NCBI RefSeq assembly: GCF_024502345.1
Contig: NZ_JALDNN010000001.1
Direction: 5' to 3' (one strand)
Source: Escherichia coli
GTDB taxonomy: Bacteria > Pseudomonadota > Gammaproteobacteria > Enterobacterales > Enterobacteriaceae
Length of the DNA stretch: 64,000 bases
In this document: piece by piece, positions 1-64,000 of the stretch
How positions within the stretch are numbered: position 1 is the stretch's first letter
How the letters are laid out: each line of letters starts with the position of its first letter
Translations under genes and position numbers: made by a program
Notes under the pieces: generated by a model
Database searches by the model: none
What the model saw: the letters and a program-made list of their open reading frames with translations, nothing else
Told to the model about the DNA's origin: nothing

Positions 1-166
1 CACTTTGCGATGAAGGTGAAGCGTTGTATCACCGCATGACCGAGCAAGGAGTGCAATGTACCTGCCAACGCTACCCTGGCGTTATCCACGGATTTTTTCA
101 GTTAGGTGGTATCAGCGAGGCCGCGCGATCGGCACTACGGGATGTTGCCTGGAGAGCGGGAAGGTA
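1..166 (+). CDS. 3' end of an alpha/beta-hydrolase (esterase/lipase, HSL/Aes-like) gene; partial, start lies outside the window
   Basis: Open frame from position 3 to TAA at 164-166 gives ...LCDEGEALYHRMTEQGVQCTCQRYPGVIHGFFQLGGISEAARSALRDVAWRAGR*; a C-terminal HGF motif is typical of the catalytic His region of fold-3 esterases. Not in the ORF track because it is truncated. Confidence 0.45.
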
Positions 167-182
167 ACTTCGGACCTGGGCC

Positions 183-215
183 CTGAAAAGGTTTTCAGAT
201 TGAAAACCTTTTCAG
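183..215. repeat. Perfect 14-bp inverted repeat with 5-nt loop between convergent genes; possible bidirectional terminator
   Basis: ctgaaaaggttttc (183-196) / agatt / gaaaaccttttcag (202-215); lies between the esterase-like stop (166) and the yiiD stop (231). The stem is AT-rich, so terminator strength is uncertain. Confidence 0.4.
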
Positions 216-230
216 TCAAGTAAAACGCCC

Positions 231-1220
231 CTACTCTTCTTCGTTCCCGCCCTCTTCATACGGGCCAAATGGCTTCGCGGGCAGAACGATATACGTGCCT
301 TCAAACACTGCACCCGGCGTCTCGTCGCCAAAGATTTCAACTTGCATCTGCACCCGTGCTTTTCGTCCGCGCGCCAGACGGTCGAGATCGCCGCTTAAGG
401 CACCAAGGTCGGCTACCGCATGGGGTTTACCGCTAATCGGTTTGCTGTAGCGGATATGCGCATCCGCCAGAATAATCGTTCCGCCGAGGTGGCGTTCACG
501 CAGCATCAGCCAGATAAGCCCCCAACCGGTGAGCGTCGCCAGCGAGAATAAACTCCCGGCAAACAGCGTATGGTGCGGATTCTGATTGCCGGTTTCCGGC
601 ATGGTGGTGATAAATTTTTGCCCGGTATATTGTTGAATACGCACGCCCATTTTTTCACTAAGCGGGATATGTTCGTACCACGCCTGTTGCAGCTGCGCGC
701 ACCAGTCGCCGCGATGCAAAATATCATCCAGAGTGGCGACGGGCTTAATCATCAAAAAATGGCGAATCGGCGTGGTGGTTGGCGTGGTGATTTCTCCCTG
801 ATTAACAAACCCCAGCTTGGCGAAAAACTCCACCGCGTCTTCACGGGCGCTACAGGTCACGCGCTTAACGCCTTCCTGACGCGCCACCGACTCTAGGGTC
901 ATCGCCATCAGCGTTCCTAACCCTTTGTCCTGCACGTCCGGGTGAACGGCCATAAAGCGAATGGACGCTTCATTGTCGGCATTAATATACAGTCGGCCTA
1001 CCGCCACCAGATTACCCTGCTCGTCGACGACCATCTGGTGATGCGCCATCGCATCCCACGCGTCGCGTTCCGAACCTTTTGGTTGATGCAGGGGCTTACG
1101 CAACATTTCCCAGCGAAACTGATAGTAACGCTCTAATTCTTCTTCTGTTTGTGGAACCCGAAGGTGATACATAGCGATACTCTCTCTTGTTTCCCGTGAC
1201 AACCCTGGAAGCTGGCTCAT
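231..1220 (-). CDS. yiiD: GNAT acetyltransferase / thioesterase-like fusion protein YiiD (FabY)
   Basis: 329-aa ORF whose sequence I recognise as YiiD; start overlaps the dtd stop (ATGA), implying translational coupling. Confidence 0.9.
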
Positions 1221-1654
1221 ACCTGCAACCAGAATGTCACGGGGCCATCATTGACCAGCGATACCTGCATATCCGCAGCGAAGCGTCCTGTTTGCGTGTT
1301 CATCTCTTGCTGACGGCAGCGTTCGACGAAATAGTCATATAACGCCTCTGCGCGATCCGGTGATGCACCTTTGGAGAAACTTGGGCGCATCCCCCGTTCG
1401 GTATCTGCGGCGAGGGTAAACTGGGAAACCACCAGCACACTGCCGCCCGCCTGTTGCACGTTGAGATTCATCTTGCCTTCGGCATCGCTAAAGATGCGGT
1501 AGCCGAGCACACGCTCGCACAGACGGTTTGCTTTCTGTTCGTCGTCATCCTTTTCGACACCCAATAACACCAAAAGTCCCGCGCCAATTTCGCCCGTCAC
1601 TTCTCCCTCCACGGTGACGCTGGCACGGGTTACGCGTTGAATTAATGCAATCAT
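1217..1654 (-). CDS. dtd: D-aminoacyl-tRNA deacylase
   Basis: 145-aa [22 protein letters not shown]...; length and sequence match Dtd; 4-bp overlap with the upstream rbn stop. Confidence 0.95.
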
Positions 1655-2523
1655 GGTTCGTCGTCTTCTTCTTGTTCAGCTGCTTGTTTTAGTTTGCGGT
1701 ATTCCCCGAGAGTGACAGTAATTTCCGCGCCAAGCAAGACGATACACCATGTCCAGTAGACCCAAACAAAGAGAATGGGGATCACCGCCAGCACACCGTA
1801 AATGAGCTGATATGAGGGGAACATGGTGATATAAAGCGCGAAACCTTTCTTTCCTGCTTCGAACAGGAGTGCAGCAACAAACGCGCCGACAATCGCGTCG
1901 CGGTTAGGTACGCGGATGGTTGGAACAATGCTGTACAGCAACCAGAAGGAGATCCACGACAACAGCAGCGGAAAAATACGCAGCACGTTGTCGATGACAG
2001 TATTGAGATCGCTCGCCCAGCGCAGGGAGAGCAAATAGGAACTGATCGCCAGACTGGCCCCTGCCAGCAGCGGCCCCAGCGTTAAAATCATCCAGTACAC
2101 GGCGAACGAGTAAATTTTTGGTCGAGCTCGTTTACTGCGCCAGATGGTATTCAACGCGCTATCGATGGAGTACATCAACAATAACGCGGTGACGATCAGC
2201 CCGCACGCCCCAACGGCGGTCATCTTGTTGGAATTGGCAACAAATTGTTCGATATACCGCTGAATAACATCGCCAGTAGCAGGCAGAAAGTTGGCAAAAA
2301 TAAAGTGACGCAACTGAATGCTGACGTCGGAAAACATGGGAAAAGCGGCGAAAAGCGCAAAAACAACGGCAACCAGCGGCACTAATGAGAGCAACGACAC
2401 ATAGGCAAGGTTACCTGCCAGGGTTGTCATGTTGTCCTCATCAATGCGTTGCCAGAGTAGTTTCAGCCAGGCCCATAGCGGACGGGTACGGTGCCTGGCT
2501 TTGTCCTGAATGGTTTTTAGCAT
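1651..2523 (-). CDS. yihY: BrkB/YihY family inner-membrane protein
   Basis: 290-aa hydrophobic ORF with multiple predicted TM segments; position between yihX and dtd as in K-12. Confidence 0.9.
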
Positions 2524-3116
2524 AACACCTTCGCGAAATAGTCCGGGATGGTGGTTTTATCTTTCACCAGAATACTGGTAATGCCCAGCTGATTAGCTCC
2601 TTCTATATTATCGGCGTTATCGTCGAAAAAGGCCGTATCGCTGGGTGAAAAACCTTCCGCCTGCAAAACATGCTGGTAAATTCGAGCTTCAGGTTTGCGC
2701 ATCCCCAGATCTTGCGACAGATAGATATGGTCAGCAGCATCACGAATTTCCGGGTATTCTTCCGGCCAGAAGGTGGTATGCAGGCGGTTGGTATTGGAAA
2801 GCACCACCACGCGATGCTCCTGCTCACGCAGTTTATGCATGATGGCGATCACTTCCGGGCGCAGCGCAACAAACACCGCCTGCCAGCCGTGAGAGAACTG
2901 CTCGTAGCTTAGCGGTAGAGCCATCTCATGACACAGCGCCTCTGCGAACGCTTCGTCGCTAATTTCCCCGCGCTCATGCTGATGAAACGCCTCCCCCATA
3001 TGAAAACTCTTCTTAAGCGATGCCAGCGGAATACGCGTTAAATCGCTCCAGGCTCCCAGCACACGGTTAAAGTCGATATCGACAATCACATTACCTAAAT
3101 CAAAGATATAGAGCAT
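2517..3116 (-). CDS. yihX: HAD-superfamily phosphatase (alpha-D-glucose-1-phosphate phosphatase YihX)
   Basis: ORF-track frame 2517..3137; I place the start at the ATG at 3114-3116 ([18 protein letters not shown] motif I DxG) preceded by GGAGG; the track's upstream start is a GTG. Gives 199 aa. Confidence 0.9.
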
Positions 3117-3226
3117 TTTTGCCTCCTTTCGCGCCACAAGAAATTAACTGTAGCGGGAAAGGATGGGTTTGGCTATGTGGCAAGGTATGAAGCCAGGTCA
3201 ACGGTCACAAAAATCTACGCGTCTTC

Positions 3227-4000
3227 CTAGGGAAGAATGATTTCAATTTGGCTGTCTTGTAAGCGTGATTTTAGCGCAGCGGGCGGCAGCTCGTCGGTGA
3301 AGAGCGCGGTGACCTGTGCCACGTTACCAATTTCAACCGCCGCCGAAGCATGATACTTAGTGTGATCGGCGACCAGCAGGATATTTCTCGCGTGCGCCAT
3401 CATCGTTTTCACCACGTTAGCTTCGTTTACATCAAACTCCATCAACGCGCCATCGCTCTCGATTGCGCCTACGCTTGTTACCAGATAATCAGCACGAAAA
3501 TCGGCCACAAAGGACGCCGCTGAAGGGCCAATGATCCCGCTATTATGAGAGCGCAACGTACCGCCGGGCACCATCACTTCAAAGCGCGGGTTGTGGTAAA
3601 GAATATGCGCCACACGCAGGCTGTTGGTGATTATCCGCAAATGATTATGGTTAAGTAACGCCCGGGCGACATGCTCAACGGTCGTACCAATGGTGATAAA
3701 TATTGTTGAACCATCAGGAATATAGTCTGCCACCGCTTCGGCAATCGCTTTTTTTTCCTCGGTTTGCGAAACCTCACGCTGCTCGAACGCCGTATTAACG
3801 ACGCTGGAAGCCCGACCCGCGCCACCGTGATGGCGCGTAATCAGGCCTTGCTCGCTTAATTTACGAATATCCCGGCGCACCGTCTGCGTGGAGACATCCA
3901 GCAGATTTGCCAGCTCATCAATATTCATATACCCACGCTCGGCGATCAGCATGAGGAGTTGGTCGTGCCGCGGGTTACCGGTTAGTTCGGTAAGGCTCAT
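3227..4000 (-). CDS. yihW: DeoR-family transcriptional regulator of the sulfoquinovose cluster (CsqR/YihW)
   Basis: N-terminal HTH (MNIDELANLLDVSTQTVRRDIRKL) plus DeoR C-terminal sugar-binding domain; start chosen at ATG 3998-4000 (MSLTEL...) with GAGGAA 6 nt upstream; the track's longer start is a GTG. Confidence 0.85.
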   Translation of the reverse strand: MSLTELTGNPRHDQLLMLIAERGYMNIDELANLLDVSTQTVRRDIRKLSEQGLITRHHGGAGRASSVVNTAFEQREVSQTEEKKAIAEAVADYIPDGSTIFITIGTTVEHVARALLNHNHLRIITNSLRVAHILYHNPRFEVMVPGGTLRSHNSGIIGPSAASFVADFRADYLVTSVGAIESDGALMEFDVNEANVVKTMMAHARNILLVADHTKYHASAAVEIGNVAQVTALFTDELPPAALKSRLQDSQIEIILP

Positions 4001-4033
4001 GAAAATTCCTCGAAAAACCATCACCCTGGCATT

Positions 4034-4930
4034 TTATACAAAAAGTGACAAAAAAGATCGGGTTTGATCACAGTCAGGGATCCCGGCTCGTCCACCGGGA
4101 CGCGTGCATTTCAACGCCGCTACACCGCTGGCGAAGCGGACTGACTCCGCTAAATCCCCACCTGTTGCCAGCGCCACCGCCAATGCGCCGTGAAAAACAT
4201 CACCCGCACCTGTGGTATCTACCACATCAACTTTGAAGGCCGGTTGATGTTGACGCCCGCCATTTTCCAGCCAGTCACAGCCTGCGCTGCCCTGGGTCAC
4301 ATAGACATGACCATTTGTGAGCGTTTGTGCCTGTTTTAGCGCACTGGCCATCTCTTTCACACCCGTTAAGCGCGCCAGACCCGGTTCTGAAAAGGCCGCA
4401 TGATCGCTTAATGCCACCAGCTCGCTGATATCCTGCGGCGTAATATCACCGTCCAGAACGGTCATCACGCCCGCCTGCCGGGCCAGAGTGAAGGCTTTTT
4501 TAGCGCCGTCGTGCCAGCGTACATCTGCCAGCACAACATCCCACTGAGAGAAATCAATTTCCTCCAACCACTCTGCGTCAGGCAGCAGGTCCGGGCTGGG
4601 GTAGTTAATGATTATCCGCTCGCCTGTGGCATCCACCATGATGGCGGATTGCGATGATTTCGCCTGGTTATACCGTTTGGTGTAACGGGTGTTAACGCCC
4701 CAGGATTCCAGCTCTGCCAGCAGGCTGTTGCCCGTGTCGTCATCACCTACGCGACCCATAAAATCAACCTGCGCCCCCAGCCTTGCCGCCGCAACCGCTG
4801 CCGTCGCCGCTGGCCCGCCACCAACTTCCGTATAATTTCTCGCCACGTATTTACCGCTCTCCGTCGGTAACCCTTCCACGTAATAGATGCGATCCATCAC
4901 GGTTATACCTACACAAGCAACACGAATCAT
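4034..4930 (-). CDS. yihV: PfkB-family sugar kinase (6-deoxy-6-sulfofructose kinase YihV)
   Basis: PfkB ribokinase-like ORF with GAGD motif (DTTGAGDVFHGA); start set at the third Met (MIRVACVG...), 298 aa, with AAGGA upstream. Confidence 0.9.
   Translation of the reverse strand: MIRVACVGITVMDRIYYVEGLPTESGKYVARNYTEVGGGPAATAAVAAARLGAQVDFMGRVGDDDTGNSLLAELESWGVNTRYTKRYNQAKSSQSAIMVDATGERIIINYPSPDLLPDAEWLEEIDFSQWDVVLADVRWHDGAKKAFTLARQAGVMTVLDGDITPQDISELVALSDHAAFSEPGLARLTGVKEMASALKQAQTLTNGHVYVTQGSAGCDWLENGGRQHQPAFKVDVVDTTGAGDVFHGALAVALATGGDLAESVRFASGVAALKCTRPGGRAGIPDCDQTRSFLSLFV
4038..4050. promoter_or_regulatory. Copy 1 of exact 13-bp motif ACAAAAAGTGACA, upstream of yihW inside the 3' end of yihV; candidate regulator-binding element
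   Basis: Exact repeat of the 13-mer at 5063-5075; a chance exact 13-mer match in 64 kb is unlikely (about 1e-3). Confidence 0.4.
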
Positions 4931-4981
4931 GGTCATTCCTTAAACATTTTGGGATGCGTTCATTTTAATTTCACCAATTGT

Positions 4982-5075
4982 TTAAAAAGTGACGGCTGTC
5001 AATTTTTTGACTATAAATTACAAATACGATCAAAAACAGACAATCAAAGCGTGTCATAAATGACAAAAAGTGACA
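4982..5075. promoter_or_regulatory. yihV/yihU divergent control region with repeated AAAAAGTGAC motifs and the palindrome TGTCATAAATGACA
   Basis: AAAAAGTGAC at 4984-4993 and 5065-5074; palindrome TGTCATAAATGACA at 5052-5065; 13-mer ACAAAAAGTGACA at 5063-5075; TTGACT at 5007-5012. Lies between the divergent yihV and yihU starts. Confidence 0.45.
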
Positions 5076-5097
5076 TCGCTGTATTCAGGAGAAGGTT

Positions 5098-5994
5098 ATG
5101 GCAGCAATCGCGTTTATCGGTTTAGGACAAATGGGTTCGCCAATGGCGAGCAATTTATTGCAGCAAGGGCACCAACTTCGCGTCTTTGATGTGAATGCCG
5201 AGGCTGTGCGGCATCTGGTAGACAAAGGCGCGACTCCCGCCGCCAACCCGGCGCAGGCCGCTAAAGATGCCGAATTTATCATTACCATGTTGCCGAATGG
5301 CGATCTGGTGCGCAGCGTGTTGTTCGGTGAGAACGGCGTTTGCGAAAGCTTATCTACCGATGCGCTGGTCATTGATATGTCGACCATCCATCCGCTGCAA
5401 ACCGATAAATTGATTGCCGATATGCAAGCCAAAGGCTTCAGCATGATGGATGTTCCGGTAGGCCGTACTTCTGCAAATGCCATTACCGGTACTCTGTTAC
5501 TGCTGGCTGGCGGCACCGCTGAACAAGTTGAACGTGCCACGCCGATCCTGATGGCGATGGGCAGTGAGTTGATCAACGCTGGCGGTCCGGGCATGGGGAT
5601 CCGCGTTAAGCTCATCAACAACTATATGAGCATCGCACTCAATGCGCTTTCGGCAGAAGCTGCCGTTTTGTGCGAAGCCCTGAATCTTCCCTTCGATGTT
5701 GCCGTCAAAGTGATGAGCGGTACCGCCGCCGGTAAAGGCCACTTCACCACTTCCTGGCCAAACAAAGTCCTCAGCGGAGATCTTTCTCCCGCCTTCATGA
5801 TCGATCTTGCCCATAAGGATCTTGGCATCGCCCTTGATGTCGCCAACCAGCTGCATGTGCCAATGCCGCTGGGGGCCGCCTCACGGGAGGTTTATAGCCA
5901 GGCGCGCGCAGCGGGTCGCGGTCGCCAGGACTGGTCCGCCATTCTGGAACAGGTCCGTGTCAGTGCCGGGATGACTGCCAAAGTAAAAATGTAA
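5098..5994 (+). CDS. yihU: 3-sulfolactaldehyde reductase (3-hydroxyisobutyrate dehydrogenase family)
   Basis: 298-aa ORF with N-terminal Rossmann motif [10 protein letters not shown]; AGGAGAAGG SD upstream; matches YihU. Confidence 0.95.
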
Positions 5995-6017
5995 CGACTG
6001 GATAAAGGAATAAATGA

Positions 6018-6896
6018 ATGAATAAGTACACCATCAACGACATTACGCGCGCATCGGGCGGTTTTGCCATGCTGGCGGTCGATCAGCGCGAAGCCATGCG
6101 CATGATGTTTGCCGCGGCTGGGGCACCCGCTCCGGTAGCCGATAGCGTTTTAACTGATTTCAAAGTTAACGCGGCGAAGACCCTCTCGCCTTATGCCTCG
6201 GCGATTCTGGTAGATCAACAATTCTGTTACCGCCAGGTGGTTGAGCAAAACGCGATTGCCAAAAGTTGCGCCATGATTGTCGCCGCCGATGAGTTCATTC
6301 CTGGCAACGGTATTCCGGTAGATAGCGTGGTCATTGACCGCAAAATCAATCCGCTACAGATCAAACAAGACGGTGGCAAAGCCTTAAAACTGCTGGTGCT
6401 GTGGCGTAGTGATGAAGATGCGCAGCAACGCCTGGATATGGTGAAAGAGTTTAACGAACTGTGCCACTCACACGGCCTGGTAAGCATTATTGAGCCAGTC
6501 GTCCGCCCACCACGTCGTGGCGATAAATTCGATCGCGAACAAGCGATCATCGATGCCGCCAAAGAGCTGGGCGACAGTGGCGCTGACCTCTACAAAGTTG
6601 AAATGCCGCTTTACGGTAAAGGTCCGCAACAAGAGCTTCTCAGTGCTTCACAACGTCTGAATAACCATATCAATATGCCGTGGGTGATCCTCTCTTCCGG
6701 TGTCGACGAAAAACTGTTCCCGCGTGCCGTACGCGTGGCAATGACAGCGGGTGCATCGGGCTTCCTGGCTGGTCGTGCCGTCTGGGCATCGGTCGTCGGT
6801 TTACCAGACAACGAGTTGATGCTGCGTGACGTTTGTGCACCGAAATTACAACAACTGGGCGATATCGTCGACGAAATGATGGCTAAACGCCGTTAA
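6018..6896 (+). CDS. yihT: 6-deoxy-6-sulfofructose-1-phosphate aldolase (class I aldolase, LacD/DeoC-like)
   Basis: 292-aa ORF 24 bp downstream of yihU; matches YihT. Confidence 0.95.
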
Positions 6897-6911
6897 GATG
6901 GGGATACAAAA

Positions 6912-8153
6912 ATGAAATGGTTTAACACTTTAAGTCACAACCGTTGGCTGGAACAGGAAACCGATCGCATCTTTGATTTTGGTAAAAATTCCGTAGTACC
7001 GACCGGATTTGGCTGGTTAGGCAATAAAGGGCAAATCAAAGAAGAGATGGGCACCCATCTGTGGATCACAGCTCGTATGTTGCACGTTTATTCCGTTGCT
7101 GCGGCGATGGGTCGACCTGGCGCTTACTCGTTGGTTGATCACGGTATTAAAGCCATGAACGGCGCACTGCGCGATAAAAAATATGGCGGCTGGTATGCCT
7201 GTGTGAATGACGAGGGCGTGGTGGATGCCTCCAAACAGGGCTATCAACATTTCTTTGCTCTGCTGGGTGCTGCCAGCGCCGTCACTACCGGTCATCCGGA
7301 AGCGCGCAAGCTGCTCGATTACACCATTGAAATTATCGAGAAATACTTCTGGAGCGAAGAAGAGCAGATGTGCCTGGAGTCCTGGGACGAAGCCTTCAGC
7401 AAAACCGAAGAGTACCGCGGCGGCAATGCCAATATGCACGCAGTGGAAGCTTTCTTAATTGTTTATGACGTAACGCATGACAAAAAATGGCTGGATCGCG
7501 CGATTCGCGTGGCTTCCGTGATTATCCACGACGTCGCAAGAAATAATCATTATCGCGTTAACGAACACTTCGATACCCAGTGGAATCCGCTGCCGGATTA
7601 CAACAAAGATAACCCGGCGCACCGCTTCCGCGCGTTCGGAGGTACACCAGGCCACTGGATCGAATGGGGCCGTTTAATGCTGCACATCCACGCGGCCCTG
7701 GAAGCCCGTTGCGAACAACCGCCAGCATGGTTGCTAGAAGATGCCAAAGGTCTGTTTAACGCCACCGTGCGTGATGCCTGGGCACCCGATGGTGCGGACG
7801 GGATTGTTTATACCGTTGACTGGGAAGGAAAACCGGTGGTCCGCGAACGTGTGCGTTGGCCTATCGTCGAAGCGATAGGTACGGCCTACGCGCTCTACAC
7901 CGTCACCGGCGATCGCCAGTATGAAACCTGGTATCAGACATGGTGGGACTACTGCATTAAGTACCTGATGGACTATGAAAATGGTTCCTGGTGGCAGGAG
8001 CTGGATGCGGACAATAAAGTCACCACGAAAGTCTGGGACGGCAAACAGGATATTTATCACCTGCTGCATTGCCTGGTGATCCCGCGTATCCCGTTAGCGC
8101 CAGGCCTGGCTCCGGCAGTTGCGGCGGGTCTGCTGGATATTAACGCGAAATAA
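6912..8153 (+). CDS. yihS: Sulfoquinovose isomerase (N-acylglucosamine 2-epimerase fold)
   Basis: 413-aa ORF; matches YihS. Confidence 0.95.
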
Positions 8154-8333
8154 CTGACTAAAAAAAAACGACATATCAGGCTGCACGCCGGGTATGTCGT
8201 TATTCAATAAAGGTACCTCGTATGCAAATCACCAACATGCATTGCAGTGGACAGACCGTTTCACTTGCCGCGGGGGATTATCACGCGACCATTGTGACCG
8301 TCGGTGCAGGTCTGGCTGAATTAACCTTTCAGG

Positions 8334-9554
8334 TGTAGATTCAATTGGTCAACGCAACAGTTATGTGAAAACATGGGGTTGCGGAGGTTTTTTGAATGAG
8401 ACGAACATTTACAGCAGAGGAAAAAGCCTCTGTTTTTGAACTATGGAAGAACGGAACAGGCTTCAGTGAAATAGCGAATATCCTGGGTTCAAAACCCGGA
8501 ACGATCTTCACTATGTTAAGGGATACTGGCGGCATAAAACCCCATGAGCGTAAGCGGGCTGTAGCTCACCTGACACTGTCTGAGCGCGAGGAGATACGAG
8601 CTGGTTTGTCAGCCAAAATGAGCATTCGTGCGATAGCTACTGCGCTGAATCGCAGTCCTTCGACGATCTCACGTGAAGTTCAGCGTAATCGGGGCAGACG
8701 CTATTACAAAGCTGTTGATGCTAATAACCGAGCCAACAGAATGGCGAAAAGGCCAAAACCGTGCTTACTGGATCAAAATTTACCATTGCGAAAGCTTGTT
8801 CTGGAAAAGCTGGAGATGAAATGGTCTCCAGAGCAAATATCAGGATGGTTAAGGCGAACAAAACCACGTCAAAAAACGCTGCGAATATCACCTGAGACAA
8901 TTTATAAAACGCTGTACTTTCGTAGCCGTGAAGCGCTACACCACCTGAATATACAGCATCTGCGACGGTCGCATAGCCTTCGCCATGGCAGGCGTCATAC
9001 CCGCAAAGGCGAAAGAGGTACGATTAACATAGTGAACGGAACACCAATTCACGAACGTTCCCGAAATATCGATAACAGACGCTCTCTGGGGCATTGGGAG
9101 GGCGATTTAGTCTCAGGTACAAAAAACTCTCATATAGCCACACTTGTAGACCGAAAATCACGTTATACGATCATCCTTAGACTCAGGGGCAAAGATTCTG
9201 TCTCAGTAAATCAGGCTCTTACCGACAAATTCCTGAGTTTACCGTCAGAACTCAGAAAATCACTGACATGGGACAGAGGAATGGAACTGGCCAGACATCT
9301 AGAATTTACTGTCAGCACCGGCGTTAAAGTTTACTTCTGCGATCCTCAGAGTCCTTGGCAGCGGGGAACAAATGAGAACACAAATGGGCTAATTCGGCAG
9401 TACTTTCCTAAAAAGACATGTCTTGCCCAATATACTCAACATGAACTAGATCTGGTTGCTGCTCAGCTAAACAACAGACCGAGAAAGACACTGAAGTTCA
9501 AAACACCGAAAGAGATAATTGAAAGGGGTGTTGCATTGACAGATTGAATCTACA
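8334..9554 (+). mobile_element. Insertion sequence IS30, complete 1221-bp copy, flanked by 2-bp target-site duplication GG
   Basis: Left end TGTAGATTCAATTGGTCAACGCAACAGTTATGTG..., right end ...TTGACAGATTGAATCTACA (terminal inverted repeats); length 1221 bp; GG at 8332-8333 and 9555-9556; encodes a 383-aa transposase. Confidence 0.95.
8396..9547 (+). CDS. insI: IS30 transposase (DDE family)
   Basis: 383-aa ORF MRRTFTAEEKASVFELWKNGTGF... with N-terminal HTH and C-terminal DDE domain; recognised as the IS30 transposase. Confidence 0.95.
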   Translation: MRRTFTAEEKASVFELWKNGTGFSEIANILGSKPGTIFTMLRDTGGIKPHERKRAVAHLTLSEREEIRAGLSAKMSIRAIATALNRSPSTISREVQRNRGRRYYKAVDANNRANRMAKRPKPCLLDQNLPLRKLVLEKLEMKWSPEQISGWLRRTKPRQKTLRISPETIYKTLYFRSREALHHLNIQHLRRSHSLRHGRRHTRKGERGTINIVNGTPIHERSRNIDNRRSLGHWEGDLVSGTKNSHIATLVDRKSRYTIILRLRGKDSVSVNQALTDKFLSLPSELRKSLTWDRGMELARHLEFTVSTGVKVYFCDPQSPWQRGTNENTNGLIRQYFPKKTCLAQYTQHELDLVAAQLNNRPRKTLKFKTPKEIIERGVALTD

Positions 9555-10407
9555 GGGCTGTCATTTAGTTATTCCACATAAACCCGAAGAGATGCCGCTG
9601 GCACATCTGGGCAAAGTCCTTATTCCGTGGCCGAACCGGATCGCCAACGGCTGTTATCGCTATCAGGGGCAGGAATATCAGTTACCCATTAATGAACATG
9701 GTTCAAAAGCCGCTATTCATGGGCTGCTCGCCTGGCGTGACTGGCAAATCAGCGAATTAACCGCCACCAGCGTTACCCTGACAGCTTTTCTGCCACCCAG
9801 TTACGGCTATCCGTTTATGCTGGCTTCGCAGGTTGTTTATTCGCTCAATGCACGCACGGGTCTTTCCGTTGAGATCGCAAGTCAGAATATTGGTACTGTG
9901 ACCGCACCCTATGGTGTGGGTATTCATCCTTATTTAACCTGCAACTTAACATCTGTTGATGAATATCTGTTCCAGCTTCCGGCAAACCAGGTTTATGCCG
10001 TCGATGAGCACGCTAATCCGACAACGCTTCACCACGTTGATGAGCTGGATTTAAATTTCACGCAGGCGAAAAAAATAGCCGCGACAAAAATCGACCACAC
10101 CTTTAAAACCGCTAATGATCTGTGGGAAATAACCATTACCCATCCACAACAGGCGCTTTCGGTAAGCCTTTGTTCCGATCAACCCTGGGTGCAGATTTAT
10201 AGCGGCGAAAAATTACAGCGTCAGGGACTGGCAGTTGAACCTATGAGTTGCCCACCTAACGCCTTTAATTCAGGTCTCGACTTATTATTACTGGAACCAG
10301 GGAAAACGCACCGCCTGTTTTTTAATATTTACGGGCAGCACAATTAATTTTATTAAGAAAAGAACGAGATCATTGTTTAGGGTTGTATTTACACAACAGG
10401 AAATATC

Positions 10408-11283
10408 ATGGACTTTTTTACGTTATTTTCACCGGATGGGGTCATGCTGGAAACAAACGTGGTATGTATCGTTATCGCGTTAATGTTTCTTTATACCTTT
10501 GTGGGGATATGCGCGGGATTTGGCGGTGGTTTAACCACCATGCCGCTCGTCACGTTAATGCTCCCCGTAAAAATGGCAACTCCGCTCTCGGTGATTGTCG
10601 GCACCGCGACCGCCTTGTACGCCACCTGGCTGTCACGTAAAGAAACGGATTGGCGATCGGCAATGGTACTGATTATTTTCTCGTTTCTGGGAATACCCGT
10701 CGGTTTATATGCGCTGTCATATTTACCCGACCATTTTATGAAAGTGGGCTTAGGCGGATTCCTTATCCTGTACTCCTTTTACAGTATGTTTATTCCACGC
10801 CTGCCGATTTATGACCGCAACTGGATCGCCGCACCTATCGGCGCTGTGGCAGGAGCGTTAGGGGCAGCGTTTTCAACCAACGGACCGCCGATGGTTATCT
10901 ACGGTATGCTGCGTAACTTAGGCCCGGCGGCATTTCGTGGCACTCTGAACGCTTTCTTCACCGCAAACAACATCGCGGTGATCGGCGGGCTGGCGACCAG
11001 CGGAATTTTGACTGTTTCTATCTTTAAACTGGTGCTGTTTTGTATTCCCACCATGATCCTCGGTTCACTGGTTGGACAATATGTGCATAAACGCATTTCA
11101 GTCAAAGTGTTCCGTGTGATGGTCTTTTTGTTGCTGATTGCCTCCGGTTCTATGTTGATAAAAGGCGCGCTGGGAATTCCCGCTGCTGCCGCGCTTCTGC
11201 CTCCTTTTACCTTGTTAGTTATACTGCAACTGGCATTTGGTAAAAAAGTGGCGGCAATCCGCCGGGCTGAAGAAAGTAAATAA
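10408..11283 (+). CDS. TauE/SafE (TSUP, DUF81) family anion permease; putative sulfite or organosulfonate exporter
   Basis: 291-aa polytopic membrane protein with the family hallmark glycine motif (GICAGFGGGLTTMPL) and a second repeat (GAVAGALGAAFSTNGPP); AGGAAA SD 6 nt before the ATG; host-like GC and codon usage. Sits between yihR and yihQ. Confidence 0.8.
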   Translation: MDFFTLFSPDGVMLETNVVCIVIALMFLYTFVGICAGFGGGLTTMPLVTLMLPVKMATPLSVIVGTATALYATWLSRKETDWRSAMVLIIFSFLGIPVGLYALSYLPDHFMKVGLGGFLILYSFYSMFIPRLPIYDRNWIAAPIGAVAGALGAAFSTNGPPMVIYGMLRNLGPAAFRGTLNAFFTANNIAVIGGLATSGILTVSIFKLVLFCIPTMILGSLVGQYVHKRISVKVFRVMVFLLLIASGSMLIKGALGIPAAAALLPPFTLLVILQLAFGKKVAAIRRAEESK

Positions 11284-11391
11284 TCACTTATGCGGGTTTT
11301 AATTTATACCAGCACCACATTCTTTAATTAATGAAACCTGTAACAACAGGATGGCATGAAATATTAGCTTTATACTCTATGGAGATTATTT

Positions 11392-13424
11392 ATGGATACG
11401 CCACGCCCACAATTACCAGATTTTCAGTTTCATCAGAATAACGACAGTTTTACCCTACATTTTCAACAGCGTCTTATTTTAACCCATAGCAAAGATAATC
11501 CTTGTTTATGGATTGGTTCAGGTATTGCGGATATCGATATGTTCCGCGGCAATTTCAGCATTAAAGATAAACTACAGGAGAAAATTGCGCTTACCGACGC
11601 CATCGTCAGCCAGTCGCCGGATGGTTGGTTAATCCATTTCAGCCGTGGTTCTGACATTAGCGCCACGCTGAATATCTCTGCCGACGATCAGGGCCGTTTA
11701 TTGCTGGAACTACAAAACGACAACCTTAACCACAACCGTATCTGGCTGCGCCTTGCCGCTCAACCAGAGGACCATATCTACGGCTGCGGCGAACAGTTTT
11801 CCTACTTCGATCTGCGTGGCAAACCGTTCCCGCTATGGACCAGTGAACAAGGCGTTGGTCGCAATAAACAAACCTATGTCACCTGGCAGGCCGACTGCAA
11901 AGAAAATGCGGGCGGCGACTATTACTGGACTTTCTTCCCACAGCCTACGTTTGTCAGCACGCAGAAGTATTACTGCCATGTTGATAACAGTTGCTATATG
12001 AACTTCGACTTTAGTGCCCCGGAATACCATGAACTGGCGCTGTGGGAAGACAAAGCAACGCTGCGTTTTGAATGTGCTGACACATACATCTCCCTGCTGG
12101 AAAAATTAACCGCCCTGCTGGGACGCCAGCCAGAACTGCCCGACTGGATTTATGACGGAGTAACGCTCGGCATTCAGGGCGGGACGGAAGTGTGCCAGAA
12201 GAAACTGGACACCATGCGTAACGCGGGCGTGAAGGTCAACGGCATCTGGGCGCAGGACTGGTCCGGTATTCGTATGACCTCTTTTGGCAAACGCGTGATG
12301 TGGAACTGGAAGTGGAACAGCGAAAACTACCCGCAACTGGATTCGCGTATCAAGCAGTGGAACAAAGAGGGCGTGCAGTTCCTTGCCTATATCAACCCGT
12401 ATGTTGCCAGTGATAAAGATCTCTGCGAAGAGGCGGCAAAGCGCGGTTATCTGGCAAAAGATGTCGCCGGTGGCGACTATCTGGTGGAGTTTGGCGAGTT
12501 CTACGGCGGCGTTGTCGATCTCACCAATCCGGAAGCCTACGCCTGGTTCAAGGAAGTTATCAAAAAGAACATGATTGAACTCGGCTGCGGCGGCTGGATG
12601 GCTGACTTCGGCGAGTATCTGCCCACCGACACGTACCTGCATAACGGCATCAGCGCGGAAATTATGCATAACGCCTGGCCCGCGCTGTGGGCGAAATGTA
12701 ACTACGAAGCCTTGAAGAAACGGGCAAGCTCGGCGAGATCCTCTTCTTTATGCGCGCCGGTTCTACCGGTAGCCAGAAATACTCCACCATGATGTGGGCG
12801 GGTGACCAGAACGTGGACTGGAGTCTGGACGATGGCCTGGCGTCGGTTGTCCCGGCGGCGCTATCTCTGGCAATGACCGGACATGGCCTGCATCACAGCG
12901 ACATTGGCGGTTATACCACCCTGTTTGAGATGAAGCGCAGCAAAGAGCTGCTGCGCTGGTGCGATTTCAGCGCCTTCACGCCGATGATGCGCACCCACGA
13001 AGGTAACCGTCCTGGCGACAACTGGCAGTTTGACGGCGACGCGGAAACCATCGCCCATTTCGCCCGTATGACCACCGTCTTCACCACCCTGAAACCTTAC
13101 CTGAAAGAGGCCGTCGCGCTGAATGCGAAGTCCGGCCTGCCGGTTATGCGCCCGCTGTTCCTGCATTACGAAGACGACGCGCAGACCTATTCCCTGAAAT
13201 ATCAGTACCTGTTAGGTCGCGACATTCTGATTGCTCCGGTACACGAAGAAGGTCGCAGCGACTGGACGCTCTATCTGCCAGAGGATAACTGGGTCCACGC
13301 CTGGACCGGAGAAACCTTCCACGGTGGAGAAATAACTGTTGAAGCGCCCATCGGCAAGCCGCCGGTCTTTTATCGCGCCGACAGCGAATGGGCTGCACTG
13401 TTCGCCTCGTTAAAAAACATCTAA
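11392..13424 (+). pseudogene. yihQ: Sulfoquinovosidase (GH31) gene with a -1 frameshift
   Basis: Two overlapping ORFs (11392-12792 and 12750-13424) in different frames both match YihQ. Frame 1 reads ...CNYEAL through 12712-12714; frame 2 reads EETGKLGEILFFMRAGS from 12714. Continuity needs GCC TTG GAA GAA where the sequence has GCC TTG AAG AAA, i.e. one G missing at 12714/12715. Confidence 0.8.
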
Positions 13425-13469
13425 TCATGCCCGCCCGTGGGGAAACTCACGGGCAAATGGAGAATAACG

Positions 13470-14855
13470 ATGAGTCACATCACAACGGAAGATCCGGCAA
13501 CTTTGCGCCTGCCCTTTAAAGAGAAACTCTCTTACGGTATCGGCGATCTGGCCTCTAACATCCTGCTGGATATTGGTACGCTTTATCTTTTGAAGTTTTA
13601 TACCGACGTTCTGGGGCTACCTGGCACCTATGGCGGCATTATCTTTTTGATCTCGAAATTCTTTACCGCCTTTACCGATATGGGAACCGGCATCATGTTG
13701 GATTCCCGGCGTAAGATTGGCCCGAAAGGTAAGTTCCGCCCTTTCATTTTGTACGCGTCATTCCCGGTCACCTTATTGGCAATCGCTAACTTTATCGGCA
13801 CACCGTTCGATGTCACTGGTAAAACGGTGATGGCCACTATTCTATTTATGCTCTACGGGCTGTTTTTCAGCATGATGAACTGCTCCTACGGCGCAATGGT
13901 TCCCGCCATTACCAAAAACCCCAACGAACGCGCATCGCTGGCGGCATGGCGTCAGGGTGGTGCTACATTGGGCCTGCTGCTGTGTACGGTGGGATTCGTG
14001 CCGGTGATGAACCTTATCGAAGGTAATCCGCAACTGAGCTACGTTTTCGCCGCCACGCTATTTTCACTGTTCGGCCTGCTGTTTATGTGGATCTGCTACT
14101 CGGGCGTGAAAGAGCGTTATGTCGAAACCCAACCTGCTAATCAGGCGCAAAAGCCAGGCTTGCTGCAATCTTTCCGCGCAATTGCCGGTAACCGCCCACT
14201 GTTCATTCTGTGTATTGCCAACCTCTGCACCTTAGGGGCGTTTAACGTCAAGCTCGCCATTCAGGTCTATTACACCCAGTACGTGCTTAACGATCCCATC
14301 CTGTTGTCGTATATGGGATTTTTTAGCATGGGCTGTATTTTCATCGGCGTGTTCCTGATGCCTGGCGCAGTTAGACGTTTTGGTAAGAAGAAGGTCTATA
14401 TCGGCGGCCTGCTGATTTGGGTGCTTGGCGATCTGCTCAACTATTTCTTCGGCGGCGGCTCGGTCAGTTTTGTGGCGTTCTCCTGCCTGGCATTCTTTGG
14501 CTCGGCGTTTGTTAACAGCCTGAACTGGGCGCTGGTTTCCGACACCGTCGAGTACGGCGAGTGGCGCACCGGTGTCCGTTCTGAAGGGACGGTCTACACC
14601 GGCTTCACCTTCTTTCGCAAAGTGTCTCAGGCGCTGGCTGGTTTCTTCCCCGGCTGGATGCTGACGCAAATCGGCTATGTGCCGAACGTGGCGCAGGCTG
14701 ACCACACCATTGAAGGGTTGCGCCAGCTGATCTTCATCTACCCAAGCGCACTGGCGGTAGTCACCATTGTGGCGATGGGTTGCTTCTACAGTCTGAACGA
14801 GAAGATGTACGTCCGCATTGTTGAAGAAATAGAAGCCCGTAAACGCACGGCGTAA
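13470..14855 (+). CDS. yihP: GPH-family (glycoside-pentoside-hexuronide:cation symporter) transporter
   Basis: Start set at ATG 13470 (MSHITTEDPATLRL...) preceded by GGAG; 461 aa; paralogous to the adjacent yihO. Confidence 0.9.
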   Translation: MSHITTEDPATLRLPFKEKLSYGIGDLASNILLDIGTLYLLKFYTDVLGLPGTYGGIIFLISKFFTAFTDMGTGIMLDSRRKIGPKGKFRPFILYASFPVTLLAIANFIGTPFDVTGKTVMATILFMLYGLFFSMMNCSYGAMVPAITKNPNERASLAAWRQGGATLGLLLCTVGFVPVMNLIEGNPQLSYVFAATLFSLFGLLFMWICYSGVKERYVETQPANQAQKPGLLQSFRAIAGNRPLFILCIANLCTLGAFNVKLAIQVYYTQYVLNDPILLSYMGFFSMGCIFIGVFLMPGAVRRFGKKKVYIGGLLIWVLGDLLNYFFGGGSVSFVAFSCLAFFGSAFVNSLNWALVSDTVEYGEWRTGVRSEGTVYTGFTFFRKVSQALAGFFPGWMLTQIGYVPNVAQADHTIEGLRQLIFIYPSALAVVTIVAMGCFYSLNEKMYVRIVEEIEARKRTA

Positions 14856-14894
14856 TAATAAACGACGCCCTGCGGGGCGTTATAAGGAGTGATT

Positions 14895-16298
14895 ATGTCT
14901 GACCATAATCCACTGACATTAAAACTGAATCTGCGGGAAAAAATCGCCTATGGTATGGGCGACGTTGGTTCGAATTTAATGCTTAGCATCGGTACTCTGT
15001 ATCTCCTCAAATTTTATACCGATGAATTAGGGATGCCAGCTTACTATGGCGGGATTATCTTTCTGGTGGCGAAGTTTTTTACCGCGTTTACCGATATGCT
15101 CACCGGATTTTTACTCGACTCGCGGAAAAATATTGGGCCTAAAGGCAAATTTCGTCCCTTTATTTTATATGCAGCGGTTCCGGCGGCGTTAATTGCAACG
15201 CTCCAGTTTATCGCCACCACTTTTAGTTTGCCGGTTAAAACGACGATTGCCACGGCGCTGTTTATGATGTTTGGGCTTTCATACAGTCTGATGAACTGCT
15301 CGTATGGCGCGATGATCCCGGCAATTACCAAAAACCCGAATGAGCGCGCGCAGCTCGCTGCTTACCGCCAGGGTGGTGCAACCATAGGGCTATTGATTTG
15401 TACCGTGGCGTTTATTCCGTTGCAGTCGCTTTTTTCTGACTCAACCGTCGGTTATGCCTGTGCGGCACTTATGTTCTCCATTGGCGGCTTTATTTTTATG
15501 ATGCTGTGCTACAGAGGCGTCAAAGAGCATTATGTGGACACAGCGCCAACCGGACATAAAGCCAGTATTCTCAAATCATTTTGCGCGATATTTCGGAATC
15601 CGCCATTGCTGGTTTTATGCATTGCTAACTTGTGTACCCTGGCGGCATTTAATATCAAACTGGCGATTCAGGTCTATTACACCCAGTATGTGCTGCATGA
15701 TATTAATTTATTGTCGTGGATGGGATTCTTCAGTATGGGATGCATCCTCATCGGCGTATTACTGGTGCCATTAACTGTAAAATGTTTTGGTAAAAAACAG
15801 GTTTATTTAGCTGGCATGGTGCTATGGGCGGTTGGTGATATCCTGAATTATTTCTGGGGAAGTAACTCTTTCACTTTCGTCATGTTCTCTTGTGTCGCCT
15901 TTTTTGGCACGGCCTTTGTAAACAGCCTGAACTGGGCGCTGGTACCAGATACCGTAGATTACGGTGAATGGAAAACCGGTATTCGTGCCGAAGGTTCTGT
16001 TTATACCGGTTATACCTTCTTTCGTAAAATTTCTGCCGCACTTGCTGGCTTCTTGCCAGGCATTATGCTGACGCAAATCGGTTATGTTCCCAACATCGCG
16101 CAAAGTGATGCGACATTACAGGGTTTGCGTCAGCTCATTTTTATCTGGCCTTGTGCACTGGCAATTATTGCTGCATTGACGATGGGATTCTTTTACACAC
16201 TCAATGAAAAACGGTTTGCGTTGATTATTGAGGAAATCAACCAACGCAAAAATAAAGAAATTGAGACAGAAGAAAAAACGGCTTCCGTAACGTTATAA
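14895..16298 (+). CDS. yihO: GPH-family transporter (sulfoquinovose / SQ-glycerol importer)
   Basis: Start set at ATG 14895 (MSDHNPLTLKL...) with AAGGAG 5 nt upstream; 467 aa. Confidence 0.9.
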   Translation: MSDHNPLTLKLNLREKIAYGMGDVGSNLMLSIGTLYLLKFYTDELGMPAYYGGIIFLVAKFFTAFTDMLTGFLLDSRKNIGPKGKFRPFILYAAVPAALIATLQFIATTFSLPVKTTIATALFMMFGLSYSLMNCSYGAMIPAITKNPNERAQLAAYRQGGATIGLLICTVAFIPLQSLFSDSTVGYACAALMFSIGGFIFMMLCYRGVKEHYVDTAPTGHKASILKSFCAIFRNPPLLVLCIANLCTLAAFNIKLAIQVYYTQYVLHDINLLSWMGFFSMGCILIGVLLVPLTVKCFGKKQVYLAGMVLWAVGDILNYFWGSNSFTFVMFSCVAFFGTAFVNSLNWALVPDTVDYGEWKTGIRAEGSVYTGYTFFRKISAALAGFLPGIMLTQIGYVPNIAQSDATLQGLRQLIFIWPCALAIIAALTMGFFYTLNEKRFALIIEEINQRKNKEIETEEKTASVTL

Positions 16299-16364
16299 AT
16301 GTCAATAGCCGCTATTTCCATCCTGGTGGGTGGCGGCCTCCCTACGTTTAAAAATGGACTTATT

Positions 16365-17057
16365 ATGAAAAATATTAATGCAATAATTTTATTATCTTCT
16401 CTGACCTCTGCCTCAGTATTCGCTGGCGCATACGTCGAAAACAGGGAGGCATATAATCTCGCCTCCGATCAGGGCGAGGTTATGCTACGTGTGGGTTATA
16501 ACTTCGATATGGGCGCGGGTATTATGTTAACCAATACCTACACCTTTCAGCGAGAAGATGAACTAAAACATGGATATAACGAAATCGAAGGTTGGTATCC
16601 GTTATTTAAACCAACCGATAAATTAACCATCCAGCCCGGTGGCTTAATTAATGATAAGAGTATCGGTTCGGGTGGTGCAGTGTATCTGGACGTCAACTAT
16701 AAATTTGTACCATGGTTTAATCTGACAGTACGAAATCGCTATAACCATAATAACTATAGTTCAACAGATTTGAGCGGGGAACTGGATAATAATGACACCT
16801 ATGAAATTGGTACCTACTGGAATTTTAAAATCACCGATAAGTTCTCCTATACATTTGAGCCACATTATTTTATACGCGTAAATGACTTTAATAGCAGCAA
16901 TGGAAAAGATCATCACTGGGAAATCACTAACACCTTCCGTTATCGCATTAATGAACACTGGCTGCCTTATTTCGAATTACGCTGGTTAGATCGTAATGTC
17001 GAACCGTACCACCGCGAGCAAAACCAGATTCGTATCGGGACGAAGTATTTCTTCTGA
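16365..17057 (+). CDS. ompL: Outer-membrane porin OmpL
   Basis: Start set at ATG 16365 (MKNINAIILLSSLTSASVFA, signal peptide); 230 aa; ends in an aromatic C-terminal residue (F) typical of beta-barrel proteins. Confidence 0.85.
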   Translation: MKNINAIILLSSLTSASVFAGAYVENREAYNLASDQGEVMLRVGYNFDMGAGIMLTNTYTFQREDELKHGYNEIEGWYPLFKPTDKLTIQPGGLINDKSIGSGGAVYLDVNYKFVPWFNLTVRNRYNHNNYSSTDLSGELDNNDTYEIGTYWNFKITDKFSYTFEPHYFIRVNDFNSSNGKDHHWEITNTFRYRINEHWLPYFELRWLDRNVEPYHREQNQIRIGTKYFF

Positions 17058-17066
17058 TGTGAAACT

Positions 17067-17142
<76 letters not shown>

Positions 17143-17147
17143 ATTAA

Positions 17148-18413
17148 TTAAGCTTCAGCCGCCAGCATCTCTTTCTTACGTTGGCTAATACGCTTAACCA
17201 GCATTACGGAAACCACCGCACCACAGAATGCGAAGCAGGCCATAATGCCAAACACGATTTTGTAGCCAATAATCCCCGGATTTAAATCCAGAATGTAGCC
17301 ATACAGACTGAAGCAGAACATCGCCGGGGCGTAACCAATAAAGCTACCCAACGCCATCGCCGCGCCTGTTTTATTTTCAGCAATTTTTGCTTCGCCGATA
17401 GGTGCAAAAAATACGGCTCGCTGTGTAAAGACTATCGCGCCAAAGCCCAGCGTACATGCCATCCCTAAATAGACCGGCATACTTTCGTGCGGCAGCATAA
17501 TCAACAGTACGAGCGCAGCGGTACTGATGATAAAGGTGTAGCATAGATATTTACTCGGCGATTTCAGGATCTTATCTGAAATCATGCCACCAATCGGTCC
17601 ACCAATCATTTTCAGACAGTATTGGTTAATGATGCCGTAAGCCCCCACCAGCGCAACGGGCAATAGATAGATGTTTTTCAGGAATGGAATGAAGAATGTC
17701 AGGCCACAGTAAACCGCGTAAACGAAGAAGACGTTGAAAGCGATAAGCCAGATAGTTTTGTCTTTCAGCACCGAGGTCATACTGGTGTTTTGCGATGCCC
17801 CGTCTTCTTTTTTCACCTCAACGGACGGTGCCTCTTCTTTGTCATTCAGGACAAAGAAAATAATAATGCCTACGGCAATCACAATAAGGGAATAGAACCA
17901 GATGCCTGCTTTAAAACCTAATAAGCCACTGCCAAACCAGGTAAATACTGCCAACGCAGAAAATGCCACCACGGTATCGACAATGCCACGCCCTGTTTCG
18001 AAGAAGCCAAACAACCGACCTTGTTGTTCGCTATTGCCCAATCGACTTACCGACTTGAGCAAGACCGGCCAGTTCATCATGTCGCAAGTAACGCCAAATA
18101 GCGCCCAGACAAAGAGGATGCCCCAATACCCCGGCATTGTCGTCAAATAAACACCCAGTAATCCTGTCGCAATGAGTGAGAATGACATGGTGTATCTGCG
18201 CGGTAGTTTATCGGCAAAATAAATAGACAGAAAAAAGCCCACTGTGGTGACAAATGAGTTTACCGACATAGCATTACCAATTTGACCATTGGTCAAATGG
18301 AAATATTCCTGCATCGGGATATAAAACGCATCTTTCAGCGACGGTAATTTATAAATTGTACCGCCACACAGTGTTAATAGACTAAATAACGCCCATTTCT
18401 TTTTCGTGAGCAT
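17148..18413 (-). CDS. yihN: MFS transporter
   Basis: 421-aa ORF with about 12 predicted TM segments; matches YihN. Confidence 0.9.
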   Translation of the reverse strand: MLTKKKWALFSLLTLCGGTIYKLPSLKDAFYIPMQEYFHLTNGQIGNAMSVNSFVTTVGFFLSIYFADKLPRRYTMSFSLIATGLLGVYLTTMPGYWGILFVWALFGVTCDMMNWPVLLKSVSRLGNSEQQGRLFGFFETGRGIVDTVVAFSALAVFTWFGSGLLGFKAGIWFYSLIVIAVGIIIFFVLNDKEEAPSVEVKKEDGASQNTSMTSVLKDKTIWLIAFNVFFVYAVYCGLTFFIPFLKNIYLLPVALVGAYGIINQYCLKMIGGPIGGMISDKILKSPSKYLCYTFIISTAALVLLIMLPHESMPVYLGMACTLGFGAIVFTQRAVFFAPIGEAKIAENKTGAAMALGSFIGYAPAMFCFSLYGYILDLNPGIIGYKIVFGIMACFAFCGAVVSVMLVKRISQRKKEMLAAEA

Positions 18414-18514
18414 AACATCCCCTAAGCGATTTTTAAAATCACTGTTTTAAAGGCAATAAGATACCGACCATTCATATAGAATGGTTTTATTAACTGCGTA
18501 TGAGTTAAAACTTA

Positions 18515-19495
18515 TTAGTGGTTCAGAAGATGGTTTGCCTCTTGTTTGATTTGTTGTAGTACGTTACGCACATGATTTATCTGATTAATTGCATCTTCTT
18601 TTTCTTTACGTAACCGCGCATCCAGTAAATGATTTTCTGGTAGGGGTGTTTCACTCATCTGGCGATAAGGGATCCACGGATTATCATCTTCGTCTTCAAA
18701 GCGGAACGCCGGCGCATAGTAATCAACCTCTTCTTCCAGGCCATATGCCGTCACCTGCGGCTCATCATCACCAAGGCAGATAAGGTGCGTTAATAACGCT
18801 TTGAACGGCATATCACCCTGACCTGAAATACAGGCTTTATGACCCAGGCCACCCTGTTCTTTAACGATCAAGGCATCTTTAATATGGACCTGGGTAATAT
18901 GCGGTGCCATCGTTTTTAAGGCGTCGATGGGATGCTCATTTGCATTGATCATGTTCGCAAAATCAAACAGTAAGGAAAGAGACTCCATCTCACTTTCTTT
19001 GACCAGCGACACCAACTCATGACTTTTTAAATCTTCATGCTGCTCGATCGTAAAAGTCAGGCCGCTGTCCTGATACGTTTCCCGTACATAGGCAATGTCG
19101 TTAGCGATAATCGATAATACGTCGCGCAAATTACCTTCATAACGTGGATAAAAACGTACGGACGATGCCCCAGTTTTCAACGCGATGGCGACGGCTTCGT
19201 CAATAGATGCCTTATCTGAGGCGCTGGTTTCAATATGAATATCAAGGTTCAGACGGCGGGCTTTATCCCCAAAGGCAGAGAGTTCTTTATCGTCCATATT
19301 ACCAAGAGAAAAACGCTCGCCATCCAGAACATGGATTTTGACGCCACGTAGATTATTTTCACTTGCGATATCAAGTAAATCAGCAGGCAACACTCTTTCC
19401 AGCCGCATATTTAAATGAAAGGCATAAGCATGTAAATAAAGAGGAAGAGTGTCGACACGTTGTAGAATCTTTCTTGCGTTATTTATTGTCACCAT
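18515..19495 (-). CDS. yihM: Sugar-phosphate isomerase/epimerase (xylose-isomerase-like TIM barrel)
   Basis: 326-aa ORF; matches YihM. Confidence 0.9.
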   Translation of the reverse strand: MVTINNARKILQRVDTLPLYLHAYAFHLNMRLERVLPADLLDIASENNLRGVKIHVLDGERFSLGNMDDKELSAFGDKARRLNLDIHIETSASDKASIDEAVAIALKTGASSVRFYPRYEGNLRDVLSIIANDIAYVRETYQDSGLTFTIEQHEDLKSHELVSLVKESEMESLSLLFDFANMINANEHPIDALKTMAPHITQVHIKDALIVKEQGGLGHKACISGQGDMPFKALLTHLICLGDDEPQVTAYGLEEEVDYYAPAFRFEDEDDNPWIPYRQMSETPLPENHLLDARLRKEKEDAINQINHVRNVLQQIKQEANHLLNH

Positions 19496-19502
19496 AAAAC
19501 AC

Positions 19503-20213
19503 CTACAGATTAATGATGAGGTCTACGGCCTCAAATCGCCAATATTCAATATCTATCTGGACAATATTGCCTTGCTGGTCGGCGCGATGCTTTTCAATTA
19601 AGATCGCTGGCATACCCGCAGAACCGCCAAGATACTTGCTGATATCGCCCGGCATTCTGACGGGTTTGAAAATCAATTTTTTTACTACCGTCTCTTTTTG
19701 GTAGCACTTTTCCCAGACTGCAGAAAATGAGTGGTTTTCAAGTTGTTCAATAAAACCCGGAGCAACTTCAGGATTAATATATGTTTCGTGATAGAAAACT
19801 TTATGTCCTTCCAGCGCCCCCCAGCCGGTGATGCGATAGAGTTCAGTTGATGGCGTCACTGCAATCAGTGGCGCGAGCGTCTGGGGAATGTCGCTGGTAC
19901 GGCTTTTCTCGGTAAACCCCCAGGAAGGTTCCCGCCCTTGCTCAATTGCGGCCCGCTGAAAGCTCGCCGACAGCTCCGGACTGTAATTAAATCGCGGCTG
20001 GGTCACGAACCACCCCTTACGATCCTTACGGAAGATTTTGGATTCTGCCTCGAGGTTCAACAACGCCTGGCGCAGCGTCATACGTTTAATGCCCAGCAGT
20101 TCTCCCAGCTCTCTTTCTGAAGGGAGTTTTCCACCCGGCGTGGTGATGCCATCTTTCAACCACCGATCCAGTTTCTCTTTTGCATTTTCTACGGTGGATT
20201 GATTCTCCGCCAT
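19503..20213 (-). CDS. yihL: GntR-family transcriptional regulator (HTH plus UTRA domain)
   Basis: 236-aa ORF; N-terminal GntR HTH (LPSERELGELLGIKRMTLRQAL); 7 bp upstream of yihM. Confidence 0.9.
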   Translation of the reverse strand: MAENQSTVENAKEKLDRWLKDGITTPGGKLPSERELGELLGIKRMTLRQALLNLEAESKIFRKDRKGWFVTQPRFNYSPELSASFQRAAIEQGREPSWGFTEKSRTSDIPQTLAPLIAVTPSTELYRITGWGALEGHKVFYHETYINPEVAPGFIEQLENHSFSAVWEKCYQKETVVKKLIFKPVRMPGDISKYLGGSAGMPAILIEKHRADQQGNIVQIDIEYWRFEAVDLIINL

Positions 20214-20379
20214 TGTTTAATCCTTTTGGTTTAAACCAGATGAAGCATCTTACGCTTACGCCAAAAAAGAAAGCAATTAACGGTGTATGACTTTGCAGAT
20301 AATTGTGACAAAGCTCTCTATTGACGTAATCCCAGACTTATAAGGGAGATACTCGCATTGGTGTGCGCTCACGACAGGT

Positions 20380-20412
20380 AAAAAAAAACCTGCCAGCGAT
20401 GGCAGGTTTTTT
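20380..20412 (-). terminator. Rho-independent terminator of typA
   Basis: Hairpin CCTGCCAGCGATGGCAGG (20389-20406) flanked by an A-run and a T-run; on the minus strand the stem is followed by a U-run. Confidence 0.8.
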
Positions 20413-20429
20413 ATAACTAAAAAACGAAA

Positions 20430-22253
20430 TTAATCGTCTTTCGGTGCGCGGTTAGCGCGACGACGATCGTTTTCCGTCAGGTGACGTTTACGAATACGGA
20501 TAGAGGTCGGAGTCACTTCTACCAGTTCGTCATCATCGATGAACTCCAGAGCTTGTTCCAGAGTCATGCGGATAGGCGGAACCAGAACAACAGCTTCGTC
20601 AGTACCGGAAGCACGCATGTTGGTCAGTTTCTTACCGGTCAGGCAGTTTACAGTCAGGTCGTTAGAGCGGCTATGAATACCGATAATCTGACCTTCGTAA
20701 ACTTCTGCACCGTGACCGAGGAACAGCTTACCGCGATCCTGCAGACCGAACAGCGCGAACGCGACCGCTTTACCCTGACCGTTAGAGATCAGTACACCGT
20801 TCTGACGCTGACCCACTTCGCCCGGACGTACGTCGTCGTAGTGGCTGAAGGTGGAGTACAGCAGACCAGTACCGGAAGTCATGGTCATGAACTCAGAACG
20901 GAAGCCAATCAGACCACGGCTTGGGATCACGTAGTCGAGACGTACGCGGCCTTTACCGTCTGGATTCATGTTTTTCAGGTCGCCTTTACGTTCGCCCAGC
21001 GCCTGCATTACAGAACCCTGATGCTGTTCTTCAACGTCCAGAGTCACGTTTTCATATGGCTCTTGTTTACGACCGTCGATTTCACGGAAGATAACTTTCG
21101 GACGGGATACCGCCAGTTCGAAACCTTCACGACGCATGTTTTCGATCAGAACAGACAGGTGTAGTTCGCCACGACCAGAAACGCGGAACGCATCAGCGTC
21201 TTCGGTTTCTTCTACGCGCAGCGCAACGTTGTGTACCAGTTCTTTGTTCAGACGATCCAGGATCTGACGAGACGTTACGAACTTACCTTCTTTACCGCAG
21301 AACGGCGAGGTGTTAACGCAGAAGAACATAGAAACGGTCGGCTCATCAACGGAGAGTGCCGGCAGCGCTTCAACGTTTTGCGTGTCGCAAACGGTGTCAG
21401 AAATGTTCAGTTCGCCAAGGCCCGTGATCGCAACGATATCGCCAGCTTCCGCCAGATCGGTTTCGATACGTTCCAGACCGAGGTGGCCCAGCACTTTACC
21501 GACTTTCGCGTTGCGGGTTTTGCCTTCGCTATCGATGATAGTAACCTGCTGGTTCGGCTTCACTTTACCGCGCTTGATGCGGCCAATGCCGATAACGCCA
21601 ACATAGCTGTTGTAATCGAGCTGAGAAATCTGCATCTGGAACGGACCGTCAAGGTCAACGTCCGGCGCAGGAACGTGGTCAACAATCGCCTGGTACAGCG
21701 GGGTCATGTCTTCCGCCATATCTTCGTGGTCCAGACCCGCGATACCGTTCAGCGCAGAAGCGTAAACGATCGGGAAGTCCAGCTGCTCGTCGGTCGCGTC
21801 GAGGTTAACGAACAGATCGAATACCTGATCCACAACCCAATCAGGACGCGCGCCAGGGCGGTCAACTTTGTTGATAACAACAATCGGCTTCAGGCCGTAA
21901 GCAAACGCTTTTTTGGTTACGAAGCGCGTTTGCGGCATCGGGCCGTCAAATGCGTCAACCACCAGCAGCACTGAGTCTACCATGGACATTACACGTTCAA
22001 CTTCACCACCGAAGTCGGCGTGCCCCGGGGTATCAACGATGTTGATACGGTAATCATTCCATTTGATAGCGGTGTTTTTCGCGAGGATGGTAATCCCACG
22101 CTCTTTCTCCAAATCGTTGGAGTCCATCACGCGCTCTTGGGTTTCGGCACGAGAGTCGAACGTACCGGATTGTTGGAGCAGCTTGTCTACCAGGGTGGTT
22201 TTACCATGGTCTACGTGCGCGATGATGGCGATATTACGCAATTTTTCGATCAC
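20430..22253 (-). CDS. typA: Ribosome-binding translational GTPase TypA/BipA
   Basis: 607-aa ORF with G1 motif AHVDHGKTT; EF-G/LepA-like. Confidence 0.95.
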
Positions 22254-22404
22254 AACTTTGCCTCAGGCATTAGAAATAGCGCGTTATTGTACACGGATTA
22301 ATCGCACTACAAAACAGGATCACAAACATCCTCCGCAAACAAGTATTGCAGAGTCCCTTTGTGATCGCTTTCACGGAGCATAAAAAGGGTTATCCAAAGG
22401 TCAT

Positions 22405-22494
22405 TGCACCAATATAGTGCTTAATGTTTCCATTGAAGCACTATATTGGTGCAACATTCACATCGTGGTGCAGCCCTTTTGCACGATGGTGCGC
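22405..22494 (+). promoter_or_regulatory. glnA enhancer: NtrC (NRI) binding sites
   Basis: TGCACCAATATAGTGCT (22405-22421), GCACTATATTGGTGCA (22438-22453), TGGTGCAGCCCTTTTGCACGATGGTGCGC (22466-22494); each matches the TGCACC-N5-GGTGCA NtrC consensus. Confidence 0.85.
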
Positions 22495-22525
22495 ATGATA
22501 ACGCCTTTTAGGGGCAATTTAAAAG

Positions 22526-22542
22526 TTGGCACAGTTTTCGCT
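22526..22542 (+). promoter_or_regulatory. sigma54 promoter glnAp2
   Basis: TTGGCACAGTTTTCGCT: -24 GG (22528-22529) and -12 GC (22540-22541) with canonical spacing. Confidence 0.9.
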
Positions 22543-22625
22543 TTATCTTTTTTACGGCGACACGGCCAAAATAATTGCAGATTTCGTTACCACGACGACA
22601 ATGACCAATCCAGGAGAGTTAAAGT

Positions 22626-24035
22626 ATGTCCGCTGAACACGTACTGACGATGCTGAACGAGCACGAAGTGAAGTTTGTTGATTTGCGCTTCACCGATACC
22701 AAAGGTAAAGAACAGCACGTCACTATCCCTGCTCATCAGGTGAATGCTGAATTCTTCGAAGAAGGCAAAATGTTTGACGGCTCCTCGATTGGCGGCTGGA
22801 AAGGCATTAACGAATCCGACATGGTGCTGATGCCAGACGCATCCACCGCAGTGATTGACCCGTTCTTCGCCGACTCCACCCTGATTATCCGTTGCGACAT
22901 CCTTGAACCTGGCACCCTGCAAGGCTATGACCGTGACCCGCGCTCCATCGCGAAGCGCGCTGAAGATTACCTGCGTTCTACTGGCATTGCCGACACCGTA
23001 CTGTTCGGGCCAGAACCTGAATTCTTCCTGTTCGATGACATCCGTTTCGGATCATCTATCTCCGGTTCTCATGTTGCTATCGACGATATCGAAGGCGCAT
23101 GGAACTCCTCCACCCAATATGAAGGTGGTAACAAAGGTCACCGTCCGGCAGTGAAAGGCGGTTACTTCCCGGTTCCGCCGGTAGACTCTGCTCAGGATAT
23201 TCGTTCTGAAATGTGTCTGGTGATGGAACAGATGGGTCTGGTGGTTGAAGCCCATCACCACGAAGTAGCGACTGCTGGTCAGAACGAAGTGGCTACCCGC
23301 TTCAATACCATGACCAAAAAAGCTGACGAAATTCAGATCTACAAATATGTTGTGCACAACGTAGCGCACCGCTTCGGTAAAACCGCGACCTTTATGCCAA
23401 AACCGATGTTCGGTGATAACGGCTCCGGTATGCACTGCCACATGTCTCTGTCTAAAAACGGCGTTAACCTGTTCGCAGGCGACAAATACGCAGGTCTGTC
23501 TGAGCAGGCGCTGTACTACATTGGCGGCGTAATCAAACACGCTAAAGCGATTAACGCCCTGGCAAACCCGACCACCAACTCTTATAAGCGTCTGGTCCCG
23601 GGCTACGAAGCACCGGTAATGCTGGCTTACTCTGCACGCAACCGTTCTGCGTCTATCCGTATTCCGGTGGTTTCTTCTCCGAAAGCGCGTCGTATCGAAG
23701 TGCGTTTCCCGGACCCGGCGGCTAACCCGTACCTGTGCTTTGCTGCCCTGCTGATGGCCGGTCTTGATGGCATCAAGAACAAGATCCATCCGGGCGAAGC
23801 CATGGACAAAAACCTGTATGACCTGCCGCCAGAAGAAGCGAAAGAGATCCCACAAGTTGCAGGCTCTCTGGAAGAAGCACTGAACGAGCTGGATCTGGAC
23901 CGCGAGTTCCTGAAAGCCGGTGGCGTGTTCACGGATGAAGCGATCGATGCGTACATCGCTCTGCGTCGCGAAGAAGATGACCGCGTGCGTATGACTCCGC
24001 ATCCGGTAGAGTTTGAGCTGTACTACAGCGTCTAA
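22626..24035 (+). CDS. glnA: Glutamine synthetase
   Basis: 469-aa [27 protein letters not shown]...; adenylylation site Tyr within NLYDLP. Confidence 0.97.
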
Positions 24036-24095
24036 TAGTTGAAGTTGTACTACCCGGCGCAACAACGCCGGGATTTAGTTGCCGTGGAAACTTTC

Positions 24096-24121
24096 AGCCC
24101 ATCTCTGCATGGGCTTTTTTC
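24096..24121 (+). terminator. glnA rho-independent terminator (3'UTR, source of the GlnZ 3'UTR-derived sRNA)
   Basis: Hairpin AGCCCAT-CTCTGC-ATGGGCT followed by TTTTTT; a second GC hairpin CCCGGCGCAACAACGCCGGG lies at 24052-24071. Confidence 0.8.
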
Positions 24122-24165
24122 TCCGTCAATTCTCTGATGCTTCGCGCTTTTTATCCGTAAAAAGC

Positions 24166-24187
24166 TATAATGCACTAAAATGGTGCA
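24166..24187 (+). promoter_or_regulatory. glnL promoter -10 overlapped by an NtrC operator
   Basis: TATAAT at 24166-24171 overlapping TGCACTAAAATGGTGCA (24171-24187). Confidence 0.75.
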
Positions 24188-24208
24188 ACCTGTTCAGGAG
24201 ACTGCTTT

Positions 24209-25258
24209 ATGGCAACAGGCACGCAGCCCGATGCTGGGCAGATCCTCAACTCGCTGATTAACAGTATTTTGTTAATCGATGACAACCTGGCGATCCATTA
24301 CGCCAACCCCGCCGCGCAACAACTGCTCGCCCAAAGCTCCCGCAAATTGTTTGGTACGCCGTTACCGGAACTGTTGAGCTACTTCTCATTAAATATTGAG
24401 CTGATGCAAGAAAGTCTGGAGGCGGGGCAAGGTTTTACCGATAACGAAGTGACGCTGGTGATCGACGGTCGCTCGCATATCCTTTCTGTGACGGCCCAGC
24501 GTATGCCGGACGGCATGATCCTGCTGGAGATGGCGCCGATGGATAACCAGCGCCGCTTAAGTCAGGAACAGCTACAGCACGCCCAGCAGGTTGCTGCCCG
24601 TGATTTAGTGCGCGGCCTGGCACATGAGATTAAAAATCCGCTTGGCGGTTTACGTGGCGCGGCGCAGCTACTCAGCAAAGCATTACCTGACCCGTCACTA
24701 CTGGAATATACCAAAGTGATTATCGAACAGGCGGACCGGCTGCGAAATCTGGTCGACCGTCTGTTGGGGCCGCAGCTGCCCGGTACGCGCGTGACCGAAA
24801 GTATTCACAAAGTAGCTGAACGCGTGGTAACGCTGGTGTCGATGGAACTGCCGGACAACGTGCGGTTGATTCGTGATTACGATCCCAGCCTGCCGGAACT
24901 GGCGCACGACCCGGATCAAATTGAACAGGTCTTGCTGAATATTGTGCGCAATGCGCTACAGGCGCTGGGGCCGGAGGGTGGTGAAATCATTCTGCGTACC
25001 CGCACCGCGTTTCAACTGACCTTACACGGCGAGCGCTACCGGCTGGCGGCGCGGATTGATGTGGAAGATAACGGGCCAGGCATTCCGCCTCATTTGCAGG
25101 ATACGCTGTTTTACCCGATGGTCAGCGGCCGCGAAGGTGGCACCGGGCTTGGCTTATCCATCGCTCGTAATTTGATTGATCAGCATTCAGGCAAAATTGA
25201 ATTTACCAGTTGGCCAGGGCATACCGAGTTCTCGGTTTACCTGCCTATCAGGAAATAA
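24209..25258 (+). CDS. glnL: Nitrogen regulation sensor histidine kinase NtrB (NRII)
   Basis: 349-aa ORF with H-box ([11 protein letters not shown]) and ATPase G-boxes; AGGAG SD upstream. Confidence 0.95.
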
Positions 25259-25269
25259 AGGTGACGTTT

Positions 25270-26679
25270 ATGCAACGAGGGATAGTCTGGGTAGTCGATG
25301 ACGATAGTTCCATCCGTTGGGTGCTTGAACGTGCGCTCGCTGGAGCGGGTTTAACCTGTACGACATTTGAGAACGGCGCGGAGGTACTGGAGGCGCTGGC
25401 GAGCAAAACGCCGGATGTGCTGCTTTCAGATATCCGTATGCCGGGAATGGACGGGCTGGCGCTGCTCAAGCAGATTAAACAGCGCCATCCGATGCTTCCG
25501 GTCATCATTATGACCGCACATTCCGATCTGGATGCTGCCGTCAGCGCCTATCAACAAGGGGCGTTCGATTATCTGCCCAAACCGTTTGATATCGACGAAG
25601 CCGTGGCGCTGGTTGAGCGCGCCATCAGTCATTACCAGGAACAGCAGCAGCCGCGTAATGTTCAGCTTAACGGCCCAACGACCGATATCATCGGCGAAGC
25701 GCCAGCCATGCAGGACGTGTTCCGTATTATCGGTCGGCTTTCGCGTTCTTCTATTAGCGTGCTGATTAACGGCGAATCCGGTACCGGTAAAGAACTGGTC
25801 GCTCATGCCCTGCATCGCCACAGTCCGCGAGCCAAAGCGCCGTTTATCGCGCTGAATATGGCAGCTATCCCAAAAGATTTGATCGAATCAGAACTGTTTG
25901 GTCACGAGAAAGGCGCGTTTACCGGCGCGAATACCATTCGTCAGGGGCGTTTTGAACAGGCTGATGGCGGTACATTATTTCTCGATGAAATTGGCGATAT
26001 GCCGCTGGATGTGCAGACGCGTTTGCTGCGCGTGCTGGCAGACGGTCAGTTTTACCGCGTTGGCGGCTATGCGCCGGTGAAAGTGGATGTGCGGATTATC
26101 GCTGCCACTCACCAGAATCTCGAACAGCGGGTGCAGGAAGGTAAGTTCCGTGAGGATCTGTTCCACCGCCTGAACGTTATCCGCGTTCATCTGCCGCCAC
26201 TGCGTGAGCGTCGGGAAGATATTCCCCGCCTGGCACGCCATTTTTTACAGGTTGCTGCGCGCGAACTGGGCGTAGAAGCGAAGTTGCTGCATCCGGAAAC
26301 CGAAGCTGCTCTGACGCGTCTGGCGTGGCCGGGTAACGTACGCCAGCTGGAAAACACCTGTCGCTGGCTAACAGTGATGGCCGCCGGGCAGGAAGTGTTG
26401 ATTCAGGATTTGCCCGGTGAACTGTTTGAATCAACGGTTGCGGAGAGTACTTCGCAAATGCAACCGGACAGTTGGGCAACGCTGTTAGCACAGTGGGCAG
26501 ATCGGGCGCTACGTTCCGGTCATCAAAATCTGCTTTCCGAAGCGCAGCCAGAGCTGGAGCGGACGTTACTGACGACCGCGTTGCGACATACGCAGGGGCA
26601 TAAACAGGAAGCGGCGCGGCTACTCGGCTGGGGCCGCAACACTCTGACGCGTAAGTTAAAAGAGTTAGGGATGGAGTGA
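25270..26679 (+). CDS. glnG: Nitrogen regulation response regulator NtrC (NRI), sigma54 activator
   Basis: Start set at ATG 25270 ([12 protein letters not shown]...), 469 aa; receiver domain, AAA+ GAFTGA motif ([10 protein letters not shown]), C-terminal HTH. Confidence 0.95.
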
Positions 26680-26790
26680 TTCACGGCTTGTGTGTAAAGA
26701 TTGATTATTGAGCGCAAATTGCTGGTATTTTGCGCTTTACTGTTCCGATAAGTTCAGTATGATCTTGCCCGGAAAACGGGGAGAGTCATT

Positions 26791-26901
26791 ATGCTGGAAT
26801 CAATAATTAATCTGGTATCGAGTGGCGCAGTTGACAGCCACACACCGCAAACTGCCGTTGCTGCCGTGCTGTGTGCCGCGATGATTGGGCTGTTTAGTTG
26901 A
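26791..26901 (+). CDS. yshB: Small protein YshB (36 aa)
   Basis: ATG 26791 preceded by GGGGAGAG; MLESIINLVSSGAVDSHTPQTAVAAVLCAAMIGLFS*; too short for the ORF track; recognised by recall of the K-12 small-protein annotation. Confidence 0.6.
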   Translation: MLESIINLVSSGAVDSHTPQTAVAAVLCAAMIGLFS

Positions 26902-26935
26902 GTTTCAGATTGCTGATGAAGTGCTCTTTGTTCAT

Positions 26936-27023
26936 GCCGGATGCGGCGTGAACGCCTTATCCGGTCTACAAAAGCAATATTTTCAACAGGTTTTGTAGGC
27001 CTGATAAGCGTAGCGCATCAGGC
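26936..27023. repeat. REP elements
   Basis: GCCGGATGCGGCGTGAACGCCTTATCCGGTCTAC and GTAGGCCTGATAAGCGTAGCGCATCAGGC. Confidence 0.85.
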
Positions 27024-27090
27024 AATCTTGTTCTCAGCACATTGATGGCGCTTTCGTTTTCTACTTTGTAAACGAAGCGCCATTCACTAT

Positions 27091-28464
27091 TTAAATCACC
27101 CGAGAGAACTGCTGCATCCGCGCTTTCTGGCGCAGATAGGTATCAAAGCACATGCAAATGTTGCGGATCAGCAAGCGACCTTTCGCCGTCACCTGTATTC
27201 CCTTCTCATCCACATCCACCAGCCCATCTTTTGCTAACGGGGCGAGCAGCTTGAGATCTTCCGCAAAGTAATCAGCGAAGTGCAAATCCCACTGTTTCTC
27301 AATAGGGGCGTAATCCAGACGGAAGTTGCAGATGAGCGACTTAATCACATCGCGGCGAATACAATCATCACGCGTTAGCGCAATACCACGCCACAGCGCA
27401 TTGCCTTGTTCATCCACTTGCTGATAGTACTGTTTCAACTCTTTCTGGTTCTGCGCGTAGCAGTCGCCAATCATGCTGATGGCGGAAACGCCCATCCCCA
27501 GCAGATCGGTATCGCCCTGAGTGGTGTAGCCCTGGAAATTACGATGCAGCACGCCTTCACGCTGGGCCACCGCCAGCTCGTCATCCGGACGGGCAAAGTG
27601 ATCCATACCGATAAACTGATAGCCCGATTGCGTCAGGAAGGCGATGGTTTCCTGCAGGATATCGAGTTTTTGCTGCGGACTCGGCAGGTCAGCATCTTTG
27701 ATTTTGCGCTGAGCAGCAAAAATGGTCGGCAGATGCGCGTAGTTAAAGACACTCAGACGATCGGGGTTCAGCTCCGCCACACGTTTCAGGGTAAAGGCGA
27801 AACTCTCCGGCGTCTGTTTCGGCAGGCCGTAAATCAGGTCGATGTTGGTGGAGGTAAAACCAATCTCACGCGCATGGTTAAGCAGTGCAAAGATGAACTC
27901 TTCATCCTGCTCGCGGTTAACCAGACGTTGCACTTCTTTGTTGAAGTCCTGCACGCCCATGCTCAGGCGATTAAAGCCTTCGGCGCGTAAATGATCGAGT
28001 ACATCCAGTTCGATTTCCCGCGGATCGACTTCGATCGAAATCTCCGCATCGGCATTGAACTGGAAGTTTTCGTGCAGCAGCTTCATCAGGCGGCTGATTT
28101 GCGCTTTATTAAGATACGTCGGCGTTCCGCCGCCCCAGTGCAATTGGCTGACGTGACGCCCGGCGAACAGCGGTGCACGATGGACGATTTCTTGCTCCAG
28201 CGCGTCCAGATACTGATCGGCCTTGTGCTGTTGGCGAGTAACAATCTTATTGCAGCCGCAGAAGTAACAAAGCTTATGGCAGAACGGGATATGTACGTAG
28301 AGAGATAATGGACGCTCAGGATAGCGCGCCACGGCTTGTAAAAACGCCTGTTCGCCGAAGTCTTCTGAAAACTCCAGCGCGGTCGGGTACGAGGTGTATC
28401 GTGGCCCGGAATAGTTATATTTCTGGATCAGGGCCAGATCCCAGTCGATTTGCTGTACAGACAT
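27091..28464 (-). CDS. hemN: Oxygen-independent coproporphyrinogen-III oxidase (radical SAM)
   Basis: ORF-track frame 27091..28470; start set at the Met of MSVQQIDW..., 457 aa; radical-SAM CxxxCxxC motif (CHKLCYFCGC). Confidence 0.9.
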   Translation of the reverse strand: MSVQQIDWDLALIQKYNYSGPRYTSYPTALEFSEDFGEQAFLQAVARYPERPLSLYVHIPFCHKLCYFCGCNKIVTRQQHKADQYLDALEQEIVHRAPLFAGRHVSQLHWGGGTPTYLNKAQISRLMKLLHENFQFNADAEISIEVDPREIELDVLDHLRAEGFNRLSMGVQDFNKEVQRLVNREQDEEFIFALLNHAREIGFTSTNIDLIYGLPKQTPESFAFTLKRVAELNPDRLSVFNYAHLPTIFAAQRKIKDADLPSPQQKLDILQETIAFLTQSGYQFIGMDHFARPDDELAVAQREGVLHRNFQGYTTQGDTDLLGMGVSAISMIGDCYAQNQKELKQYYQQVDEQGNALWRGIALTRDDCIRRDVIKSLICNFRLDYAPIEKQWDLHFADYFAEDLKLLAPLAKDGLVDVDEKGIQVTAKGRLLIRNICMCFDTYLRQKARMQQFSRVI

Positions 28465-28652
28465 GCTCACTCCTTCCGATGGCGTCTCTGGCGGCTACGG
28501 CGTACCGGCGGATGCCCGTTTCGGGTCATCAGCCGGTTGCGCAGCCACTTTTGTCGCCGCGACAACCGCTGTAGTTTAACGAATAACCACACCAGATAAC
28601 ATATAACCGGAAGGGTTATCAGCAGAACGGGAAGGCCCACGGCGGCAATCCG

Positions 28653-29159
28653 TTAGTTGCCCCGCAGCAGACGCATCATGTCTTCTTGCTTCTCGTCTTC
28701 TTCCTCTTCTTCGTCATCGTCATAAGAGAGGCCGAGTTTCTGCATCAACTCATCAATACGATCCAGTTTAGCATCCACCCAGGATTGCTCTTCGGCACTC
28801 AGGGTTTCGCCTGCTTCCAGACGTTCCAGCAGCGCATCCAGACGCTCATCCGTTTCCAGTAATTCCAACTCCGCCTGCGGTGAAAGCATAGGTTTCTCAC
28901 TCTTCGGTTTGTGCTGTTTGGTGACTTTTTCAGTCACGCCCAATGGAATAGGGGTTTTACTGCCAATACGTGGATCTTTTGGTGCGTTCTGGCCTTTGCT
29001 GCCTGACGTGGTGTTACCGCCCGCTGCGCGGCTGCCCGGCGCATGACCACGACGTTTTTTCTGACGCTTGCGGTCACGTGCTTCCTGATTCAGCTCTTCG
29101 CGCGTTTTGCGACGCGCTTTTGCATGACCTTTGCTGCGTGATGGTGAAGATGGTTTCAT
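28653..29159 (-). CDS. yihI: Der GTPase-activating protein YihI
   Basis: Start set at the Met of [18 protein letters not shown]...; basic N-terminus and acidic C-terminus ([10 protein letters not shown]). Confidence 0.9.
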
Positions 29160-29227
29160 AATGGTTCGTCTTTTAGCCGTTTTATTCAGTATAGATTTGC
29201 GGCGGAATCTAACAGAAAGCAAGCAAA

Positions 29228-29470
29228 GAAAAAAGGCGACAGATTACTCTGTCGCCTTTTTTCCTGACTCATAACCCTTAACGGGTCTTACAATCCTTGC
29301 AGGCCGCCAACACACCCTGTTTTTCCATTAGCCGGAACAATCCGTGTTGATTCCATTTCCGTTTAATTACGTCTCCGGACGTTTGTCTTCCTGACAATCC
29401 TCTGTCTTCGCCTCCTGGCGCTCCTGACCCTCATCCTGAGTCATTGTTCCTGTTAGCGTCCTCGCTCTAT
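29228..29470 (-). ncRNA. csrC: CsrC sRNA (CsrA-sequestering)
   Basis: Minus-strand transcript beginning ATAGAGCGAGGACGCTAACAGGAACAATGACTCAGGATGAGGGTCAGGAGCGCCAGGAGG... with more than a dozen GGA triplets, ending in hairpin GGCGACAGAGTAATCTGTCGCC plus U-run. Lies in the yihI-engB intergenic region; sequence recognised as CsrC. Confidence 0.85.
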
Positions 29471-29740
29471 GGGTGCTACTTTACGCCTTTGCTTTAAACA
29501 AACAATCAACCGCCATCAGTATTTGCACATTTTCAGAGTTTTATATAAAAGCAATTAACTGATTTATATAGCTTATTTGACATGCATCGCAGAATTTTCT
29601 CTGCTATTTCGCATAAAGACTATCGGCAATGTCTCACAAAGCGTATGGCTTTTACTTACAACGCTCACGCCGAAAAATCCGCCTTTTATTATGGTTCAGG
29701 TATAATCGCCGCAAAGCTTTGACTGACGGAGACGACCGCT

Positions 29741-30373
29741 TTGACTAATTTGAATTATCAACAGACGCATTTTGTGATGAGTGCGCCTGATATTCGCCAC
29801 CTACCTTCCGATACCGGAATTGAAGTGGCTTTTGCAGGCCGTTCCAACGCAGGTAAATCCAGCGCGCTGAACACGCTGACTAACCAGAAAAGCCTGGCTC
29901 GTACCTCAAAAACCCCTGGACGCACCCAGCTTATCAACCTGTTTGAAGTGGCTGACGGCAAGCGTCTGGTTGACTTGCCTGGGTACGGTTATGCGGAAGT
30001 CCCGGAAGAGATGAAGCGCAAATGGCAGCGCGCGCTCGGCGAGTACCTCGAAAAACGTCAGAGCCTACAAGGTCTGGTAGTGCTAATGGATATTCGCCAT
30101 CCGCTGAAAGATTTGGATCAGCAGATGATTGAGTGGGCGGTAGACAGCAATATCGCCGTGTTGGTACTGCTGACCAAAGCGGACAAACTGGCAAGTGGCG
30201 CACGTAAAGCGCAATTGAATATGGTGCGTGAAGCGGTGCTGGCGTTTAACGGTGATGTGCAGGTTGAAACGTTTTCTTCGCTGAAGAAACAAGGCGTGGA
30301 CAAGCTGCGGCAGAAACTGGATACCTGGTTTAGCGAGATGCAGCCTGTAGAAGAAACGCAGGACGGCGAATAA
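29741..30373 (+). CDS. engB: Ribosome biogenesis GTP-binding protein EngB (YihA)
   Basis: 210-aa [24 protein letters not shown]... with P-loop GRSNAGKSS; frame begins at a TTG codon. Confidence 0.9.
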
Positions 30374-30393
30374 TTTTCTTGCCTTAATGCTTG

Positions 30394-30473
30394 TGCCGGA
30401 TGTGGCGTATCCGGCCCGTAAATTCAATAGATTACAATTCTACCGTTGGCCTGATAAACATGGCGCATCAGGC
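30394..30473. repeat. REP elements
   Basis: TGCCGGATGTGGCGTATCCGGC and GGCCTGATAAACATGGCGCATCAGGC. Confidence 0.8.
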
Positions 30474-30498
30474 ATTGCGGATTTTTTCTTTCGCCCAA

Positions 30499-30607
30499 TA
30501 AAAAACGCCCCAGTCATTACTGACTGGGGCGGCTAAAATATTCAGCCAAATCCGATTACGTGAAGTAAAAGGTCTGAAAGATAGAACATCTTACCTCTGT
30601 ACCCTAC
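30499..30607 (-). ncRNA. spf: Spot 42 sRNA
   Basis: Minus-strand 109-nt sequence GTAGGGTACAGAGGTAAGATGTTCTATCTTTCAGACCTTTTACTTCACGTAATCGGATTTGGCTGAATATTTTAGCCGCCCCAGTCAGTAATGACTGGGGCGTTTTTTA, ending in a terminator hairpin plus U-run; recognised as Spot 42. Confidence 0.92.
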
Positions 30608-30754
30608 GCGACTAACTTTACTCTTTTTTGTTCAGTTCAGAAAGCACTTTTTGTAATTTTTTTTCAGTTGTTGCATAGGAATTTCTAATAGCCATCACAA
30701 AACGTGACAGCTTATGTTGCTTACTTACGAAAAAAGGGCATGTTCAGGCGAATC

Positions 30755-33541
30755 TTAGTGCGCCTGATCCCAGTTTTCGCCACTCCCCACTTCCACCAGC
30801 AACGGCACATCCAGACGGGTACAGTTTTCCATCAGTTGATGAATCTGCTTCGCGACGGCATCAACATCATCTTTATGAACTTCAAATACCAGTTCATCGT
30901 GTACTTGCATGATCATACGTACACGCGGTTGCTCAGCCTGTAACCACGCATCAACGGCAATCATCGCCCGTTTGATAATGTCGGCGGCGGTTCCCTGCAT
31001 TGGCGCGTTAATGGCTGCACGTTCAGCCGCTGCACGACGAGCACCATTGCTGGATTTGATATCCGGCAGATACAGACGGCGTCCGTCCAGCGTTTCAACG
31101 TAGCCCTGCTCTTTCGCCTGAGCACGGGTGCGTTCCATATACTCCAGCACGCCAGGGTAGCGTTCGAAGTAAAGGTCCATGTACTTCTGCGCTTCTTTAC
31201 GTGGAATGTTCAATTGCCGCGCCAGACCGAAAGCACTCATGCCATAAATCAGACCAAAGTTGATCGCTTTCGCGCTACGGCGTTGCTCGCTGGTGACGGT
31301 TTCCAGTGGCAAACCAAACACTTCTGCCGCCGTTGCCCGGTGGATATCTTTTCCTTCCGCGAATGCGGTCAGCAAGCCTTTGTCACGCGAAAGATGCGCC
31401 ATAATGCGCAGTTCAATCTGCGAGTAGTCCGCTGAGACAATCACATAATCCTCTGGCGCAATAAACGCCTGGCGGATACGACGACCTTCTTCGTTACGCA
31501 CCGGAATGTTTTGCAGGTTAGGATCGGTTGACGATAAACGTCCCGTTGCAGTTACTGCCTGGTGATAAGAGGTATGCACACGCCCGGTTTTCGGGTTGAT
31601 CATCAGCGGCAGCTTGTCGGTGTAGGTCGATTTCAGCTTCGCCAGACCACGATACTCCAGAATCACTTTTGGCAACGGATAGTCCAGCGCCAGTTCTTCC
31701 AGTACCTCTTCCGACGTTGACGGCGCGCCACCCGGCGTTTTCTTCAGCGGTTTAATGCCCTGTTTTTCAAAGAGAATGGTTTGTAACTGCTTGGTGGAAG
31801 AAAGGTTAAATTCCTCACCTGCAATTTCATGCGCTTTCTTTTCCAGCTCAGCCAGACGAAGGGTGAGCTCTTCAGAATGATTGTGCAGCACTTTCGGATC
31901 GATCTTCACACCGTTACGTTCAATGCGTGAAAGCACCGGCACCAGCGGCATTTCGATATTCTCGAAGACGTTCAACGGCCCTTTGTGTTTTTGCAGATCC
32001 GGCCACATTTTCAGATGCAACTGCAAGGTGACATCTGCATCTTCGGCGGCGTAACGTCCGGCTTCTTCGAGGGCAATCTGGTTAAAGGTCAGTTGATTTT
32101 TGCCTTTACCAGCAATCTCTTCAAAAGTGATGGTTTTGTGCTTCAACCAACGTTCCGCGAGGCTGTCCATATCGTGACGCCCGGCAACGCTATTGAGAAT
32201 GTAGGACTCCAGCATGGTATCAAACGCAATCCCACGCAGTTCAATGCCGTAGTTCGCCAGAATACCGCGATCGTATTTCAGGTTTTGCCCGACCTTCAGC
32301 GCCTTTTCATCTTCCAGCAGCGGTTTTAGCAACTCGAGTGCACGCTCGCGAGAGATTTGATCGGGCGCATCAAGATAATCATGAGCAACCGGAATATATG
32401 CCGCTACGCCTGGCTCGATAGCAAAAGAAAGCCCGACCAGGTTAGCAGAGATGTTATCAAGGCTGTCGGTTTCGGTATCAAATGCAAATACCGGCGCTTT
32501 TTCCAGCTTCGCAATCCACGCTTTCAGTGTTTCTTCATCAAGGATGGTGACGTAGTTGTCATAAGAAATCACCGTTGCCGTCACTTCTGGTGCTTCGTCT
32601 GCAACACTGGTTTCCTGTGGCTTCGCGGCTGGTTTTGCCCCTTTGGCCTGTAACCATTTGCCCGCTTCGACATCAGCAGTCCAGCGTTTGAACTCATACT
32701 TTTTGAACAGCCCCAACAACTCTTCCGCTGCCGGTTGCTGCACTTCCAGTTGTTCACAGGTCAGCTCCAGTTCAACGTCGGTTTTAATCGTCGCCAGCTG
32801 GTATGAGAGATAAGCAACTTCTTTGTTTTGCTCGAGCTTCGCTGCCATTGTTTTCGCGCCACGGAAGCTCAACCCAGCAATTTTTTCTGGCTCGGCATAC
32901 AGCGTATCCAGCCCGCCCAGACCTTGCAGCAATGCCTGCGCGGTTTTTTCACCGACGCCCGGTACGCCAGGGATGTTATCGGAGGAGTCACCCATCAGCG
33001 CCAGGAAATCGATGATCAGTTCTGGCGGCACGCCGTACTTATTCACCACCTCTTCCGGTCCGAGGATGGTATTCGTCATGGTATTGATAAGCGTAATATT
33101 TGGCGTCACCAGCTGCGCCATATCTTTATCGCCAGTGCTGATCAGCACCGGACGCCCGGCTTTTTCGGCTTCGCGCGCCAGAGTACCGATAACGTCGTCC
33201 GCTTCTACGCCAGAAACCGCCAGCAGCGGCAGTCCCATCGCTTTAACCATCGCGTGCAGAGGTTCGATTTGTGCTCGCAGATCGTCCGGCATTGGCGGGC
33301 GATGTGATTTGTAATGTTCAAACAGTTCATCACGAAAGGTTTTTCCCTTGGCGTCAAAGACCACCGCTGCATGCGTCGGTTTATATTGCATGATCAGACT
33401 GCGCAGCATGTTGAGGACACCATACATCGCACCGGTCGGCTCGCCTGCGCTGTTAGTCAGCGGGGGAAACGCGTGATATGCGCGATAAAGATAAGATGAA
33501 CCATCTACAAGGATAAGTGGATTTTGGGGGATCTGAACCAT
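30755..33541 (-). CDS. polA: DNA polymerase I
   Basis: 928-aa ORF with 5'-3' exonuclease, 3'-5' exonuclease and polymerase (Klenow) domains. Confidence 0.97.
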
Positions 33542-33904
33542 AATGTCCGTGCCTGTTTATCAGATTATAGGTAAAGGATGCCACAGACAGGATAAAAACA
33601 TGAGTTTTTCACCGCTTTTCGTGAAAATCTTTTGTAGATCTTCTGGATCGCTCGCAAATCGTCATGTGGATAACTTTGTGCATAAATTATTTACATCGCT
33701 TTTAATTTATTATCATGCTTTTTGCAGTATGATGTTTGTCTTTGTTTTTCATGTAGTTAAAAATAAAGCCATCCCTAATAATTGAGATAATGGGATTTTT
33801 TCTAATGTGGATAGATATGAATTATTTTTCTCCTTAAGGATCATCCGTTATTTGGGTCGTTTTCTGCTAAAATCTGCGCCTTGCGCTTCTTTAGCGCACT
33901 GTCT

Positions 33905-34837
33905 ATGGCTAACCTTTTGAATAAATTCATTATGACGAGAATACTCGCTGCGATAACCCTTTTGCTGAGTATCGTATTGACCATTTTGGTCACTATTTTT
34001 TGCTCCGTTCCGATCATCATTGCCGGGATTGTAAAACTATTGCTACCTGTGCCAGTCATTTGGCGAAAGGTTTCGCGTTTTTGTGATTTTATGATGTATT
34101 GCTGGTGTGAAGGTCTGGCGGTATTACTGCATCTGAACCCACACCTGCAATGGGAAGTTCACGGGCTGGAAGGGTTAAGTAAGAAGAACTGGTATCTGCT
34201 TATTTGTAACCACCGTAGTTGGGCAGATATTGTCGTACTGTGCGTGCTGTTTCGTAAGCACATTCCGATGAATAAATATTTCCTCAAGCAGCAGCTGGCC
34301 TGGGTGCCTTTTCTTGGCCTGGCGTGCTGGGCGCTGGATATGCCGTTTATGAAGCGTTATTCCCGCGCTTATTTATTACGTCATCCGGAGCGACGTGGTA
34401 AAGATGTTGAAACCACTCGGCGTTCTTGTGAAAAGTTTCGCCTGCATCCCACCACCATTGTCAATTTCGTTGAAGGCTCCCGTTTCACGCAAGAAAAACA
34501 TCAGCAAACCCACTCCACTTTTCAAAACTTGTTGCCACCAAAGGCGGCAGGCATTGCGATGGCGCTAAATGTACTGGGTAAACAATTCGATAAACTGCTT
34601 AATGTTACGTTGTGTTATCCGGACAATAACCGTCAGCCGTTCTTCGATATGTTAAGCGGTAAACTGACGCGGATTGTCGTACATGTGGATTTACAACCTA
34701 TTGCCGATGAGTTACATGGCGACTACATCAATGACAAAAGCTTTAAGCGCCATTTTCAGCAATGGCTGAACTCACTGTGGCAGGAAAAAGACCGGCTTCT
34801 GACGTCGTTGATGTCATCACAGCGGCAGGACAAGTAA
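33905..34837 (+). CDS. yihG: Acyltransferase (PlsC/LPLAT family) YihG
   Basis: Start set at the Met of [14 protein letters not shown]..., 310 aa; HxxxxD acyltransferase motif (NHRSWAD). Confidence 0.85.
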
Positions 34838-34843
34838 ATTTTG

Positions 34844-34869
34844 CTCGCCTCTGAATGAGCAGAGGCGAG
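34844..34869. terminator. Hairpin between convergent yihG and yihF; likely bidirectional terminator
   Basis: CTCGCCTCTG-AATGAG-CAGAGGCGAG; the flanking T/A runs are weak. Confidence 0.5.
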
Positions 34870-34877
34870 TGAGTATT

Positions 34878-36308
34878 TTAATGAACAAAACGTCCGGCAC
34901 GAGACATAAATTCTTCTTCGCTCATCTCCTGTCCGTTAAAAACAACTTTACCCGGTGTATAACGCAGTTGCAGCGAGGCGGTATTGTTGTCAATCGTGAT
35001 TAACTGAAACATCTGACCTAATGTCATCATCCCGCTGATTTGTTTATCCGCCTGCTTTTGCGCTTTTTCCGCATCCATTCCTTCAGATAAATTAAGCTGT
35101 TTTGCGGTTTCTGTGACGACATTAAGCGGTAACTTCACATCAAAATTGAGCGATTTGATATCTTTGTTTGTGGATGATGAAGATTTGGCTGGGTCGGCAA
35201 TACTGATATCCAGATTGGCATTTAGTTCGCCGAGTGCGTTCTTCCATCTTACCGGTTGTTTAATGGTCGGCTCACTTTTTTGTAATAACGGTAAATACTC
35301 TTTGAACAATGCAGCATTCACTTCTTGCAGAGCAACTTCATCGTTTGCTAACTCAGGGTGTGCAGCAAGCTGCTTCTGCATCGCAATGTTATACTGGATG
35401 ATAAATTGGCGCACTGCTGAGGGATCAATAGATTCAGCAATCAATGACCACTCACCACTACCGAGTTGCTGATTCCCTTTTGTTAACTTATCAAGTTCGT
35501 AGGTCAGATTGACATTGATATAATCTTTGTCTTTAACGCGATCCAGCCTGGTTTTTGCAACGAAAGCATCGATTTGGGCAACGTCTTCCCCGTGATTGAT
35601 AATGTTAATCTGATTAAATTTCGACTCGCTTTCACCAACCGGAAATTTCTTTTCTTCTAATCGCGCCAGAGAATCAATGGTAAAACTTTTTGCCGTTACT
35701 TTGTTCATTGGTGATAATTGCAGAACAATATCTTCGACTTTGCCTTCAATATCCAGGTTAGACAATGAACTACCATCACCATTAAAAGTAAACTGGCCCT
35801 CACCAAAAGAAAACTTTCCATACTCTGCAGGGGCAACATCTAATGTCGTAGAGAATGAGCCACCAAACGCGAATCGCAATGTCGCTTCCACGGGCGATTT
35901 ATTTTTCACGGCGATAAATAGCGGTTGTGTCAGTTCATTATTCACTAAGTTCACTTTTGCCGCTGCCAGTGCTGGGATGACATTACCATGCATTAACATT
36001 GTGATGGGCAACGGACCGTGCTCAACATCCACATCAAATACAACTTTCTGGCCTGGCTTGATATTGAGATCGGGTGCACCGTTATCGAATGTCATTTGCA
36101 TTTGAAAACGAGAATTAAAAAAACCTTTGTCAAAATTTTTATAACTTAACGTCATATCGTAGGCATGTTCACCTTTCTTTTTAGCATCGTTAAAATCTTT
36201 AATAAACTTTTCGACACCAGGCTGAATTTGCGTACCTGTGTACCATGTGCCACCACCCCAGATTACGGCTAACGCAACAATAACACCTGTAGCTGACTTA
36301 CGTATCAT
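34878..36308 (-). CDS. yihF: DUF945-family protein YihF
   Basis: 476-aa ORF with an N-terminal signal/TM segment; matches YihF. Confidence 0.85.
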   Translation of the reverse strand: MIRKSATGVIVALAVIWGGGTWYTGTQIQPGVEKFIKDFNDAKKKGEHAYDMTLSYKNFDKGFFNSRFQMQMTFDNGAPDLNIKPGQKVVFDVDVEHGPLPITMLMHGNVIPALAAAKVNLVNNELTQPLFIAVKNKSPVEATLRFAFGGSFSTTLDVAPAEYGKFSFGEGQFTFNGDGSSLSNLDIEGKVEDIVLQLSPMNKVTAKSFTIDSLARLEEKKFPVGESESKFNQINIINHGEDVAQIDAFVAKTRLDRVKDKDYINVNLTYELDKLTKGNQQLGSGEWSLIAESIDPSAVRQFIIQYNIAMQKQLAAHPELANDEVALQEVNAALFKEYLPLLQKSEPTIKQPVRWKNALGELNANLDISIADPAKSSSSTNKDIKSLNFDVKLPLNVVTETAKQLNLSEGMDAEKAQKQADKQISGMMTLGQMFQLITIDNNTASLQLRYTPGKVVFNGQEMSEEEFMSRAGRFVH

Positions 36309-36413
36309 ATAAATATTCCCTGATAAAACAGCAAAACTTTAAATATCCGCTTATGCTGAAATAATGTCCAGCGGCAGGACGCATTATCAGAATGTATTTA
36401 TATTTATTAAATA

Positions 36414-36441
36414 ATAAAAAAAACCCGTGAATATTCACGGG
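36414..36441 (-). terminator. dsbA rho-independent terminator
   Basis: Hairpin CCCGTGAATATTCACGGG preceded on the plus strand by an A-run, which is a U-run after the stem on the minus strand. Confidence 0.8.
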
Positions 36442-36462
36442 CCTTATGTAATTTACATTGAA

Positions 36463-37089
36463 TTATTTTTTCTCGGACAGATATTTCACTGTATCAGCAT
36501 ACTGCTTAACAAAAACATCCATATTGCTGGTATCCATACCCTGCGGATTCAGCTGATATTTACCGTTAACAAACATCGCCGGAACGCCACGCAATTGCAC
36601 GTCAGCTGCAGCTTTTTCCTGCTGAGCGACCAGAGATTTGACCACGAAGCTGTTCCACGCCGCGTCGTACTCTTCACCTTTAATACCTGCGTTGATAAAT
36701 ACATCGCGGATATCAGATGCTGAACGAATGGTCTGGGTTTTCTGTACGCCTTCAAACAGCGGAACAGTGACTTTGTCTTCCACGCCCAGCGCCATCGCCA
36801 CAGCCCATGCCTGAGTCAGATCTTTGCCCAGGTCACCACCCATGAAGTCGACGTGGTATTTAGTCATCTTCACGCCTTCCGGCAGTTTTTTCTTCACATT
36901 ATCAGAAATATGCAGAACTTCTTCAAACTGATAGCAGTGCGGACAGAAGAAAGAGAAAAACTCCAGCACTTGCGGCGCGCCAGCTACCGGTTTTTCCAGG
37001 GTAGTGTACTGTTTACCATCTTCATACTGCGCCGCCGATGCGCTAAACGCTAAAACTAAACCAGCCAGCGCCAGCCAAATCTTTTTCAT
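36463..37089 (-). CDS. dsbA: Periplasmic thiol:disulfide oxidoreductase DsbA
   Basis: 208-aa ORF with signal peptide and active-site CPHC ([12 protein letters not shown]). Confidence 0.95.
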
Positions 37090-37105
37090 GATCTACTCTC
37101 TCCGA

Positions 37106-38092
37106 TTAATACATAGGTGTTAATTGTAAAGGGGGTTCTTGTAGAACTTTTGCCTGTTCTATAAAAGTCGCCGTTTGTCGCAGCCAGTAATCTTCCCCGG
37201 TTAACCACGGGAAATTTTTCGGGAACGCGGGATCAGCCCAACGCCGCATTAGCCAGGCAAGATAATAAACCAAACGCATGGCGCGTAAAGGTTCAATCAG
37301 TCCGATTTCAGCGGTGTCGAACTCGCTAAATTCTTCATAAGCTTCAATAATAGTTTCCAGTTGCATCCGCTGCTCGGCTTTATCGCCATTGAGCAACATC
37401 CACAAATCCTGAATAGCTGGACCATTACGTGCATCATCCAGATCAACAAACATTGGACCATCGCGCCAGAGAATATTCCCGGCGTGGCAGTCTCCATGTA
37501 GCCGCAGAACGGTGAAATCTTCCCGCCAGTGTGCTGTAACGGCGGCGATCAGCTCATCTGTCGCTTTCAGGAATGCCGCTTTCAACCCGGAAGGTATCAG
37601 TGTAGCGTCCTCAAACAGCTTGCGTGGCTCAATGAGATATTCATTCAGACCGATGGTCGGGCGATGGATAAAAAGCTGTTTGTGCCCCGTCTGGTGCATA
37701 CGCCCTAAATAACGCCCAACCGCTTCCGTCTGATCGATATTATCAGCTTCGAACTGGCGACCACCGACGCTTGGAAAAACAGCGAAATAAAATCCCTGAT
37801 GATTCAATAAAGTCTGACCGTTAAAGGCCACAGGTGCTGCGACCGGAACTTCATCATTTACCAGCTGCAACGCAAATTGATGTTCTTCGAGGATTTGATC
37901 GGCTGTCCAACGTTCAGGGCGATAAAATTTGACGACAAAACGTCGACGCTCTTCGTCCTGAAATTGATAGACACGGTTTTCATAGCTGTTAAGCGGGGTA
38001 AGACCGGAATCCACCCGGATCCCTTGCTCAAACAGAGCGTCCATGATGGTATCCGGGTGTAGTGTCTGGAAAGTAAAAGCGCTGTTGTTCAT
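37106..38092 (-). CDS. srkA: Stress-response Ser/Thr kinase SrkA (YihE/RdoA)
   Basis: 328-aa ORF, aminoglycoside-phosphotransferase-like kinase fold (HGDCHAGNILW); 16 bp upstream of dsbA. Confidence 0.9.
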   Translation of the reverse strand: MNNSAFTFQTLHPDTIMDALFEQGIRVDSGLTPLNSYENRVYQFQDEERRRFVVKFYRPERWTADQILEEHQFALQLVNDEVPVAAPVAFNGQTLLNHQGFYFAVFPSVGGRQFEADNIDQTEAVGRYLGRMHQTGHKQLFIHRPTIGLNEYLIEPRKLFEDATLIPSGLKAAFLKATDELIAAVTAHWREDFTVLRLHGDCHAGNILWRDGPMFVDLDDARNGPAIQDLWMLLNGDKAEQRMQLETIIEAYEEFSEFDTAEIGLIEPLRAMRLVYYLAWLMRRWADPAFPKNFPWLTGEDYWLRQTATFIEQAKVLQEPPLQLTPMY

Positions 38093-38168
38093 CCCATCAT
38101 CCGGAAAACATTACGAATGATGAAGGATATCATTTCACGATGATTTTGGTGGCGCCGCTTACAAGCTT

Positions 38169-38438
38169 TTACTCTTTAATTACGCCGCGAGCGCGTAACA
38201 GCGCCGTTTTGAAGTCTTCTTCATAATCTTTCTGCAAACCCGGGATCACCGCATCTTTCGCGGAATCACGCATTTTCAGGTGATAGATCAGAATGTCATC
38301 CGTCAAATCCGCCAGTTCGCCGTCAAAACCTGACTCTTTCGCCAGTTTCTGCAAAAATTGCAACAGGTTAAGGTCTGGCTCTTTTTGCCAGGCTGGCTGG
38401 AGGAGTTCAATAACTTCATTCAGACGTTTACATTTCAT
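38169..38438 (-). CDS. yihD: Small conserved protein YihD (DUF1040)
   Basis: Start set at the Met of [14 protein letters not shown]..., 89 aa. Confidence 0.85.
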
Positions 38439-38507
38439 AGTGATGCTCCTTACTCTTGAGACAGACACGTTAGCAGGGTCAATCCCACAATAAAAGAGGC
38501 GATATCG

Positions 38508-39092
38508 GTGAATCTGATGACGACGATAACAGGCGTTGTGCTGGCAGGCGGTAAAGCCAGACGAATGGGCGGCGTAGATAAAGGATTGCTGGAATTAAAT
38601 GGCAAACCGCTGTGGCAACATGTCGCTGACGCGCTTATGGCGCAGCTCTCTCACGTCGTGGTTAATGCTAATCGTCATCAGGAAATCTATCAGGCAAGCG
38701 GTCTGAAAGTGATTGAAGATTCACTGGCGGATTACCCAGGCCCTCTGGCAGGAATGCTTTCAGTAATGCAGCAGGAAGCAGGCGAGTGGTTTTTGTTTTG
38801 TCCGTGCGATACTCCTTATATTCCCGAGGATTTAGCAGCCCGGCTTAATCATCAGCGCAAAGATGCGCCTGTCGTGTGGGTCCATGACGGTGAACGCGAT
38901 CACCCGACTATTGCTCTGGTAAACCGCGCTATTGAGCCTTTATTACTGGAATATCTGCAAGCAGGAGAACGCCGGGTAATGGCATTTATGCGTCTGGCTG
39001 GCGGTCATGCGGTTGATTTCAGCGATCATAAAGATGCATTTGTTAACGTGAATACGCCAGAGGAGCTTGCCCGATGGCAGGAAAAACGATGA
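38508..39092 (+). CDS. mobA: Molybdenum cofactor guanylyltransferase MobA
   Basis: 194-aa ORF (GTG start in the track) with [11 protein letters not shown] nucleotide-binding motif. Confidence 0.9.
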
Positions 39093-39601
39093 TACCGTTA
39101 CTCGCCTTTGCCGCGTGGAGTGGTACCGGAAAAACTACGCTTTTGAAAAAACTGATCCCGGCATTATGCGCCAGAGGGATCCGTCCAGGGCTGATTAAGC
39201 ATACGCACCATGATATGGATGTTGATAAGCCAGGCAAAGATAGCTATGAGCTGCGCAAGGCTGGCGCGGCACAAACCATCGTTGCCAGCCAGCAACGATG
39301 GGCCTTGATGACGGAAACACCAGACGAAGAAGAGCTGGATCTACAGTTTCTCGCAAGTCGAATGGATACCTCAAAGCTGGATTTGATTCTGGTCGAAGGG
39401 TTTAAGCATGAAGAGATCGCAAAGATTGTGCTGTTTCGCGATGGAGCCGGACATCGACCTGAAGAATTAGTGATAGACAGGCATGTTATTGCTGTAGCCA
39501 GTGATGTGCCGCTTAATCTTGATGTCGCATTACTGGATATTAATGATGTTGAGGGGCTGGCTGATTTTGTGGTGGAGTGGATGCAAAAGCAGAACGGATA
39601 A
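39074..39601 (+). CDS. mobB: Molybdopterin-guanine dinucleotide biosynthesis adapter MobB
   Basis: 175-aa ORF with P-loop GTGKTT; overlaps the mobA 3' end. Confidence 0.9.
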
Positions 39602-39614
39602 GCAAGAGTAGGCT

Positions 39615-39643
39615 GGATAAGACGCGCCAGCGTCGCATCCGGC
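39615..39643. repeat. REP element
   Basis: GGATAAGACGCGCCAGCGTCGCATCCGGC. Confidence 0.7.
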
Positions 39644-39660
39644 ATTTTTCTGCACCAGCG

Positions 39661-39690
39661 CAAAAAGGCCCAGTCTTCCGACCGGGCCTT
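39661..39690 (-). terminator. rrn operon terminator downstream of the 5S gene
   Basis: Minus-strand hairpin AAGGCCCGGTCGGAAGACTGGGCC followed by UUUUUG. Confidence 0.75.
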
Positions 39691-39702
39691 CTGCTTAATT
39701 TG

Positions 39703-39822
39703 ATGCCTGGCAGTTCCCTACTCTCGCATGGGGAGACCCCACACTACCATCGGCGCTACGGCGTTTCACTTCTGAGTTCGGCATGGGGTCAGGTGGGACC
39801 ACCGCGCTACGGCCGCCAGGCA
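39703..39822 (-). rRNA. rrfA: 5S ribosomal RNA
   Basis: 120-nt reverse complement matches the E. coli 5S sequence (TGCCTGGCGGCCGTAGCGCGGTGGTCCCACCTGACC...CTGCCAGGCAT). Confidence 0.95.
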
Positions 39823-39914
39823 AATTCTGTTTTATCAGACCGCTTCTGCGTTCTGATTTAATCTGTATCAGGCTGAAAATCTTCTCTCATCCGCCAAAAC
39901 ATCTTCGGCGTTGT

Positions 39915-42817
<2,903 letters not shown>

Positions 42818-43000
42818 TCACAACCCGAAGATGTTTCTTGCGATCCATCATCGTGTTGCGAAAATTTGAGAGACTCACGAACAACTTTCGTTGTTCAGTG
42901 TTTCAATTTTCAGCTTGATCCAGATTTTTAAAGAGCAAAACTTCGCAGTGAACCTTTTCAGGTACACTCTGAAGTATTTTTTATTTAATCACTACAGAGA

Positions 43001-43076
43001 TGGTGGAGCTATGCGGGATCGAACCGCAGACCTCCTGCGTGCAAAGCAGGCGCTCTCCCAGCTGAGCTATAGCCCC
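43001..43076 (-). tRNA. alaT: tRNA-Ala (UGC), 16S-23S spacer tRNA
   Basis: Reverse complement GGGGCTATAGCTCAGCTGGGAGAGCGCCTGCTTTGCACGCAGGAGGTCTGCGGTTCGATCCCGCATAGCTCCACCA. Confidence 0.95.
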
Positions 43077-43118
43077 ATAACATGTAGTTAAAACCTCTTC
43101 AAATTTGCCGTGCAAATT

Positions 43119-43195
<77 letters not shown>

Positions 43196-43263
43196 GTAGA
43201 GGTTTTACTGCTCATTTTCATCAGACAATCTGTGTGAGCACTGCAAAGAACGCTTCTTTAAGG

Positions 43264-44805
<1,542 letters not shown>

Positions 44806-44984
44806 AAGTTTGATGCTCAAAGAATTAAACTTCGTAATGAATTACGTGTTCACTCTTGAGACTTGGTATTCATTTTTCGTCTTGCGACGTTAAGAATCCG
44901 TATCTTCGAGTGCCCACACAGATTGTCTGATAAATTGTTAAAGAGCAGTGCCGCTTCGCTTTTTCTCAGCGGCGCGGGGTGTGC

Positions 44985-45160
44985 ATAATACGCTTTCCCG
45001 CCACAGAGTCAAGCATTTATTTTTGCTTTCTCTGTTGAGATTCTCAGGAGAACCCCGCTGACCCGGCGGCGTGTTTGCCGTTGTTCCGTGTCAGTGGTGG
45101 CGCATTATAGGGAGTTATTCCGGCCTGACAAGAGGAAATTTAAAATAATTTTCTGACCGC
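44985..45160 (-). promoter_or_regulatory. rrn tandem promoters P2 and P1 with A/T-rich UP element
   Basis: Minus-strand P1: -35 TTGTCA (45126-45131), 16-bp spacer, -10 TATAAT (45104-45109), A/T-rich UP region 45132-45155. P2: -35 TTGACT (45007-45012), -10 TATTAT (44985-44990). Confidence 0.8.
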
Positions 45161-45180
45161 GCATTTTTTATTCTTTATGC

Positions 45181-45726
45181 TTATTTCAGCGTCGGTTTGT
45201 CGGTTAAATGGGCGATTTCTCGGGCGAAATTCGCCACCTGCTCCCAATCGGTATAGACAACTTCTTTGCGCGTATCCGTTTCACCGCCTGACATCTTCAT
45301 AATCAGCTTGATCATAAAACGGTCGTACCAGCGATAACGTGGGTAACGCAGCGCCCCGGCAATGACCGCGCAGCGATCGGGACGCCATTGCGAGTTCATC
45401 AGAAACTTCCGCGCGTAGCTGTTGGTCTGTGGAGTACGCTTCTCCGGTTTGCGCGCCACCAGGTTTACGGAATAAAAGGCGCTCGGCATCGAATTCAGTC
45501 GCGTCGCATGTTTTTTGACAAATTCCTGGAACGCAGAGTGGTAGTGACCATAGCGAATAGAAGCACCAATGACCACACGGTCATAATTTTCCCATTGTGG
45601 TTCTTCAATGCGGTGCACATTGGCGACATCCGTCTGGATCCCCAGTTCTTTCAGTTCCGAAGCCAGGTAGGAGGCAATCTCGCGCGTTTGTCCGTCCCTT
45701 GTTGAGAAAAGAATTAATGTTTTCAC
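45181..45726 (-). CDS. hemG: Protoporphyrinogen IX dehydrogenase (menaquinone-dependent, flavodoxin-like)
   Basis: 181-aa [21 protein letters not shown]... (flavodoxin fold). Confidence 0.9.
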
Positions 45727-45737
45727 GTATTACTCCA

Positions 45738-47189
45738 TCATTCACGCCAGAAAGTCGGGGTAAAGAGCACCAGCAATGTAAAGACCTCGAGACGACCAAA
45801 CAGCATGTTGGCAATCAGGATCCATTTAGCCACCGGGTTCATACTGGTAAAGTTATCAGCAACCACGCCAAGCCCTGGCCCCAGGTTATTCAATGTCGCA
45901 ACAACTGAGGCAAAGGCAGAAAAATCATCCACGCCCGTGGCGATAATCGCCAGCATACTGACAATAAACACCAATGCATAGGCGGAGAAAAATCCCCAAA
46001 CGGCTTCGAGGATACGTTCCGGCAGTGCGCGATTCCCCAGCTTAATGCTATAGACGGCGTTCGGATGCACCAGTCGTTTCAGCTCACGGTTCCCCTGCTT
46101 AAACAGCAGCAGGATGCGGATCACTTTCAGGCCACCGCCCGTTGATCCGGCGCAACCGCCGATAAAAGCTGAACATAAAAGCAGTACCGGCAAAAAGAGC
46201 GGCCAGCGGGCAATGCTGTCAGTCGTAAACCCGGCGGTTGTCGCCATCGATACCACCTGGAAAAACGCCTGGTTAATTGTCATCAGCGCCGAACTGTAGA
46301 CATTATGAAACCACAGTACGAGTGTACAAATAACCACCAGCGTAAACTGTACGCCGATAAACATGCGAAATTCCGGATCGCGCCAATAAACCTTCAGACT
46401 ACGCCCACTTAACAGTGAAAAGTGCAGACCGTAGTTACAGCCGGAGATCAGCAGGAAGATAGCAATGATAGTGTTAATAGTCGGGCTGTCGAAATAACCG
46501 ATACTGGCATCATGTGTCGAGAAGCCGCCAATAGCGATAGTCGCAAAGCTATGGCCGATGGCATCAAAGGCATCCATTCCGGCAAACCACAACGCCAGCG
46601 CACAGGCGACGGTCAGCAAGACATAAATCAACCACAGGGTTTTCGCCGTTTCCGCAATTCGCGGGCGCATTTTGTTATCTTTCAGCGGGCCGGGCATTTC
46701 TGCGCGATAGAGCTGCATCCCACCCACGCCGAGGATAGGCAGTATCGCAACCGCTAACACGATGATCCCCATCCCGCCAAACCATTGCAGCATCTGGCGA
46801 TAAAAGAGGATGGCATGAGGGAGCGAATCCAGCCCCACCAGCGTAGTGGCCCCGGTGGTGGTCAGGCCAGAGAAAGATTCAAAAAACGCATCGGTAATCG
46901 TGAGGTTCGGGCTTTCCGAGAAGATAAAAGGGAGCGCACCGACACTACCCAGCACGGTCCAGAACAGCACCACTATCAGAAACCCCTCACGGGATTTCAG
47001 TTCGCCCTTCTCTTTACGGTTCGGCCACCACAGCATAGAACCAATGGCGAGGGCGACAAAAAAGGTCTGGGTAAAAGCGCGGCCCGCTCCATCCCGGTAG
47101 ATGAGTGCTACCAGCCCAGGGATAATCATGGTCCCTGAAAATAAGATGACCAGTAGTCCAACGATTCGGGTAATGGCGCGAAAATGCAT
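45738..47189 (-). CDS. trkH: Trk-system potassium uptake protein TrkH
   Basis: 483-aa polytopic membrane ORF; matches TrkH. Confidence 0.9.
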   Translation of the reverse strand: MHFRAITRIVGLLVILFSGTMIIPGLVALIYRDGAGRAFTQTFFVALAIGSMLWWPNRKEKGELKSREGFLIVVLFWTVLGSVGALPFIFSESPNLTITDAFFESFSGLTTTGATTLVGLDSLPHAILFYRQMLQWFGGMGIIVLAVAILPILGVGGMQLYRAEMPGPLKDNKMRPRIAETAKTLWLIYVLLTVACALALWFAGMDAFDAIGHSFATIAIGGFSTHDASIGYFDSPTINTIIAIFLLISGCNYGLHFSLLSGRSLKVYWRDPEFRMFIGVQFTLVVICTLVLWFHNVYSSALMTINQAFFQVVSMATTAGFTTDSIARWPLFLPVLLLCSAFIGGCAGSTGGGLKVIRILLLFKQGNRELKRLVHPNAVYSIKLGNRALPERILEAVWGFFSAYALVFIVSMLAIIATGVDDFSAFASVVATLNNLGPGLGVVADNFTSMNPVAKWILIANMLFGRLEVFTLLVLFTPTFWRE

Positions 47190-47227
47190 CTCTGCCGCTT
47201 CCTTAGTTCTGCAAAACGAAGTGGGGA

Positions 47228-47845
47228 TTATTCTTCAATCGCTAACAATTGCAATGAACCACGGCTAAAATCCGCCAGCTTTGCGGAAAATTCAGCCACT
47301 TTCGCCGCCGGAAGCGCCACCCGCAGCAGAACGAATGCCTGATAATCACTGTTGATAATTTTGCCGTCACACTGCCCCAGCAACGCTTCAATGCCGGTTA
47401 ACTGATGATATTCACATTGCAAAGTATATTCGGTTAATGGCGTCTTGCGTTGGGTCGTTAGCTGGCGCAGCGCCTGATTCACGCCGCCGCCATACGCTTT
47501 CACTAACCCACCGGTGCCAAGCAATATGCCGCCGTAGTAGCGCACTACCACAGCGGTAATTTCCCCGACGCCGCTGCCCATTAGCTGGGCGAGCATCGGT
47601 TTACCTGCCGTTCCTGCCGGCTCCCCGTCGTCAGAGAAACCCAGCTGTTGAGAATCATCCGGCGCACCCGCCACCCACGCCACGCAATGGTGGCGGGCAT
47701 CGGGGTGTTCTGCCCGCACCGATTCAACAAACGCTTTCGCCGCCTCAACGCCATCGGTATGCGCCAACATCGTTATGAAGCGGCTTTTTTTGATCTCTTC
47801 AACGACCGTGACCGGTGCCGCAGGAATTAACCAGCTTTCCATCAC
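47228..47845 (-). CDS. yigZ: IMPACT-family protein YigZ
   Basis: 205-aa ORF; start overlaps the pepQ stop (ATGA). Confidence 0.85.
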
Positions 47846-49173
47846 GCCAGTTTCAGATCCCGGGTCATGTTTTCCACGTTGTTTTCGTGGATCACCACGT
47901 TGTCTTCGATACGAATGCCGCCGAACGGTTTCAGTGCTTCAATTTTCTGCCAGTTGAAGTGCTTGCTGAACTGCCCTTCACGCCACGGTGCCAGTAGCGA
48001 TTCAATGAAGTAGATACCCGGTTCGATGGTTAACACCATACCCGGCTGGAGAATACGGGTGCAGCGCAGGTACGGATATTTTGCCGGTGCCGCGAGGTGT
48101 GTACCGCTATCATCCTGCATAAAACCGGCTACGTCATGCACCTGCAGGCCCAGCGGATGACCGATACCGTGCGGCATAAACGGTCCGGTGAGATCGTTTT
48201 CGACCATCGCTTCTTCACTCATATCGGTGATGATTTGATGTTTACGCAGCAGTTTGGCGATGCGCTGATGGAACTGGATGTGGTAATCCACATAGCTAAC
48301 GCCTGCTTTCATGGTGGCGATCAGCGCCAGTTGTTCATCATTTACGTCTTTCACCAGCTGTGCGTAGTCGTTGTCGCTTTTTGCCGACCAGGTACGAGTC
48401 AGGTCAGCCGCATAGCCGTTATATTCGGCCCCGGCATCCAGCAGGAAGCTGCGCATCTCTTCCGGTGCCTGGTGGTCCAGTTTGGTGTAATGCAGCACCG
48501 CAGCGTGTTCGTTAAGCGCCACAATGTTGCTGTAAGGTACGTCGGTATCACGATGACCGGTCGCGGTCAGATAGGCAATGTTGATATCGAACTCGCTCAT
48601 GCCAGAACGGAACGCTTCTTCTGCCGCGCGATGACCGTTGACCGCCATTTTCTGCGCTTCACGCATACAGGCCAGTTCGTACTCGGTTTTGAAGGAGCGG
48701 TAGTAATGCAGGTAGTCGATCACCCCTTTCGGGTTGATGTTGCTGGCCTCAATACCCAGTTGCAGCGCACGTTCCGGCACCGGACCGATATAACCGATAT
48801 TGCCGCGCGCAGCAGGCAGCAGGCTACCAATGCCATCGGCTTTCGGCAGCGCGATCACTTCCACATCTTCAGTCCAGAAGGAGGTCGGCAGCGGTTCGAC
48901 GTTGTGCCAGTAATCAACCGGCAGATAGAACCACAGTTTCGGCTTGTTCACGCCATCCACCAGCAACCAGCAGTTTGGCACCTGAGTTACCGGCACCCAC
49001 GCTTTGAATTGCGGGTTCACTTTAAACGGATAGGGATGATCGTCGAGAAAAACGTTGAACAGCTCGCCGGAGTGAATAAGTAATGCATCCAGCTTGAAGC
49101 GCGCCAGCGCATCGCGAGTCCGTTCTTGTAAGGTAGCTATATGATTTTTATAGAGCGAGGCCAGTGATTCCAT
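47842..49173 (-). CDS. pepQ: Xaa-Pro dipeptidase (prolidase)
   Basis: 443-aa ORF, M24 metallopeptidase fold; matches PepQ. Confidence 0.9.
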
Positions 49174-49320
49174 TTTTTACCCTTCTGTTTTTTTGACCTT
49201 AAGTCTCCGCATCTTAGCACATCGTTCATCCAGAGCGTGATTTCTGCCGAGCGTGATCAGATCGGCATTTCTTTAATCTTTTATTTGCATATTTTTAACA
49301 CAAAATACAGACTTCGATGC

Positions 49321-49337
49321 ATCTGGTACGACCAGAT
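49321..49337 (+). promoter_or_regulatory. FadR operator upstream of fadB
   Basis: ATCTGGTACGACCAGAT, palindromic FadR-type site 26 bp upstream of the fadB ATG. Confidence 0.75.
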
Positions 49338-49362
49338 CACCTTGCGGATTCAGGAGACTGAC

Positions 49363-51552
49363 ATGCTTTACAAAGGCGACACCCTGTACCTTGACTGGCT
49401 GGAAGATGGCATTGCCGAACTGGTATTTGATGCCCCAGGTTCAGTTAATAAACTCGACACTGCGACCGTCGCCAGCCTCGGCGAGGCCATCGGCGTGCTG
49501 GAACAGCAATCAGATCTAAAAGGGCTGCTGCTGCGTTCGAACAAAGCAGCCTTTATCGTCGGTGCTGATATCACCGAATTTTTGTCCCTGTTCCTCGTTC
49601 CTGAAGAACAGTTAAGTCAGTGGCTGCACTTTGCCAATAGCGTGTTTAATCGCCTGGAAGATCTGCCGGTGCCGACCATTGCTGCCGTCAACGGCTATGC
49701 GCTGGGTGGTGGCTGCGAATGCGTGCTGGCGACCGATTATCGTCTGGCGACGCCGGATCTGCGCATCGGTCTGCCGGAAACCAAACTGGGCATCATGCCG
49801 GGCTTTGGCGGTTCTGTACGTATGCCACGTATGCTGGGCGCTGACAGTGCGCTGGAAATCATTGCCGCCGGTAAAGATGTCGGCGCGGATCAGGCGCTGA
49901 AAATCGGTCTGGTGGATGGGGTAGTCAAAGCAGAAAAACTGGTTGAAGGCGCAAAGGCGGTTTTACGCCAGGCCATTAACGGCGACCTCGACTGGAAAGC
50001 GAAACGCCAGCCGAAGCTGGAACCGCTAAAACTGAGCAAGATTGAAGCCACCATGAGCTTCACCATCGCTAAAGGAATGGTCGCGCAAACGGCGGGGAAA
50101 CATTATCCGGCCCCCATCACCGCAGTAAAAACCATTGAAGCTGCGGCCCGTTTTGGTCGTGAAGAAGCCTTAAATCTGGAAAACAAAAGTTTTGTCCCGC
50201 TGGCGCATACCAACGAAGCTCGCGCACTGGTCGGCATTTTCCTTAACGATCAATATGTAAAAGGCAAAGCGAAGAAACTCACCAAAGACGTTGAAACCCC
50301 GAAACAGGCCGCGGTGCTGGGTGCAGGCATTATGGGCGGCGGCATCGCTTACCAGTCTGCGTGGAAAGGCGTGCCGGTTGTCATGAAAGATATCAACGAC
50401 AAGTCGTTAACCCTCGGCATGACCGAAGCCGCGAAACTGCTGAACAAGCAGCTTGAGCGCGGCAAGATCGATGGTCTGAAACTGGCTGGCGTGATCTCCA
50501 CAATCCACCCAACGCTCGACTACGCCGGGTTTGACCGCGTGGATGTTGTGGTAGAAGCGGTTGTCGAAAACCCGAAAGTGAAAAAAGCCGTACTGGCAGA
50601 AACCGAACAAAAAGTACGCCCGGATACCGTGCTGGCGTCTAACACTTCAACCATTCCTATCAGCGAACTGGCCAACGCGCTGGAACGCCCGGAAAACTTC
50701 TGCGGAATGCACTTTTTTAACCCGGTACACCGGATGCCGTTGGTAGAAATTATTCGCGGCGAGAAAAGCTCCGACGAAACCATCGCGAAAGTTGTCGCCT
50801 GGGCGAGCAAGATGGGCAAGACGCCGATTGTGGTTAACGACTGCCCCGGCTTCTTTGTTAACCGCGTGCTGTTCCCGTATTTCGCCGGTTTCAGCCAGCT
50901 GCTGCGCGACGGCGCGGATTTCCGCAAGATCGACAAAGTGATGGAAAAACAGTTTGGCTGGCCTATGGGTCCGACATATCTGCTGGATGTCGTGGGCATT
51001 GATACCGCGCATCACGCTCAGGCTGTCATGGCAGCAGGCTTCCCGCAGCGGATGCAGAAAGATTACCGCGATGCCATCGACGCGCTGTTTGATGCCAACC
51101 GCTTTGGTCAGAAGAACGGCCTCGGTTTCTGGCGTTATAAAGAAGACAGCAAAGGTAAGCCGAAGAAAGAAGAAGACGCCGCCGTTGAAGACCTGCTGGC
51201 AGAAGTGAGCCAGCCGAAGCGCGATTTCAGCGAAGAAGAGATTATCGCCCGCATGATGATCCCGATGGTCAACGAAGTGGTGCGCTGTCTGGAGGAAGGC
51301 ATTATCGCCACTCCGGCGGAAGCGGATATGGCGCTGGTCTACGGCCTGGGCTTCCCTCCGTTCCACGGCGGCGCGTTCCGCTGGCTGGACACCCTCGGTA
51401 GCGCAAAATACCTCGATATGGCACAGCAATATCAGCACCTCGGCCCGCTGTATGAAGTGCCGGAAGGTCTGCGTAATAAAGCGCGTCATAACGAACCGTA
51501 CTATCCTCCGGTTGAGCCAGCCCGTCCGGTTGGCGACCTGAAAACGGCTTAA
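49363..51552 (+). CDS. fadB: Fatty-acid oxidation complex alpha subunit (enoyl-CoA hydratase / 3-hydroxyacyl-CoA dehydrogenase)
   Basis: ORF-track frame 49237..51552; start set at ATG 49363 ([13 protein letters not shown]...) with AGGAG SD, 729 aa. Confidence 0.95.
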
Positions 51553-52725
<1,173 letters not shown>

Positions 52726-52732
52726 CCACTTG

Positions 52733-52845
52733 CCGGATGCGGCGTGAACGCCTTATCCGGTCTACCGATCCGGCACCAATGTAGGCCTGATAAGACGCGC
52801 CAGCGTCGCATCAGGCGTCGTGCACCAATTGCCGGATGCGACATA
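52733..52845. repeat. Cluster of REP elements downstream of fadA
   Basis: GCCGGATGCGGCGTGAACGCCTTATCCGGTCTAC; GTAGGCCTGATAAGACGCGCCAGCGTCGCATCAGGC; partial TGCCGGATGCGACAT. Confidence 0.85.
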
Positions 52846-52885
52846 GATCTAAATGCCACTGAATAAAGTTTTAGTTGCCGTTCTT

Positions 52886-52911
52886 CCCGCCTGTCAGGGG
52901 CGGGTTTTTTT
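52886..52911 (+). terminator. Rho-independent terminator of the fadBA operon
   Basis: CCCGCC-TGTCAGG-GGCGGG followed by TTTTTTT. Confidence 0.8.
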
Positions 52912-52916
52912 ATATC

Positions 52917-53618
52917 TCAGATAAATGCAAACGCATCGCCAAACAGGCGATCTTCCCGCGCATTACGCTCACTGCAAAACAGGTCACGGGCAATTTTCGC
53001 CATCTCAAAACGTCCGGCAATATAGATATCATGCTCTGCCAGCGTACCATGATCCTGCAATACCGCCGTTAACACGGTACCAGTACGCCCACGCCAGCCT
53101 GCTTCCGGTTGTTCAACCACCGGCACCACTTGCAGACCAGGGTGCTTTAGCGAAAGCGCCTCAAGCTCGCAGAGATCATACAGATGTTGCTCTTCACGCC
53201 CGCCCCAGTAAATGGTGATATCGCGATTGGGATTACGCGCCAACGCCGTCAATAAAATCGAGCGCGCATAGGAGAACCCGGTGCCGCCCGCAATCAAAAT
53301 CATCGGACGCTCTTCATCATCGCGCAGCCACGCTTCTCCGTGGGGAATATCGACCACGATTTGATGATCTTTGAGGATGCGGTCCATGACTGCTTTCGCG
53401 TAAAGGTTGATTTCAGAAGCGCCAATATGCAGCTCGATAAACCCTTTTTCATCCGGCGTCGAAGCCATTGAAAACGGACGTTTGTCGCGCTCATCCATCA
53501 CTACCATCAAATACTGACCAGCACGAAAAGAAAAGGCCGCGTCTGGCACGATGCGGACACGATATACGGTATCCGTGATAGCTTCTACCGAGGTCACTTT
53601 ACAGCTTAAGGTTGTCAT
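52917..53618 (-). CDS. fre: NAD(P)H-flavin reductase
   Basis: Start set at the Met of [21 protein letters not shown]..., 233 aa; ferredoxin-NADP reductase fold. Confidence 0.9.
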
Positions 53619-53663
53619 GCGCTTTCTCTGTCGGATCGATAAATAGGGCAAAACAAACGCGCA

Positions 53664-55157
53664 TCAGGCGCTTTTACCGTTGTTAAAAATAGCCAGTTCA
53701 TCCCAGATGGCGTCAATATGCGCGACAACATCTGGATCTTTTTTGATGGGACGTCCCCATTCACGCTGGGTTTCCCCCGGCCATTTATTCGTGGCATCCA
53801 GCCCCATTTTTGAACCCAGCCCGGAGACAGGCGAGGCAAAATCCAGATAATCAATAGGCGTATTTTCTACCAGAACAGTATCCCGCGCCGGGTCCATACG
53901 GGTGGTAATCGCCCAAATCACATCGTTCCAGTCGCGTGCGTTGACGTCATCATCGCAAACGATCACAAATTTAGTGTACATAAACTGGCGTAAGAACGAC
54001 CAGACGCCCATCATGACGCGCTTCGCGTGTCCGGCGTACTGTTTTTTGATCGTCACTACCGCCAGACGATAAGAACAGCCTTCCGGCGGCAGGTAAAAAT
54101 CGACAATTTCCGGGAACTGTTTTTGCAGAATCGGTACAAACACTTCGTTCAACGCCACGCCCAGTACCGCGGGCTCATCTGGCGGACGCCCGGTATAGGT
54201 GGAATGGTAAATCGCATCTTCACGCTGGGTAATATGCGTCACGGTAAATACCGGGAAACTATCGACTTCGTTATAGTAACCGGTGTGGTCGCCATACGGC
54301 CCTTCCGGCGCCGTTTCACCTTGTTCGATATACCCTTCCAGCACAATCTCCGCACTGGCGGGCACTTCAAGGTCATTGGAGATACACTTCACCACTTCGG
54401 TCTTGGTACCGCGCAGCAATCCGGCAAACGCATACTCTGAAAGTGTATCCGGAACGGGGGTGACTGCACCGAGAATCGTGGCGGGATCGGCACCCAGCGC
54501 CACAGAAACCGGGAAACGTTCGCCCGGATGCGCCGCACACCACTCCTGATAATCCAGCGCGCCGCCGCGATGCGACAGCCAGCGCATAATCAGTTTGTTT
54601 TTACCAATCAGCTGCTGGCGATAAATGCCCAGATTCTGCCGCTCTTTATGCGGGCCGCGCGTCACTGTCAGCCCCCAGGTAATCAGCGGCGCGGCATCTT
54701 CCGGCCAGCAGGTCATAATGGGAATGCGATTGAGATCGACGTCATCGCCAGAGACGATTTTTTGTTGGCAGGGCGCACCACGCAGCCGCTTTGTCGGCAT
54801 GTTCAATACTTGCTTAAACTGCGGCAGTTTATCAAACAGGTCGCGGAAACCTTTTGGCGGCTCCGGCTCTTTCAGAAACGCCAATAATTTACCAACTTCA
54901 CGCAGCGCCGAAACATCTTCCTGCCCCATGCCCATCGCCACGCGCTTTGGCGTACCGAACAGGTTGCACAGCACCGGCATTGAGTAGCCTTTAGGGTTTT
55001 CGAACAACAGCGCAGGCCCACCGGCACGCAAAGTGCGGTCAGCAATTTCAGTGATTTCCAGATGCGGATCCACCGGGAGCGTGATACGTTTTAGCTCACC
55101 CTGCAGTTCAAGCAGCGTCAAGAAGTCGCGTAAATCGTTATATTTCATGGCGTCCAT
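53664..55157 (-). CDS. ubiD: 3-octaprenyl-4-hydroxybenzoate decarboxylase (prFMN-dependent)
   Basis: 497-aa ORF; matches UbiD. Confidence 0.9.
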
Positions 55158-55278
55158 TGTAGCCTCTTAATCTACGCCCATTATACGGCGTTCATCTTTG
55201 CGATGCTGTAAATTTGTTAAATTAGCGTGAACTCTGACGGTATAACGCAAACCGGGGAATATAATTAACTTAGCGTAA

Positions 55279-56591
<1,313 letters not shown>

Positions 56592-56632
56592 CCTGTACTC
56601 CATATGACAACCGCCCTGACGGGCGGTTGAAT

Positions 56633-57409
56633 TTATTCTTCAGTTTTTTCGCTTTCTGCTTCAGCGTCGTTTTCCTCTTCCCGATTTCGCCCTTTACCAA
56701 CGTAAAAGCGTGAGAAGAAGACACCGATTTCAAACAGACAGTACATCGGGATCGCCAACAGCGTTTGCGAGAAGACATCCGGCGGCGTCAGCAACATCCC
56801 GACAACGAATGCACCAACCAGCACATACGGGCGTTTTTTGCGTAAGTCTTCTGGCGAGGTAATCCCCATCCAGCACAGCAGCACTATTGCCACAGGCACT
56901 TCAAAGGAGACACCAAACGCCATAAACAACGCCATAACGAAGCTTAAATAACTGGCGATGTCGGTGGATACCTGTACCCCTTCCGGCGCGGTATTGGCAA
57001 GGAAGCCAAATGCCAGCGGAAAGACCACAAAGTAGGCGAACGCCATACCGATATAAAACAGCAGAGAGCTGGAAACCAGCAGCGGCACCACCAGGCGACG
57101 CTCATGCTTATACAGCGCTGGGGCGATAAATGCCCACACCTGATAGAGAATCACCGGCGCTGACAGAATCAGCGACACCATAAAGGTCAGTTTGATCGGC
57201 GTAAAGAACGGCGAGGCCACGTCGGTGGCGATCATCGTTGAACCTTGCGGCAACTGCTTGATCAATGGCGCGGATACCAGGTGATAGATGTCATTGGCGA
57301 AATAGACCAGACACAGGAATATCACGATCACCGCGATAATGCAGTTCAGCAGACGCTTACGCAGCTCAATCAGATGCGTGATAAGCGGTTGAGTATCTTC
57401 TACAGACAT
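56633..57409 (-). CDS. tatC: Twin-arginine translocase subunit TatC
   Basis: 258-aa polytopic membrane ORF. Confidence 0.92.
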
Positions 57410-57411
57410 GT

Positions 57412-57927
57412 TTACGGTTTATCACTCGACGAAGGGGAAGGTGCAGCGGTTTTCGGTTCAGCGTCCGCAGCAGGTTTTACCACCGGCTCTGGCGTGGTTT
57501 CTGGCTTCTGTTCCGGCGAACTGGCCTGCGTTTGTGCAGCGGCAGGCGTTACGCCTTCATGCGCAGCTTCATTGTCTTTCACCACCGGGTTATGGATGGT
57601 GTGCGCTTCATCGCTCGCCTTTTCAGGATCGTTTGCAACGTAGGAACGCTTCATCGACTCCGCGGCCTGGCGTAATTCATCCATCGACGCTTTCAGTTCG
57701 GGCGTCAGGTTAGTGAGGCTCGCCTTTTCAACCTTTTTCAGACTGTCCTGAAACTCCTGGAGTTTTAACTCCTGGGTCAGTTCGTTCTGCACCGTTGTCG
57801 CCAGTGAACGCAACGCGCGAATCCAGCCCGCTACCGTTTTTACCGCCACAGGCAGTCGTTGCGGCCCCAGAACGACGAGGCCGATGATGAACACCAATAG
57901 CAGTTCGCTAAAACCGATATCAAACAC
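57412..57927 (-). CDS. tatB: Twin-arginine translocase subunit TatB
   Basis: 171-aa [29 protein letters not shown].... Confidence 0.92.
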
Positions 57928-57930
57928 GGA

Positions 57931-58200
57931 TTACACCTGCTCTTTATCGTGGCGCTTCGCGTCTTCTGTTTTAGCCTGTTCCTGATTCGTATCCGCCTGC
58001 TTATCGGCGATAGTTTTCGCAGTAAAATCAGCATCCTGACTGGTTTTATCCTGCTTTGGTTCATCATCGCTCATTGCTTTTTTAAAGCCTTTGATCGACG
58101 CACCAAGATCGGAACCGATGGAGCCGAGCTTTTTGGTGCCAAAAAGCAGTACAACGATGACGGCAATAATCAATAACTGCCAAATACTGATACCACCCAT
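57931..58200 (-). CDS. tatA: Twin-arginine translocase subunit TatA
   Basis: Start set at the Met of [26 protein letters not shown]..., 89 aa. Confidence 0.92.
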
Positions 58201-58278
58201 ACATGTTCCTCTGTGGTAGATGATGATTAAACAAAGCCGCATTATACGTTACACGGCCCGCCTTGAGCGATGAAAAAA

Positions 58279-60521
<2,243 letters not shown>

Positions 60522-60534
60522 TTCCGGTCTCCTG

Positions 60535-61290
60535 TCAGAACTTATAACCACGATGCAGCGCCACAACCCCTGCCGTCAGATTGTAGTAGTCGACACTTTC
60601 GAATCCGGCATCCTGCATCATGGCTTTCAGGGTATCCTGATCGGGATGCATACGGATGGATTCTGCCAGATAACGGTAGCTGTCGGCGTCGTTCGCGACC
60701 AGTGAGCCAATACGCGGCAGCACATGGAAGGAGTATGCATCATAGGCTTTGCTCAGCGGCTCGATAATTGGCTTCGAGAACTCAAGCACCAGCAGGCGGC
60801 CGCCGGGTTTCAGCACGCGATACATTGAACGCAGTGCTTTATCTTTGTCGGTGACGTTACGCAGACCAAACGAAATGGTGATGCAATCAAAGGTGTTATC
60901 CGGGAACGGCAGCGCCTCAGCGTTCGCCTGAACATACTCAACGTTGCCAATCACACCGATATTACGCAGCTTCTCGCGGCCCATTTTGAGCATGGATTCA
61001 TTGATATCAGCAAGGACCACTTTGCCAGTTTCTCCGACCAGGCGGGAGAATTTCGCTGTCAGGTCGCCGGTGCCACCAGCCAGATCCAGCACGGTCTGCC
61101 CACGGCGTACGCCGCTGCAATCAATCGTGAATCGCTTCCACAAACGATGAATACCAAATGACATCAAATCATTCATGACATCGTATTTTGATGCCACGGA
61201 ATGGAAAACGTGGGCGACCATATCCGCTTTTTGTTCCTTCGCGACGGTCTGAAAACCAAAGTGCGTCGTTTCTTGTGACTTATCCACCAT
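60535..61290 (-). CDS. ubiE: Ubiquinone/menaquinone C-methyltransferase
   Basis: 251-aa ORF with SAM-binding motif [10 protein letters not shown]. Confidence 0.92.
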
Positions 61291-61384
61291 CTCAATGCCT
61301 GCTCATCAAAAAATTGTTCCAGAAGTGTAACAGATTGGGCGTCGATGCCCTAGATTTCTACCCGGCTTAACTACTCCCAATGGG

Positions 61385-62812
61385 CTAGCGCGACTGCTGA
61401 TTATATTCATCATCGCGTTGATAAGCTTCATCATTCGGCTGCTCCGGAACCGACCGAAGTCGATACTCTTCATCCTGGCTCACCGCCTGTTCAGCCAAAT
61501 CCGGATTAATCTCGCGTTTAATTTCTACTCCTAAACCGCGAAACGCTTCTGCCTGCGCCAGCACATTTCCGCGACCTGAAGAGAGTTTTTTCATTGCCTG
61601 GCGGTAGTTATCCTGCGCTTTGTCGAGACTTTGACCAATCGCTGACATGTCATCGATGAACAAACGCATCTTGTCGTACAGCTTGCTGGCACGATCGGCG
61701 ATTTGCTGGGCGTTGCGGCTTTGATGCTCATAACGCCACAGGTTGGCGATAGTGCGCAGCGCCACCAGCAGCGTAGTCGGGCTAACCAGCATGATATTGT
61801 TTTTCAACGCTTCGGTGATCAGCTCCGGCTGGCGGTCAAGCGCCAGTAAAAAAGCGGGTTCAACGGGAATAAACATCAGCACGTAATCCAGAGTTCGCAG
61901 CCCCGGCAGCTGTTGATAATCTTTGCGTCCCAGCAAACGGATATGGTTACGCACCGACGCGATATGTTCCTGTAGCGCGCTTTCGCGGGTGTAGTCGTCT
62001 TCGGCGTTAAAATAGCGTTCATAGGCGACCAGCGTCATTTTGGCGTCGATCACCACATCTTTTCCCTGCGGCAGCCGCACGATGACATCCGGCTGCATCC
62101 GCGAGCGGGCGTCATTTTCGATGCTGACCTGGGTTTCATATTCATACCCTTCACGCAGACCGGAAGCCTCCAGCACCCGCGTCAATACTACCTCGCCCCA
62201 GTTGCCCTGGGTTTTATTGTCGCCTTTCAGCGCGCGCGTCAGGTTGATCGCTTCCTGGGCCATTTGCGCGTTGAGTTGCTGGAGATTGCGAATTTCGTGG
62301 GTCAGGGTATGGCGTTCTTGTGCTTCTTTACCGAAGCTGTCCTGAACCTGACGGCGGAAACCGTCCAGTTGTTCACGTAGCGGCGACAACAGGCTGTTCA
62401 GACTCTGACGGTTTTGCTCATCAACCCGGCGATTGCTGTGCTCAAAAATACGGTTGGCGAGGTTTTCAAACTGCTCACTGAGGCGCTGCTCGCTGTTAAT
62501 CATCTGGCGAATTTTATCGTCAGCATGTTGCTGTGCGGCTTCCATCCGCGTGGTTACTTCACGCAGATCGGCCTCCAGAGAGGTGTTAATACTTTGCAGG
62601 CTGCGCACTTCGTTATTGAGTAACTCGCACTCTGCACGCCAGTGCTCGCTTTGGGTAATTTGTTGTTTTGCCGCGCTTAACTCCGCGACCATCTCTTCAC
62701 GTTCAGCTAATTGCTCGGCTTTTTGCTGCGCATGTTGATAACTGGCAAACAGCCAGCCAATTGCCACACCCACCAACGCAATAACTGCGTAAACCATGAT
62801 TGAGAAATCCAC
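61385..62812 (-). CDS. rmuC: DNA recombination protein RmuC
   Basis: 475-aa ORF with N-terminal TM segment and coiled-coil region. Confidence 0.9.
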   Translation of the reverse strand: MDFSIMVYAVIALVGVAIGWLFASYQHAQQKAEQLAEREEMVAELSAAKQQITQSEHWRAECELLNNEVRSLQSINTSLEADLREVTTRMEAAQQHADDKIRQMINSEQRLSEQFENLANRIFEHSNRRVDEQNRQSLNSLLSPLREQLDGFRRQVQDSFGKEAQERHTLTHEIRNLQQLNAQMAQEAINLTRALKGDNKTQGNWGEVVLTRVLEASGLREGYEYETQVSIENDARSRMQPDVIVRLPQGKDVVIDAKMTLVAYERYFNAEDDYTRESALQEHIASVRNHIRLLGRKDYQQLPGLRTLDYVLMFIPVEPAFLLALDRQPELITEALKNNIMLVSPTTLLVALRTIANLWRYEHQSRNAQQIADRASKLYDKMRLFIDDMSAIGQSLDKAQDNYRQAMKKLSSGRGNVLAQAEAFRGLGVEIKREINPDLAEQAVSQDEEYRLRSVPEQPNDEAYQRDDEYNQQSR

Positions 62813-62902
62813 AACGCCTCCTGACGCAACAACTTACCCGCACAAAATAGAATTGTGCTGTACAAACGTCCAGTTGGAAAGGCATTTCCTGCGAGGCGCT
62901 AC

Positions 62903-62933
62903 GCAAAAATACAAAAGGCCGAACGCGTCGGCC
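62903..62933 (-). terminator. udp rho-independent terminator
   Basis: Hairpin GGCCGAACGCGTCGGCC (62917-62933); on the minus strand it is followed by UUUUGUAUUUUUG. Confidence 0.75.
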
Positions 62934-62952
62934 TTCAGACAGGAGAAGAGAA

Positions 62953-63714
62953 TTACAGCAGACGACGCGCCGCTTCCACCACGATTTTCACCGCTTGGCT
63001 TTCAGTTTGTTTCATCGTCTCAGCATTCGGGATCTCTTGCTGGGTGCGGTTAACGATAACACCCGCTACCATACCGGCACGCAGGCCCTGACTTGCACAC
63101 ATGGTCAGCAGGGTTGCAGATTCCATTTCATAGTTCATTACGCCCATCGCCTGCCACTCTTCCATAGAACCTTTAAAGTGACGAACTACGCGACCAGAGT
63201 AAGTATCGTAACGTTCCTGACCTGGGTAGAAGGTATCAGAAGAAGCTGTCACGCCAACGTGAGTTGTCGCGCCAATGGATTTCGCAGCTTCAACCAGCGC
63301 AGTCGTACATTCGAAATCAGCGACAGCCGGGAATTCCAGCGGTGCGAAGTGCAGGCTCGCGCCATCCAGACGGACAGACGCCGTGGTAACCAGGACATCA
63401 CCCACATTAATATGCGGCTGAATAGCGCCCGTTGTACCGATACGCAGGAAGGTGCGAATGCCCAGCTGTGCCAGCTCTTCAACAGCAATAGAGGTAGACG
63501 GGCCGCCGATACCGGTAGAGCAGACGATAACAGGTTTACCATCCAGCTCTGCACGCCAGGTAGTGAATTCGCGGTGAGATGCCAGCTTAACCGGCTTATC
63601 CATCAGCGCGGCGATCTTTTCCACACGATCCGGGTCGCCAGGGACGATGGCAAGCGTAGCCCCTTGTAAATCGTTTTTAGTGAGGCCGAGATGAAAAACA
63701 TCAGACTTGGACAT
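62953..63714 (-). CDS. udp: Uridine phosphorylase
   Basis: Start set at the Met of [31 protein letters not shown]..., 253 aa. Confidence 0.92.
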
Positions 63715-63836
63715 ATACAACTCCTCTGTGAATCGGTTTAGTCAGAAGAAGCAAAAAGACACTTTACCGAAGGGTTTAACATTTTTTCGTGATACTCATC
63801 ACCATGACGCAAATGCGTTGCATAAATTTACCCACC

Positions 63837-63858
63837 AAAAGTGATGCAAATCACATAA
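63837..63858. promoter_or_regulatory. CRP-like site in the udp promoter region
   Basis: AAAAGTGATGCAAATCACATAA, resembling the TGTGA-N6-TCACA CRP consensus. Confidence 0.5.
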
Positions 63859-63976
63859 ATCACTCTTCATTCTGCAGGACTGCATAAAAGATGAGCCGAT
63901 TCAGGCAATGTGATTTGTTGCATGCTGACTATAGTTAACATTGCGCAACATTTTTATAAGGGTACGGAGAATACCA

Positions 63977-64000
63977 TGGCAACAACACAACAATCTGGAT
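63977..64000 (+). CDS. 5' start of an unidentified gene (MATTQQSG...), truncated by the window end
   Basis: ATG at 63977 preceded by GGAGAATACC; only 8 codons are visible. Confidence 0.35.

What the first reader, a model, noticed from the sequence alone, without database searches (positions are those of the whole stretch)
10348..11391. Extra TauE/SafE (TSUP)-family permease gene embedded in the sulfoquinovose cluster between yihR and yihQ
A 291-aa polytopic membrane protein with the glycine-rich TSUP hallmark (GICAGFGGGLTTMPL plus a second repeat) is encoded co-directionally between the mutarotase gene and the sulfoquinovosidase gene. As far as I recall, the canonical K-12 cluster (ompL-yihO-P-Q-R-S-T-U-V-W) has no gene at this position. 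TauE/SafE proteins export sulfite, sulfoacetate or sulfolactate in other sulfonate-degradation pathways. The sulfo-EMP pathway ends in DHPS, which must be excreted, and its exporter in E. coli is not firmly assigned. This gene is therefore a candidate DHPS or sulfonate exporter, or a sulfite exporter linking to a further desulfonation step. Its GC content and codon usage look host-like, so it may be an ancestral component lost from K-12 rather than a recent import.
Basis: partly seen in the sequence, partly recalled or inferred. Interest (0 to 1): 0.8.

Follow-up and report, generated by a model that had tools for sequence, protein, structure and literature searches.

The report
Conserved TauE-type permease in sulfoquinovose cluster
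A real, well-conserved membrane-transporter gene sits between yihR and yihQ in the sulfoquinovose-degradation cluster of about a third of E. coli that have the cluster, and of Salmonella and Citrobacter; K-12 has lost it, and it is most likely the pathway's sulfonate (DHPS) exporter, though nobody has tested that.

Summary
Window 10408-11283 (+) encodes an intact 291-aa TauE/TSUP permease (Pfam PF01925, E=4.7e-35) between yihR and yihQ. K-12 has an unrelated 198-nt spacer there.

The gene is not rare. It occurs in 1296 of 5426 complete E. coli genomes, including O157:H7, which is about one third of those that carry yihQ. PGAP already labels it 'sulfite exporter TauE/SafE family protein'.

It occupies the same position in E. 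whittamii, Salmonella enterica and Citrobacter farmeri, and it has diverged as much as its neighbours. It is therefore ancestral, and the K-12 haplotype lost it.

Orthologues (77-87% identical) were found only in sulfoquinovose clusters, in all 13 species sampled. Some are sulfo-EMP clusters. Others are sulfo-ED-type operons, where the only other transporter is a sodium/solute symporter. The next relatives are at most 38% identical, and two that I sampled lie in unrelated contexts.

The best reading is a DHPS (C3-sulfonate) exporter. This is inferred, not shown. None of the sampled clusters contains an evident desulfonating enzyme, so sulfite export is unlikely.

In this window the cluster is damaged. 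An IS30 element splits yihR just upstream, and yihQ is frameshifted.

Verdict: a new member of a known kind, of moderate interest.

The parts
10408..11283 (+). Intact CDS for a 291-aa TauE/TSUP-family permease (stop codon included). It is the sulfoquinovose-cluster clade with a clade-specific C-terminal helix (about residues 252-291).
   Evidence: ORF. Pfam PF01925 E=4.7e-35. 100% nt identity to intact copies in E. coli strains such as 510016. AF2 model pLDDT 94.1, all-helical membrane fold. C-terminal extension conserved in 13 orthologues and absent in distant homologues.
10348..10407 (+). 60-nt yihR-TSUP spacer, with Shine-Dalgarno AGGA at 10398-10401. No promoter-like or terminator-like site on the + strand.
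   Evidence: Sequence. Consensus scan.
11284..11391 (+). 108-nt TSUP-yihQ spacer. Only the last 58 nt (11334-11391) are shared with the K-12-type spacer. It includes the inverted repeat CCTGTAACAACAGG (11337-11350).
   Evidence: blastn of the K-12 spacer against the window and loci. Scans.
8222..8333 (+). 5' fragment of yihR (SQ mutarotase), cut off by IS30.
   Evidence: Alignment to the intact locus L001.
8334..9554 (+). IS30-type insertion sequence, 1221 bp, with terminal inverted repeats, a 2-bp target duplication (GG) and a transposase ORF at 8396..9547.
   Evidence: The junction is not found in any of 5426 complete E. coli genomes.
9555..10347 (+). 3' fragment of yihR.
11392..13424 (+). 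yihQ (sulfoquinovosidase), here with a 1-nt deletion near 12710 (GCCC to GCC) that shifts the frame, and an in-frame 3-nt deletion near 12946.
   Evidence: ORFs 11392..12792 and 12750..13424. Alignment to the intact yihQ of L001.
13470..14855 (+). yihP (GPH-family MFS permease; the K-12 literature calls it the putative DHPS exporter).
   Evidence: PMC6278857.
14895..16298 (+). yihO (GPH-family MFS permease; SQ importer in K-12).
   Evidence: PMC6278857.
5098..8153 (+). yihU (SLA reductase, 5098-5994), yihT (SFP aldolase, 6018-6896) and yihS (SQ isomerase, 6912-8153), upstream and co-directional.
3227..4930 (-). csqR (3227-4012) and yihV (4034-4930), divergently transcribed regulator and SF kinase.

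Best explanation
The gene encodes a secondary transporter of the TSUP/TauE family. It is an ancestral, vertically inherited component of the enterobacterial sulfoquinovose (SQ) catabolic cluster. Its most likely role is to export the anionic C3-sulfonate end product, 2,3-dihydroxypropane-1-sulfonate (DHPS), which YihU makes from sulfolactaldehyde. It is probably co-transcribed with the neighbouring yih genes. The K-12-type haplotype, found in about two thirds of yihQ-carrying E. coli, replaced the gene with about 142 nt of unrelated DNA and must export DHPS by another route (YihP or something else).

Shown: the gene is real and intact, it belongs to PF01925, it is conserved in position and under purifying selection, and its orthologues are confined to SQ clusters.

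Inferred: the substrate (DHPS), the direction (export) and co-transcription.

In this particular genome the pathway context is degraded (IS30 in yihR, frameshift in yihQ), so the gene may currently be poorly expressed or idle.
For: (1) Family: PF01925, E=4.7e-35, full-length match. AF2 gives a confident polytopic helical model (pLDDT 94.1, pTM 0.90).

(2) Ancestry: the yihR-TauE-yihQ order is the same in E. whittamii, Salmonella enterica (that protein is indexed in 23,831 blocks) and Citrobacter farmeri. Against Salmonella, TSUP is 86.9% aa identical and its neighbours 85.6-96.9% (yihR 69%). dN is 0.087, against 0.075-0.096 for four neighbours (yihS 0.021, yihR 0.220). Against E. whittamii, dS is 0.22 (neighbours 0.21-0.55) and dN/dS is 0.014.

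(3) Functional linkage: every orthologue context examined (13 species) is an SQ cluster.
- Sulfo-EMP clusters with the gene in a different slot: yihQ-TSUP-yihP in Enterobacteriaceae RIT691, and yihQ-TSUP-single MFS in Klebsiella quasipneumoniae.
- Sulfo-ED-type operons (IlvD/Edd dehydratase, HpcH aldolase, mutarotase, SGL lactonase, beta-hydroxyacid dehydrogenase, SDR, TSUP, with a divergent LacI regulator and SSF symporter): Hafnia, Kluyvera, Enterobacter kobei, Mixta, Leminorella, Edwardsiella and Vibrio owensii. PMC7491151 independently lists Hafnia, Leminorella and Vibrio as carriers of sulfo-ED clusters.

(4) Export rather than import: each cluster already has a sugar-type symporter (GPH MFS or SSF). 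In the ED-type operons and in K. quasipneumoniae there is exactly one such importer plus TSUP. The single Klebsiella MFS is closer to YihO (73.9%) than to YihP (67.8%). K-12 lacks TSUP, and its yihO deletion mutant fails to grow on SQ (PMC6278857).

(5) Shared function: in E. kobei, where ED-type and EMP clusters lie side by side, there is only one mutarotase and one TSUP. This fits a function common to both routes.

(6) Precedent: TauE-type permeases are the predicted sulfolactate/DHPS exporters of sulfo-TAL and actinobacterial sulfo-EMP clusters (PMC7491151; PMC8873060). The assignment of YihP as DHPS exporter is only 'most likely' (PMC6278857).

(7) Distinct clade: in a library clustered at 50% identity there is a single full-length representative (80% identical). 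After it comes a gap to proteins of about 240 aa at 38% identity or less. Two of those lie in unrelated contexts.
Against: There is no transport, expression or mutant data for this protein or any orthologue in the literature I could search. K-12 lacks the gene yet is reported to excrete DHPS, so the gene is dispensable for export in at least that background. The founding member that names the TSUP family is an uptake system (4-toluene sulfonate), and one paper reads TauE/TSUP proteins of sulfoglycolysis clusters as SQ importers (PMC8940949). The beta-hydroxyacid dehydrogenase of the ED-type operons is only 28-31% identical to YihU and has PVVKSV where YihU has PVGRTS, so DHPS as the product of those operons is itself inferred. 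No promoter or terminator evidence establishes co-transcription.
Confidence: 0.55

Rival explanations
1. It is an importer of sulfoquinovose or an SQ glycoside (for example sulfoquinovosyl glycerol), adding a third uptake route alongside YihO and YihP.
For: The TSUP family is named after a sulfonate uptake system. [quoted passage not shown] The gene travels with the SQ mutarotase in E. kobei, which is a substrate-side function.
Against: Every cluster sampled already has a dedicated sugar-type symporter (GPH MFS or SSF). A K-12 yihO mutant cannot grow on SQ, and K-12 grows on SQ without this gene. The ED-type operons lack a sulfoquinovosidase, so a glycoside importer would have no purpose there.
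Confidence: 0.15
2. It is a sulfite exporter, as its database name says, removing sulfite released by a desulfonation step.
For: The PGAP name is 'sulfite exporter TauE/SafE family protein'. The Pfam family name is the same.
Against: The name is a family label only; no NCBIfam equivalog model hits the protein. None of the 13 clusters examined encodes an evident sulfolyase, sulfoacetaldehyde acetyltransferase, SQ monooxygenase or other desulfonating enzyme. The sulfo-EMP pathway ends in DHPS without releasing sulfite (PMC6278857).
Confidence: 0.05
3. It is a transporter that is conserved with the cluster but acts on something other than SQ or DHPS, for example as a safety valve for toxic sulfosugar intermediates or sulfolactaldehyde, or as a carrier of a counter-ion. 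Alternatively it is functionally redundant and drifting towards loss, as in K-12.
For: The gene has been lost from about two thirds of yihQ-carrying E. coli genomes, with the rest of the cluster retained. Substrates of TSUP proteins are poorly defined (PMC8873060).
Against: Strong purifying selection (dN/dS 0.014). Identity of 77-87% across Enterobacterales and Vibrio, with strict confinement to SQ clusters in the sample. This argues against a drifting gene and for a specific role tied to the pathway.
Confidence: 0.2

Closest known systems
TauE/SafE/TsaS proteins of the TSUP family (Pfam PF01925, DUF81; TauE of Cupriavidus necator, cited in PMC8873060)
   Same: Same Pfam family with a full-length match. 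Glycine-rich motifs in both halves. Genetic association with organosulfonate metabolism.
   Different: It is not a close relative of any other lineage. Outside its own clade the best full-length relatives are at most 38% identical and about 50 residues shorter. It carries a conserved extra C-terminal helix. Its cluster has no evident sulfite-releasing enzyme, so the 'sulfite exporter' label probably does not describe it.
SftE, the TauE-type 'predicted SL/DHPS exporter' of the sulfo-TAL (SFT) clusters of Firmicutes (PMC7491151), and the TauE permease of Arthrobacter sulfo-EMP clusters (PMC8873060)
   Same: A TauE-type permease encoded inside a sulfoglycolysis cluster, with a predicted role in excreting the C3-sulfonate product. 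Equally uncharacterised biochemically.
   Different: Different bacterial phyla and cluster types. I did not compare the sequences, but none falls in the same 50% identity cluster. The enterobacterial protein coexists with YihP, the current textbook candidate for the same job.
YihP of E. coli K-12 (GPH-family MFS; 'putative 2,3-dihydroxypropane-1-sulfonate export protein')
   Same: Encoded in the same cluster and proposed for the same function, DHPS export.
   Different: Unrelated fold and family (MFS_2, against TauE). YihP is about 65% identical to the importer YihO and belongs to a family of glycoside:cation symporters. K. quasipneumoniae keeps TSUP and a YihO-like MFS but has no second MFS.
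BacA/UppP fold (PDB 5oon, 6fmt)
   Same: Best structural analogue of the AF2 model in the PDB (TM-score 0.44-0.50).
   Different: No significant sequence or Foldseek E-value (best 1.3e-2). No solved TSUP structure exists in the PDB copy searched. This is a resemblance, not membership.

Membership tests
TSUP / TauE-SafE family (Pfam PF01925) | Significant, near full-length match to the PF01925 profile | tested here: met
   E=4.7e-35, residues 23-248, model positions 2-235 of 237. All homologues carry precomputed PF01925 hits.
TSUP / TauE-SafE family (Pfam PF01925) | Polytopic membrane protein built from two similar halves (4+4 TMS internal duplication, as I recall from Shlykov et al. 2012, which I could not read) | tested here: inconclusive
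   The AF2 model shows two runs with the same helix pattern (H16-36/40-48/54-75/82-105/108-128 and H138-155/159-168/173-198/203-227/232-255) plus an extra helix at 259-290. Profile-profile alignment of the halves gives only a weak in-register match (E=0.026). BLAST of the halves finds nothing.
TSUP / TauE-SafE family (Pfam PF01925) | Transport of sulfite or an organosulfonate | not testable with these tools
   No experimental data found. Needs transport assays.
Orthologue of characterised TauE (sulfite/sulfoacetate export) as the database name implies | Close sequence relationship to a characterised member, or a match to a curated equivalog model | tested here: not met
   No NCBIfam model matches at E<=1e-5. 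Outside its own clade the nearest proteins are at most 38% identical. The cluster has no evident desulfonating enzyme.
Component of the enterobacterial sulfoquinovose (sulfo-EMP, yih) gene cluster | Co-directional position inside the cluster, conserved in other genera | tested here: met
   yihR-TSUP-yihQ in E. coli, E. whittamii, Salmonella and Citrobacter. yihQ-TSUP-MFS in RIT691 and K. quasipneumoniae.
Component of the enterobacterial sulfoquinovose (sulfo-EMP, yih) gene cluster | Evolves with the cluster (vertical inheritance, purifying selection) | tested here: met
   dN, dS and identity equal to those of neighbours against Salmonella and E. whittamii.
Component of the enterobacterial sulfoquinovose (sulfo-EMP, yih) gene cluster | SQ-inducible, CsqR-controlled expression | not testable with these tools
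   The only indirect evidence is short spacers (60 and 108 nt) with no + strand terminator-like site.
DHPS/C3-sulfonate exporter of sulfoglycolysis (functional class) | Present wherever DHPS is the product and no other exporter candidate exists | tested here: inconclusive
   In seven ED-type operons it is the only non-sugar-type transporter, and it partners a single MFS in K. quasipneumoniae. However, K-12-type E. coli lack it, and DHPS as the product of the ED-type operons is inferred from a beta-HAD only 28-31% identical to YihU.

The most novel reading that the evidence does not exclude
This tight TSUP clade, and not YihP, is the native DHPS exporter of enterobacterial sulfoglycolysis. It would serve both the sulfo-EMP and the sulfo-ED-type routes. 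The K-12-based textbook model (YihO imports, YihP exports) would then describe a haplotype that has lost the dedicated exporter, with YihP really being a second importer, for example for SQ glycosides.
Probability: 0.3. Interest if true: 0.55.

Novelty: new member of a known kind. Interest (0 to 1): 0.4.

Why it matters
DHPS excreted by Enterobacteriaceae feeds sulfite- and sulfonate-respiring gut bacteria that make H2S, yet the export step of the sulfo-EMP pathway has never been assigned experimentally. The YihP assignment is a guess based on K-12.

A conserved, pathway-specific TSUP permease is present in Salmonella, in Citrobacter and in a third of yihQ-carrying E. coli, including O157:H7. 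It gives a concrete candidate that can be knocked out. The natural presence/absence polymorphism offers a ready-made comparison.

If confirmed, it would give the poorly characterised TSUP family a defined physiological substrate, correct a misleading 'sulfite exporter' annotation, and show that the K-12 cluster is a reduced version of the ancestral one.

Tried and rejected
- **K-12 spacer as a remnant of the gene:** rejected. Sensitive blastn finds only the yihQ-proximal 56-58 nt in common. The other 142 nt match nothing fetched.
- **A third gene at this site in strain MLI104K2 (L002, reverse-strand 'hypothetical protein'):** rejected. The region is a low-quality, G-rich mis-assembly of the same TSUP gene.
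- **Recent horizontal import:** rejected, on composition, shared position in three genera, matched divergence and no plasmid copies in E. coli.
- **Sequence search of the PDB and Foldseek against the PDB:** no TSUP structure exists. BacA/UppP is only a loose analogue.
- **Internal duplication by BLAST or hhalign:** weak and inconclusive.
- **Search for a shared operator motif (TGTAACAACAGG) elsewhere in the cluster:** no more matches than chance.
- **Promoter and terminator scans of the two spacers:** nothing on the + strand, and counts are no higher than in shuffled sequence.
- **Residue-level test of whether the ED-type beta-HAD is an SLA reductase:** suggestive at best (PVVKSV against PVGRTS).
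- **Literature:** ten full-text searches found no paper naming this E. coli/Salmonella gene. Denger et al. 2014, Felux et al. 2015 and Shlykov et al. 2012 are not held, so I cannot exclude that a figure in one of them already shows it.
- **Not determined:** the phylogroup distribution within E. coli, and the identity of the strain the window comes from.
Full report
**1. What is in the sequence**

The interval 10348-11391 is the whole gap between the stop of yihR (10347) and the start of yihQ (11392). Inside it is one ORF, 10408..11283 on the + strand, with an ATG start and 291 codons. An AGGA Shine-Dalgarno sequence lies 6 nt upstream.

The product matches Pfam PF01925 (TauE) over almost the whole model (E=4.7e-35).

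An AlphaFold2 model built on a 100-sequence alignment is confident (pLDDT 94.1, pTM 0.90) and entirely helical. It shows two runs with the same helix pattern, followed by one extra C-terminal helix at residues 259-290.

The PDB holds no relative by sequence and no significant match by fold. The loose best analogue is BacA/UppP (TM-score 0.44-0.50).

**2. Comparison with K-12 and the E. coli population**

In MG1655, yihR and yihQ are separated by a 198-nt spacer with no annotated gene. The alignment breaks at the last two codons of yihR and resumes 56-58 nt before the yihQ start. The remaining 142 nt of the K-12 spacer resemble nothing in the TSUP-bearing haplotype.

Counts among 5426 complete E. 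coli genomes:

| Feature | Genomes |
|---|---|
| TSUP-type segment | 1296 (1287 near full length; chromosomal only; 90-100% nt identity for all but one; includes O157:H7) |
| K-12-type spacer | 2634 |
| 5' end of yihQ | 3906 |

The locus is therefore dimorphic: about one third TSUP, about two thirds K-12 type. Roughly 1500 genomes have no detectable yihQ 5' end.

RefSeq annotates the gene as 'sulfite exporter TauE/SafE family protein'. The exact protein of the window is on record from at least 1000 contigs.

**3. Ancestral or imported**

The same yihR-TauE-yihQ order is found in three other taxa:
- Escherichia whittamii, 99% aa identity.
- Salmonella enterica, 87% aa identity.
- Citrobacter farmeri.

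Against Salmonella, the protein is 86.9% identical. The other cluster proteins are 85.6-96.9% identical, with yihR at 69%. Its dN is 0.087, against 0.075-0.096 for four of its neighbours (yihS is 0.021 and yihR 0.220), and dS is saturated as it is for the neighbours.

Against E. whittamii, dS is 0.22 (neighbours 0.21-0.55) and dN/dS is 0.014. GC and GC3 lie within the range of the cluster.

This is the signature of vertical inheritance under purifying selection. The K-12 state is a loss, or more exactly a replacement by a short unrelated segment.

Strain 510016 is 100% and 99.8% identical to K-12 in yihP and yihO, but only 95-97% identical from yihT to yihQ. The two haplotypes therefore seem to move as a recombination block. 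This last point is inference.

**4. What the relatives say about function**

Orthologues at 77-87% identity are widespread in Enterobacterales and reach Vibrio. I examined the context in 13 species, and every one is a sulfoquinovose cluster.

Sulfo-EMP clusters:
- E. coli, E. whittamii, Salmonella and Citrobacter have the gene between yihR and yihQ.
- Enterobacteriaceae RIT691 has it between yihQ and yihP.
- Klebsiella quasipneumoniae has it between yihQ and a single MFS permease. That permease is closer to YihO (73.9%) than to YihP (67.8%).

Sulfo-ED-type operons occur in Hafnia, Kluyvera, Enterobacter kobei, Mixta, Leminorella, Edwardsiella and Vibrio owensii. There the gene closes an operon that encodes:
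- an IlvD/Edd dehydratase;
- an HpcH/HpaI aldolase;
- an aldose epimerase;
- an SGL lactonase;
- a beta-hydroxyacid dehydrogenase;
- an SDR dehydrogenase.

A LacI regulator and an SSF symporter are transcribed divergently. This is the enzyme set of the sulfo-ED pathway. PMC7491151 independently names Hafnia, Leminorella and Vibrio as carriers of sulfo-ED clusters.

In E. kobei the ED-type operon lies next to a sulfo-EMP cluster that lacks both yihR and the TSUP gene. The pair of clusters therefore shares one mutarotase and one TSUP.

In a library clustered at 50% identity, the clade has a single full-length representative. After it there is a gap to proteins of about 240 aa that are at most 38% identical. 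Two of these lie in unrelated contexts.

The clade also has a conserved extension of about 40 residues at the C terminus (motif FGKKVAAIR) that the distant relatives lack.

**5. Most likely mechanism**

The two pathway types share only their ends: SQ goes in (hence the mutarotase) and a C3 sulfonate comes out. Every cluster already carries a sugar-type symporter, either a GPH-family MFS or an SSF protein. In the ED-type operons and in Klebsiella there is exactly one of these plus the TSUP protein. A K-12 yihO mutant does not grow on SQ, and K-12 itself grows on SQ without the TSUP gene (PMC6278857).

TauE-type permeases are the standing candidates for sulfolactate/DHPS export in sulfo-TAL clusters and in actinobacterial sulfo-EMP clusters. 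The assignment of YihP as the exporter is only 'most likely', and I found no later test of it.

I therefore read the protein as the exporter of DHPS made by YihU, with confidence of about 0.55.

What has been shown is the gene, its family, its conservation and its linkage to SQ clusters. Substrate, direction and co-transcription are inferred. A driving force such as membrane-potential-driven anion efflux is speculation.

**6. Rival explanations**

- **Importer of SQ or SQ glycosides (0.15).** PMC8940949 reads the family this way. But the clusters do not lack importers, and the ED-type operons have no sulfoquinovosidase.
- **Sulfite exporter, as named (0.05).** None of the sampled clusters contains an evident desulfonating enzyme, and no curated equivalog model matches.
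- **Another pathway-linked substrate, or a redundant gene on its way out (0.2).** Loss in two thirds of yihQ-carrying E. coli shows the gene is dispensable. A dN/dS of 0.014 and identity of 77-87% across families argue against drift.

**7. The state of this particular window**

- An IS30-type element of 1221 bp, with a 2-bp target duplication, sits at 8334-9554 and splits yihR. None of the 5426 complete E. coli genomes has this junction.
- yihQ carries a 1-nt deletion near 12710 (GCCC to GCC) that breaks the frame. It also has an in-frame 3-nt deletion near 12946, relative to strain 510016.

The TSUP gene itself is 100% identical to copies in intact clusters. The damage is therefore probably recent, or the frameshift could be a sequencing error. 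If transcription comes from upstream, IS30 may be polar on the TSUP gene and on what follows.

**8. Novelty and score**

The gene is common, annotated at family level, and of a kind already predicted in other sulfoglycolysis clusters. At least one paper alludes to TauE transporters in sulfo-EMP clusters.

I found no paper that names or tests the E. coli/Salmonella gene.

I rate it a new member of a known kind, with interest 0.4. It makes the open question of who exports DHPS directly testable, and it shows that the K-12 cluster is a reduced form of the ancestral one. It is not a surprise in kind.

Noticed in passing
window 8334-9554 (yihR fragments at 8222-8333 and 9555-10347): A 1221-bp IS30-type element with a 2-bp GG target duplication splits the SQ mutarotase gene yihR directly upstream of the finding. 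This junction is absent from all 5426 complete E. coli genomes searched.
   Followed up: yes
window about 12710 and about 12946 (yihQ 11392-13424): The sulfoquinovosidase gene has a 1-nt deletion (GCCC to GCC) that frameshifts it into two ORFs. It also has an in-frame CTG deletion, both relative to strain 510016. This is either a pseudogene or a sequencing error.
   Followed up: partly
L015 (Enterobacter kobei) 3037-9876 and 11315-18876: A sulfo-ED-type operon and a sulfo-EMP cluster lie side by side. The EMP part lacks yihR and the TSUP gene, so the two routes appear to share one mutarotase and one TSUP permease.
   Followed up: partly
L014 (Kluyvera ascorbata) 68-9885, next to typA/glnA at 9945-13557: The sulfo-ED-type operon occupies the same chromosomal neighbourhood (beside typA-glnA) that holds the sulfo-EMP cluster in E. 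coli, Salmonella and Citrobacter. This suggests one SQ pathway replaced the other at a single locus.
   Followed up: no
L007, L008, L012-L015, L017 (beta-hydroxyacid dehydrogenase gene, e.g. L013 7328-8197): The enterobacterial and Vibrio sulfo-ED-type operons carry a beta-hydroxyacid dehydrogenase (28-31% identical to YihU, with PVVKSV where YihU has PVGRTS) and no aldehyde dehydrogenase. Their end product may therefore be DHPS rather than sulfolactate.
   Followed up: partly
window 11160-11280 (protein residues about 252-291): A C-terminal extension of about 40 residues, with a predicted extra helix and the motif FGKKVAAIR, is conserved in all 13 orthologues. It is absent from the nearest distant TSUP homologues (at most 38% identical).
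   Followed up: partly
window 11337-11350: The inverted repeat CCTGTAACAACAGG lies upstream of yihQ, at the edge of the haplotype-specific segment. K-12 keeps it with one change (CCTGTAATAACAGG). It may be a regulatory site or a minus-strand terminator-like hairpin.
   Followed up: partly
L001 (E. coli 510016) against L003 (K-12): yihP and yihO are 100% and 99.8% nt identical to K-12, but yihT-yihQ is only 95-97% identical. The TSUP haplotype looks like a recombination block inside a K-12-like background. In L001 an IS1 also truncates yihO and removes ompL.
   Followed up: partly
L002 (E. coli MLI104K2) 5130-6000: A low-quality, G-rich stretch of assembly covers the TSUP gene and is annotated as a reverse-strand 'hypothetical protein'. 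This is an annotation artefact, not a third allele.
   Followed up: yes
protein cluster 1: The 90%-identity cluster that holds the window's TauE protein also lists 299-300-aa entries named 'aldose-1-epimerase', and its representative is 300 aa. This clustering oddity is unexplained.
   Followed up: no
window 39705-44805, 29217-29470, 30499-30617, 59916-60167: Ordinary landmarks of this E. coli region: an rRNA operon with two tRNAs, CsrC, Spot 42 and the Erse sRNA. Nothing unusual.
   Followed up: no

What the first reader, a model, noticed from the sequence alone, without database searches (positions are those of the whole stretch)
12700..12760. Single-base deletion frameshift in the sulfoquinovosidase gene yihQ separates its two catalytic aspartates
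Frame 1 reads ...CNYEAL through 12712-12714 and then terminates after 26 out-of-frame codons; frame 2 reads EETGKLGEILFFMRAGSTGSQKYSTMMWAGDQNVDW from 12714. Continuity needs GCC TTG GAA GAA, but the sequence is GCC TTG AAG AAA, so one G is missing at 12714/12715. The GH31 nucleophile region (GGWMADFGE) stays in the N-terminal product, and the acid/base region (MMWAGDQ) falls in the shifted frame. The enzyme is therefore predicted inactive unless frameshifting or reinitiation at the Met at 12750 yields separate fragments.
Basis: partly seen in the sequence, partly recalled or inferred. Interest (0 to 1): 0.6.

Follow-up and report, generated by a model that had tools for sequence, protein, structure and literature searches.

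The report
Inherited frameshift pseudogene of yihQ
The E. coli sulfoquinovosidase gene yihQ is broken here by a real, inherited one-base deletion, with an IS30 element in the neighbouring gene yihR; this is ordinary gene decay in a pathway that E. coli often lacks.

Summary
yihQ (11392-13424, +) is 2,033 nt against 2,037 nt in intact copies. The frameshift is the loss of one C from a CCC run (reference GCC CTT GAA; window GCC TTG AAG, CC at 12710-12711). It is not a missing G at 12714/15. The N-terminal product keeps residues 1-441, including nucleophile D405, then adds 25 junk residues. Acid/base D472, Y508 and H537 lie in the -1 frame.

It is not a sequencing error. It is the only frameshifting indel among the 51 reference genes checked in the window. 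The same allele is present at nucleotide level in 15 independent samples (isolate assemblies, gut metagenomes, raw-read assemblies). One relative has the frameshift alone, so the frameshift came first.

I found no slippery site for frameshifting and no ribosome-binding site for restart at Met454. Residues 442-453 are in neither product.

No complete E. coli genome searched shares the allele, but 28% lack yihQ altogether (the known "short yih cassette"). Verdict: a real, ordinary, lineage-specific pseudogene of low novelty.

The parts
11392..13424 (+). yihQ pseudogene (GH31 sulfoquinovosidase), 2,033 nt versus 2,037 nt in intact alleles
   Evidence: 99.8% identical to intact yihQ of strain 203740 with 4 gap columns and 1 mismatch. 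The copy repaired with one C scores 1,236 bits on NCBIfam NF007746 (cutoff 553).
12710..12711 (+). Frameshift site: CC where all intact alleles have CCC (Ala440 GCC / Leu441 CTT)
   Evidence: MAFFT alignments to L001 and to K-12. No exact 61-mer match in any of the 3,599 complete E. coli genomes that match this stretch.
11392..12792 (+). N-terminal ORF, 466 aa: native residues 1-441 (with nucleophile D405 at 12604-12606), then 25 out-of-frame residues and TGA at 12790-12792
   Evidence: It matches NF007746 profile positions 3-446. The exact product is encoded on at least 24 contigs in 49 index blocks.
12750..13424 (+). C-terminal ORF, 224 aa, from Met454: carries acid/base D472 (12804-12806), Y508 and H537. 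This frame is open from 12702, after TAA at 12699-12701.
   Evidence: It matches NF007746 profile positions 455-680. There is no Shine-Dalgarno sequence upstream.
12947..12953 (+). Second lesion: (GCT)2G where intact alleles have (GCT)3G. In-frame loss of one Leu of L520-L522.
   Evidence: Absent from all 3,727 complete genomes that match this stretch. Absent from relative L012, which already has the frameshift.
13230..13230 (+). G->A substitution (Val->Ile) downstream of the premature stop
   Evidence: Shared by the window-like assemblies and absent from L012.
8334..9554 (+). IS30, 1,221 bp (transposase ORF 8396-9547), inserted in yihR with a 2-bp GG target duplication (8332-8333 and 9555-9556)
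   Evidence: 100% identical to annotated IS30 copies on plasmids. NF033563 transpos_IS30 scores 276 bits. Junctions read. The junction occurs in 0 of 5,426 complete genomes.
8222..10347 (+). yihR (sulfoquinovose mutarotase / aldose-1-epimerase) split by IS30 into 8222-8333 and 9555-10347
   Evidence: Reference yihR aligns as nt 1-112 and 109-903 on either side of the insertion, both at 100% identity.
3215..8153 (.). Rest of the sulfo-EMP core: csqR (4000-3215, -, Q258* trims 4 aa), yihV (4930-4034, -), yihU (5098-5994), yihT (6018-6896), yihS (6912-8153). All are otherwise intact.
   Evidence: Gene-by-gene audit. The exact 257-aa CsqR is on 214 contigs.
10408..11283 (+). TauE/SafE-like gene between yihR and yihQ: intact, 100% identical to the reference, and downstream of the IS30 in the same orientation
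   Evidence: annotation of L001, L002 and L004.
13470..17057 (+). Downstream cassette genes yihP (13470-14855), yihO (14895-16298) and ompL (16365-17057), all intact in the window
   Evidence: yihP carries a further +T frameshift in a sub-lineage (L009, L013).

Best explanation
yihQ in this window is a genuine, vertically inherited pseudogene in a minor E. coli lineage.

Shown: one C was lost from a CCC run at codons 440/441. Translation from the native start gives residues 1-441, which are the N-terminal domain plus the first part of the GH31 catalytic domain with nucleophile D405. It then reads 25 unrelated residues and stops. The acid/base D472 and the sulfonate- and sugar-binding residues Y508 and H537 are no longer in frame.

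Inferred: no active sulfoquinovosidase is made, so the strain cannot release sulfoquinovose (SQ) from SQ-glycerol or plant sulfolipid.

Shown: the frameshift came first. Relative L012 has it on an otherwise identical yihQ. The window's branch then added a 3-bp deletion and a Val->Ile change, both in the part of the gene that is no longer translated. It also gained an IS30 in yihR.

Inferred: YihR is the mutarotase that converts the alpha-SQ released by YihQ into the beta-SQ used by YihS. The lineage has therefore lost the glycoside-entry module (YihQ plus YihR). The genes for free-SQ breakdown and transport (yihS, yihV, yihT, yihU, yihO, yihP, ompL) still have intact reading frames in the window. 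Whether they are still expressed downstream of the IS30 is not known.
For: (1) Alignment to two intact alleles and to K-12 gives the same two deletions, and restoring one C restores a 677-codon ORF.

(2) D405 is the nucleophile and D472 the acid/base of E. coli YihQ, with Y508 and H537 in substrate binding (bioRxiv 10.64898/2026.02.11.705467, citing Speciale 2016). The protein is the one solved as PDB 5AED. The residue positions were verified.

(3) The assembly is not indel-prone. The only gaps in 24 kb aligned to L002 are the two in yihQ. Of the 51 reference CDSs found in the window, only yihQ and yihR are disrupted.

(4) The allele has been sampled independently many times. The exact 466-aa product is on at least 24 contigs in 49 index blocks. 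The frameshift motif was confirmed at nucleotide level in 17 loci from 15 samples: 5 NCBI assemblies, 6 ENA metagenome assemblies and 4 Logan read-run assemblies. Six of these loci also contain the same IS30-yihR junction, and a seventh (L009) begins at it.

(5) Order of events: L012 equals the window from 10360 to 13619 except that it lacks the 3-bp deletion and the 13230 A.

(6) Decay continues. L009 and L013 share an extra T in yihP, and L012 has an IS1 end abutting window-equivalent position 10360, between yihR and the TauE-like gene.

(7) There is no rescue signal.

(8) YihQ-YihR coupling: PMC8006165.

(9) Loss of yihQ is tolerated in the species. 1,513 of 5,426 complete genomes have no yihQ, which matches the documented short cassette yihTUVW (PMC12608037).
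Against: No expression or enzyme data exist for this lineage, so inactivity is predicted rather than measured. With only three later mutations in yihQ, the relaxed-selection argument is anecdotal. The N-terminal fragment still scores above the NCBIfam cutoff (773 bits), so an automatic annotator could call it a protein. The ATG at 12750 does open a 224-aa ORF that holds all the missing catalytic residues. Its weak SD score (-3.6 kcal/mol) is no worse than that of ompL (-3.0).
Confidence: 0.9

Rival explanations
1. Sequencing or assembly artefact: a homopolymer miscall (CCC read as CC) in one assembly, with the gene actually intact.
For: The lesion sits in a short homopolymer. No complete RefSeq E. 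coli genome has it.
Against: The identical allele, including the 25-residue out-of-frame tail, is found in 15 independent samples from isolate assemblies, metagenomes and separate raw-read assemblies. The window has no other frameshifting indel among the 51 genes checked. A 3-nt run is not a typical error site.
Confidence: 0.01
2. Recoding: a programmed -1 ribosomal frameshift or transcriptional slippage restores a full-length, active YihQ at some level.
For: A -1 shift is the direction needed. An 88-nt window (12702-12789) is open in both frames.
Against: That window has no X_XXY_YYZ heptamer and no homopolymer of 5 or more bases. It has only two weak X_XXN tetramers (TTTA at 12747, AAAT at 12777). 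A shift at either would replace native residues 442-453 or more with junk. The CC site itself is not slippery. The later 3-bp deletion, the yihR::IS30 insertion and the yihP frameshift in relatives look like neglect, not maintenance.
Confidence: 0.02
3. Split enzyme: the N-terminal fragment (1-441 plus tail) and a C-terminal fragment restarted at Met454 (ATG 12750) associate non-covalently into an active barrel.
For: Both ORFs exist and together cover profile positions 3-446 and 455-680 of the YihQ model. The ATG at 12750 lies 40 nt upstream of the premature stop, so ribosomes terminate nearby.
Against: There is no recognisable SD sequence: the best match is 3/6 at 17-nt spacing, at -3.6 kcal/mol versus -5.5 to -8.8 for most real starts in the cassette. 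Restarting would require ribosomes to move backwards from the stop. Residues 442-453 (EETGKLGEILFF) are in neither product. By homology with other GH31 enzymes (from my own knowledge, not tested here), this segment is the barrel strand just before the conserved Arg, so the barrel would lack a core strand. The C-terminal part has since acquired a deletion and a substitution.
Confidence: 0.03
4. Recurrent mutation: the same C is lost repeatedly in unrelated strains at a mutational hotspot, rather than once in one lineage.
For: L012 is only 99.0% identical to the window over 8.4 kb.
Against: L012's divergence is confined almost entirely to yihP (13619-14810), a recombination patch. Its yihQ and upstream sequence (10360-13619) are identical to the window apart from the two later changes. 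None of the 3,599 complete genomes that match this stretch shows the deletion, which argues against a hotspot.
Confidence: 0.05

Closest known systems
E. coli K-12 YihQ sulfoquinovosidase (GH31; PDB 5AED/5AEE/5AEG/5OHT)
   Same: It is the same gene at the same locus, 95.9% identical in DNA to MG1655 yihQ and 99.8% to the closest intact alleles. All the catalytic and sulfonate-binding residues checked (Q288, R301, W304, D405, D472, Y508, H537) are encoded.
   Different: The reading frame is broken after residue 441, and one Leu of L520-522 is deleted. No single product contains both catalytic aspartates.
Short yih cassette (yihTUVW) of E. coli Nissle 1917 and many pathogenic strains (PMC12608037)
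   Same: It is a natural E. coli state that lacks YihQ and YihR function. 28% of complete genomes have no yihQ.
   Different: In the short cassette the genes ompL-yihOPQRS are absent altogether and the cassette is inverted. Here the long cassette is present, and two genes are inactivated by point and IS mutations while yihS, yihO, yihP and ompL remain intact.
Other sporadic lesions of the yih cassette: yihQ::IS1 in strain 1506, yihT internal stop plus ompL::IS30 in strain C9, yihP frameshift in Shigella flexneri 2a
   Same: These are independent inactivating mutations in the same cassette in other strains (PMC12330013).
   Different: They are different genes or sites, and none shares this allele.

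Membership tests
YihQ sulfoquinovosidase (NCBIfam NF007746 / PRK10426 equivalog; GH31) | Full-length match to the equivalog model above its curated cutoff | tested here: met
   The conceptual translation with one C restored scores 1,236 bits against a cutoff of 553, covering profile positions 3-680 of 683. This shows the DNA descends from yihQ. It does not show that a functional protein is made.
YihQ sulfoquinovosidase (functional enzyme) | Nucleophile Asp (D405) and acid/base Asp (D472) on one polypeptide | tested here: not met
   D405 (12604-12606) is in the 466-aa ORF. D472 (12804-12806) is in the -1 frame, after the shift at 12710-12711.
YihQ sulfoquinovosidase (functional enzyme) | Sulfonate-recognition residues R301, W304 and Y508, plus Q288 | tested here: inconclusive
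   All four are encoded but are split between fragments. Q288, R301 and W304 are in the N-terminal product; Y508 is in the C-terminal frame.
YihQ sulfoquinovosidase (functional enzyme) | Hydrolysis of SQ glycosides | not testable with these tools
   Needs an enzyme assay or a growth test.
Sulfo-EMP long yih cassette (ompL-yihOPQRSTUVW) | All ten genes present, in the conserved order, between fabY/dtd/yihXY and yihN/yihM/yihL | tested here: met
   The gene-by-gene audit finds every gene in order. There is an additional TauE-like gene, as in many non-K-12 strains.
Sulfo-EMP long yih cassette (ompL-yihOPQRSTUVW) | All genes intact | tested here: not met
   yihQ is frameshifted and yihR is interrupted by IS30.
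IS30 | 1,221-bp element with a single transposase ORF, terminal inverted repeats and a 2-bp target duplication | tested here: met
   100% identity over 1,219 bp to annotated IS30 copies. NF033563 scores 276 bits against a cutoff of 80. The ends read TGTAGATTCAAT...ATTGAATCTACA and are flanked by GG/GG.
Programmed -1 frameshift site | Slippery heptamer X_XXY_YYZ in the zero frame within the region where both frames are open | tested here: not met
   None found in 12702-12789.

The most novel reading that the evidence does not exclude
The break is not a full loss of function. Either low-level -1 recoding or non-covalent assembly of the 466-aa and 224-aa products retains some sulfoquinovosidase activity, which would make this a naturally split GH31 enzyme.

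A milder and more likely variant is that the lineage has become a free-SQ scavenger. It would have shed only the glycoside-entry module (YihQ plus YihR) and would depend on other gut bacteria to release SQ. I put that variant at about 0.3, but it is only moderately novel.
Probability: 0.03. Interest if true: 0.5.

Novelty: already known. Interest (0 to 1): 0.15.

Why it matters
It matters little beyond strain-level annotation. The practical consequence is a predicted phenotype. Isolates of this lineage should fail to grow on SQ-glycerol or sulfolipid, and may still use free SQ if the IS30 in yihR does not silence the downstream genes.

The finding adds a third route by which E. coli loses sulfoquinovosidase: point mutation plus IS decay inside the long cassette. 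The other two are the documented short cassette and sporadic IS hits. The allele also marks a small lineage found in human gut metagenomes.

For the scan, the useful result is that the frameshift is real rather than an assembly error, and that the two disrupted genes act at consecutive steps.

Tried and rejected
(1) Shigella origin. The 98.6-99.2% identity to E. coli plus an IS element suggested it. I rejected it because exact-match proteins from the window are all named Escherichia coli.

(2) Shared yihR::IS30 in strains H51-H53. I rejected this because strain C9's IS30 is in ompL, and the junction is in 0 of 5,426 complete genomes.

(3) csqR "internal stop" as a third hit on the cassette. 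I downgraded it. Q258* removes only 4 residues and is a common allele on 214 contigs.

(4) Apparent large deletion in L020 and yihO truncation in L011. I rejected both as real events. In each locus the alignment to the window breaks at a 100-base stretch with no match, which I read as a scaffold gap.

(5) The 3-bp deletion as a compensating second-site change. I rejected this because -1 and -3 still leave a -1 shift.

(6) Source genome. Exact matches to YihX, YihO and YihS sit on a 4,736,520-bp NCBI contig, but the look-up of encoding contigs did not return that record. The source strain and its sequence type remain unidentified.

(7) Literature search for "yihQ" with "pseudogene" found no description of this allele.

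Full report
**1. What is in the sequence**

The region 11392-13424 (+) is yihQ, the GH31 sulfoquinovosidase of the E. coli sulfo-EMP (yih) cassette.
- It matches annotated yihQ in 3,909 of 5,426 complete E. coli genomes, with a best identity of 99.8%.
- Intact copies are 2,037 nt; this copy is 2,033 nt.
- The ORF list shows a 466-aa ORF (11392-12792) and an overlapping 224-aa ORF in the -1 frame (12750-13424).

**2. The exact lesions**

Alignment to the intact allele of strain 203740 (L001) and to K-12 MG1655 (L025) gives the same answer each time.
- **Frameshift.** One C is missing from a CCC run. The reference reads GAA GCC CTT GAA GAA; the window reads GAA GCC TTG AAG AAA, with CC at 12710-12711. 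The ancestral codon is CTT. Leu441 is still encoded, by chance, so the native sequence runs to residue 441.
- **3-bp deletion.** A GCT unit is missing from (GCT)3G at 12947-12953, which removes one Leu of L520-522.
- **Substitution.** G->A at 13230 changes Val to Ile.

Restoring a single C gives an uninterrupted 677-codon ORF. That ORF scores 1,236 bits on the YihQ equivalog model NF007746 (cutoff 553). The two actual ORFs cover profile positions 3-446 and 455-680.

**3. Consequence for the enzyme**

In E. coli YihQ, D405 is the nucleophile and D472 the acid/base. Q288, R301, W304 and Y508 recognise the sugar and its sulfonate, and H537 contributes to substrate binding (citing Speciale 2016). 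The protein is the one solved as 5AED. I verified all these residues in the reference translation.
- The N-terminal product is residues 1-441 plus 25 unrelated residues.
- D472, Y508 and H537 are out of frame.
- Residues 442-453 are in neither ORF.

No single product can carry out the two-carboxylate retaining mechanism. This step is an inference from the sequence and the published mechanism, not a measurement.

**4. Real mutation or artefact?**

Two independent lines show it is real.
- **The assembly is clean.** Against L002, 24 kb aligns with only two gap openings, both in yihQ. I audited 51 reference genes across the whole window. Only yihQ and yihR are disrupted. Every other indel is intergenic, in the rRNA operon, or in-frame (yihI).
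- **The allele has been sampled many times.** The exact 466-aa product, junk tail included, is encoded on at least 24 contigs in 49 index blocks. I confirmed the frameshift motif at nucleotide level in 17 fetched loci from 15 distinct samples: five NCBI assemblies, six ENA metagenome assemblies and four Logan assemblies of separate read runs. One of them (GCA_050022275.1) is 100.000% identical to the window over 9.3 kb.

**5. Context: a second hit on the same functional module**

A 1,221-bp IS30 sits at 8334-9554. It is 100% identical to annotated IS30 copies and has a GG target duplication. It lies inside yihR after nt ~110. Six related assemblies contain the same IS30-yihR junction at the start of their contigs, and a seventh (L009) begins at it, as expected when short-read assemblies break at an IS.

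YihR is the mutarotase that converts the alpha-SQ released by YihQ into the beta-SQ that YihS prefers (PMC8006165). So the two disrupted genes act at consecutive steps, at the entry point for SQ glycosides.

The remaining cassette genes are intact in the window: yihV, yihU, yihT, yihS, the TauE-like gene, yihP, yihO and ompL. csqR carries Q258*, which trims four residues. That allele is common, on 214 contigs, so I do not count it as a lesion.

**6. Order of events and ongoing decay**

- L012 (GCA_014329185.1) has the frameshift on a yihQ that is otherwise identical to the window's. It lacks the 3-bp deletion and the 13230 A. Its divergence from the window is confined almost entirely to a recombination patch in yihP.
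- So the frameshift arose once, by descent, and came first. The other two yihQ changes accumulated later, in the part of the gene that is no longer translated.
- L012 also has an IS1 end abutting window-equivalent position 10360, between yihR and the TauE-like gene.
- Two independent datasets (L009, L013) share an extra T in yihP.

This is what relaxed selection on a dead module looks like, although the counts are small.

**7. Rescue routes**

A -1 shift would be needed, and both frames are open only in 12702-12789.
- **Frameshifting.** That stretch has no X_XXY_YYZ heptamer and no homopolymer of 5 or more bases. It has only two weak tetramers, and a shift at either would leave junk in place of residues 442-453.
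- **Restart.** The ATG at 12750 has no Shine-Dalgarno sequence. The best match is 3/6 at 17-nt spacing, at -3.6 kcal/mol against -5.5 to -8.8 for most real starts nearby. ompL, at -3.0, shows this score alone is not decisive.

I rate recoding at about 2% and split-enzyme complementation at about 3%.

**8. How unusual is it?**

The allele itself is rare.
- None of the ~3,600 complete genomes that match these stretches has either deletion.
- None of the 5,426 complete genomes has the yihR::IS30 junction.

Lack of YihQ, however, is commonplace in E. coli.
- 1,513 of 5,426 complete genomes (28%) have no detectable yihQ, even with sensitive blastn.
- That corresponds to the published short cassette yihTUVW of Nissle 1917 and many pathogenic strains (PMC12608037).
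- Other sporadic lesions exist: yihQ::IS1 in strain 1506, a yihT internal stop plus ompL::IS30 in strain C9, and a yihP frameshift in S. flexneri (PMC12330013).

**9. Verdict**

The interpretation that the enzyme is inactivated is supported. The thing is an ordinary, inherited pseudogene within a partly decaying, dispensable catabolic cassette. Novelty is low and interest is low. The only mildly interesting point is that the two genes hit form the glycoside-entry module. That predicts a strain unable to use SQ glycosides but possibly still able to use free SQ.

Noticed in passing
window 8334-9554: A complete IS30 (1,221 bp, GG target duplication) interrupts yihR, the SQ mutarotase gene. The same junction is in 6 related assemblies and in 0 of 5,426 complete E. 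coli genomes.
   Followed up: yes
window 12947-12953 and 13230: There is a second, in-frame 3-bp deletion in a (GCT)3 repeat of yihQ (LLL->LL) and a Val->Ile substitution. Both lie downstream of the premature stop, and both are absent from relative L012, which has only the frameshift.
   Followed up: yes
window 10408-11283: A 291-aa TauE/SafE-family 'sulfite exporter' gene sits between yihR and yihQ. K-12 MG1655 has only a 198-bp spacer there, and the published description of the long yih cassette does not list this gene. Its role in a pathway that exports DHPS rather than sulfite is unclear.
   Followed up: partly
window 3227-3229 (csqR, minus strand): The repressor gene csqR (yihW) has a CAG->TAG change at codon 258 of 261, which trims four residues. 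The exact 257-aa protein is on 214 contigs, so it is a common allele and probably harmless.
   Followed up: partly
window 231-1172, 6912-8153, 13470-14855: Identity to the reference is mosaic. fabY (96.2%), yihS (96.6%) and yihP (96.2%) are much more divergent from strain ET201 than their neighbours (99-100%). L012 differs from the window almost only within yihP. These look like recombination patches inside and beside the cassette.
   Followed up: partly
L009 and L013, window-equivalent ~13998 (yihP): Two independent datasets (ERZ28663999 and ERR12304324) share an extra T (TT->TTT) that splits yihP into 185-aa and 282-aa ORFs. This is a further frameshift in a sub-lineage of the same clade.
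   Followed up: partly
L012:1-109 (window-equivalent 10360): In GCA_014329185.1 the contig begins with an IS1 end, 100% identical to annotated IS1 copies. It abuts the spacer between the yihR stop and the TauE-like gene start.
   Followed up: partly
L010:1-49 and L011:1-49 (window-equivalent 10103): Two metagenome scaffolds from one study join an internal piece of an IS66-family tnpC gene to the 3' part of yihR. This could be a real rearrangement or an assembly chimera; it is unresolved.
   Followed up: partly
window 28653-29159 (yihI) and 39700-45030 (rRNA operon and flanks): yihI has an in-frame 3-bp indel relative to strain CFSAN004176. Several 1-3-bp indels lie in the 23S/16S rRNA operon and its flanking spacers. 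None affects a protein-coding frame.
   Followed up: no

What the first reader, a model, noticed from the sequence alone, without database searches (positions are those of the whole stretch)
17148..20213. yihL-yihM-yihN: compact regulator, TIM-barrel sugar-phosphate isomerase/epimerase and MFS transporter operon of unknown substrate
Downstream of typA lie a GntR/UTRA regulator (yihL), a xylose-isomerase-like TIM-barrel enzyme (yihM, 7 bp downstream) and an MFS transporter (yihN), all co-directional. This is the architecture of a small substrate-inducible uptake and conversion module. To my knowledge its substrate is unassigned; it lies next to the sulfosugar locus, which may hint at an anionic sugar or sugar-acid substrate.
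Basis: partly seen in the sequence, partly recalled or inferred. Interest (0 to 1): 0.45.

Follow-up and report, generated by a model that had tools for sequence, protein, structure and literature searches.

The report
yihLMN: orphan regulator-enzyme-transporter cassette
Three E. coli genes (a repressor, a metal-dependent TIM-barrel enzyme and a membrane transporter) form a self-contained, horizontally mobile nutrient-uptake cassette whose repressor binding site can now be named, but whose substrate is still unknown and is probably unrelated to the neighbouring sulfosugar genes.

Summary
yihL (GntR+UTRA, 20213-19503), yihM (xylose-isomerase-like TIM barrel, 19495-18515; 7-nt gap) and yihN (MFS, 18413-17148; 101-nt gap) lie co-directionally downstream of typA. 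I found no functional assignment in the searchable literature.

New here:
- A perfect palindrome, TGGTTTAAACCA, sits 14-25 nt upstream of yihL. It lies inside the strongest published YihL ChIP-exo peak. It is conserved exactly upstream of 55 of 63 yihL orthologues, from Enterobacterales to Marinobacterium and Rhodobacterales.
- The trio recurs in many unrelated chromosomal neighbourhoods across more than 20 genera, and about 20% of complete E. coli genomes lack it. Adjacency to the sulfoquinovose locus is therefore most likely coincidental.
- YihM belongs to a small, structurally unsolved subfamily. It keeps the Glu-Asp-His-Glu metal site and has extra conserved arginines.
- YihN lacks the phosphate-binding residues of GlpT/UhpT.
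- In relatives the transporter and regulator are swapped for ABC importers, MocR-type or YheO-like regulators. RidA, a HisN-like phosphatase or an agmatinase-like hydrolase is sometimes added. This hints at an anionic, nitrogen-bearing substrate.

Verdict: an ordinary, Crp-activated, repressor-controlled catabolic cassette with an orphan substrate. Co-transcription of yihN is unproven, and published operon tables name only yihLM.

The parts
19503..20213 (-). yihL: GntR-family, HutC-subfamily (wHTH + UTRA) repressor, autoregulated
   Evidence: ChIP-exo shows its own promoter as the only strong site (S/N 60; PMC8464067 supplement).
18515..19495 (-). yihM: divergent xylose-isomerase-like TIM-barrel enzyme with an inferred Glu151-Asp178-His204-Glu254 metal site and a long C-terminal helix (288-325)
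17148..18413 (-). yihN: MFS transporter, probable importer; not a canonical organophosphate:phosphate antiporter
   Evidence: No PDB sequence relative. GlpT/UhpT signature residues absent. Linked to yihM in 67 of 86 loci.
20227..20238 (.). YihL operator: perfect palindrome TGGTTTAAACCA, core GT-N-TA-N-AC, at -25..-14 from the yihL ATG
   Evidence: Single exact copy in the 64-kb window. There are 65 exact copies in 1.43 Mb of related loci against 0.085 expected, and 64 of them lie at a yihL start. It lies inside the ChIP-exo peak after coordinate conversion.
20247..20276 (-). Predicted sigma-70 promoter of yihL: -35 TTGCTT (20271-20276), 18-nt spacer, -10 TAAGAT (20247-20252). The operator would cover about +2..+13.
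   Evidence: Read by eye; the consensus scan did not call it. Similar hexamers precede the operator in Citrobacter and related genera. An RpoD-holoenzyme SELEX peak lies in the typA-yihL spacer (PMC3946193). No transcription start site has been mapped.
20304..20319 (.). Candidate class-I CRP site (TGTGACAAAGCTCTCT; one good half-site), centred about -71.5 from the predicted start
   Evidence: Pattern match with 2 mismatches. Such matches are not enriched in the window, so the sequence evidence alone is weak. Crp bound the yihLM promoter fragment in EMSA and the unit is listed as Crp-activated (PMC8085971).
18467..18485 (-). Stem-loop ACCATTC-tatat-GAATGGT, 30 nt after the yihM stop, with no U-tract; possible mRNA-stabilising or processing hairpin inside the unit
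   Evidence: Fold. The stem is kept with compensatory changes in Pseudocitrobacter, Enterobacter and Raoultella (3 of 7 pairs covary).
20377..20445 (-). typA 3' end and intrinsic terminator (13-bp stem plus U9): upstream boundary of the cassette
   Evidence: Fold energy -18.7 kcal/mol, z -4.85. Rfam STnc370, 54.9 bits against a gathering score of 54.
17061..17133 (.). REP-type palindromic elements between convergent yihN and ompL: downstream boundary
   Evidence: Fold energy -39.6 kcal/mol. naRNA4/REP-like Rfam match below the gathering score. Hundreds of thousands of short matches genome-wide.

Best explanation
yihLMN is a self-contained, horizontally acquired catabolic cassette for one small exogenous compound.

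Shown or strongly supported:
- YihL, a HutC-type GntR repressor, binds a single operator, TGGTTTAAACCA. The operator lies just downstream of the predicted -10 of its own promoter.
- That promoter also binds Crp, so it is subject to catabolite control.

Inferred:
- The substrate or its product binds the UTRA domain and releases YihL.
- Transcription then runs through yihL and yihM. It continues, at least partly, across a U-less hairpin into yihN.
- YihN imports the compound.
- YihM is a mononuclear-metal (Glu-Asp-His-Glu) TIM-barrel enzyme. It carries out one proton-transfer step next to a carbonyl: an isomerisation, an epimerisation or a beta-elimination. This step feeds the product into central metabolism.

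Most speculative:
- The substrate is anionic and carries nitrogen, for example an amino sugar, amino-polyol or amino acid-like compound, possibly phosphorylated.
- The YihM reaction passes through an enamine/imine that releases ammonia.
For: Anatomy: three co-directional genes with gaps of 7 and 101 nt. A strong terminator lies upstream and REP elements lie downstream.

Regulation:
- The ChIP-exo peak at S/N 60 lies only at the yihL promoter and overlaps the palindrome.
- The palindrome is exact in 55 of 63 orthologous loci. It occurs 65 times where 0.085 is expected by chance.
- No second copy precedes yihN in any locus.
- Crp gel shift and 'Crp activation'; RpoD-holoenzyme binding in the typA-yihL spacer.

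Module behaviour:
- The L-M-N order is conserved in more than 20 genera with many different flanks.
- G+C drops to 0.39-0.45 against 0.53 in typA.
- About 20% of E. coli genomes lack the genes.

Uptake direction: in relatives with 44-50% identity, YihN is replaced by SBP-dependent ABC importers.

Enzyme:
- PF01261 scores above its threshold.
- E151, D178 and H204 are invariant across the family. E254 is invariant among close orthologues. R114 and R265 are invariant and R278 is nearly so.

Nitrogen and phosphate hints:
- YihL's only strong NCBIfam match is PhnR, the 2-aminoethylphosphonate regulator (184 bits; next best 51).
- RidA lies inside the operon in Photobacterium and in Proteus/Providencia.
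- A HisN-like IMPase-family phosphatase is translationally coupled to the YihM homologue. In Marinobacterium it sits under the same YihL operators.
- An agmatinase-like gene is coupled in Gemmobacter and Rhodobacterales.
- MocR-type regulators and PhnS/PhnT2-like ABC components occur alongside.
Against: - No substrate, inducer or enzyme activity is known; everything about the chemistry is inference from context.
- Published operon tables call the unit yihLM, not yihLMN, and a conserved hairpin follows yihM. yihN may therefore be partly uncoupled.
- The accessory genes (RidA, phosphatase, agmatinase-like) occur with paralogues or homologues of only 44-63% identity. These may use different substrates; the E. 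coli cassette has none of them.
- YihN lacks the GlpT/UhpT phosphate-binding residues, which weakens the 'phosphorylated substrate' part.
- One enzyme alone rarely suffices for a full catabolic route.
- The predicted promoter and the CRP site are weak matches.
Confidence: 0.6

Rival explanations
1. Sugar-phosphate scavenging module. YihN would be an organophosphate:phosphate antiporter of the UhpT/GlpT/PgtP kind. YihM would be a sugar-phosphate 3-epimerase or isomerase like UlaE/SgbU, converting an imported rare sugar phosphate into a pentose-phosphate or glycolytic intermediate.
For: The best NCBIfam hit of YihN is the PgtP subfamily (70 bits), and the best of YihM is L-ribulose-5-P 3-epimerase. 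RefSeq names YihM 'sugar phosphate isomerase/epimerase family'. IMPase-family phosphatases and a Na/Pi-symporter-like gene lie next to distant homologues. YihM has conserved arginines.
Against: Both hits fall far below the curated cut-offs (70 against 408 bits; 17 against 200). In an alignment with GlpT, UhpT and UhpC, the residues R45, K46, K80, H165 and R269 of GlpT are Ser, Leu, Phe, Arg and Tyr in the whole YihN family. phmmer finds no solved relative of YihN. The hypothesis does not explain RidA, the MocR-type regulators or the PhnR-like regulator.
Confidence: 0.15
2. Accessory part of sulfoquinovose (sulfosugar) metabolism. The trio would handle a sulfonated sugar or a sulfoglycolysis side product, as its position next to ompL-yihOPQRSTUVW suggests.
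For: Physical adjacency in E. coli. Some deletions remove yihM/N together with ompL-yihQ. Both units are Crp-activated.
Against: In Aeromonas, Serratia, Buttiauxella, Morganella, Citrobacter group B, Photobacterium, Acinetobacter and Neisseriaceae the same trio lies in unrelated neighbourhoods with no sulfoquinovose genes. It has its own regulator and operator. E. coli BEN5202 carries a yihU/kinase/aldolase-type locus directly beside typA without yihLMN. No paper in the library links the genes to sulfoquinovose.
Confidence: 0.04
3. Not a nutrient pathway. YihN would be a broad-specificity influx or efflux carrier for lipophilic cations and xenobiotics, and YihM a detoxifying or metabolite-repair enzyme.
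For: A yihN knockout accumulates far less of many fluorescent dyes than wild type (PMC8131027). yihM overexpression appeared in an oxidant-resistance screen list (PMC8228696). The RidA association could reflect control of reactive-intermediate damage.
Against: The authors of the dye study themselves discuss pleiotropy. The promoter is Crp-activated, as catabolic operons are. Relatives use SBP-dependent ABC importers in place of YihN. The regulator is a local HutC-type repressor, typical of catabolic operons.
Confidence: 0.1
4. A cryptic or decaying remnant with no current function in E. coli.
For: About 20% of complete genomes lack the genes. yihM is more polymorphic than yihN: 971 against 3873 genomes are at least 99% identical to the window. 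Expression is low under laboratory conditions (no phenotype reported).
Against: Reading frames are intact in more than 4100 genomes. The operator is perfectly conserved. YihL is expressed and binds in vivo. Catalytic residues are invariant.
Confidence: 0.05

Closest known systems
PhnR-controlled 2-aminoethylphosphonate utilisation (phnR-phnSTUV-phnWX of Salmonella; NCBIfam TIGR03337, TIGR03227, TIGR03265)
   Same: YihL's only strong family match is PhnR (full-length alignment, 184 bits). Distant YihM clusters use PhnS/PhnT2-like ABC components. Both are local GntR/HutC repressors of an uptake-plus-conversion unit.
   Different: YihL scores below the PhnR cut-off (296.75). No phnW/phnX (transaminase or phosphonatase) is linked. 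The enzyme is a TIM barrel, not a PLP or HAD enzyme, and the transporter is an MFS.
frlABCDR (fructoselysine/psicoselysine) operon of E. coli (comparison from my own knowledge of the system)
   Same: A HutC-type GntR regulator, a dedicated transporter and a xylose-isomerase-like TIM-barrel enzyme (FrlC, a 3-epimerase) act on a nitrogen-bearing sugar derivative.
   Different: frl also needs a kinase and a deglycase. YihM is not close to FrlC or any ketose 3-epimerase (identity at most 20%). The transporter classes differ.
Ketose / sugar-phosphate 3-epimerases and relatives of the xylose-isomerase-like superfamily (D-tagatose/D-psicose 3-epimerase, UlaE, IolI, IolE, AsbF, Art22)
   Different: Sequence identity is 11-20%. 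YihM has a roughly 70-residue C-terminal extension carrying conserved R265, R278, S281 and E298 and a 38-residue terminal helix. NCBIfam scores for UlaE and IolE are about 17 bits against cut-offs of 200 and 290.
NagR/YvoA and DasR (HutC-subfamily repressors with solved structures)
   Same: Best solved relatives of YihL (E 1e-12 to 1e-10 over both domains). The palindromic operator has a GT-N-TA-N-AC core.
   Different: Those sense GlcNAc-6-P / GlcN-6-P and control nag/pts genes. The YihL effector is unknown and its regulon appears to be only its own operon.
Organophosphate:phosphate antiporters GlpT / UhpT / PgtP (TIGR00881)
   Same: Same MFS fold class. They are the best family-level hit for YihN. 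Several motifs align (D88, W138, Y266 and Y393 of GlpT are conserved).
   Different: The substrate-binding arginines and lysines (R45, K46, K80, R269) and H165 are replaced. The score is 70 against a cut-off of 408.

Membership tests
GntR family, HutC subfamily | N-terminal winged-helix GntR domain | tested here: met
   PF00392, 70.2 bits against a cut-off of 27, residues 8-70.
GntR family, HutC subfamily | C-terminal UTRA (chorismate-lyase-like) effector domain | tested here: met
   PF07702, 77.2 bits against 23.8, full-length match 91-230. Best solved relatives are YvoA/NagR and DasR.
GntR family, HutC subfamily | Palindromic operator with a GT-N-TA-N-AC core, bound by the protein | tested here: met
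   TGGTTTAAACCA at 20227-20238, conserved across 55 of 63 orthologous loci. It lies inside the published ChIP-exo peak. The subfamily consensus itself is recalled from the literature, not tested here.
GntR family, HutC subfamily | Release from DNA by a small-molecule effector | not testable with these tools
   No effector is known.
PhnR (TIGR03337 equivalog) | Score above the curated cut-off | tested here: not met
   184.1 bits against a cut-off of 296.75.
PhnR (TIGR03337 equivalog) | Adjacency to 2-aminoethylphosphonate degradation genes | tested here: not met
   No phnW/X/S/T/U/V beside yihL in E. coli or in the group A/B loci.
Xylose-isomerase-like TIM barrel (PF01261, AP_endonuc_2) | Profile match above the gathering score | tested here: met
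   36.2 bits against 31.1.
Xylose-isomerase-like TIM barrel (PF01261, AP_endonuc_2) | (beta/alpha)8 fold superimposable on family members | tested here: met
Xylose-isomerase-like TIM barrel (PF01261, AP_endonuc_2) | Glu/Asp/His/Glu metal ligands at the C-terminal ends of strands 5-8 | tested here: met
   E151, D178 and H204 are invariant in 38 sequences, and E254 in the 16 close orthologues. Each follows a predicted strand. Metal binding itself was not tested.
L-ribulose/L-xylulose-5-phosphate 3-epimerase (UlaE/SgbU, PRK13210) | Score above the curated cut-off | tested here: not met
   17.2 bits against 200; 12-16% identity in structure alignments.
Inosose dehydratase IolE (TIGR04379) | Score above the curated cut-off | tested here: not met
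   17.3 bits against 290.
Major facilitator superfamily | MFS_1 profile over both six-helix halves | tested here: met
   PF07690, 94.1 bits, residues 33-364.
Organophosphate:Pi antiporter family (GlpT/UhpT/PgtP) | Family profile above the cut-off | tested here: not met
   TIGR00881, 70.5 bits against 407.75.
Organophosphate:Pi antiporter family (GlpT/UhpT/PgtP) | Phosphate-binding Arg in TM1 and TM7 (GlpT R45, R269), plus K80 and H165 | tested here: not met
   A MAFFT alignment with GlpT, UhpT and UhpC gives S, Y, F and R at these columns in all nine YihN-family sequences. At this low identity the alignment carries some uncertainty.
Sulfoquinovose (yih/csq) gene cluster | Conserved co-occurrence with sulfoglycolysis genes across genomes | tested here: not met
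   The trio is found without them in many genera, and a sulfosugar-type locus occurs without the trio.
Sulfoquinovose (yih/csq) gene cluster | Control by CsqR (YihW) or induction by sulfoquinovose | not tested
   No data found in the library.
Single transcription unit yihL-yihM-yihN | One transcript spanning all three genes | tested here: inconclusive
   For: there is no terminator-like site or promoter-like site in the 101-nt spacer on the coding strand; no separate operator; the gene order is conserved. Against or uncertain: operon tables say yihLM, and a conserved hairpin follows yihM.

The most novel reading that the evidence does not exclude
YihM would found a new reaction class within the xylose-isomerase-like superfamily. 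It would be a PLP-independent, metal-dependent isomerase or lyase that deaminates an aminated, anionic (possibly phosphorylated) sugar-like nutrient through an enamine/imine intermediate. That intermediate would explain why RidA is recruited in Proteus and Photobacterium. YihL/YihN would define the sensor and carrier for a still unrecognised gut or environmental nutrient of Enterobacterales.
Probability: 0.2. Interest if true: 0.6.

Novelty: new member of a known kind. Interest (0 to 1): 0.38.

Why it matters
These are three of the remaining function-unknown 'y-genes' of E. coli K-12. The architecture is ordinary: a local repressor, one enzyme and one carrier. The enzyme, however, belongs to a small subfamily with no solved structure and no known reaction. 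Only 47 cluster representatives out of 1.84 billion score below 1e-30.

The operator defined here is one 12-bp palindrome, conserved unchanged across orders of Gammaproteobacteria and into Alphaproteobacteria. It turns the substrate question into a simple experiment: a P(yihL) reporter can be screened for de-repression. The context data narrow the candidate list towards nitrogen-bearing anionic compounds and away from sulfosugars.

If the enamine/imine idea holds, it would add a new chemistry to a well-studied fold and a new nutrient to enterobacterial physiology.

Tried and rejected
- Sulfosugar link: rejected on comparative context.
- PhnR, UlaE, IolE and OPA membership: each fails its curated cut-off. 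The OPA signature residues are absent.
- Solved-structure sequence searches: nothing at all for YihN. For YihM only weak hits appeared, to Art22 and an uncharacterised Planctomyces protein.
- Literature on Art22/aurantinin: nothing useful.
- Operator string in the literature: no relevant paper.
- GlpU/glycerophosphodiester link for YihN (recalled from memory): no support found.
- Consensus promoter/terminator scan: it called neither a yihL promoter nor even the obvious typA terminator, and found nothing in the yihM-yihN spacer.
- CRP pattern search: matches are not enriched in the window (174 against 216 expected), so the candidate site rests on position and on the published gel shift, not on statistics.
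- Contexts of very distant homologues P0126 and P0151: the contigs were too short.
- Supplement of PMC8085971: not held.
- Not run: the remaining two large protein searches and the second structure job. They were unlikely to change the verdict.
Full report
OBSERVATION. The ORF list and the sequence show three minus-strand genes at exactly the stated coordinates:
- yihL, 20213-19503 (236 aa)
- yihM, 19495-18515 (326 aa), starting 7 nt after the yihL stop
- yihN, 18413-17148 (421 aa), 101 nt further on

typA (22253-20430) is upstream on the same strand. ompL (16299-17057, plus strand) converges on yihN. Pfam assigns GntR+UTRA, AP_endonuc_2 (xylose-isomerase-like TIM barrel) and MFS_1 respectively, all above their gathering scores. 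RefSeq annotation of near-identical E. coli chromosomes gives the same names.

REGULATION. A perfect 12-bp palindrome, TGGTTTAAACCA (20227-20238), lies 14-25 nt upstream of the yihL start codon. It is the only exact copy in the 64-kb window.

Gao et al. 2021 (PMC8464067, supplementary file 5) report three YihL ChIP-exo sites. One has signal/noise 60 and is assigned to yihL; the other two are near 5. Its coordinates (4058436-4058459) fit their own gene assignment only in the older MG1655 numbering. I checked this against the positions of yihL and cspA in NC_000913.3. With the +1977 offset the peak spans about -34..-11 from the ATG, and the palindrome is at -25..-14.

I fetched 93 related loci and scanned them.
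- The exact 12-mer occurs 65 times in 1.43 Mb, where 0.085 is expected by chance.
- 64 of those copies are next to a yihL orthologue's start.
- 55 of 63 loci with a YihL orthologue (40-99% identity) have the exact motif. Most of the rest have a one-base variant, such as TGGTTTATACCA in one Citrobacter/Buttiauxella paralogue group.
- Marinobacterium and an Oceanospirillaceae MAG carry four tandem copies between the divergent transporter operon and yihL-yihM. A Rhodobacterales MAG carries two.
- No locus has a second copy in front of yihN.

The motif follows weak -35/-10 hexamers (TTGCTT-18-TAAGAT, read by eye) at a conserved distance, so it would cover the transcription start. Independent published data agree with a promoter here. 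RNA polymerase sigma-70 holoenzyme binds the typA-yihL spacer in genomic SELEX (PMC3946193). Crp shifts the yihLM promoter fragment, and the unit is classed as Crp-activated (PMC8085971). A candidate CRP site with one good half lies at 20304-20319, but such matches are not enriched in the window.

UNIT BOUNDARIES AND CO-TRANSCRIPTION. Upstream, typA ends in a 13-bp stem plus U9 terminator (-18.7 kcal/mol, z -4.85). This region also matches Rfam STnc370 at its gathering score. Downstream of yihN are REP-type elements.

The yihL-yihM junction is 7 nt in E. coli and -4 to +17 nt in other genera, so those two genes are surely co-transcribed. The yihM-yihN spacer has no terminator-like or promoter-like site on the coding strand. 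It does contain a hairpin without a U-tract (18467-18485). That stem is preserved with compensatory changes in related genera (modest evidence, 3 of 7 pairs).

Both papers that name the unit call it yihLM. I therefore treat read-through into yihN as likely but unproven. The hairpin may stabilise or process a yihLM segment.

A MOBILE, SELF-CONTAINED CASSETTE. YihM orthologues (62-98% identity) occur across Enterobacterales, Aeromonas, Photobacterium, Neisseriaceae and Acinetobacter. My context script shows three groups.
- The E. coli-type trio L-M-N. It has many different flanking gene sets, for example between typA and ompL in Escherichia, other sites in Serratia, Buttiauxella, Morganella and Aeromonas.
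- A paralogous trio with YihM about 60% and YihN about 50% identical. It sits, for example, between yiiM and cpxA in Citrobacter. Some genomes carry both trios (Citrobacter sp. R56: L017 and L057).
- More distant homologues at 44-50% identity in Rhizobiaceae, Rhodobacterales and Marinobacterium.

G+C falls to 0.39-0.45 within yihM against about 0.53 in typA. In E. coli, 4156-4250 of 5426 complete genomes have full-length yihM/yihN. The rest fall into three patterns:
- a different DeoR/kinase/yihU/aldolase/ADH/MFS locus directly beside typA
- a deletion from yihM to yihQ
- an IS1-associated loss of yihN to yihQ

The neighbourhood with the sulfoquinovose genes is thus specific to Escherichia and not a functional signal.

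- uncharacterised Planctomyces and Parabacteroides proteins
- IolI, IolE, AsbF, xylose isomerase, C-glycoside deglycosidases, UlaE and endonuclease IV

E151, D178 and H204 are invariant family-wide, and E254 among close orthologues. They sit at the ends of strands 5-8, where this superfamily binds its catalytic metal. H153, E154, N181, S91, R114, R265, S281 and E298 are also invariant. R265, R278, S281 and E298 lie in a C-terminal extension that ends in a 38-residue helix.

I infer a mononuclear-metal enzyme that moves a proton next to a carbonyl (isomerase, epimerase or eliminase) on an anionic substrate. No specific reaction can be transferred.

YihN. It is an MFS protein whose best family hit is the PgtP/organophosphate antiporter subfamily, but far below the cut-off. 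It has no solved sequence relative. Aligned with GlpT, UhpT and UhpC, the whole YihN family lacks R45, K46, K80, H165 and R269. It is therefore not a canonical phosphate antiporter.

A knockout accumulates much less of many dyes (PMC8131027). The authors read this as influx activity while cautioning about pleiotropy.

CLUES TO THE SUBSTRATE (inference only).
(i) YihL's sole strong NCBIfam match is PhnR, the 2-aminoethylphosphonate regulator (184 bits, full length; next best 51).
(ii) In Proteus/Providencia the regulator is replaced by a divergent YheO-like protein, and the operon reads RidA-YihN-YihM. In three Photobacterium species RidA sits between yihM and yihN. RidA hydrolyses enamines and imines.
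(iii) In the distant group the carrier is an SBP-dependent ABC importer with PhnS/PhnT2-like or Dpp-like components. The regulator is MocR-type, or YihL with the same operator. The gene overlapping the end of the YihM homologue is either a HisN-like IMPase-family phosphatase (253.6 bits against a HisN cut-off of 275) or an agmatinase-like hydrolase.
(iv) In Marinobacterium nitratireducens the phosphatase lies in the divergent ABC operon under the four YihL operators.
(v) A BetA-like oxidoreductase and an NCS1 permease are conserved beside the Ensifer-type cluster.
(vi) Other remote homologues sit with amino-acid ABC transporters, an aminotransferase, a DAO-type oxidase or a shikimate-dehydrogenase-like gene.

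Taken together these point to a small, nitrogen-bearing, anionic compound, possibly a phosphate ester. They also point to a YihM product that may be an enamine or imine. This could arise, for example, from aldose-ketose isomerisation of a 2-amino-aldose or from dehydration of an amino-hydroxy compound. The homologues involved are only 44-63% identical to E. coli YihM, so the transfer is weak. I give this specific reading about 0.2.

LITERATURE. Full-text searches for yihL, yihM, yihN and yihLM found no functional assignment. YihL is listed among transcription factors of unknown function (PMC9308461; PMC4797297). YihN's substrate is described as unknown. yihM appears only in screens and pangenome comparisons. 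The library does not cover most subscription journals, so an assignment elsewhere cannot be excluded.

VERDICT. It is a Crp-activated, YihL-repressed uptake-and-conversion cassette with an orphan substrate. The sulfosugar hint is not supported, and co-transcription of yihN remains to be shown.

It is a new (uncharacterised) member of a familiar kind of system, and of moderate interest.

Noticed in passing
window 20377-20445 (-): The typA 3' end plus terminator matches the Rfam sRNA family STnc370 just at its gathering score (54.9 against 54). This suggests a 3'-UTR-derived small RNA of typA/bipA.
   Followed up: partly
window 18467-18485 (-): A stem-loop lies 30 nt after the yihM stop. It is conserved in structure rather than sequence across Escherichia, Pseudocitrobacter, Citrobacter, Enterobacter and Raoultella, and has no U-tract. 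It could be an mRNA processing or stabilising element, or a partial attenuator between yihM and yihN.
   Followed up: partly
window 17061-17133: REP-type repeats (naRNA4-like, below the gathering score) lie between convergent yihN and ompL. They account for the very large number of short matches across E. coli genomes.
   Followed up: partly
L100 (E. coli BEN5202), L098 (HS-01), L099 (2017.04.03CC): There is strain-level structural variation next to typA. Some strains have a different DeoR/sugar-kinase/yihU/aldolase/Zn-ADH/two-MFS locus in place of yihL through the K-12-type sulfoquinovose genes. Others have deletions from yihM to yihQ, or an IS1-linked loss of yihN to yihQ.
   Followed up: partly
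window 18515-19495 versus 17148-18413: Within E. coli, yihM is markedly more polymorphic than the adjacent yihN. Only 971 genomes are at least 99% identical to the window for yihM, against 3873 for yihN. This is unexplained; recombination or relaxed constraint are possibilities.
   Followed up: no
L072, L075, L085 (about 7116-7212); L093 (635-671): Arrays of four (Marinobacterium, Oceanospirillaceae) or two (Rhodobacterales) exact TGGTTTAAACCA copies lie in divergent promoter regions, spaced 19-27 bp apart. This suggests cooperative binding of YihL orthologues that control a Dpp-type ABC operon as well.
   Followed up: partly
L017 and L057 (Citrobacter sp. R56); L038 and L062 (Buttiauxella agrestis): Some genomes carry two paralogous L-M-N cassettes (about 60% YihM identity between them). 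One has a one-base operator variant (TGGTTTATACCA), which implies two related substrates or insulation between the two regulators.
   Followed up: partly
literature: Many of the 'yihN' hits in the paper search are from plague detection and surveillance studies of Yersinia pestis. I did not open these papers.
   Followed up: no
window 13437-16298 (+) and 16299-17057 (+): yihO, yihP (two paralogous GPH-type transporters) and ompL lie on the opposite strand and converge on yihN, as in K-12. G+C is also low in ompL (0.38-0.41).
   Followed up: no

What the first reader, a model, noticed from the sequence alone, without database searches (positions are those of the whole stretch)
22405..22542. Complete glnA nitrogen-control architecture: NtrC enhancer sites, sigma54 glnAp2 and NtrC-occluded glnL promoter
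High-affinity NtrC palindromes (TGCACC-N5-GGTGCA type) lie 30-140 bp upstream of the sigma54 promoter TTGGCACAGTTTTCGCT. A separate NtrC site (24171-24187) overlaps the -10 of the internal glnL promoter, the classic autoregulatory layout. The glnA 3'UTR carries a strong terminator (24096-24121), the region known to yield the 3'UTR-derived sRNA GlnZ.
Basis: partly seen in the sequence, partly recalled or inferred. Interest (0 to 1): 0.3.

Follow-up and report, generated by a model that had tools for sequence, protein, structure and literature searches.

The report
Textbook E. coli glnALG nitrogen-control region

Summary
The window is E. coli typA / glnA-glnL-glnG. All named motifs are at the stated coordinates:
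- NtrC dyads at 22405-22421 and 22437-22453.
- The sigma54 promoter TTGGCACAGTTTTCGCT at 22526-22542.
- An NtrC dyad at 24171-24187, abutting a TATAAT.
- A terminator at 24096-24121.

Placing +1 at 22553 puts the dyad centres at -140 and -108 and GG/GC at -24/-12, as published for K-12 glnAp2. The upstream region is 98.9% identical to K-12.

Consensus counts across the 64 kb are no higher than chance. The evidence is position and conservation. In 104 Enterobacterales loci anchored only on glnA coding sequence, strict NtrC dyads occur only at about -140 and -108. In 79 of 81 loci, one dyad follows glnA.

- Only two dyads are full palindromes; nearer sites are half-sites.
- Published work calls the terminator moderate, not strong.
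- The CRP site and glnAp1 were omitted.
- The 3'UTR is the 85-nt O157-type GlnZ (EsrF), not the K-12 form.

A rare site-1 allele (32 of 5426 E. coli genomes) makes sites 1 and 2 a perfect 19-bp inverted repeat. The changed position varies freely between species.

Verdict: already known, low interest.

The parts
22360..22375 (.). CRP site TGTGA-N6-TCACG upstream of glnAp1; its centre is about -70.5 from the glnAp1 start
   Evidence: Sequence. Conservation 0.96 across 49 species. A classical CRP site upstream of glnAp1 is published (PMC1865078).
22404..22438 (+). glnAp1, a weak CRP-dependent sigma70 promoter. The -35-like TTGCAC is at 22404-22409 and the predicted start is near 22438. NtrC sites 1 and 2 overlap it.
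   Evidence: Position inferred from 'glnAp1 lies 115 bp upstream of glnAp2' (PMC1865078) and the geometry. The hexamer assignment is inference; the simple sigma70 scan did not call it.
22405..22421 (.). NtrC enhancer site 1 (TGCACCAATATAGTGCT), centre -140
   Evidence: Conserved at -143..-139 in 80 species. Carries the rare T/A allele.
22437..22453 (.). NtrC enhancer site 2 (AGCACTATATTGGTGCA), centre -108
   Evidence: Conserved at -111..-108 in 84 species.
22456..22516 (.). Low-affinity NtrC ('governor') zone. Half-sites are GGTGCA 22467-22472, TGCACG 22480-22485, GGTGCG 22488-22493 and GGGGCA 22511-22516.
   Evidence: Half-site scan. The half-sites are conserved. Low-affinity sites 3 and 4 are described in PMC3870243. 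The centres -89, -66 and -45 are recalled from memory, not tested here.
22526..22542 (+). glnAp2, a sigma54 (-24/-12) promoter TTGGCACAGTTTTCGCT; predicted +1 at 22553
   Evidence: A matching promoter is found in 87 of 104 species. Conservation 0.94. The spacer T allele is in 1348 of 5426 E. coli genomes.
22553..22625 (+). glnA 5'UTR (73 nt predicted), including a near-invariant block at 22585-22612
   Evidence: No stable fold.
22626..24035 (+). glnA, glutamine synthetase
   Evidence: NCBIfam NF007006, 1048.6 bits. RefSeq annotation of homologous loci.
24036..24120 (+). glnA 3'UTR, the O157-type / class I GlnZ sRNA (EsrF). Hairpin at 24053-24072; seed TTGCCGTGGAAA at 24079-24090.
   Evidence: 100% identical to O157:H7 (H21). 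EsrF is 85 nt starting at the T after the stop codon (PMC8092317). Variant types are described. The seed is present in 73 of 81 species. Fold.
24096..24121 (+). Intrinsic terminator of glnA/GlnZ: 7-bp stem, 6-nt loop, T6
   Evidence: Invariant across the three E. coli 3'UTR types.
24166..24187 (+). glnLp -10 TATAAT (24166-24171) abutting the NtrC operator TGCACTAAAATGGTGCA (24171-24187)
   Evidence: In 79 of 81 species there is one strict NtrC dyad after glnA, mostly preceded directly by TATAAT, TATACT or TACAAT. NtrC represses glnLp (PMC3870243, PMC9731577).
24209..25258 (+). glnL (NtrB / NRII sensor kinase)
   Evidence: NF008293, 700.8 bits.
25270..26679 (+). glnG (NtrC / NRI, the sigma54 activator that binds the sites above)
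   Evidence: NF008176, 1051.7 bits.
22335..22442 (-). Full-length Rfam ES222 sRNA match on the opposite (typA-sense) strand, overlapping the CRP site and NtrC site 1
   Evidence: 129.9 bits against a gathering score of 62. Function unknown. No convincing promoter was seen by eye in the minus-strand sequence upstream of its 5' end.

Best explanation
This is the canonical Escherichia coli glnALG control region.

Under nitrogen limitation:
- NtrB (glnL) phosphorylates NtrC (glnG).
- NtrC~P assembles on the two dyads centred at -140 and -108.
- It contacts sigma54-RNA polymerase bound at the -24/-12 promoter glnAp2 by DNA looping, and drives open-complex formation by ATP hydrolysis.
- The same two dyads cover the -35 and start of the weak CRP-dependent sigma70 promoter glnAp1, and shut it off.
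- The half-sites between -90 and -45 are the low-affinity 'governor' sites. They cap output when NtrC~P is high.

Downstream of glnA:
- Transcription mostly ends at an intrinsic terminator.
- The 85-nt 3'UTR is released as the Hfq-dependent sRNA GlnZ (O157 type, also called EsrF). Its seed UUGCCGUGGAAA represses sucA and glnP.
- A third NtrC dyad abuts the -10 of glnLp and covers its predicted start, so NtrC represses its own basal promoter.

Shown here: the sequences, their geometry, their conservation and the gene identities.
Taken from the literature on K-12 and O157: binding, sigma54 dependence, looping, RNase E processing and the sRNA targets.
For: Locus identity:
- The genes are typA, glnA, glnL and glnG.
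- The upstream 372 bp is 98.9% identical to K-12 and 99.7% identical to the nearest complete genomes.

Geometry:
- A single choice of +1 (22553) gives dyad centres at -140 and -108, GG at -25/-24, GC at -13/-12 and a 73-nt leader.
- These match the published values (PMC1865078).

Whole-window scan:
- The three best matches to the NtrC consensus in 64 kb are exactly the three named sites.

Phylogenetic footprint, anchored only on a glnA coding pattern:
- 87 of 104 species have the sigma54 promoter.
- Of 193 strict GCAC-N7-GTGC dyads, the 164 in the promoter-bearing species all lie at -143..-139 (80) or -111..-108 (84). Chance expectation is about 0.006 per 420 bp.
- 79 of 81 species have one dyad after glnA, usually fused to a -10-like hexamer. 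73 of 81 carry the GlnZ seed about 90 nt upstream of that dyad.
- Element conservation is 0.90-0.96, against 0.6 for the spacers.

3'UTR:
- It is 100% identical to O157:H7.
- Its length and seed match the published O157-type GlnZ / EsrF.
Against: - Nothing here measures binding or transcription in this strain.
- Consensus-match counts over the window equal chance expectation, so the motif scan alone proves nothing.
- The simple sigma70 scan called neither glnAp1 nor glnLp. Both have poor -35 elements.
- Site 1 carries G>A at a consensus position (22416), a rare allele in E. coli (32 of 5426 genomes).
- One paper (PMC8092317) reports that EsrF has its own promoter and is induced by high ammonium. 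This conflicts with the processing model of the two GlnZ papers.
Confidence: 0.97

Rival explanations
1. The motifs are chance matches to short degenerate consensus sequences with no regulatory role.
For: Whole-window counts are no higher than dinucleotide-shuffle expectation: 3 against 3.35 for NtrC at <=2 mismatches, and 3 against 3.21 for sigma54 at <=1 mismatch.
Against: - All three NtrC hits sit at gln promoters.
- The region is orthologous to the footprinted K-12 region.
- The dyads stay at fixed distances in about 80 species, where chance expects 0.006 per region.
- The motifs are conserved while the spacers between them are not.
Confidence: 0.005
2. The rare site-1 allele (C>T at 22413, G>A at 22416 relative to K-12) weakens or rewires the enhancer. 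This lineage would then have an altered nitrogen response, or altered glnAp1 activity or cruciform potential from the perfect 19-bp inverted repeat.
For: - The G>A raises the mismatch count of site 1 from 1 to 2.
- The allele is in only 32 of 5426 complete E. coli genomes; the 20 listed are O145 or O145:H28 strains. The C/G allele is in 3038 genomes and T/G in 2343.
- It creates a perfect 19-bp inverted repeat, 22404-22422 / 22436-22454.
- The single-strand hairpin energy falls from -17.3 to -22.5 kcal/mol.
Against: - Across species that position is G in 41 and A in 36 of 80, so it is not constrained.
- The variant site 1 is the exact reverse complement of site 2, itself a published high-affinity site. 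A symmetric dimer should bind both alike (inference).
- The invariant GCAC/GTGC cores are intact.
Confidence: 0.07
3. The 3'UTR RNA is a primary transcript (EsrF) from its own promoter inside the end of glnA. NtrC would repress it through TCACGGATGAAGC (window 23929-23941) and high ammonium would induce it, rather than it being processed from the NtrC-activated glnA mRNA.
For: PMC8092317 reports TEX resistance, expression after deleting the glnA promoter, and EMSA. The 13-mer is present in the window at -107..-95 from 24036.
Against: - Two independent studies found that low nitrogen induces O157 EsrF/GlnZ and that RNase E generates it from glnA mRNA.
- The 13-mer does not resemble the NtrC dyad; no match at <=4 mismatches was reported there.
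- No sigma70-like promoter was called in that stretch.
Confidence: 0.1

Closest known systems
E. coli K-12 glnALG control region (glnAp1, glnAp2, glnLp; Reitzer and Magasanik, Ninfa, Ueno-Nishio)
   Same: Same genes and order. Same CRP site, NtrC sites 1 and 2 at -140 and -108, half-site zone, sigma54 promoter, glnLp -10 fused to an NtrC dyad, and terminator. The upstream 372 bp is 98.9% identical.
   Different: - Four SNPs: 22413 and 22416 in site 1, 22535 in the sigma54 spacer, and 22600 in the leader.
- The glnA-glnL spacer is 173 bp here and 285 bp in K-12, because K-12 carries a REP-containing insertion in the 3'UTR.
O157-type / class I GlnZ (EsrF of EHEC O157:H7)
   Same: The glnA-glnL intergenic region is 100% identical to O157:H7 and UTI89. 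It has the 85-nt 3'UTR, with the seed directly before the terminator.
   Different: None in sequence. The biogenesis of EsrF is disputed in the literature: own promoter versus RNase E processing.
Other NtrC/sigma54 promoters of the Ntr regulon (glnHp2, glnK, nac)
   Same: A remote NtrC dyad pair activating a -24/-12 promoter. glnH also has a tandem p1/p2 layout (PMC3870243).
   Different: The literature groups glnAp2 with IHF-independent promoters (PMC2709558, title and abstract). No IHF test was done here. glnAp2 also has the governor half-sites.
Rfam Ysr49 (Yersinia sRNA 49, RF02766)
   Same: It starts at the first base after the glnA stop codon in Y. pestis and Y. similis. It carries the GlnZ seed and terminator. 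The window 3'UTR aligns to it through the seed and terminator.
   Different: [quoted passage not shown] The window scores only 34 bits, below the gathering score of 95.

Membership tests
sigma54 (-24/-12) promoter | GG and GC doublets exactly 10 bp apart in a TGGCAC-N5-TTGC context, upstream of the regulated gene | tested here: met
   TGGCACAGTTTTCGCT at 22527-22542, 1 mismatch. It lies 84 bp before the glnA ATG. The same element is found in 87 of 104 species.
sigma54 (-24/-12) promoter | Transcription depends on RpoN and an ATP-hydrolysing enhancer-binding protein | not testable with these tools
   Published for K-12 glnAp2 (PMC1865078). The activator gene glnG is intact in the window. rpoN is not in the window.
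NtrC enhancer (upstream activating sites) | Dyad TGCACC-N5-GGTGCA with invariant GCAC/GTGC cores | tested here: met
   Two dyads with 2 mismatches each. The cores are invariant in 80 of 80 species.
NtrC enhancer (upstream activating sites) | A pair of sites about three helical turns apart, more than 100 bp upstream of +1 | tested here: met
   Centres at 22413 and 22445, 32 bp apart, at -140 and -108. The same spacing holds across species.
NtrC enhancer (upstream activating sites) | NtrC~P binds and activates from these sites | not testable with these tools
   Published for the K-12 sequence. The window's site 1 differs from K-12 by 2 bases.
glnLp, an NtrC-autorepressed sigma70 promoter | A -10 hexamer overlapped by, or abutting, an NtrC dyad between glnA and glnL | tested here: met
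   TATAAT at 24166-24171 shares its last T with the dyad at 24171-24187. The pattern recurs in most of 79 species.
glnLp, an NtrC-autorepressed sigma70 promoter | A recognisable -35 element | tested here: not met
   The scan requiring >=4 of 6 matches in each hexamer did not call it. No good TTGACA-like hexamer lies at 16-19 bp spacing, as read. This is consistent with a weak basal promoter.
GlnZ 3'UTR-derived sRNA (O157 type / class I) | [quoted passage not shown] | tested here: met
   Seed at 24079-24090, terminator at 24096-24121, 3'UTR 85-86 nt. 100% identical to O157:H7.
GlnZ 3'UTR-derived sRNA (O157 type / class I) | Released by RNase E, Hfq-dependent, represses sucA and glnP | not testable with these tools
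   Published for the K-12, O157 and Salmonella forms.
glnAp1, a CRP-dependent sigma70 promoter | A CRP site TGTGA-N6-TCACA upstream of a start about 115 bp before glnAp2, overlapped by NtrC sites | tested here: met
   TGTGATCGCTTTCACG at 22360-22375. The predicted start at 22438 lies inside site 2, and the -35-like TTGCAC lies inside site 1 (PMC1865078).

The most novel reading that the evidence does not exclude
The control architecture may not be fully catalogued.

(a) A roughly 28-nt unstructured, C/A-rich block of the glnA leader (22585-22612) is conserved as strongly as the NtrC sites across Enterobacterales and has no assigned function. It could be the cis element for the translational control of glnA recently reported in a preprint.

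(b) The rare site-1 allele makes NtrC sites 1 and 2 a perfect 19-bp inverted repeat. It could shift the enhancer or glnAp1 set-point in this lineage and in O145:H28.
Probability: 0.12. Interest if true: 0.35.

Novelty: already known. Interest (0 to 1): 0.07.

Why it matters
This is the founding example of bacterial enhancer-dependent transcription, so finding it intact says nothing new about mechanism.

Its practical uses are modest:
- It anchors the annotation of this window as E. coli, with an O157-type glnA 3'UTR.
- It serves as a positive control showing that the first-stage reader can recognise real regulatory architecture.
- It illustrates that consensus counts alone do not separate real sites from chance. 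Position and cross-species conservation do.

Three small by-products may help curators:
- The population frequencies of the site-1 alleles, the sigma54-spacer T allele and the short versus K-12-type 3'UTR forms.
- The equivalence of Rfam Ysr49 with GlnZ.
- A strongly conserved leader block with no assigned function.

Tried and rejected
1. Recurrent template-switch mutation. I asked whether the two site-1 changes that perfect the inverted repeat arose by repeated quasi-palindrome template switching.
   - The window is identical to O145:H28 over 21433-22464 and to its other nearest relative over 22417-23476.
   - The allele is therefore more simply shared by descent with a recombination junction nearby. 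The T-only intermediate is also common (2343 genomes).
2. A damaging G>A at 22416. Rejected: the position is G in 41 and A in 36 of 80 species, and the variant equals site 2 reversed.
3. A dedicated GlnZ family in Rfam 15. None matched; the only hits were a sub-threshold Ysr49 hit and chance miRNA-precursor hits caused by the site 1/2 inverted repeat.
4. The origin of ES222. A full-text search for the name found nothing relevant. A candidate source paper uses different names (ECS001-229). No convincing sigma70 promoter precedes its 5' end on the minus strand.
5. A structure in the glnA leader. None was found (z = +0.5).
6. Published sRNA control of the glnA leader. A literature search combining GcvB, glnA and RIL-seq turned up nothing in the listed titles and abstracts.
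7. The other two sigma54 consensus hits (52-67 and 15905-15920). The one at 15905-15920 lies inside a 469-aa ORF. The one at 52-67 was not examined. Neither has NtrC dyads nearby.

Full report
**What is there**

The window around the finding reads typA (minus strand, 20430-22253), then glnA (22626-24035), glnL (24209-25258) and glnG (25270-26679) on the plus strand.
- All four proteins are full-length equivalog matches in NCBIfam: glutamate-ammonia ligase, NR(II), NR(I) and TypA.
- RefSeq annotates the homologous E. coli loci the same way.
- The 372-bp typA-glnA spacer matches 5425 of 5426 complete E. coli genomes. The best identity is 99.7% and K-12 derivatives score 98.9%.
- A 12-kb stretch is at best 99.6% identical to any complete genome. 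The source is therefore E. coli, from a lineage not exactly represented in that collection.

**Check of the observation**

Every quoted sequence is at the stated coordinates.
- NtrC-type dyads lie at 22405-22421 and 22437-22453.
- TTGGCACAGTTTTCGCT lies at 22526-22542.
- A dyad at 24171-24187 has its first T as the last T of TATAAT (24166-24171).
- A hairpin with a 7-bp stem, a 6-nt loop and T6 lies at 24096-24121.

A single assumption, +1 at 22553, puts the dyad centres at -140 and -108, GG at -25/-24 and GC at -13/-12, and gives a 73-nt leader. These are the values published for K-12 glnAp2, with glnAp1 115 bp further upstream (PMC1865078).

**Is it more than chance?**

The consensus counts are not. 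In the 64-kb window there are 3 NtrC matches at <=2 mismatches against 3.35 expected. There are 3 sigma54 matches at <=1 mismatch against 3.21 expected.

Placement and conservation are what count.
- The three best matches to the NtrC consensus in the whole window are exactly the three named sites.
- I fetched 120 Enterobacterales loci using only a degenerate pattern from glnA codons 11-25, so the regulatory motifs did not bias the sample.
- Of 104 usable upstream regions, 87 have a TGGCA[CT]-N5-T[TC]GC promoter.
- There are 193 strict GCAC-N7-GTGC dyads in all. The 164 in the promoter-bearing species all lie at -143..-139 (80 cases) or -111..-108 (84 cases) from the predicted start. Chance expects about 0.006 per 420 bp.
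- Downstream of glnA, 79 of 81 regions have exactly one strict dyad. Most are preceded directly by TATAAT, TATACT or TACAAT.
- 73 of 81 carry the GlnZ seed TTGCCGTGGAAA, typically about 90 nt before that dyad.
- In 49 non-redundant close species, conservation is 0.96 for the CRP site, 0.90 for site 1, 0.93 for site 2 and 0.94 for the sigma54 promoter. The spacers between them score 0.6.

1. Only sites 1 and 2 are full palindromes. They lie 73-121 bp upstream of the promoter's 5' edge. Between -90 and -45 there are only half-sites: GGTGCA 22467-22472, TGCACG 22480-22485, GGTGCG 22488-22493 and GGGGCA 22511-22516. These correspond to the low-affinity 'governor' sites (PMC3870243).
2. The architecture is not 'complete' as described. 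The classical CRP site (22360-22375) and the sigma70 promoter glnAp1 were omitted. NtrC sites 1 and 2 overlap the -35-like TTGCAC and the predicted start of glnAp1.
3. Published work calls the terminator 'moderate', not strong (PMC9731577).
4. The 3'UTR is not the K-12 form.
   - The glnA-glnL spacer is 173 bp here, against 285 bp in K-12 and 318 bp in a third type.
   - It is 100% identical to O157:H7 and UTI89.
   - This is the 85-nt 'O157 type' or class I GlnZ, first described as EsrF, with the seed directly before the terminator.
   - The short form, or the insertion-bearing form that contains it, covers at least 80% of the query in 3850 of 5425 genomes. The K-12 type accounts for the rest.

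**Mechanism**

The sequences, geometry and conservation are shown here. The biochemistry comes from the literature on K-12 and O157.
- Under nitrogen limitation NtrB phosphorylates NtrC.
- NtrC~P oligomerises on the -140 and -108 dyads. It loops to sigma54-holoenzyme at glnAp2 and drives open-complex formation.
- The same dyads repress glnAp1.
- The half-site zone limits output when NtrC~P is high.
- CRP activates glnAp1 and can dampen glnAp2.
- Most transcripts end at the terminator. The 3'UTR is released as GlnZ, which represses sucA and glnP.
- The dyad at glnLp lets NtrC repress its own basal promoter.

One published disagreement remains. Jia et al. (PMC8092317) report that EsrF has its own promoter and is induced by high ammonium. 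Two later studies find induction by low nitrogen, and one of them shows RNase E processing from glnA mRNA.

**Differences from K-12**

There are four SNPs in the upstream region.
- 22413 C>T and 22416 G>A, both in site 1.
- 22535 A>T in the non-conserved sigma54 spacer. The window's T allele is in 1348 of 5426 genomes and in 10 of 87 species.
- 22600 C>A in the leader.

The site-1 allele:
- It makes sites 1 and 2 a perfect 19-bp inverted repeat. The single-strand hairpin energy is -22.5 kcal/mol, against -17.3 in K-12.
- It is rare in E. coli: 32 genomes, and the 20 listed are O145 or O145:H28 strains. The C/G allele is in 3038 genomes and T/G in 2343.
- Across species the 22416 position is G in 41 and A in 36 of 80.
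- The variant is simply site 2 reversed, so a functional effect is unlikely.

The window is identical to O145:H28 over 21433-22464 and to its other closest relative over 22417-23476. This points to a mosaic haplotype rather than a recurrent mutation.

**Comparison with known systems and verdict**

Every sequence-level defining feature tested was met, for the sigma54 promoter class, the NtrC enhancer, glnAp1, glnLp and O157-type GlnZ. The one exception is a recognisable -35 for glnLp, which fits a weak basal promoter.

This is the textbook system. It is already known, and interest is low.

**Seen in passing**

- A full-length Rfam ES222 match lies on the opposite strand across the CRP site and NtrC site 1.
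- Rfam Ysr49 is the Yersinia GlnZ orthologue.
- A near-invariant, unstructured block sits in the glnA leader. It may relate to a translational control of glnA reported in a preprint.
- O145:H28 carries four substitutions in the low-affinity NtrC zone.

Noticed in passing
window 22335-22442, minus strand: A full-length match to Rfam ES222 sRNA (129.9 bits, gathering score 62) lies on the typA-sense strand. It overlaps the CRP site and NtrC site 1 and ends inside site 2. Its first hairpin is the site 1/site 2 inverted repeat. I found no clear promoter and no source paper; it may be a typA leader fragment.
   Followed up: partly
window 22585-22612 (glnA 5'UTR): The block TTCGTTACCACGACGACAATGACCAATCC is nearly invariant in 49 close species and recognisable out to Yersinia and Serratia. 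That is as conserved as the NtrC sites, yet the leader has no stable fold (z = +0.5). I found no assigned function. A preprint (10.1101/2023.01.17.524496) reports an undescribed translational control of glnA.
   Followed up: partly
L107 3863-3986 (Y. pestis); L086 5303-5426 (Y. similis); window 24016-24120: Rfam family Ysr49 (RF02766) starts at the first base after the glnA stop codon and contains the GlnZ seed and terminator, so it is the Yersinia GlnZ orthologue. Neither GlnZ paper mentions it, and no Rfam GlnZ family matched the window.
   Followed up: yes
L004 (E. coli O145 RM9872), positions equivalent to window 22465, 22489, 22491 and 22492: The O145 strain shares the rare site-1 allele. 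It also has four substitutions in the low-affinity NtrC zone, changing ATGGTGCG to ATGTTAAG and destroying one half-site. This could alter the 'governor' function in that pathotype.
   Followed up: no
window 24036-24208 compared with L001 4283-4567 and L003 301-618: E. coli has three glnA-glnL spacer lengths (173, 285 and 318 bp), caused by insertions in the 3'UTR. The terminator, glnLp and the NtrC operator are invariant across all three. The short form, or the insertion-bearing form that contains it, covers at least 80% of the query in 3850 of 5425 genomes.
   Followed up: yes
window 21433-23476: The local haplotype is mosaic. It is identical to O145:H28 over 21433-22464 and to strain GDSC2227PM over 22417-23476, which implies a recombination junction inside the glnA regulatory region.
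   Followed up: partly
window 23929-23941: The 13-mer TCACGGATGAAGC that Jia et al. proposed as an NtrC site controlling EsrF is present inside the end of glnA. It does not resemble the NtrC dyad.
   Followed up: partly
window 15905-15920 (+) and 52-67 (-): These are the other two one-mismatch matches to the sigma54 consensus. The first lies inside a 469-aa ORF. Neither has an NtrC dyad nearby, so they are probably chance matches.
   Followed up: partly

Follow-up and report, generated by a model that had tools for sequence, protein, structure and literature searches.

The window, meaning the whole 64-kb stretch of E. coli DNA analysed here, contains an intergenic region of 581 bp (29160..29740) between the genes yihI and yihA/engB, and on its minus strand this region almost certainly carries csrC, which encodes the E. 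coli small RNA CsrC. The preliminary description had reported a gap of 580 bp between divergent genes; the divergence stands and the length is corrected by one base pair. The genes of the locus, as judged from sequence comparison, are arranged as follows.

28653..29159, minus strand, yihI (Der GTPase-activating protein), ATG at 29159..29157, downstream of csrC on the same strand; from the ORF list and annotation
29225..29470, minus strand, csrC, CsrC small RNA; from a full-length RF00084 match and 245/246 identity to b4457
29741..30373, plus strand, yihA/engB (ribosome-biogenesis GTPase), divergent and upstream of csrC; from the ORF list and annotation

Orthologous csrC loci were collected in one exact-pattern scan of species-representative genomes, which yielded 40 loci from Escherichia, Salmonella, Citrobacter, Enterobacter, Lelliottia, Leclercia, Pseudocitrobacter, Superficieibacter and Huaxiibacter; the alignment used below comprises 41 sequences. 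In all 40 loci csrC is followed on its own strand by yihI, and engB is found divergent and upstream in 36 of them, the other four having too little upstream DNA. The order yihA <- csrC -> yihI is the published arrangement and is regarded as diagnostic for csrC homologues, the csrB gene being adjacent to syd (PMC1488887). The YihI protein encoded in the window has 168 amino acid residues, one fewer than in K-12, with a one-codon indel and nearby substitutions relative to K-12 at its N-terminus (about 29130..29150, minus strand).

The whole window was scanned with Rfam 15 at gathering thresholds. A covariance-model search had been named beforehand as the check on the assignment, and it returned a match to the CsrC family RF00084 (gathering score 61) at 29217..29470 on the minus strand, covering model positions 1-255 of 255 with 277.9 bits and E = 1.2e-87. 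CsrC was the best-scoring member of clan CL00106, overlapping lower-scoring matches to other families of the clan being suppressed by the tool. When the region 29100..29800 was rescanned permissively, the only matches besides CsrC were a 41-bit plus-strand match to the terminator and sub-threshold noise. In K-12 MG1655 the ncRNA csrC (b4457) is annotated at 4051036..4051281, between yihA and yihI; it aligns to window positions 29470..29225 with 245 of 246 bases identical, and both the 5' end and the neighbouring genes agree. An RNA of about 243 nt at 29228-29470 had been proposed earlier: its 5' end at 29470 proved exact, while the 3' end is moved to 29225, giving 246 nt, the former end at 29228 being located just past the U-run and 3 nt off the annotated K-12 3' end. 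The length of CsrC in the literature, which we take to be 245 nt, compares with 246 nt in the RefSeq annotation of K-12.

The segment 29225..29470 contains 14 GGA triplets on the minus strand, nine of them as AGGA, and two on the plus strand. Nowhere else in the 64-kb window, whichever strand is read, do 245 nt contain as many GGA; minus-strand stretches of this length average 3.3 (sd 1.9), and the runners-up, found in rRNA and yihI, have 10-12. Dinucleotide-preserving shuffles of the CsrC RNA contained 8.8 +/- 1.9 GGA, with 20 of 2000 reaching 14; since the shuffles already give 8.8, much of the GGA excess is a consequence of the G/A-rich composition. Placed on the Rfam consensus structure, six GGA fall in hairpin loops (five of them as AGGA), five in single-stranded linkers, two in the long central hairpin and one at the base of the terminator, in agreement with the earlier claim of more than a dozen GGA, many of them as AGGA in predicted loops. 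Of the 14, 13 are each retained in 39 or more of the 41 enterobacterial copies, the exception, at the base of the terminator, being present in 27; each orthologous copy has 13-16 GGA in total. The triplets at RNA positions 56, 71 and 80 were fixed by the pattern used for collecting the orthologues, therefore only the other ten represent independent evidence of conservation. In the ViennaRNA ensemble the GGA bases had a mean probability of being unpaired of 0.61 vs 0.36 for other bases, and shuffled sequences gave 0.52 +/- 0.09, with 23 of 200 reaching the observed value; because this energy-model accessibility is not significant against shuffles, the placement of GGA relies on the Rfam consensus structure. 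The number of CsrA-binding sites published for CsrC is also 14 (PMC8151843), equal to the GGA count obtained here.

The CsrC RNA (245 nt) folds at -87.4 kcal/mol, corresponding to z = -6.8 vs shuffles. Its structural elements, all read from the minus strand, are the following.

29369..29466, minus strand, five short 5' hairpins with GGA in each loop and GGA-bearing linkers between them (RNA 5-16, 28-46, 51-62, 65-78 and 89-102; Rfam consensus)
29274..29349, minus strand, a long, imperfect hairpin in the centre (RNA 122-163), followed by two small hairpins on its 3' side (RNA 171-181 and 185-197; Rfam consensus)
29226..29265, minus strand, intrinsic terminator with an 18-pair stem, consisting of an A-run, GGCGACAGA, a loop, UCUGUCGCC and a U-run (terminator scan)

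The strong terminal hairpin with U-tract noticed in the preliminary description was thus recovered as the 18-pair stem at 29265..29226, followed by UUUUUU (29234..29229). It corresponds to the Rfam consensus helix 208-243 and is nearly invariant in the 41 orthologues, with 99% of cells paired. In the central and small 3' hairpins, which hold the GGA at RNA 128, 145 and 175, 77-100% of cells are paired across orthologues. Over the alignment as a whole the consensus structure is 90.4% paired, vs 39-47% when the 3' partner columns are slid by 1-3. Compensatory changes were seen in helix 1, where 21 sequences have AU and 20 have GC, and in helix 5, where 26 have UA and 14 have CG. Covariation is thin, only three pairs having double changes at an average column identity of 84% among the orthologues, because these are close relatives and because MAFFT introduced a register shift in hairpin 2 of the Enterobacter group. 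The minimum-energy fold of the single sequence has, in addition, a long-range helix (RNA 6-172) absent from the Rfam consensus; it also uses a hairpin UUGUC-AGGAA-GACAA, likewise not in the consensus, in which GGA-80 is looped instead of GGA-71. The terminator (29222..29265) is symmetric, of the form A6-stem-loop-stem-U6, and its plus strand matches model positions 203-244 with 41 bits; in principle the terminator could stop transcription both ways, and no plus-strand gene converges on it.

Upstream of the RNA, three elements were located on the minus strand.

29478..29483, minus strand, candidate -10 hexamer TAAAGT (-13..-8), from its position and its conservation in 34 of 38 orthologous upstream regions
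29621..29638, minus strand, predicted UvrY-binding inverted repeat TGTGAGACATTGCCGATA (-168..-151), an exact match to the published footprinted sequence
29655..29660, minus strand, TGTAAG half-site (-190..-185), 16 bp upstream of the inverted repeat, an exact match (PMC4682653)

At E. coli csrC, phospho-UvrY was reported by Zere et al. to footprint an 18-nt imperfect inverted repeat with this very sequence, with a TGTAAG half-site 16 bp upstream of it, and ChIP-exo crosslinking spans -223..-143 and -49..+32 (PMC4682653). Among the 38 orthologous upstream regions, 28 have the left half of the repeat, TGTGAGA, and 31 have TGTAAG. A strict sigma-70 consensus promoter scan of 29100..29800 gave no match, and for this reason the -10 hexamer was assigned from position and conservation; TAAAGT is likely the -10 element of csrC, accompanied by a poor -35. 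The poor -35 and the empty sigma-70 scan would fit an activator-dependent csrC promoter.

The single difference between the window and K-12 csrC is found at RNA position 144 (window position 29327, minus strand), which is U here and A in K-12. In the 3' arm of the central hairpin AGGA thus becomes UGGA, with the GGA kept. Among 5,422 complete E. coli genomes, 2,515 (46%) have the identical 60-nt segment around this position, so that the csrC of the window represents a common natural allele; U144 is also shared with E. whittamii and other Escherichia. As a lesser alternative, the U/A polymorphism may change the capacity for CsrA between E. coli lineages. Of 5,426 complete E. coli genomes, 5,425 contain the intergenic query 29161..29740 (580 bp), 4,318 of them with at least 99% identity; O157:H7, O145 and many other strains match it at 100%.

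With regard to coding potential, the gap had been described as having none, and this view was upheld: its only ORFs are of 47 aa or shorter, and the 39-codon ORF among them is not conserved. This ORF, at 29278..29397 on the minus strand, begins with TTG; in 14 of 41 orthologues a stop follows after three codons, one orthologue, from Leclercia, has lost the start codon, and in others the frame is shifted by indels. Third-position bias was sought in it over the 41 orthologues and none was found, the variable columns being distributed 17/23/21 by codon position. In many complete E. coli genomes PGAP/RefSeq places a pseudo-CDS over csrC with no ncRNA feature at the position; in NZ_AP018488, for example, a pseudo 'hypothetical protein' (frameshifted, with an internal stop) covers roughly 29278..29444 on the minus strand and csrC is not annotated as an ncRNA. 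Since the ORF is not conserved across Enterobacteriaceae, this pseudo-CDS is an annotation artefact.

The placement of a CsrC small RNA between yihI and engB, proposed from the letters alone, was borne out by the Rfam match, the identity to K-12, the synteny and the UvrY site, and the other readings of the region have to be weighed against these. That the segment might be another member of the CsrB/RsmB clan, such as a copy of CsrB, or a chance GGA-rich purine stretch, is suggested by the lower-scoring CL00106 matches that overlap csrC and by the number of GGA that shuffling already produces; however, CsrC scores best in the clan with a match to the full model and differs from K-12 csrC at one base, the yihA/yihI synteny is specific to csrC as opposed to the syd-adjacent csrB (PMC1488887), and individual GGA positions are kept across genera, so that this reading is already refuted and retains practically no probability. 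It is likewise extremely unlikely that the internal 39-codon ORF yields a small protein, which would make CsrC a dual-function RNA like Spot 42 with SpfP. The ORF does appear in the ORF list, PGAP places its pseudo CDS over the same stretch, and the neighbouring spf encodes SpfP in the K-12 annotation, but the truncations, the lost start and the frameshifts among orthologues, the even spread of variable columns over codon positions, the TTG start and the fact that PGAP itself flags the CDS as broken all speak against it. The small-protein candidate was therefore rejected for lack of conservation and of codon-position bias.

A further reading would take the GGA-rich stretch for a long 5' leader of yihI, read through from a shared promoter, with yihI as a CsrA-controlled mRNA. 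The two genes are indeed on the same strand, 65 nt apart, in all 40 loci; nevertheless, the nearly invariant and very strong terminator, with its 18-bp stem and six U, stands between them, the K-12 annotation gives csrC as a discrete ncRNA, and Northern blots detect a discrete full-length CsrC in E. coli (PMC8151843). Such a leader in place of a small RNA is accordingly very improbable, and some read-through into yihI would add to the role of the small RNA and not replace it. The preferred assignment, that of csrC, concerns an already-known gene, characterised since 2003, and no novelty is attached to it.

Several other RNA features were observed in the window. The Spot 42 gene (spf; RF00021, 122.8 bits) is located at 30499..30617 on the minus strand, between polA and yihA and one gene from csrC; in K-12 a 15-aa dual-function peptide, SpfP, is annotated inside it, and a UvrY/SirA ChIP-exo signal near spf was reported by Zere et al. 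(PMC4682653). The Rfam 'Erse' match at 59916..60167 on the minus strand (316 bits) equals K-12 esrE (b4707) and is situated wholly inside the 3' part of the ubiJ CDS (ORF 59916..60566), ending on the ubiJ stop and overlapping the ubiB start, so that the esrE 'sRNA' coincides with a protein-coding region. An ES222 match (22335..22442, minus strand, 129.9 bits) is positioned upstream of bipA, in the intergenic region between it and the divergent glnA, and an STnc370 match (20377..20445, minus strand, 54.9 bits, just at threshold) straddles the stop codon/terminator region of bipA. A complete rRNA operon occupies 39705..44805 on the minus strand, with 16S, tRNA-Ile, tRNA-Ala, 23S and 5S; its position matches that of K-12 rrnA, and a StyR-44 match (42825..42933) is found in it just upstream of the 23S gene.

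If the csrC of the window functions as described for E. coli, its transcription would be activated by BarA-UvrY and indirectly also by CsrA, ppGpp/DksA and the helicases DeaD and SrmB (PMC4682653, PMC7652899), without the IHF requirement known for csrB (PMC4682653). According to work relayed second-hand in PMC7591399, CRP-cAMP may compete with UvrY and thereby repress E. coli csrC. CsrC, like CsrB, would offer many high-affinity GGA sites by which CsrA is sequestered from its mRNA targets (PMC7652899, PMC8151843). The RNA would be short-lived, CsrD, stimulated by unphosphorylated EIIA-Glc, exposing it to RNase E (PMC7652899, PMC7591399, PMC5876332), and it would act beside the larger CsrB, the loss of either being compensated by the other (PMC7652899, PMC5876332). 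PMC7652899 credits the first description of CsrC to Weilbacher et al. 2003.

Among related systems, E. coli K-12 CsrC (b4457, RF00084) is the same gene: it shares the 5' end, the terminator, the neighbours, the UvrY site and the 14 GGA, and differs at one base. The CsrB RNA of E. coli (CL00106) is alike in having many GGA that sequester CsrA, in its dependence on BarA-UvrY and in its decay by CsrD/RNase E (PMC7652899, PMC5876332), but it is larger and has 22 GGA (PMC7652899). The csrB gene needs IHF and possesses a near-perfect UvrY palindrome, whereas csrC has a weaker repeat and no need of IHF (PMC4682653), and a sequence search started from either RNA cannot find the other (PMC1488887). RsmY, RsmZ and RsmX of Pseudomonas and RsmB of Pectobacterium are similar in being activated by GacA/UvrY and in sequestering the protein through GGA hairpin loops; they differ from CsrC in sequence family, genomic context and genus.

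The distance from the CsrC 3' end (29225) to the yihI ATG (29159) is 65 nt (29160..29224). The consensus promoter scan passed none for yihI in this spacer on the minus strand; a TATACT hexamer at about 29187..29182 (minus strand) is a possible yihI -10. The 65-nt spacing and the csrC -> yihI order in 40 of 40 enterobacterial loci gave rise to the idea that a fraction of csrC transcription reads through the terminator and contributes to yihI expression, which we consider improbable. Were it true, BarA-UvrY signalling would be linked through this read-through to the Der GTPase-activating protein and hence to ribosome assembly, and yihI would have a GGA-rich leader ahead of it.

The csrC case may be considered as a quality check, in which a known regulatory RNA was recognised from raw sequence. 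The RNA itself is biologically important, CsrC belonging to the pair of RNAs by which CsrA activity is set in E. coli.

What the first reader, a model, noticed from the sequence alone, without database searches (positions are those of the whole stretch)
30499..30607. Spot 42 (spf) sRNA between engB and polA, flanked by REP elements
A 109-nt minus-strand sequence is identical, as far as I recall, to Spot 42, the CRP-repressed Hfq-dependent sRNA, including its rho-independent terminator. REP palindromes lie just downstream of engB at 30394-30473.
Basis: partly seen in the sequence, partly recalled or inferred. Interest (0 to 1): 0.25.

Follow-up and report, generated by a model that had tools for sequence, protein, structure and literature searches.

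The report
Spot 42 small RNA gene (spf)
This stretch is the ordinary, textbook E. coli gene for Spot 42, a small sugar-metabolism regulatory RNA that also encodes the 15-residue protein SpfP; it is correctly identified and nothing about it is new.

Summary
Window 30499-30607 (minus strand) is base-for-base identical to spf (Spot 42) of E. coli K-12 MG1655. It matches Rfam RF00021 end to end (122.8 bits, gathering score 80). It lies between polA (30755-33541, -) and engB/yihA (29741-30373, +), as in K-12. The same 109 nt occur once in 5424 of 5426 complete E. coli genomes at >=99% identity.

All expected parts are present:
- the published CRP site (30681-30702)
- a -10 box, TAAAGT
- three hairpins, the last an intrinsic terminator whose stem covaries across gamma-proteobacteria
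- a 5' half whose best pairing site in 3 kb of gal mRNA is the galK start region

The REP claim also holds. There are two REPs, at 30395-30415 and 30449-30473, forming a degenerate y-L-z1 (BIME-1-type) pair. They lie only on the 3' side of spf, so "flanked" overstates it.

Verdict: already known, low interest.

The parts
30499..30607 (-). spf gene: the 109-nt Spot 42 RNA. The 5' end (+1) is the G at 30607. RefSeq K-12 annotates 111 nt, which corresponds to 30497-30607.
   Evidence: Identical to K-12 b3864. Rfam RF00021 scores 122.8 bits against a gathering score of 80. MFE is -40.6 kcal/mol, z = -5.08.
30542..30589 (-). spfP: a 15-codon ORF plus stop (MFYLSDLLLHVIGFG*) nested in Spot 42. The AUG is at RNA nt 19-21. 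It is preceded by the SD-like AGAGGU (RNA nt 10-15, window 30593-30598).
   Evidence: Identical to K-12 spfP b4837. Also annotated in the 100%-identical strain ES5. Translation and CRP binding were shown experimentally in PMC8916003.
30560..30607 (-). 5' stem-loop (RNA nt 1-48). It holds base-pairing regions I and II and sequesters the SD and AUG of spfP.
   Evidence: MFE structure. Its pairs are 98-100% paired across 83 homologues but almost invariant, so they are uninformative for covariation. Region names are from PMC8577784.
30547..30559 (-). Single-stranded linker (RNA nt 49-61, GUAAUCGGAUUUG), which contains base-pairing region III. RNA nt 53-61, UCGGAUUUG, pair with CGAAUCCGG at galK -19..-11, overlapping the galK SD.
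   Evidence: Unpaired in the MFE structure. There are 9 contiguous pairs with the galK leader. PMC8577784 describes region III as covering the galK SD.
30531..30547 (-). Middle hairpin (RNA nt 61-77, GGCUGAAUAUUUUAGCC). The spfP stop codon UGA lies in its 5' arm.
   Evidence: MFE structure. 87% of cells are paired across homologues, with one pair showing G-C to A-U compensation.
30499..30531 (-). Rho-independent terminator: stem-loop CGCCCCAGUCAGUAAUGACUGGGGCG (30531..30506) plus the U6A tail (30505..30499).
   Evidence: Terminator scan. In 9 of 10 stem pairs, pairing is kept through changes on both sides across 83 sequences.
30615..30620 (-). Probable sigma-70 -10 hexamer TAAAGT at -13..-8. 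The -35 region is weak (TTCTGA at -35..-30). An A-tract at -57..-41 (30648-30664) resembles an UP element.
   Evidence: Read directly from the sequence output. The generic promoter scan found no site with at least 9 of 12 matches. The assignment is an inference.
30681..30702 (-). CRP binding site TTTTGTGATGGCTATTAGAAAT. The core is centred at -84.5 relative to +1.
   Evidence: It is the only TGTGA-N6-TCACA match with 2 or fewer mismatches in 30600-30760, where about 0.045 would be expected. It is identical to the published E. coli spf CRP site quoted in PMC3295665 from Polayes et al. 1988.
30395..30415 (+). REP-A: a y-type REP, GCCGGATGTGGCGTATCCGGC. It is shortened by a 9-nt internal deletion relative to canonical y copies, and the adjoining CTAC tetranucleotide is degenerate.
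   Evidence: Pattern scan and hairpin of -12.2 kcal/mol. Alignment to the y REPs at 17067 and 26936.
30416..30448 (.). 33-nt linker between the two REPs. It carries an IHF-like motif, ATTCAATAGATTA (30422-30434), with 1 mismatch to WATCAANNNNTTR.
   Evidence: It partly resembles the linker of the canonical y-L-z1 element at 26936-27023.
30449..30473 (-). REP-B: a z1-type REP (GCCTGATGCGCCATGTTTATCAGGC on the minus strand). It is 22/25 identical to the z1 copy at 26999-27023. The adjoining tetranucleotide is GTTG instead of GTAG.
   Evidence: One difference from K-12 lies inside it, at 30462.
29741..30373 (+). engB (yihA), a GTPase gene convergent with spf.
   Evidence: ORF of 210 aa. Collinear with K-12 b3865.
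30755..33541 (-). polA (DNA polymerase I), upstream of spf on the same strand. Its stop codon lies 147 nt before the spf +1.
   Evidence: ORF of 928 aa. Collinear with K-12 b3863.

Best explanation
This is the chromosomal spf gene of an Escherichia coli strain. It is not K-12, but it is identical across this locus to many sequenced isolates.

How it works:
1. Transcription starts from spf's own sigma-70 promoter at the G at 30607 and ends at the intrinsic terminator at 30499-30531, giving the 109-nt Spot 42 RNA.
2. cAMP-CRP, bound at 30681-30702, lowers transcription, so the RNA is abundant on glucose and scarce on poorer carbon sources.
3. With Hfq, three exposed or partly exposed segments in the 5' 61 nt pair with the translation-initiation regions of mRNAs for uptake and catabolism of non-preferred sugars. 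For galK this blocks translation and promotes Rho- and RNase E-dependent loss of the distal gal transcript. Together with CRP this forms a coherent feed-forward loop.
4. The same RNA is also translated, more so at high temperature when the 5' hairpin opens, into the 15-aa SpfP. SpfP binds CRP and dampens activation of some CRP-dependent promoters.
5. The two REPs between the convergent 3' ends of engB and spf are a degenerate BIME-1-type repeat. They belong to the intergenic spacer, not to spf.

Shown here: sequence identity, model match, fold, terminator, covariation, synteny, presence of the CRP site, galK complementarity, and an intact spfP. Taken from the literature and not testable here: CRP repression, Hfq dependence, target regulation, and SpfP translation and function.
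For: - Rfam RF00021 matches full length at 122.8 bits against a gathering score of 80.
- Identity to K-12 spf is 109/109, and spfP is identical.
- The 6 kb around the site is collinear with K-12 at 99.1%, with no substitutions in spf.
- The gene is single-copy and >=99% identical in 5424 of 5426 complete E. coli genomes.
- The fold has z = -5.08 and there is one terminator.
- Across 83 non-redundant homologues from Enterobacterales, Vibrionales, Aeromonadales and Alteromonadales, 97.1% of pair cells are standard pairs, against 36-51% when partners are slid. 10 pairs show compensatory changes, 9 of them in the terminator.
- The polA>spf><engB arrangement holds in 88 of 116 loci, and most exceptions lack flanking sequence.
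- The published CRP site is present verbatim.
- Spot 42 nt 1-62 find their best duplex in 3 kb of gal mRNA at the galK start. The top 8 of 583 windows all overlap it, at -49.4 kcal/mol against a median of -24.9. For the 90-nt initiation region, 4 of 1000 shuffles do as well. This agrees with the roughly 75-nt binding site described in PMC8577784.
- Function as published: PMC8916003, PMC3295665, PMC8577784.
Against: Nothing argues against the identification. The limits are as follows.
- No expression data exist for this strain.
- The generic promoter scan finds no strong sigma-70 consensus, so the -10 and -35 assignment is by position only.
- The CRP site is centred at -84.5, an unusual place for a repressor. 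How CRP represses from there is not explained by the sequence.
- The 5' hairpin is invariant in my sample, partly because the search pattern lies inside it, so covariation says nothing about it.
- A full-length RNAduplex against gal mRNA was not specific. Only the 5' 62 nt gave a specific signal.
- The galK test used the K-12 galK sequence, not this strain's.
Confidence: 0.98

Rival explanations
1. The locus is Spot 42 acting purely as a non-coding base-pairing RNA. The 15-codon frame is a by-product of RNA-level conservation and has no function of its own in this organism.
For: The codons overlap the base-pairing regions, and the stop codon sits in the arm of the middle hairpin, so RNA constraints alone could preserve the frame. 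The frame is lost in Shewanella and Parashewanella homologues, which have 11 to over 39 codons. The C-terminal residues vary among orders: GFG, GLG, ECG, GFS. Early work concluded that Spot 42 is not an mRNA (cited in PMC3295665 and PMC8916003).
Against: PMC8916003 reports detection of chromosomally tagged SpfP, growth effects of a recoded SpfP-only construct, and co-purification with CRP. RefSeq K-12 now annotates spfP as b4837. The window's ORF and SD are identical to the tested K-12 sequence. A frame of exactly 15 codons is kept in 98 of 115 genuine homologous loci, although the first 7 codons were fixed by my search pattern.
Confidence: 0.1
2. The RNA is not made from its own promoter. It is processed from the 3' end of the polA transcript, making it a 3'UTR-derived sRNA.
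For: spf lies 147 nt downstream of polA on the same strand. No canonical terminator-like site was found between polA and spf. The generic scan finds no strong promoter.
Against: A -10-like TAAAGT sits at the correct distance from the annotated +1, with an upstream A-tract and the published CRP site, all conserved with K-12. Published CRP repression of spf transcription implies an independent promoter (PMC8916003). In Aeromonas the gene is kept without polA upstream.
Confidence: 0.02
3. The two palindromes at 30395-30473 are not members of the REP repeat family. They are simply the transcription terminator(s) of engB.
For: They lie 22-100 nt after the engB stop codon. REP-B is followed 9 nt later by T6 on the engB strand (GGATTTTTTCTTT, 30479-30491). 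REP-A is only 21 nt long, shorter than the 30-40 nt given for E. coli REPs in PMC3333891. The GTAG/CTAC tetranucleotides are degenerate.
Against: Both carry the family-specific ends GCCKGATG...YATCMGGC (about 0.04 matches expected per shuffle). REP-B is 22/25 identical to the z1 copy at 26999-27023. REP-A equals a y REP with a 9-nt deletion. The whole pair aligns in the same orientation with the canonical y-L-z1 element at 26936-27023, 71 of 89 aligned bases identical. The two readings do not exclude each other, because REPs are reported to act as terminators and mRNA stabilisers (PMC3333891).
Confidence: 0.1

Closest known systems
Spot 42 RNA (spf, b3864) of Escherichia coli K-12 MG1655; Rfam RF00021
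   Same: The 109-nt sequence, the nested spfP ORF, the CRP site and the -10 region are all identical. The gene order polA-spf-engB-csrC is the same.
   Different: Nothing differs within the gene. Nearby differences from K-12 are a 1-bp insertion at 30738 just after polA and 3 substitutions in the spf-engB spacer at 30483, 30477 and 30462.
Spot 42 homologues of Vibrionaceae, Aeromonadaceae and Shewanellaceae (for example Aliivibrio salmonicida Spot 42, PMC3295665)
   Same: They share the 5' ~40 nt core, the three-hairpin layout with an intrinsic terminator, and mostly the same polA/engB neighbourhood.
   Different: The linker, middle hairpin and terminator sequences differ, with compensatory changes. 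Shewanella lose the 15-codon frame, and Aeromonas lack polA upstream.
Other dual-function sRNAs of E. coli (SgrS/SgrT, AzuCR/AzuC)
   Same: One transcript acts both by base pairing and by encoding a small protein in the same carbon-metabolism pathway (PMC8916003; PMC8915982, listed).
   Different: These are unrelated sequences. In Spot 42 the ORF overlaps the pairing regions, and its protein targets the transcription factor CRP that represses its own gene.
BIME-1 (y REP - L linker - z1 REP) elements of E. coli
   Same: It has an inverted y + z1 REP pair, is a single copy at the locus, has a long (33-nt) linker with an IHF-like motif, and is intergenic between convergent genes (definition in PMC3333891).
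   Different: The y REP has a 9-nt internal deletion (21 nt). The GTAG/CTAC tetranucleotides are degenerate (GTTG, and CCGT in place of CTAC). The linker is only partly similar to that of the canonical copy at 26936-27023.

Membership tests
Spot 42 RNA (Rfam RF00021) | Score at or above the family's curated gathering score, over the full model | tested here: met
   122.8 bits against 80, model positions 1-115 of 115, E = 3.6e-24.
Spot 42 RNA (Rfam RF00021) | Sequence identity with the type member (E. coli K-12 spf) | tested here: met
   109/109 identical. >=99% identical in 5424 of 5426 complete E. coli genomes.
Spot 42 RNA (Rfam RF00021) | Three-hairpin secondary structure ending in a rho-independent terminator | tested here: met
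   MFE -40.6 kcal/mol, z = -5.08. Terminator found. 97.1% of cells paired, against 36-51% when partners are slid. 9 of 10 terminator pairs covary, while the 5' hairpin is invariant and so uninformative.
Spot 42 RNA (Rfam RF00021) | Conserved genomic context: downstream of polA, convergent with engB/yihA | tested here: met
   Window ORFs. K-12 annotation. 88 of 116 loci from other species share the arrangement. Described in PMC3295665.
Spot 42 RNA (Rfam RF00021) | CRP binding site upstream of the promoter (basis of cAMP-CRP repression) | tested here: met
   TTTTGTGATGGCTATTAGAAAT at 30702..30681 is identical to the published site. Only the presence of the site was tested, not repression.
Spot 42 RNA (Rfam RF00021) | Antisense complementarity of the 5' half to the galK translation-initiation region | tested here: met
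   nt 1-62 pair best at the galK start out of 583 windows across 3 kb of K-12 gal mRNA (-49.4 kcal/mol against a median of -24.9). 4 of 1000 shuffles do as well. The full-length test was non-specific.
Spot 42 RNA (Rfam RF00021) | Hfq binding, and CRP/glucose-dependent expression as a ~109-nt transcript | not testable with these tools
   This needs RNA-seq, a Northern blot or Hfq co-immunoprecipitation. Published for K-12 (PMC8916003).
Dual-function RNA encoding SpfP | Intact SD + AUG + 15-codon ORF MFYLSDLLLHVIGFG + UGA | tested here: met
   Window 30589..30542 is identical to K-12 b4837.
Dual-function RNA encoding SpfP | The ORF is translated and the peptide binds CRP | not testable with these tools
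   Experimental result for K-12 in PMC8916003.
REP / BIME-1 repeats of E. coli | Imperfect palindrome with the conserved REP ends, extragenic, multi-copy | tested here: met
   Both palindromes match GCCKGATG...YATCMGGC. The window holds 5 such palindromes, against about 0.04 matches per shuffle counting both strands. They lie between convergent genes.
REP / BIME-1 repeats of E. coli | REP length of 30-40 nt with a conserved GTAG/CTAC tetranucleotide at the foot (PMC3333891) | tested here: not met
   REP-A is 21 nt (a 9-nt deletion relative to y copies) with CCGT in place of CTAC. REP-B is 25 nt with GTTG in place of GTAG. They are therefore degenerate copies.
REP / BIME-1 repeats of E. coli | One y and one z1 REP in inverse orientation, separated by a long linker L that often carries an IHF site | tested here: inconclusive
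   The y + z1 orientation and the 33-nt linker are met. The IHF-like motif has 1 mismatch. The linker is only partly similar to that of the canonical element at 26936-27023. IHF binding was not tested.

The most novel reading that the evidence does not exclude
The degenerate BIME-1-type element (two REPs plus an IHF-like site), wedged into the 125-bp gap between the convergent 3' ends of engB and spf, may not be a passive repeat. It could be a functional insulator that stops engB read-through from producing RNA antisense to Spot 42/spfP, or that sets local supercoiling at the very active spf promoter and terminator. That would couple Spot 42 output to IHF or gyrase. My evidence neither supports nor excludes this. 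The element is conserved within E. coli, but the spf-engB gap varies from 23 to 1136 bp in other genera, which argues against a general requirement.
Probability: 0.07. Interest if true: 0.3.

Novelty: already known. Interest (0 to 1): 0.05.

Why it matters
It matters only as a correct annotation. Spot 42 is one of the longest-known bacterial small RNAs and a core part of catabolite repression, and since 2022 it is also a documented dual-function RNA. One practical point: most RefSeq E. coli records list no feature at this position. An annotation-based scan would therefore see an "empty" intergenic region here, although the gene is textbook knowledge.

Tried and rejected
1. The repeat finder for inverted repeats in 30370-30500 returned nothing, because the REP arms of 7-8 bp fall below its reporting length. 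A pattern scan and folding found them instead.
2. RNAduplex of full-length Spot 42 against gal mRNA was not specific. Unrelated windows scored as well (-59.3 kcal/mol at -971), because the G+C-rich terminator arm dominates. I repeated the test with nt 1-62, which gave a specific signal.
3. The generic sigma-70 scan found no promoter, so the -10 assignment rests on position relative to the annotated +1.
4. My first trimming of homologues cut some sequences at T-runs inside the terminator loop. I redid it.
5. RNAalifold did not predict the middle hairpin or the outer 5' stem on the MAFFT alignment. I counted the window's own MFE structure on the alignment instead. That structure comes from one of the aligned sequences, so the paired-cell percentage leans in its favour. 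The compensatory changes do not.
6. The primary paper on CRP repression (Polayes et al. 1988, PMC211256) is not held. The site is cited second-hand from PMC3295665.
7. Weak sub-threshold Rfam matches over the same bases (PyrR, VrrA, NsiR1, ncS54; E = 0.08-0.4) all rest on the terminator hairpin and were dismissed.
8. SpfP conservation across species was counted, but I do not offer it as evidence of coding selection. The first 7 codons were fixed by the search pattern, and the rest overlaps RNA-constrained sequence.

Full report

Yes. The reverse complement of window 30499-30607 reads GTAGGGTACAGAGGTAAGATGTTCTATCTTTCAGACCTTTTACTTCACGTAATCGGATTTGGCTGAATATTTTAGCCGCCCCAGTCAGTAATGACTGGGGCGTTTTTTA.

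A scan of the whole window against Rfam 15 at gathering thresholds returns RF00021 Spot_42 at 30499-30617 on the minus strand. It scores 122.8 bits against a curated threshold of 80, E = 3.6e-24, and covers all 115 model positions. A focused scan shows the alignment and only sub-threshold terminator look-alikes besides it. The 10 extra bases at the 5' end belong to the Rfam model's flank, not to the RNA.

The K-12 MG1655 reference annotates spf (b3864) at 4049899-4050009. The window's 109 nt are identical to the first 109 nt of that feature.

**2. Context**

- polA is the 928-codon ORF at 30755-33541 (-).
- engB/yihA is the 210-codon ORF at 29741-30373 (+).
- Six kilobases around spf align collinearly with K-12 yihG-polA-spf-yihA-csrC-yihI-hemN at 99.1% identity.
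- There are 52 differences in that stretch and none lies in spf. One is a 1-bp insertion at 30738 just after polA, and three lie in the spf-engB spacer.
- The 501-bp locus and the 109-nt gene each occur exactly once in 5424 of 5426 complete E. coli genomes. The gene is always >=99% identical.
- Many isolates are 100% identical over the 501 bp, so the window comes from an ordinary E. coli chromosome that is not K-12.

**3. Anatomy**

*Structure.* The RNA folds into the three hairpins known for Spot 42, with MFE -40.6 kcal/mol and z = -5.08 against dinucleotide shuffles.
- A long 5' stem-loop spans nt 1-48.
- A single-stranded linker spans nt 49-60.
- A short middle hairpin spans nt 61-77.
- A terminator hairpin of 11 pairs (8 G-C) is followed by U6. 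It is the only terminator-like site within 550 bp.

*spfP.* Inside the RNA, an SD-like AGAGGU is followed by AUG at nt 19 and 15 codons, MFYLSDLLLHVIGFG, then UGA. This occupies window 30589..30542 and is identical to K-12 spfP b4837. It is also annotated in a 100%-identical isolate.

*Promoter region.* Upstream, TAAAGT sits at -13..-8. The -35 region is weak, and an A-tract spans -57..-41. These were read from the output, and the generic scan found no consensus promoter.

*CRP site.* The only good CRP-core match in the polA-spf spacer is TGTGATGGCTATTAGA, centred at -84.5, with 2 mismatches of 10, where about 0.045 such matches are expected by chance. With its flanks it is TTTTGTGATGGCTATTAGAAAT. 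This is word for word the E. coli spf CRP site quoted in PMC3295665 from Polayes et al. 1988.

**4. Evidence from relatives**

These span Enterobacterales, Vibrionales, Aeromonadales and Alteromonadales.

- *Synteny.* In 88 of 116 usable loci, polA lies upstream on the same strand and engB is convergent downstream. Most exceptions have too little flank, and Aeromonas keeps engB but not polA.
- *Structure.* On 83 non-redundant sequences, the window's MFE structure is formed in 97.1% of pair cells, against 36-51% when partners are slid by 1-3 columns. Ten pairs show compensatory double changes, nine of them in the ten-pair terminator stem.
- *Limit.* The 5' hairpin is almost invariant. This is partly an ascertainment effect, because my pattern lies in it, so covariation neither supports nor contradicts that stem.
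- *SpfP frame.* The 15-codon frame is kept in 98 of the 115 genuine homologous loci. It is lost in Shewanella and Parashewanella, which also carry a 1-nt insertion before the AUG. The first seven codons were fixed by the search pattern, and the rest overlaps RNA-constrained sequence. I therefore do not count this as independent evidence for coding selection.

**5. Mechanism**

The published model is as follows. [quoted passage not shown] The RNA binds Hfq and pairs with mRNAs for non-preferred carbon use, galK first among them. It also encodes SpfP, which binds CRP and blocks activation of some promoters (PMC8916003). At galK, pairing over about 75 nt at the galT-galK junction, through regions I-III, causes Rho-dependent termination and RNase E cleavage (PMC8577784).

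I tested the pairing step in silico with the K-12 gal operon.
- Full-length Spot 42 was not specific.
- The 5' 62 nt find their best duplex in 3 kb of gal mRNA exactly at the galK start. The top 8 of 583 windows all overlap it, at -49.4 kcal/mol against a median of -24.9.
- That duplex includes a 10-nt perfect match of nt 27-36 to galK +4..+13, and 9 contiguous pairs of nt 53-61 to -19..-11 over the SD.
- Only 4 of 1000 shuffles do as well on the 90-nt initiation region.

Repression by CRP, Hfq dependence and SpfP translation cannot be tested with sequence tools. They are inferred from identity with the tested K-12 gene. How CRP represses from -84.5 is not evident from the sequence. Interference with an UP-element-like A-tract is only my conjecture.

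**6. The REP claim**

The 125-bp engB-spf spacer holds two palindromes with REP-specific ends.
- GCCGGATGTGGCGTATCCGGC lies at 30395-30415, in + orientation.
- GCCTGATGCGCCATGTTTATCAGGC lies at 30473..30449, in - orientation.
- They are 33 nt apart, with an IHF-like ATTCAATAGATTA between them.
- The window holds five such palindromes, against about 0.04 matches per shuffle counting both strands.

Compared with other copies in the window:
- The first is a y REP with a 9-nt internal deletion.
- The second is 22/25 identical to the z1 REP at 26999-27023.
- The whole pair aligns, in the same orientation, with the canonical y-L-z1 element at 26936-27023 (71 of 89 aligned bases identical).
- The GTAG/CTAC tetranucleotides are degenerate.

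By the definitions in PMC3333891 this is a degenerate BIME-1-type element. It lies on one side of spf only, and no REP-end motif occurs between spf and polA.

**7. Comparison, novelty and verdict**

This is not merely like Spot 42. It is the E. coli spf gene, identical to the type sequence, and every sequence-testable defining feature is met. The one thing to correct is the one-sided position of the REPs.

- Novelty: already known.
- Interest: very low (0.05).
- Most novel reading not excluded: the REP/IHF-like element acts as an insulator between the convergent engB and spf transcription units. I give it about 7%. It would be of modest interest, and the variable spacer in other genera (23-1136 bp) argues against a general role.

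Noticed in passing
window 29217-29470 (-): CsrC small RNA (Rfam RF00084), 277.9 bits against a gathering score of 61, full length. It has one substitution relative to K-12, at 29327. It sits on the other side of engB, so two well-known sRNA genes bracket engB.
   Followed up: partly
window 39705-44805 (-): A complete rRNA operon: 5S at 39705-39820, 23S at 39915-42817, two tRNAs at 43004-43076 and 43122-43195, and 16S at 43264-44805. By its position relative to polA it should be rrnA. StyR-44 (RF01830) matches the 23S leader at 42825-42933.
   Followed up: no
window 59916-60167 (-); 22335-22442 (-); 20377-20445 (-): Further Rfam gathering-level hits. 'Erse' RF02757 scores 316 bits and ends in ...AAAUGA, so it probably overlaps the 3' end of a coding gene. 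ES222 RF02755 scores 129.9 bits. STnc370 RF02064 scores only 54.9 against a gathering score of 54, which is borderline.
   Followed up: no
E. coli RefSeq records under the spf match: Most PGAP-annotated E. coli genomes list no feature at all under spf. A minority carry either 'spot 42 RNA, inhibition of DNA synthesis' (an outdated functional note) or only 'spfP'. The locus would look like an empty intergenic region in annotation-based scans.
   Followed up: partly
L002 479-645 (E. coli ES5, NZ_CP133871.1): A PGAP 'hypothetical protein; frameshifted; internal stop' pseudogene is annotated between yihI and yihA, where csrC lies. It is probably a spurious call over a non-coding RNA gene.
   Followed up: no
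E. coli genome collection: Two of 5426 complete E. coli genomes give no megablast match to spf. Two matches lie on records labelled as plasmids, which may reflect mis-assigned replicons or assembly problems.
   Followed up: no
L055 12913-13038 (-) (Bowmanella yangjiangensis): The conserved Spot 42 5' core is followed directly by a terminator (GGCCCCGGCTCTGCCGGGGCTTTTTTT). This gives a predicted ~75-nt variant without the linker and middle hairpin.
   Followed up: no
Shewanella/Parashewanella loci (e.g. L004, L018, L033, L082); Aeromonas loci (L014, L030, L046, L053, L070): Shewanellaceae homologues have a 1-nt insertion before the AUG (GGUUAAGAUG) and lose the 15-codon SpfP frame, with 11 to over 39 codons. 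Aeromonas homologues keep 15 codons ending ...IECG but have no polA upstream.
   Followed up: partly
L028 (Muribaculaceae MAG JAFLTQ010000010.1) 1010-1029: An exact 20-mer match to the Spot 42 core, but with no terminator, no other Spot 42 sequence, and no polA or engB nearby. It is a chance match, about the number expected for a 20-mer in 298 Gb.
   Followed up: partly
window 17067-17141; 26936-27023; 52732-52838: Other inverted REP pairs (BIMEs) in the window. 26936-27023 is a canonical y-L-z1 element with intact CTAC/GTAG. 52732-52838 holds at least three REPs.
   Followed up: partly
window 30738; 30700-30757 (-): There is a 1-bp insertion relative to K-12 in the C-run just after the polA stop codon. 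No canonical intrinsic terminator was detected between polA and spf. The only candidate is a 6-bp stem (CAGGCG...CGCCTG) spanning the polA stop codon, with a T6 run 9 nt further on.
   Followed up: no
window 30648-30664 (-): An A-tract (AAAAAAAATTACAAAAA) at -57..-41 of the spf promoter resembles an UP element. It might explain the strength of a promoter with a weak -35, and how CRP at -84.5 could interfere. This is inference only.
   Followed up: no
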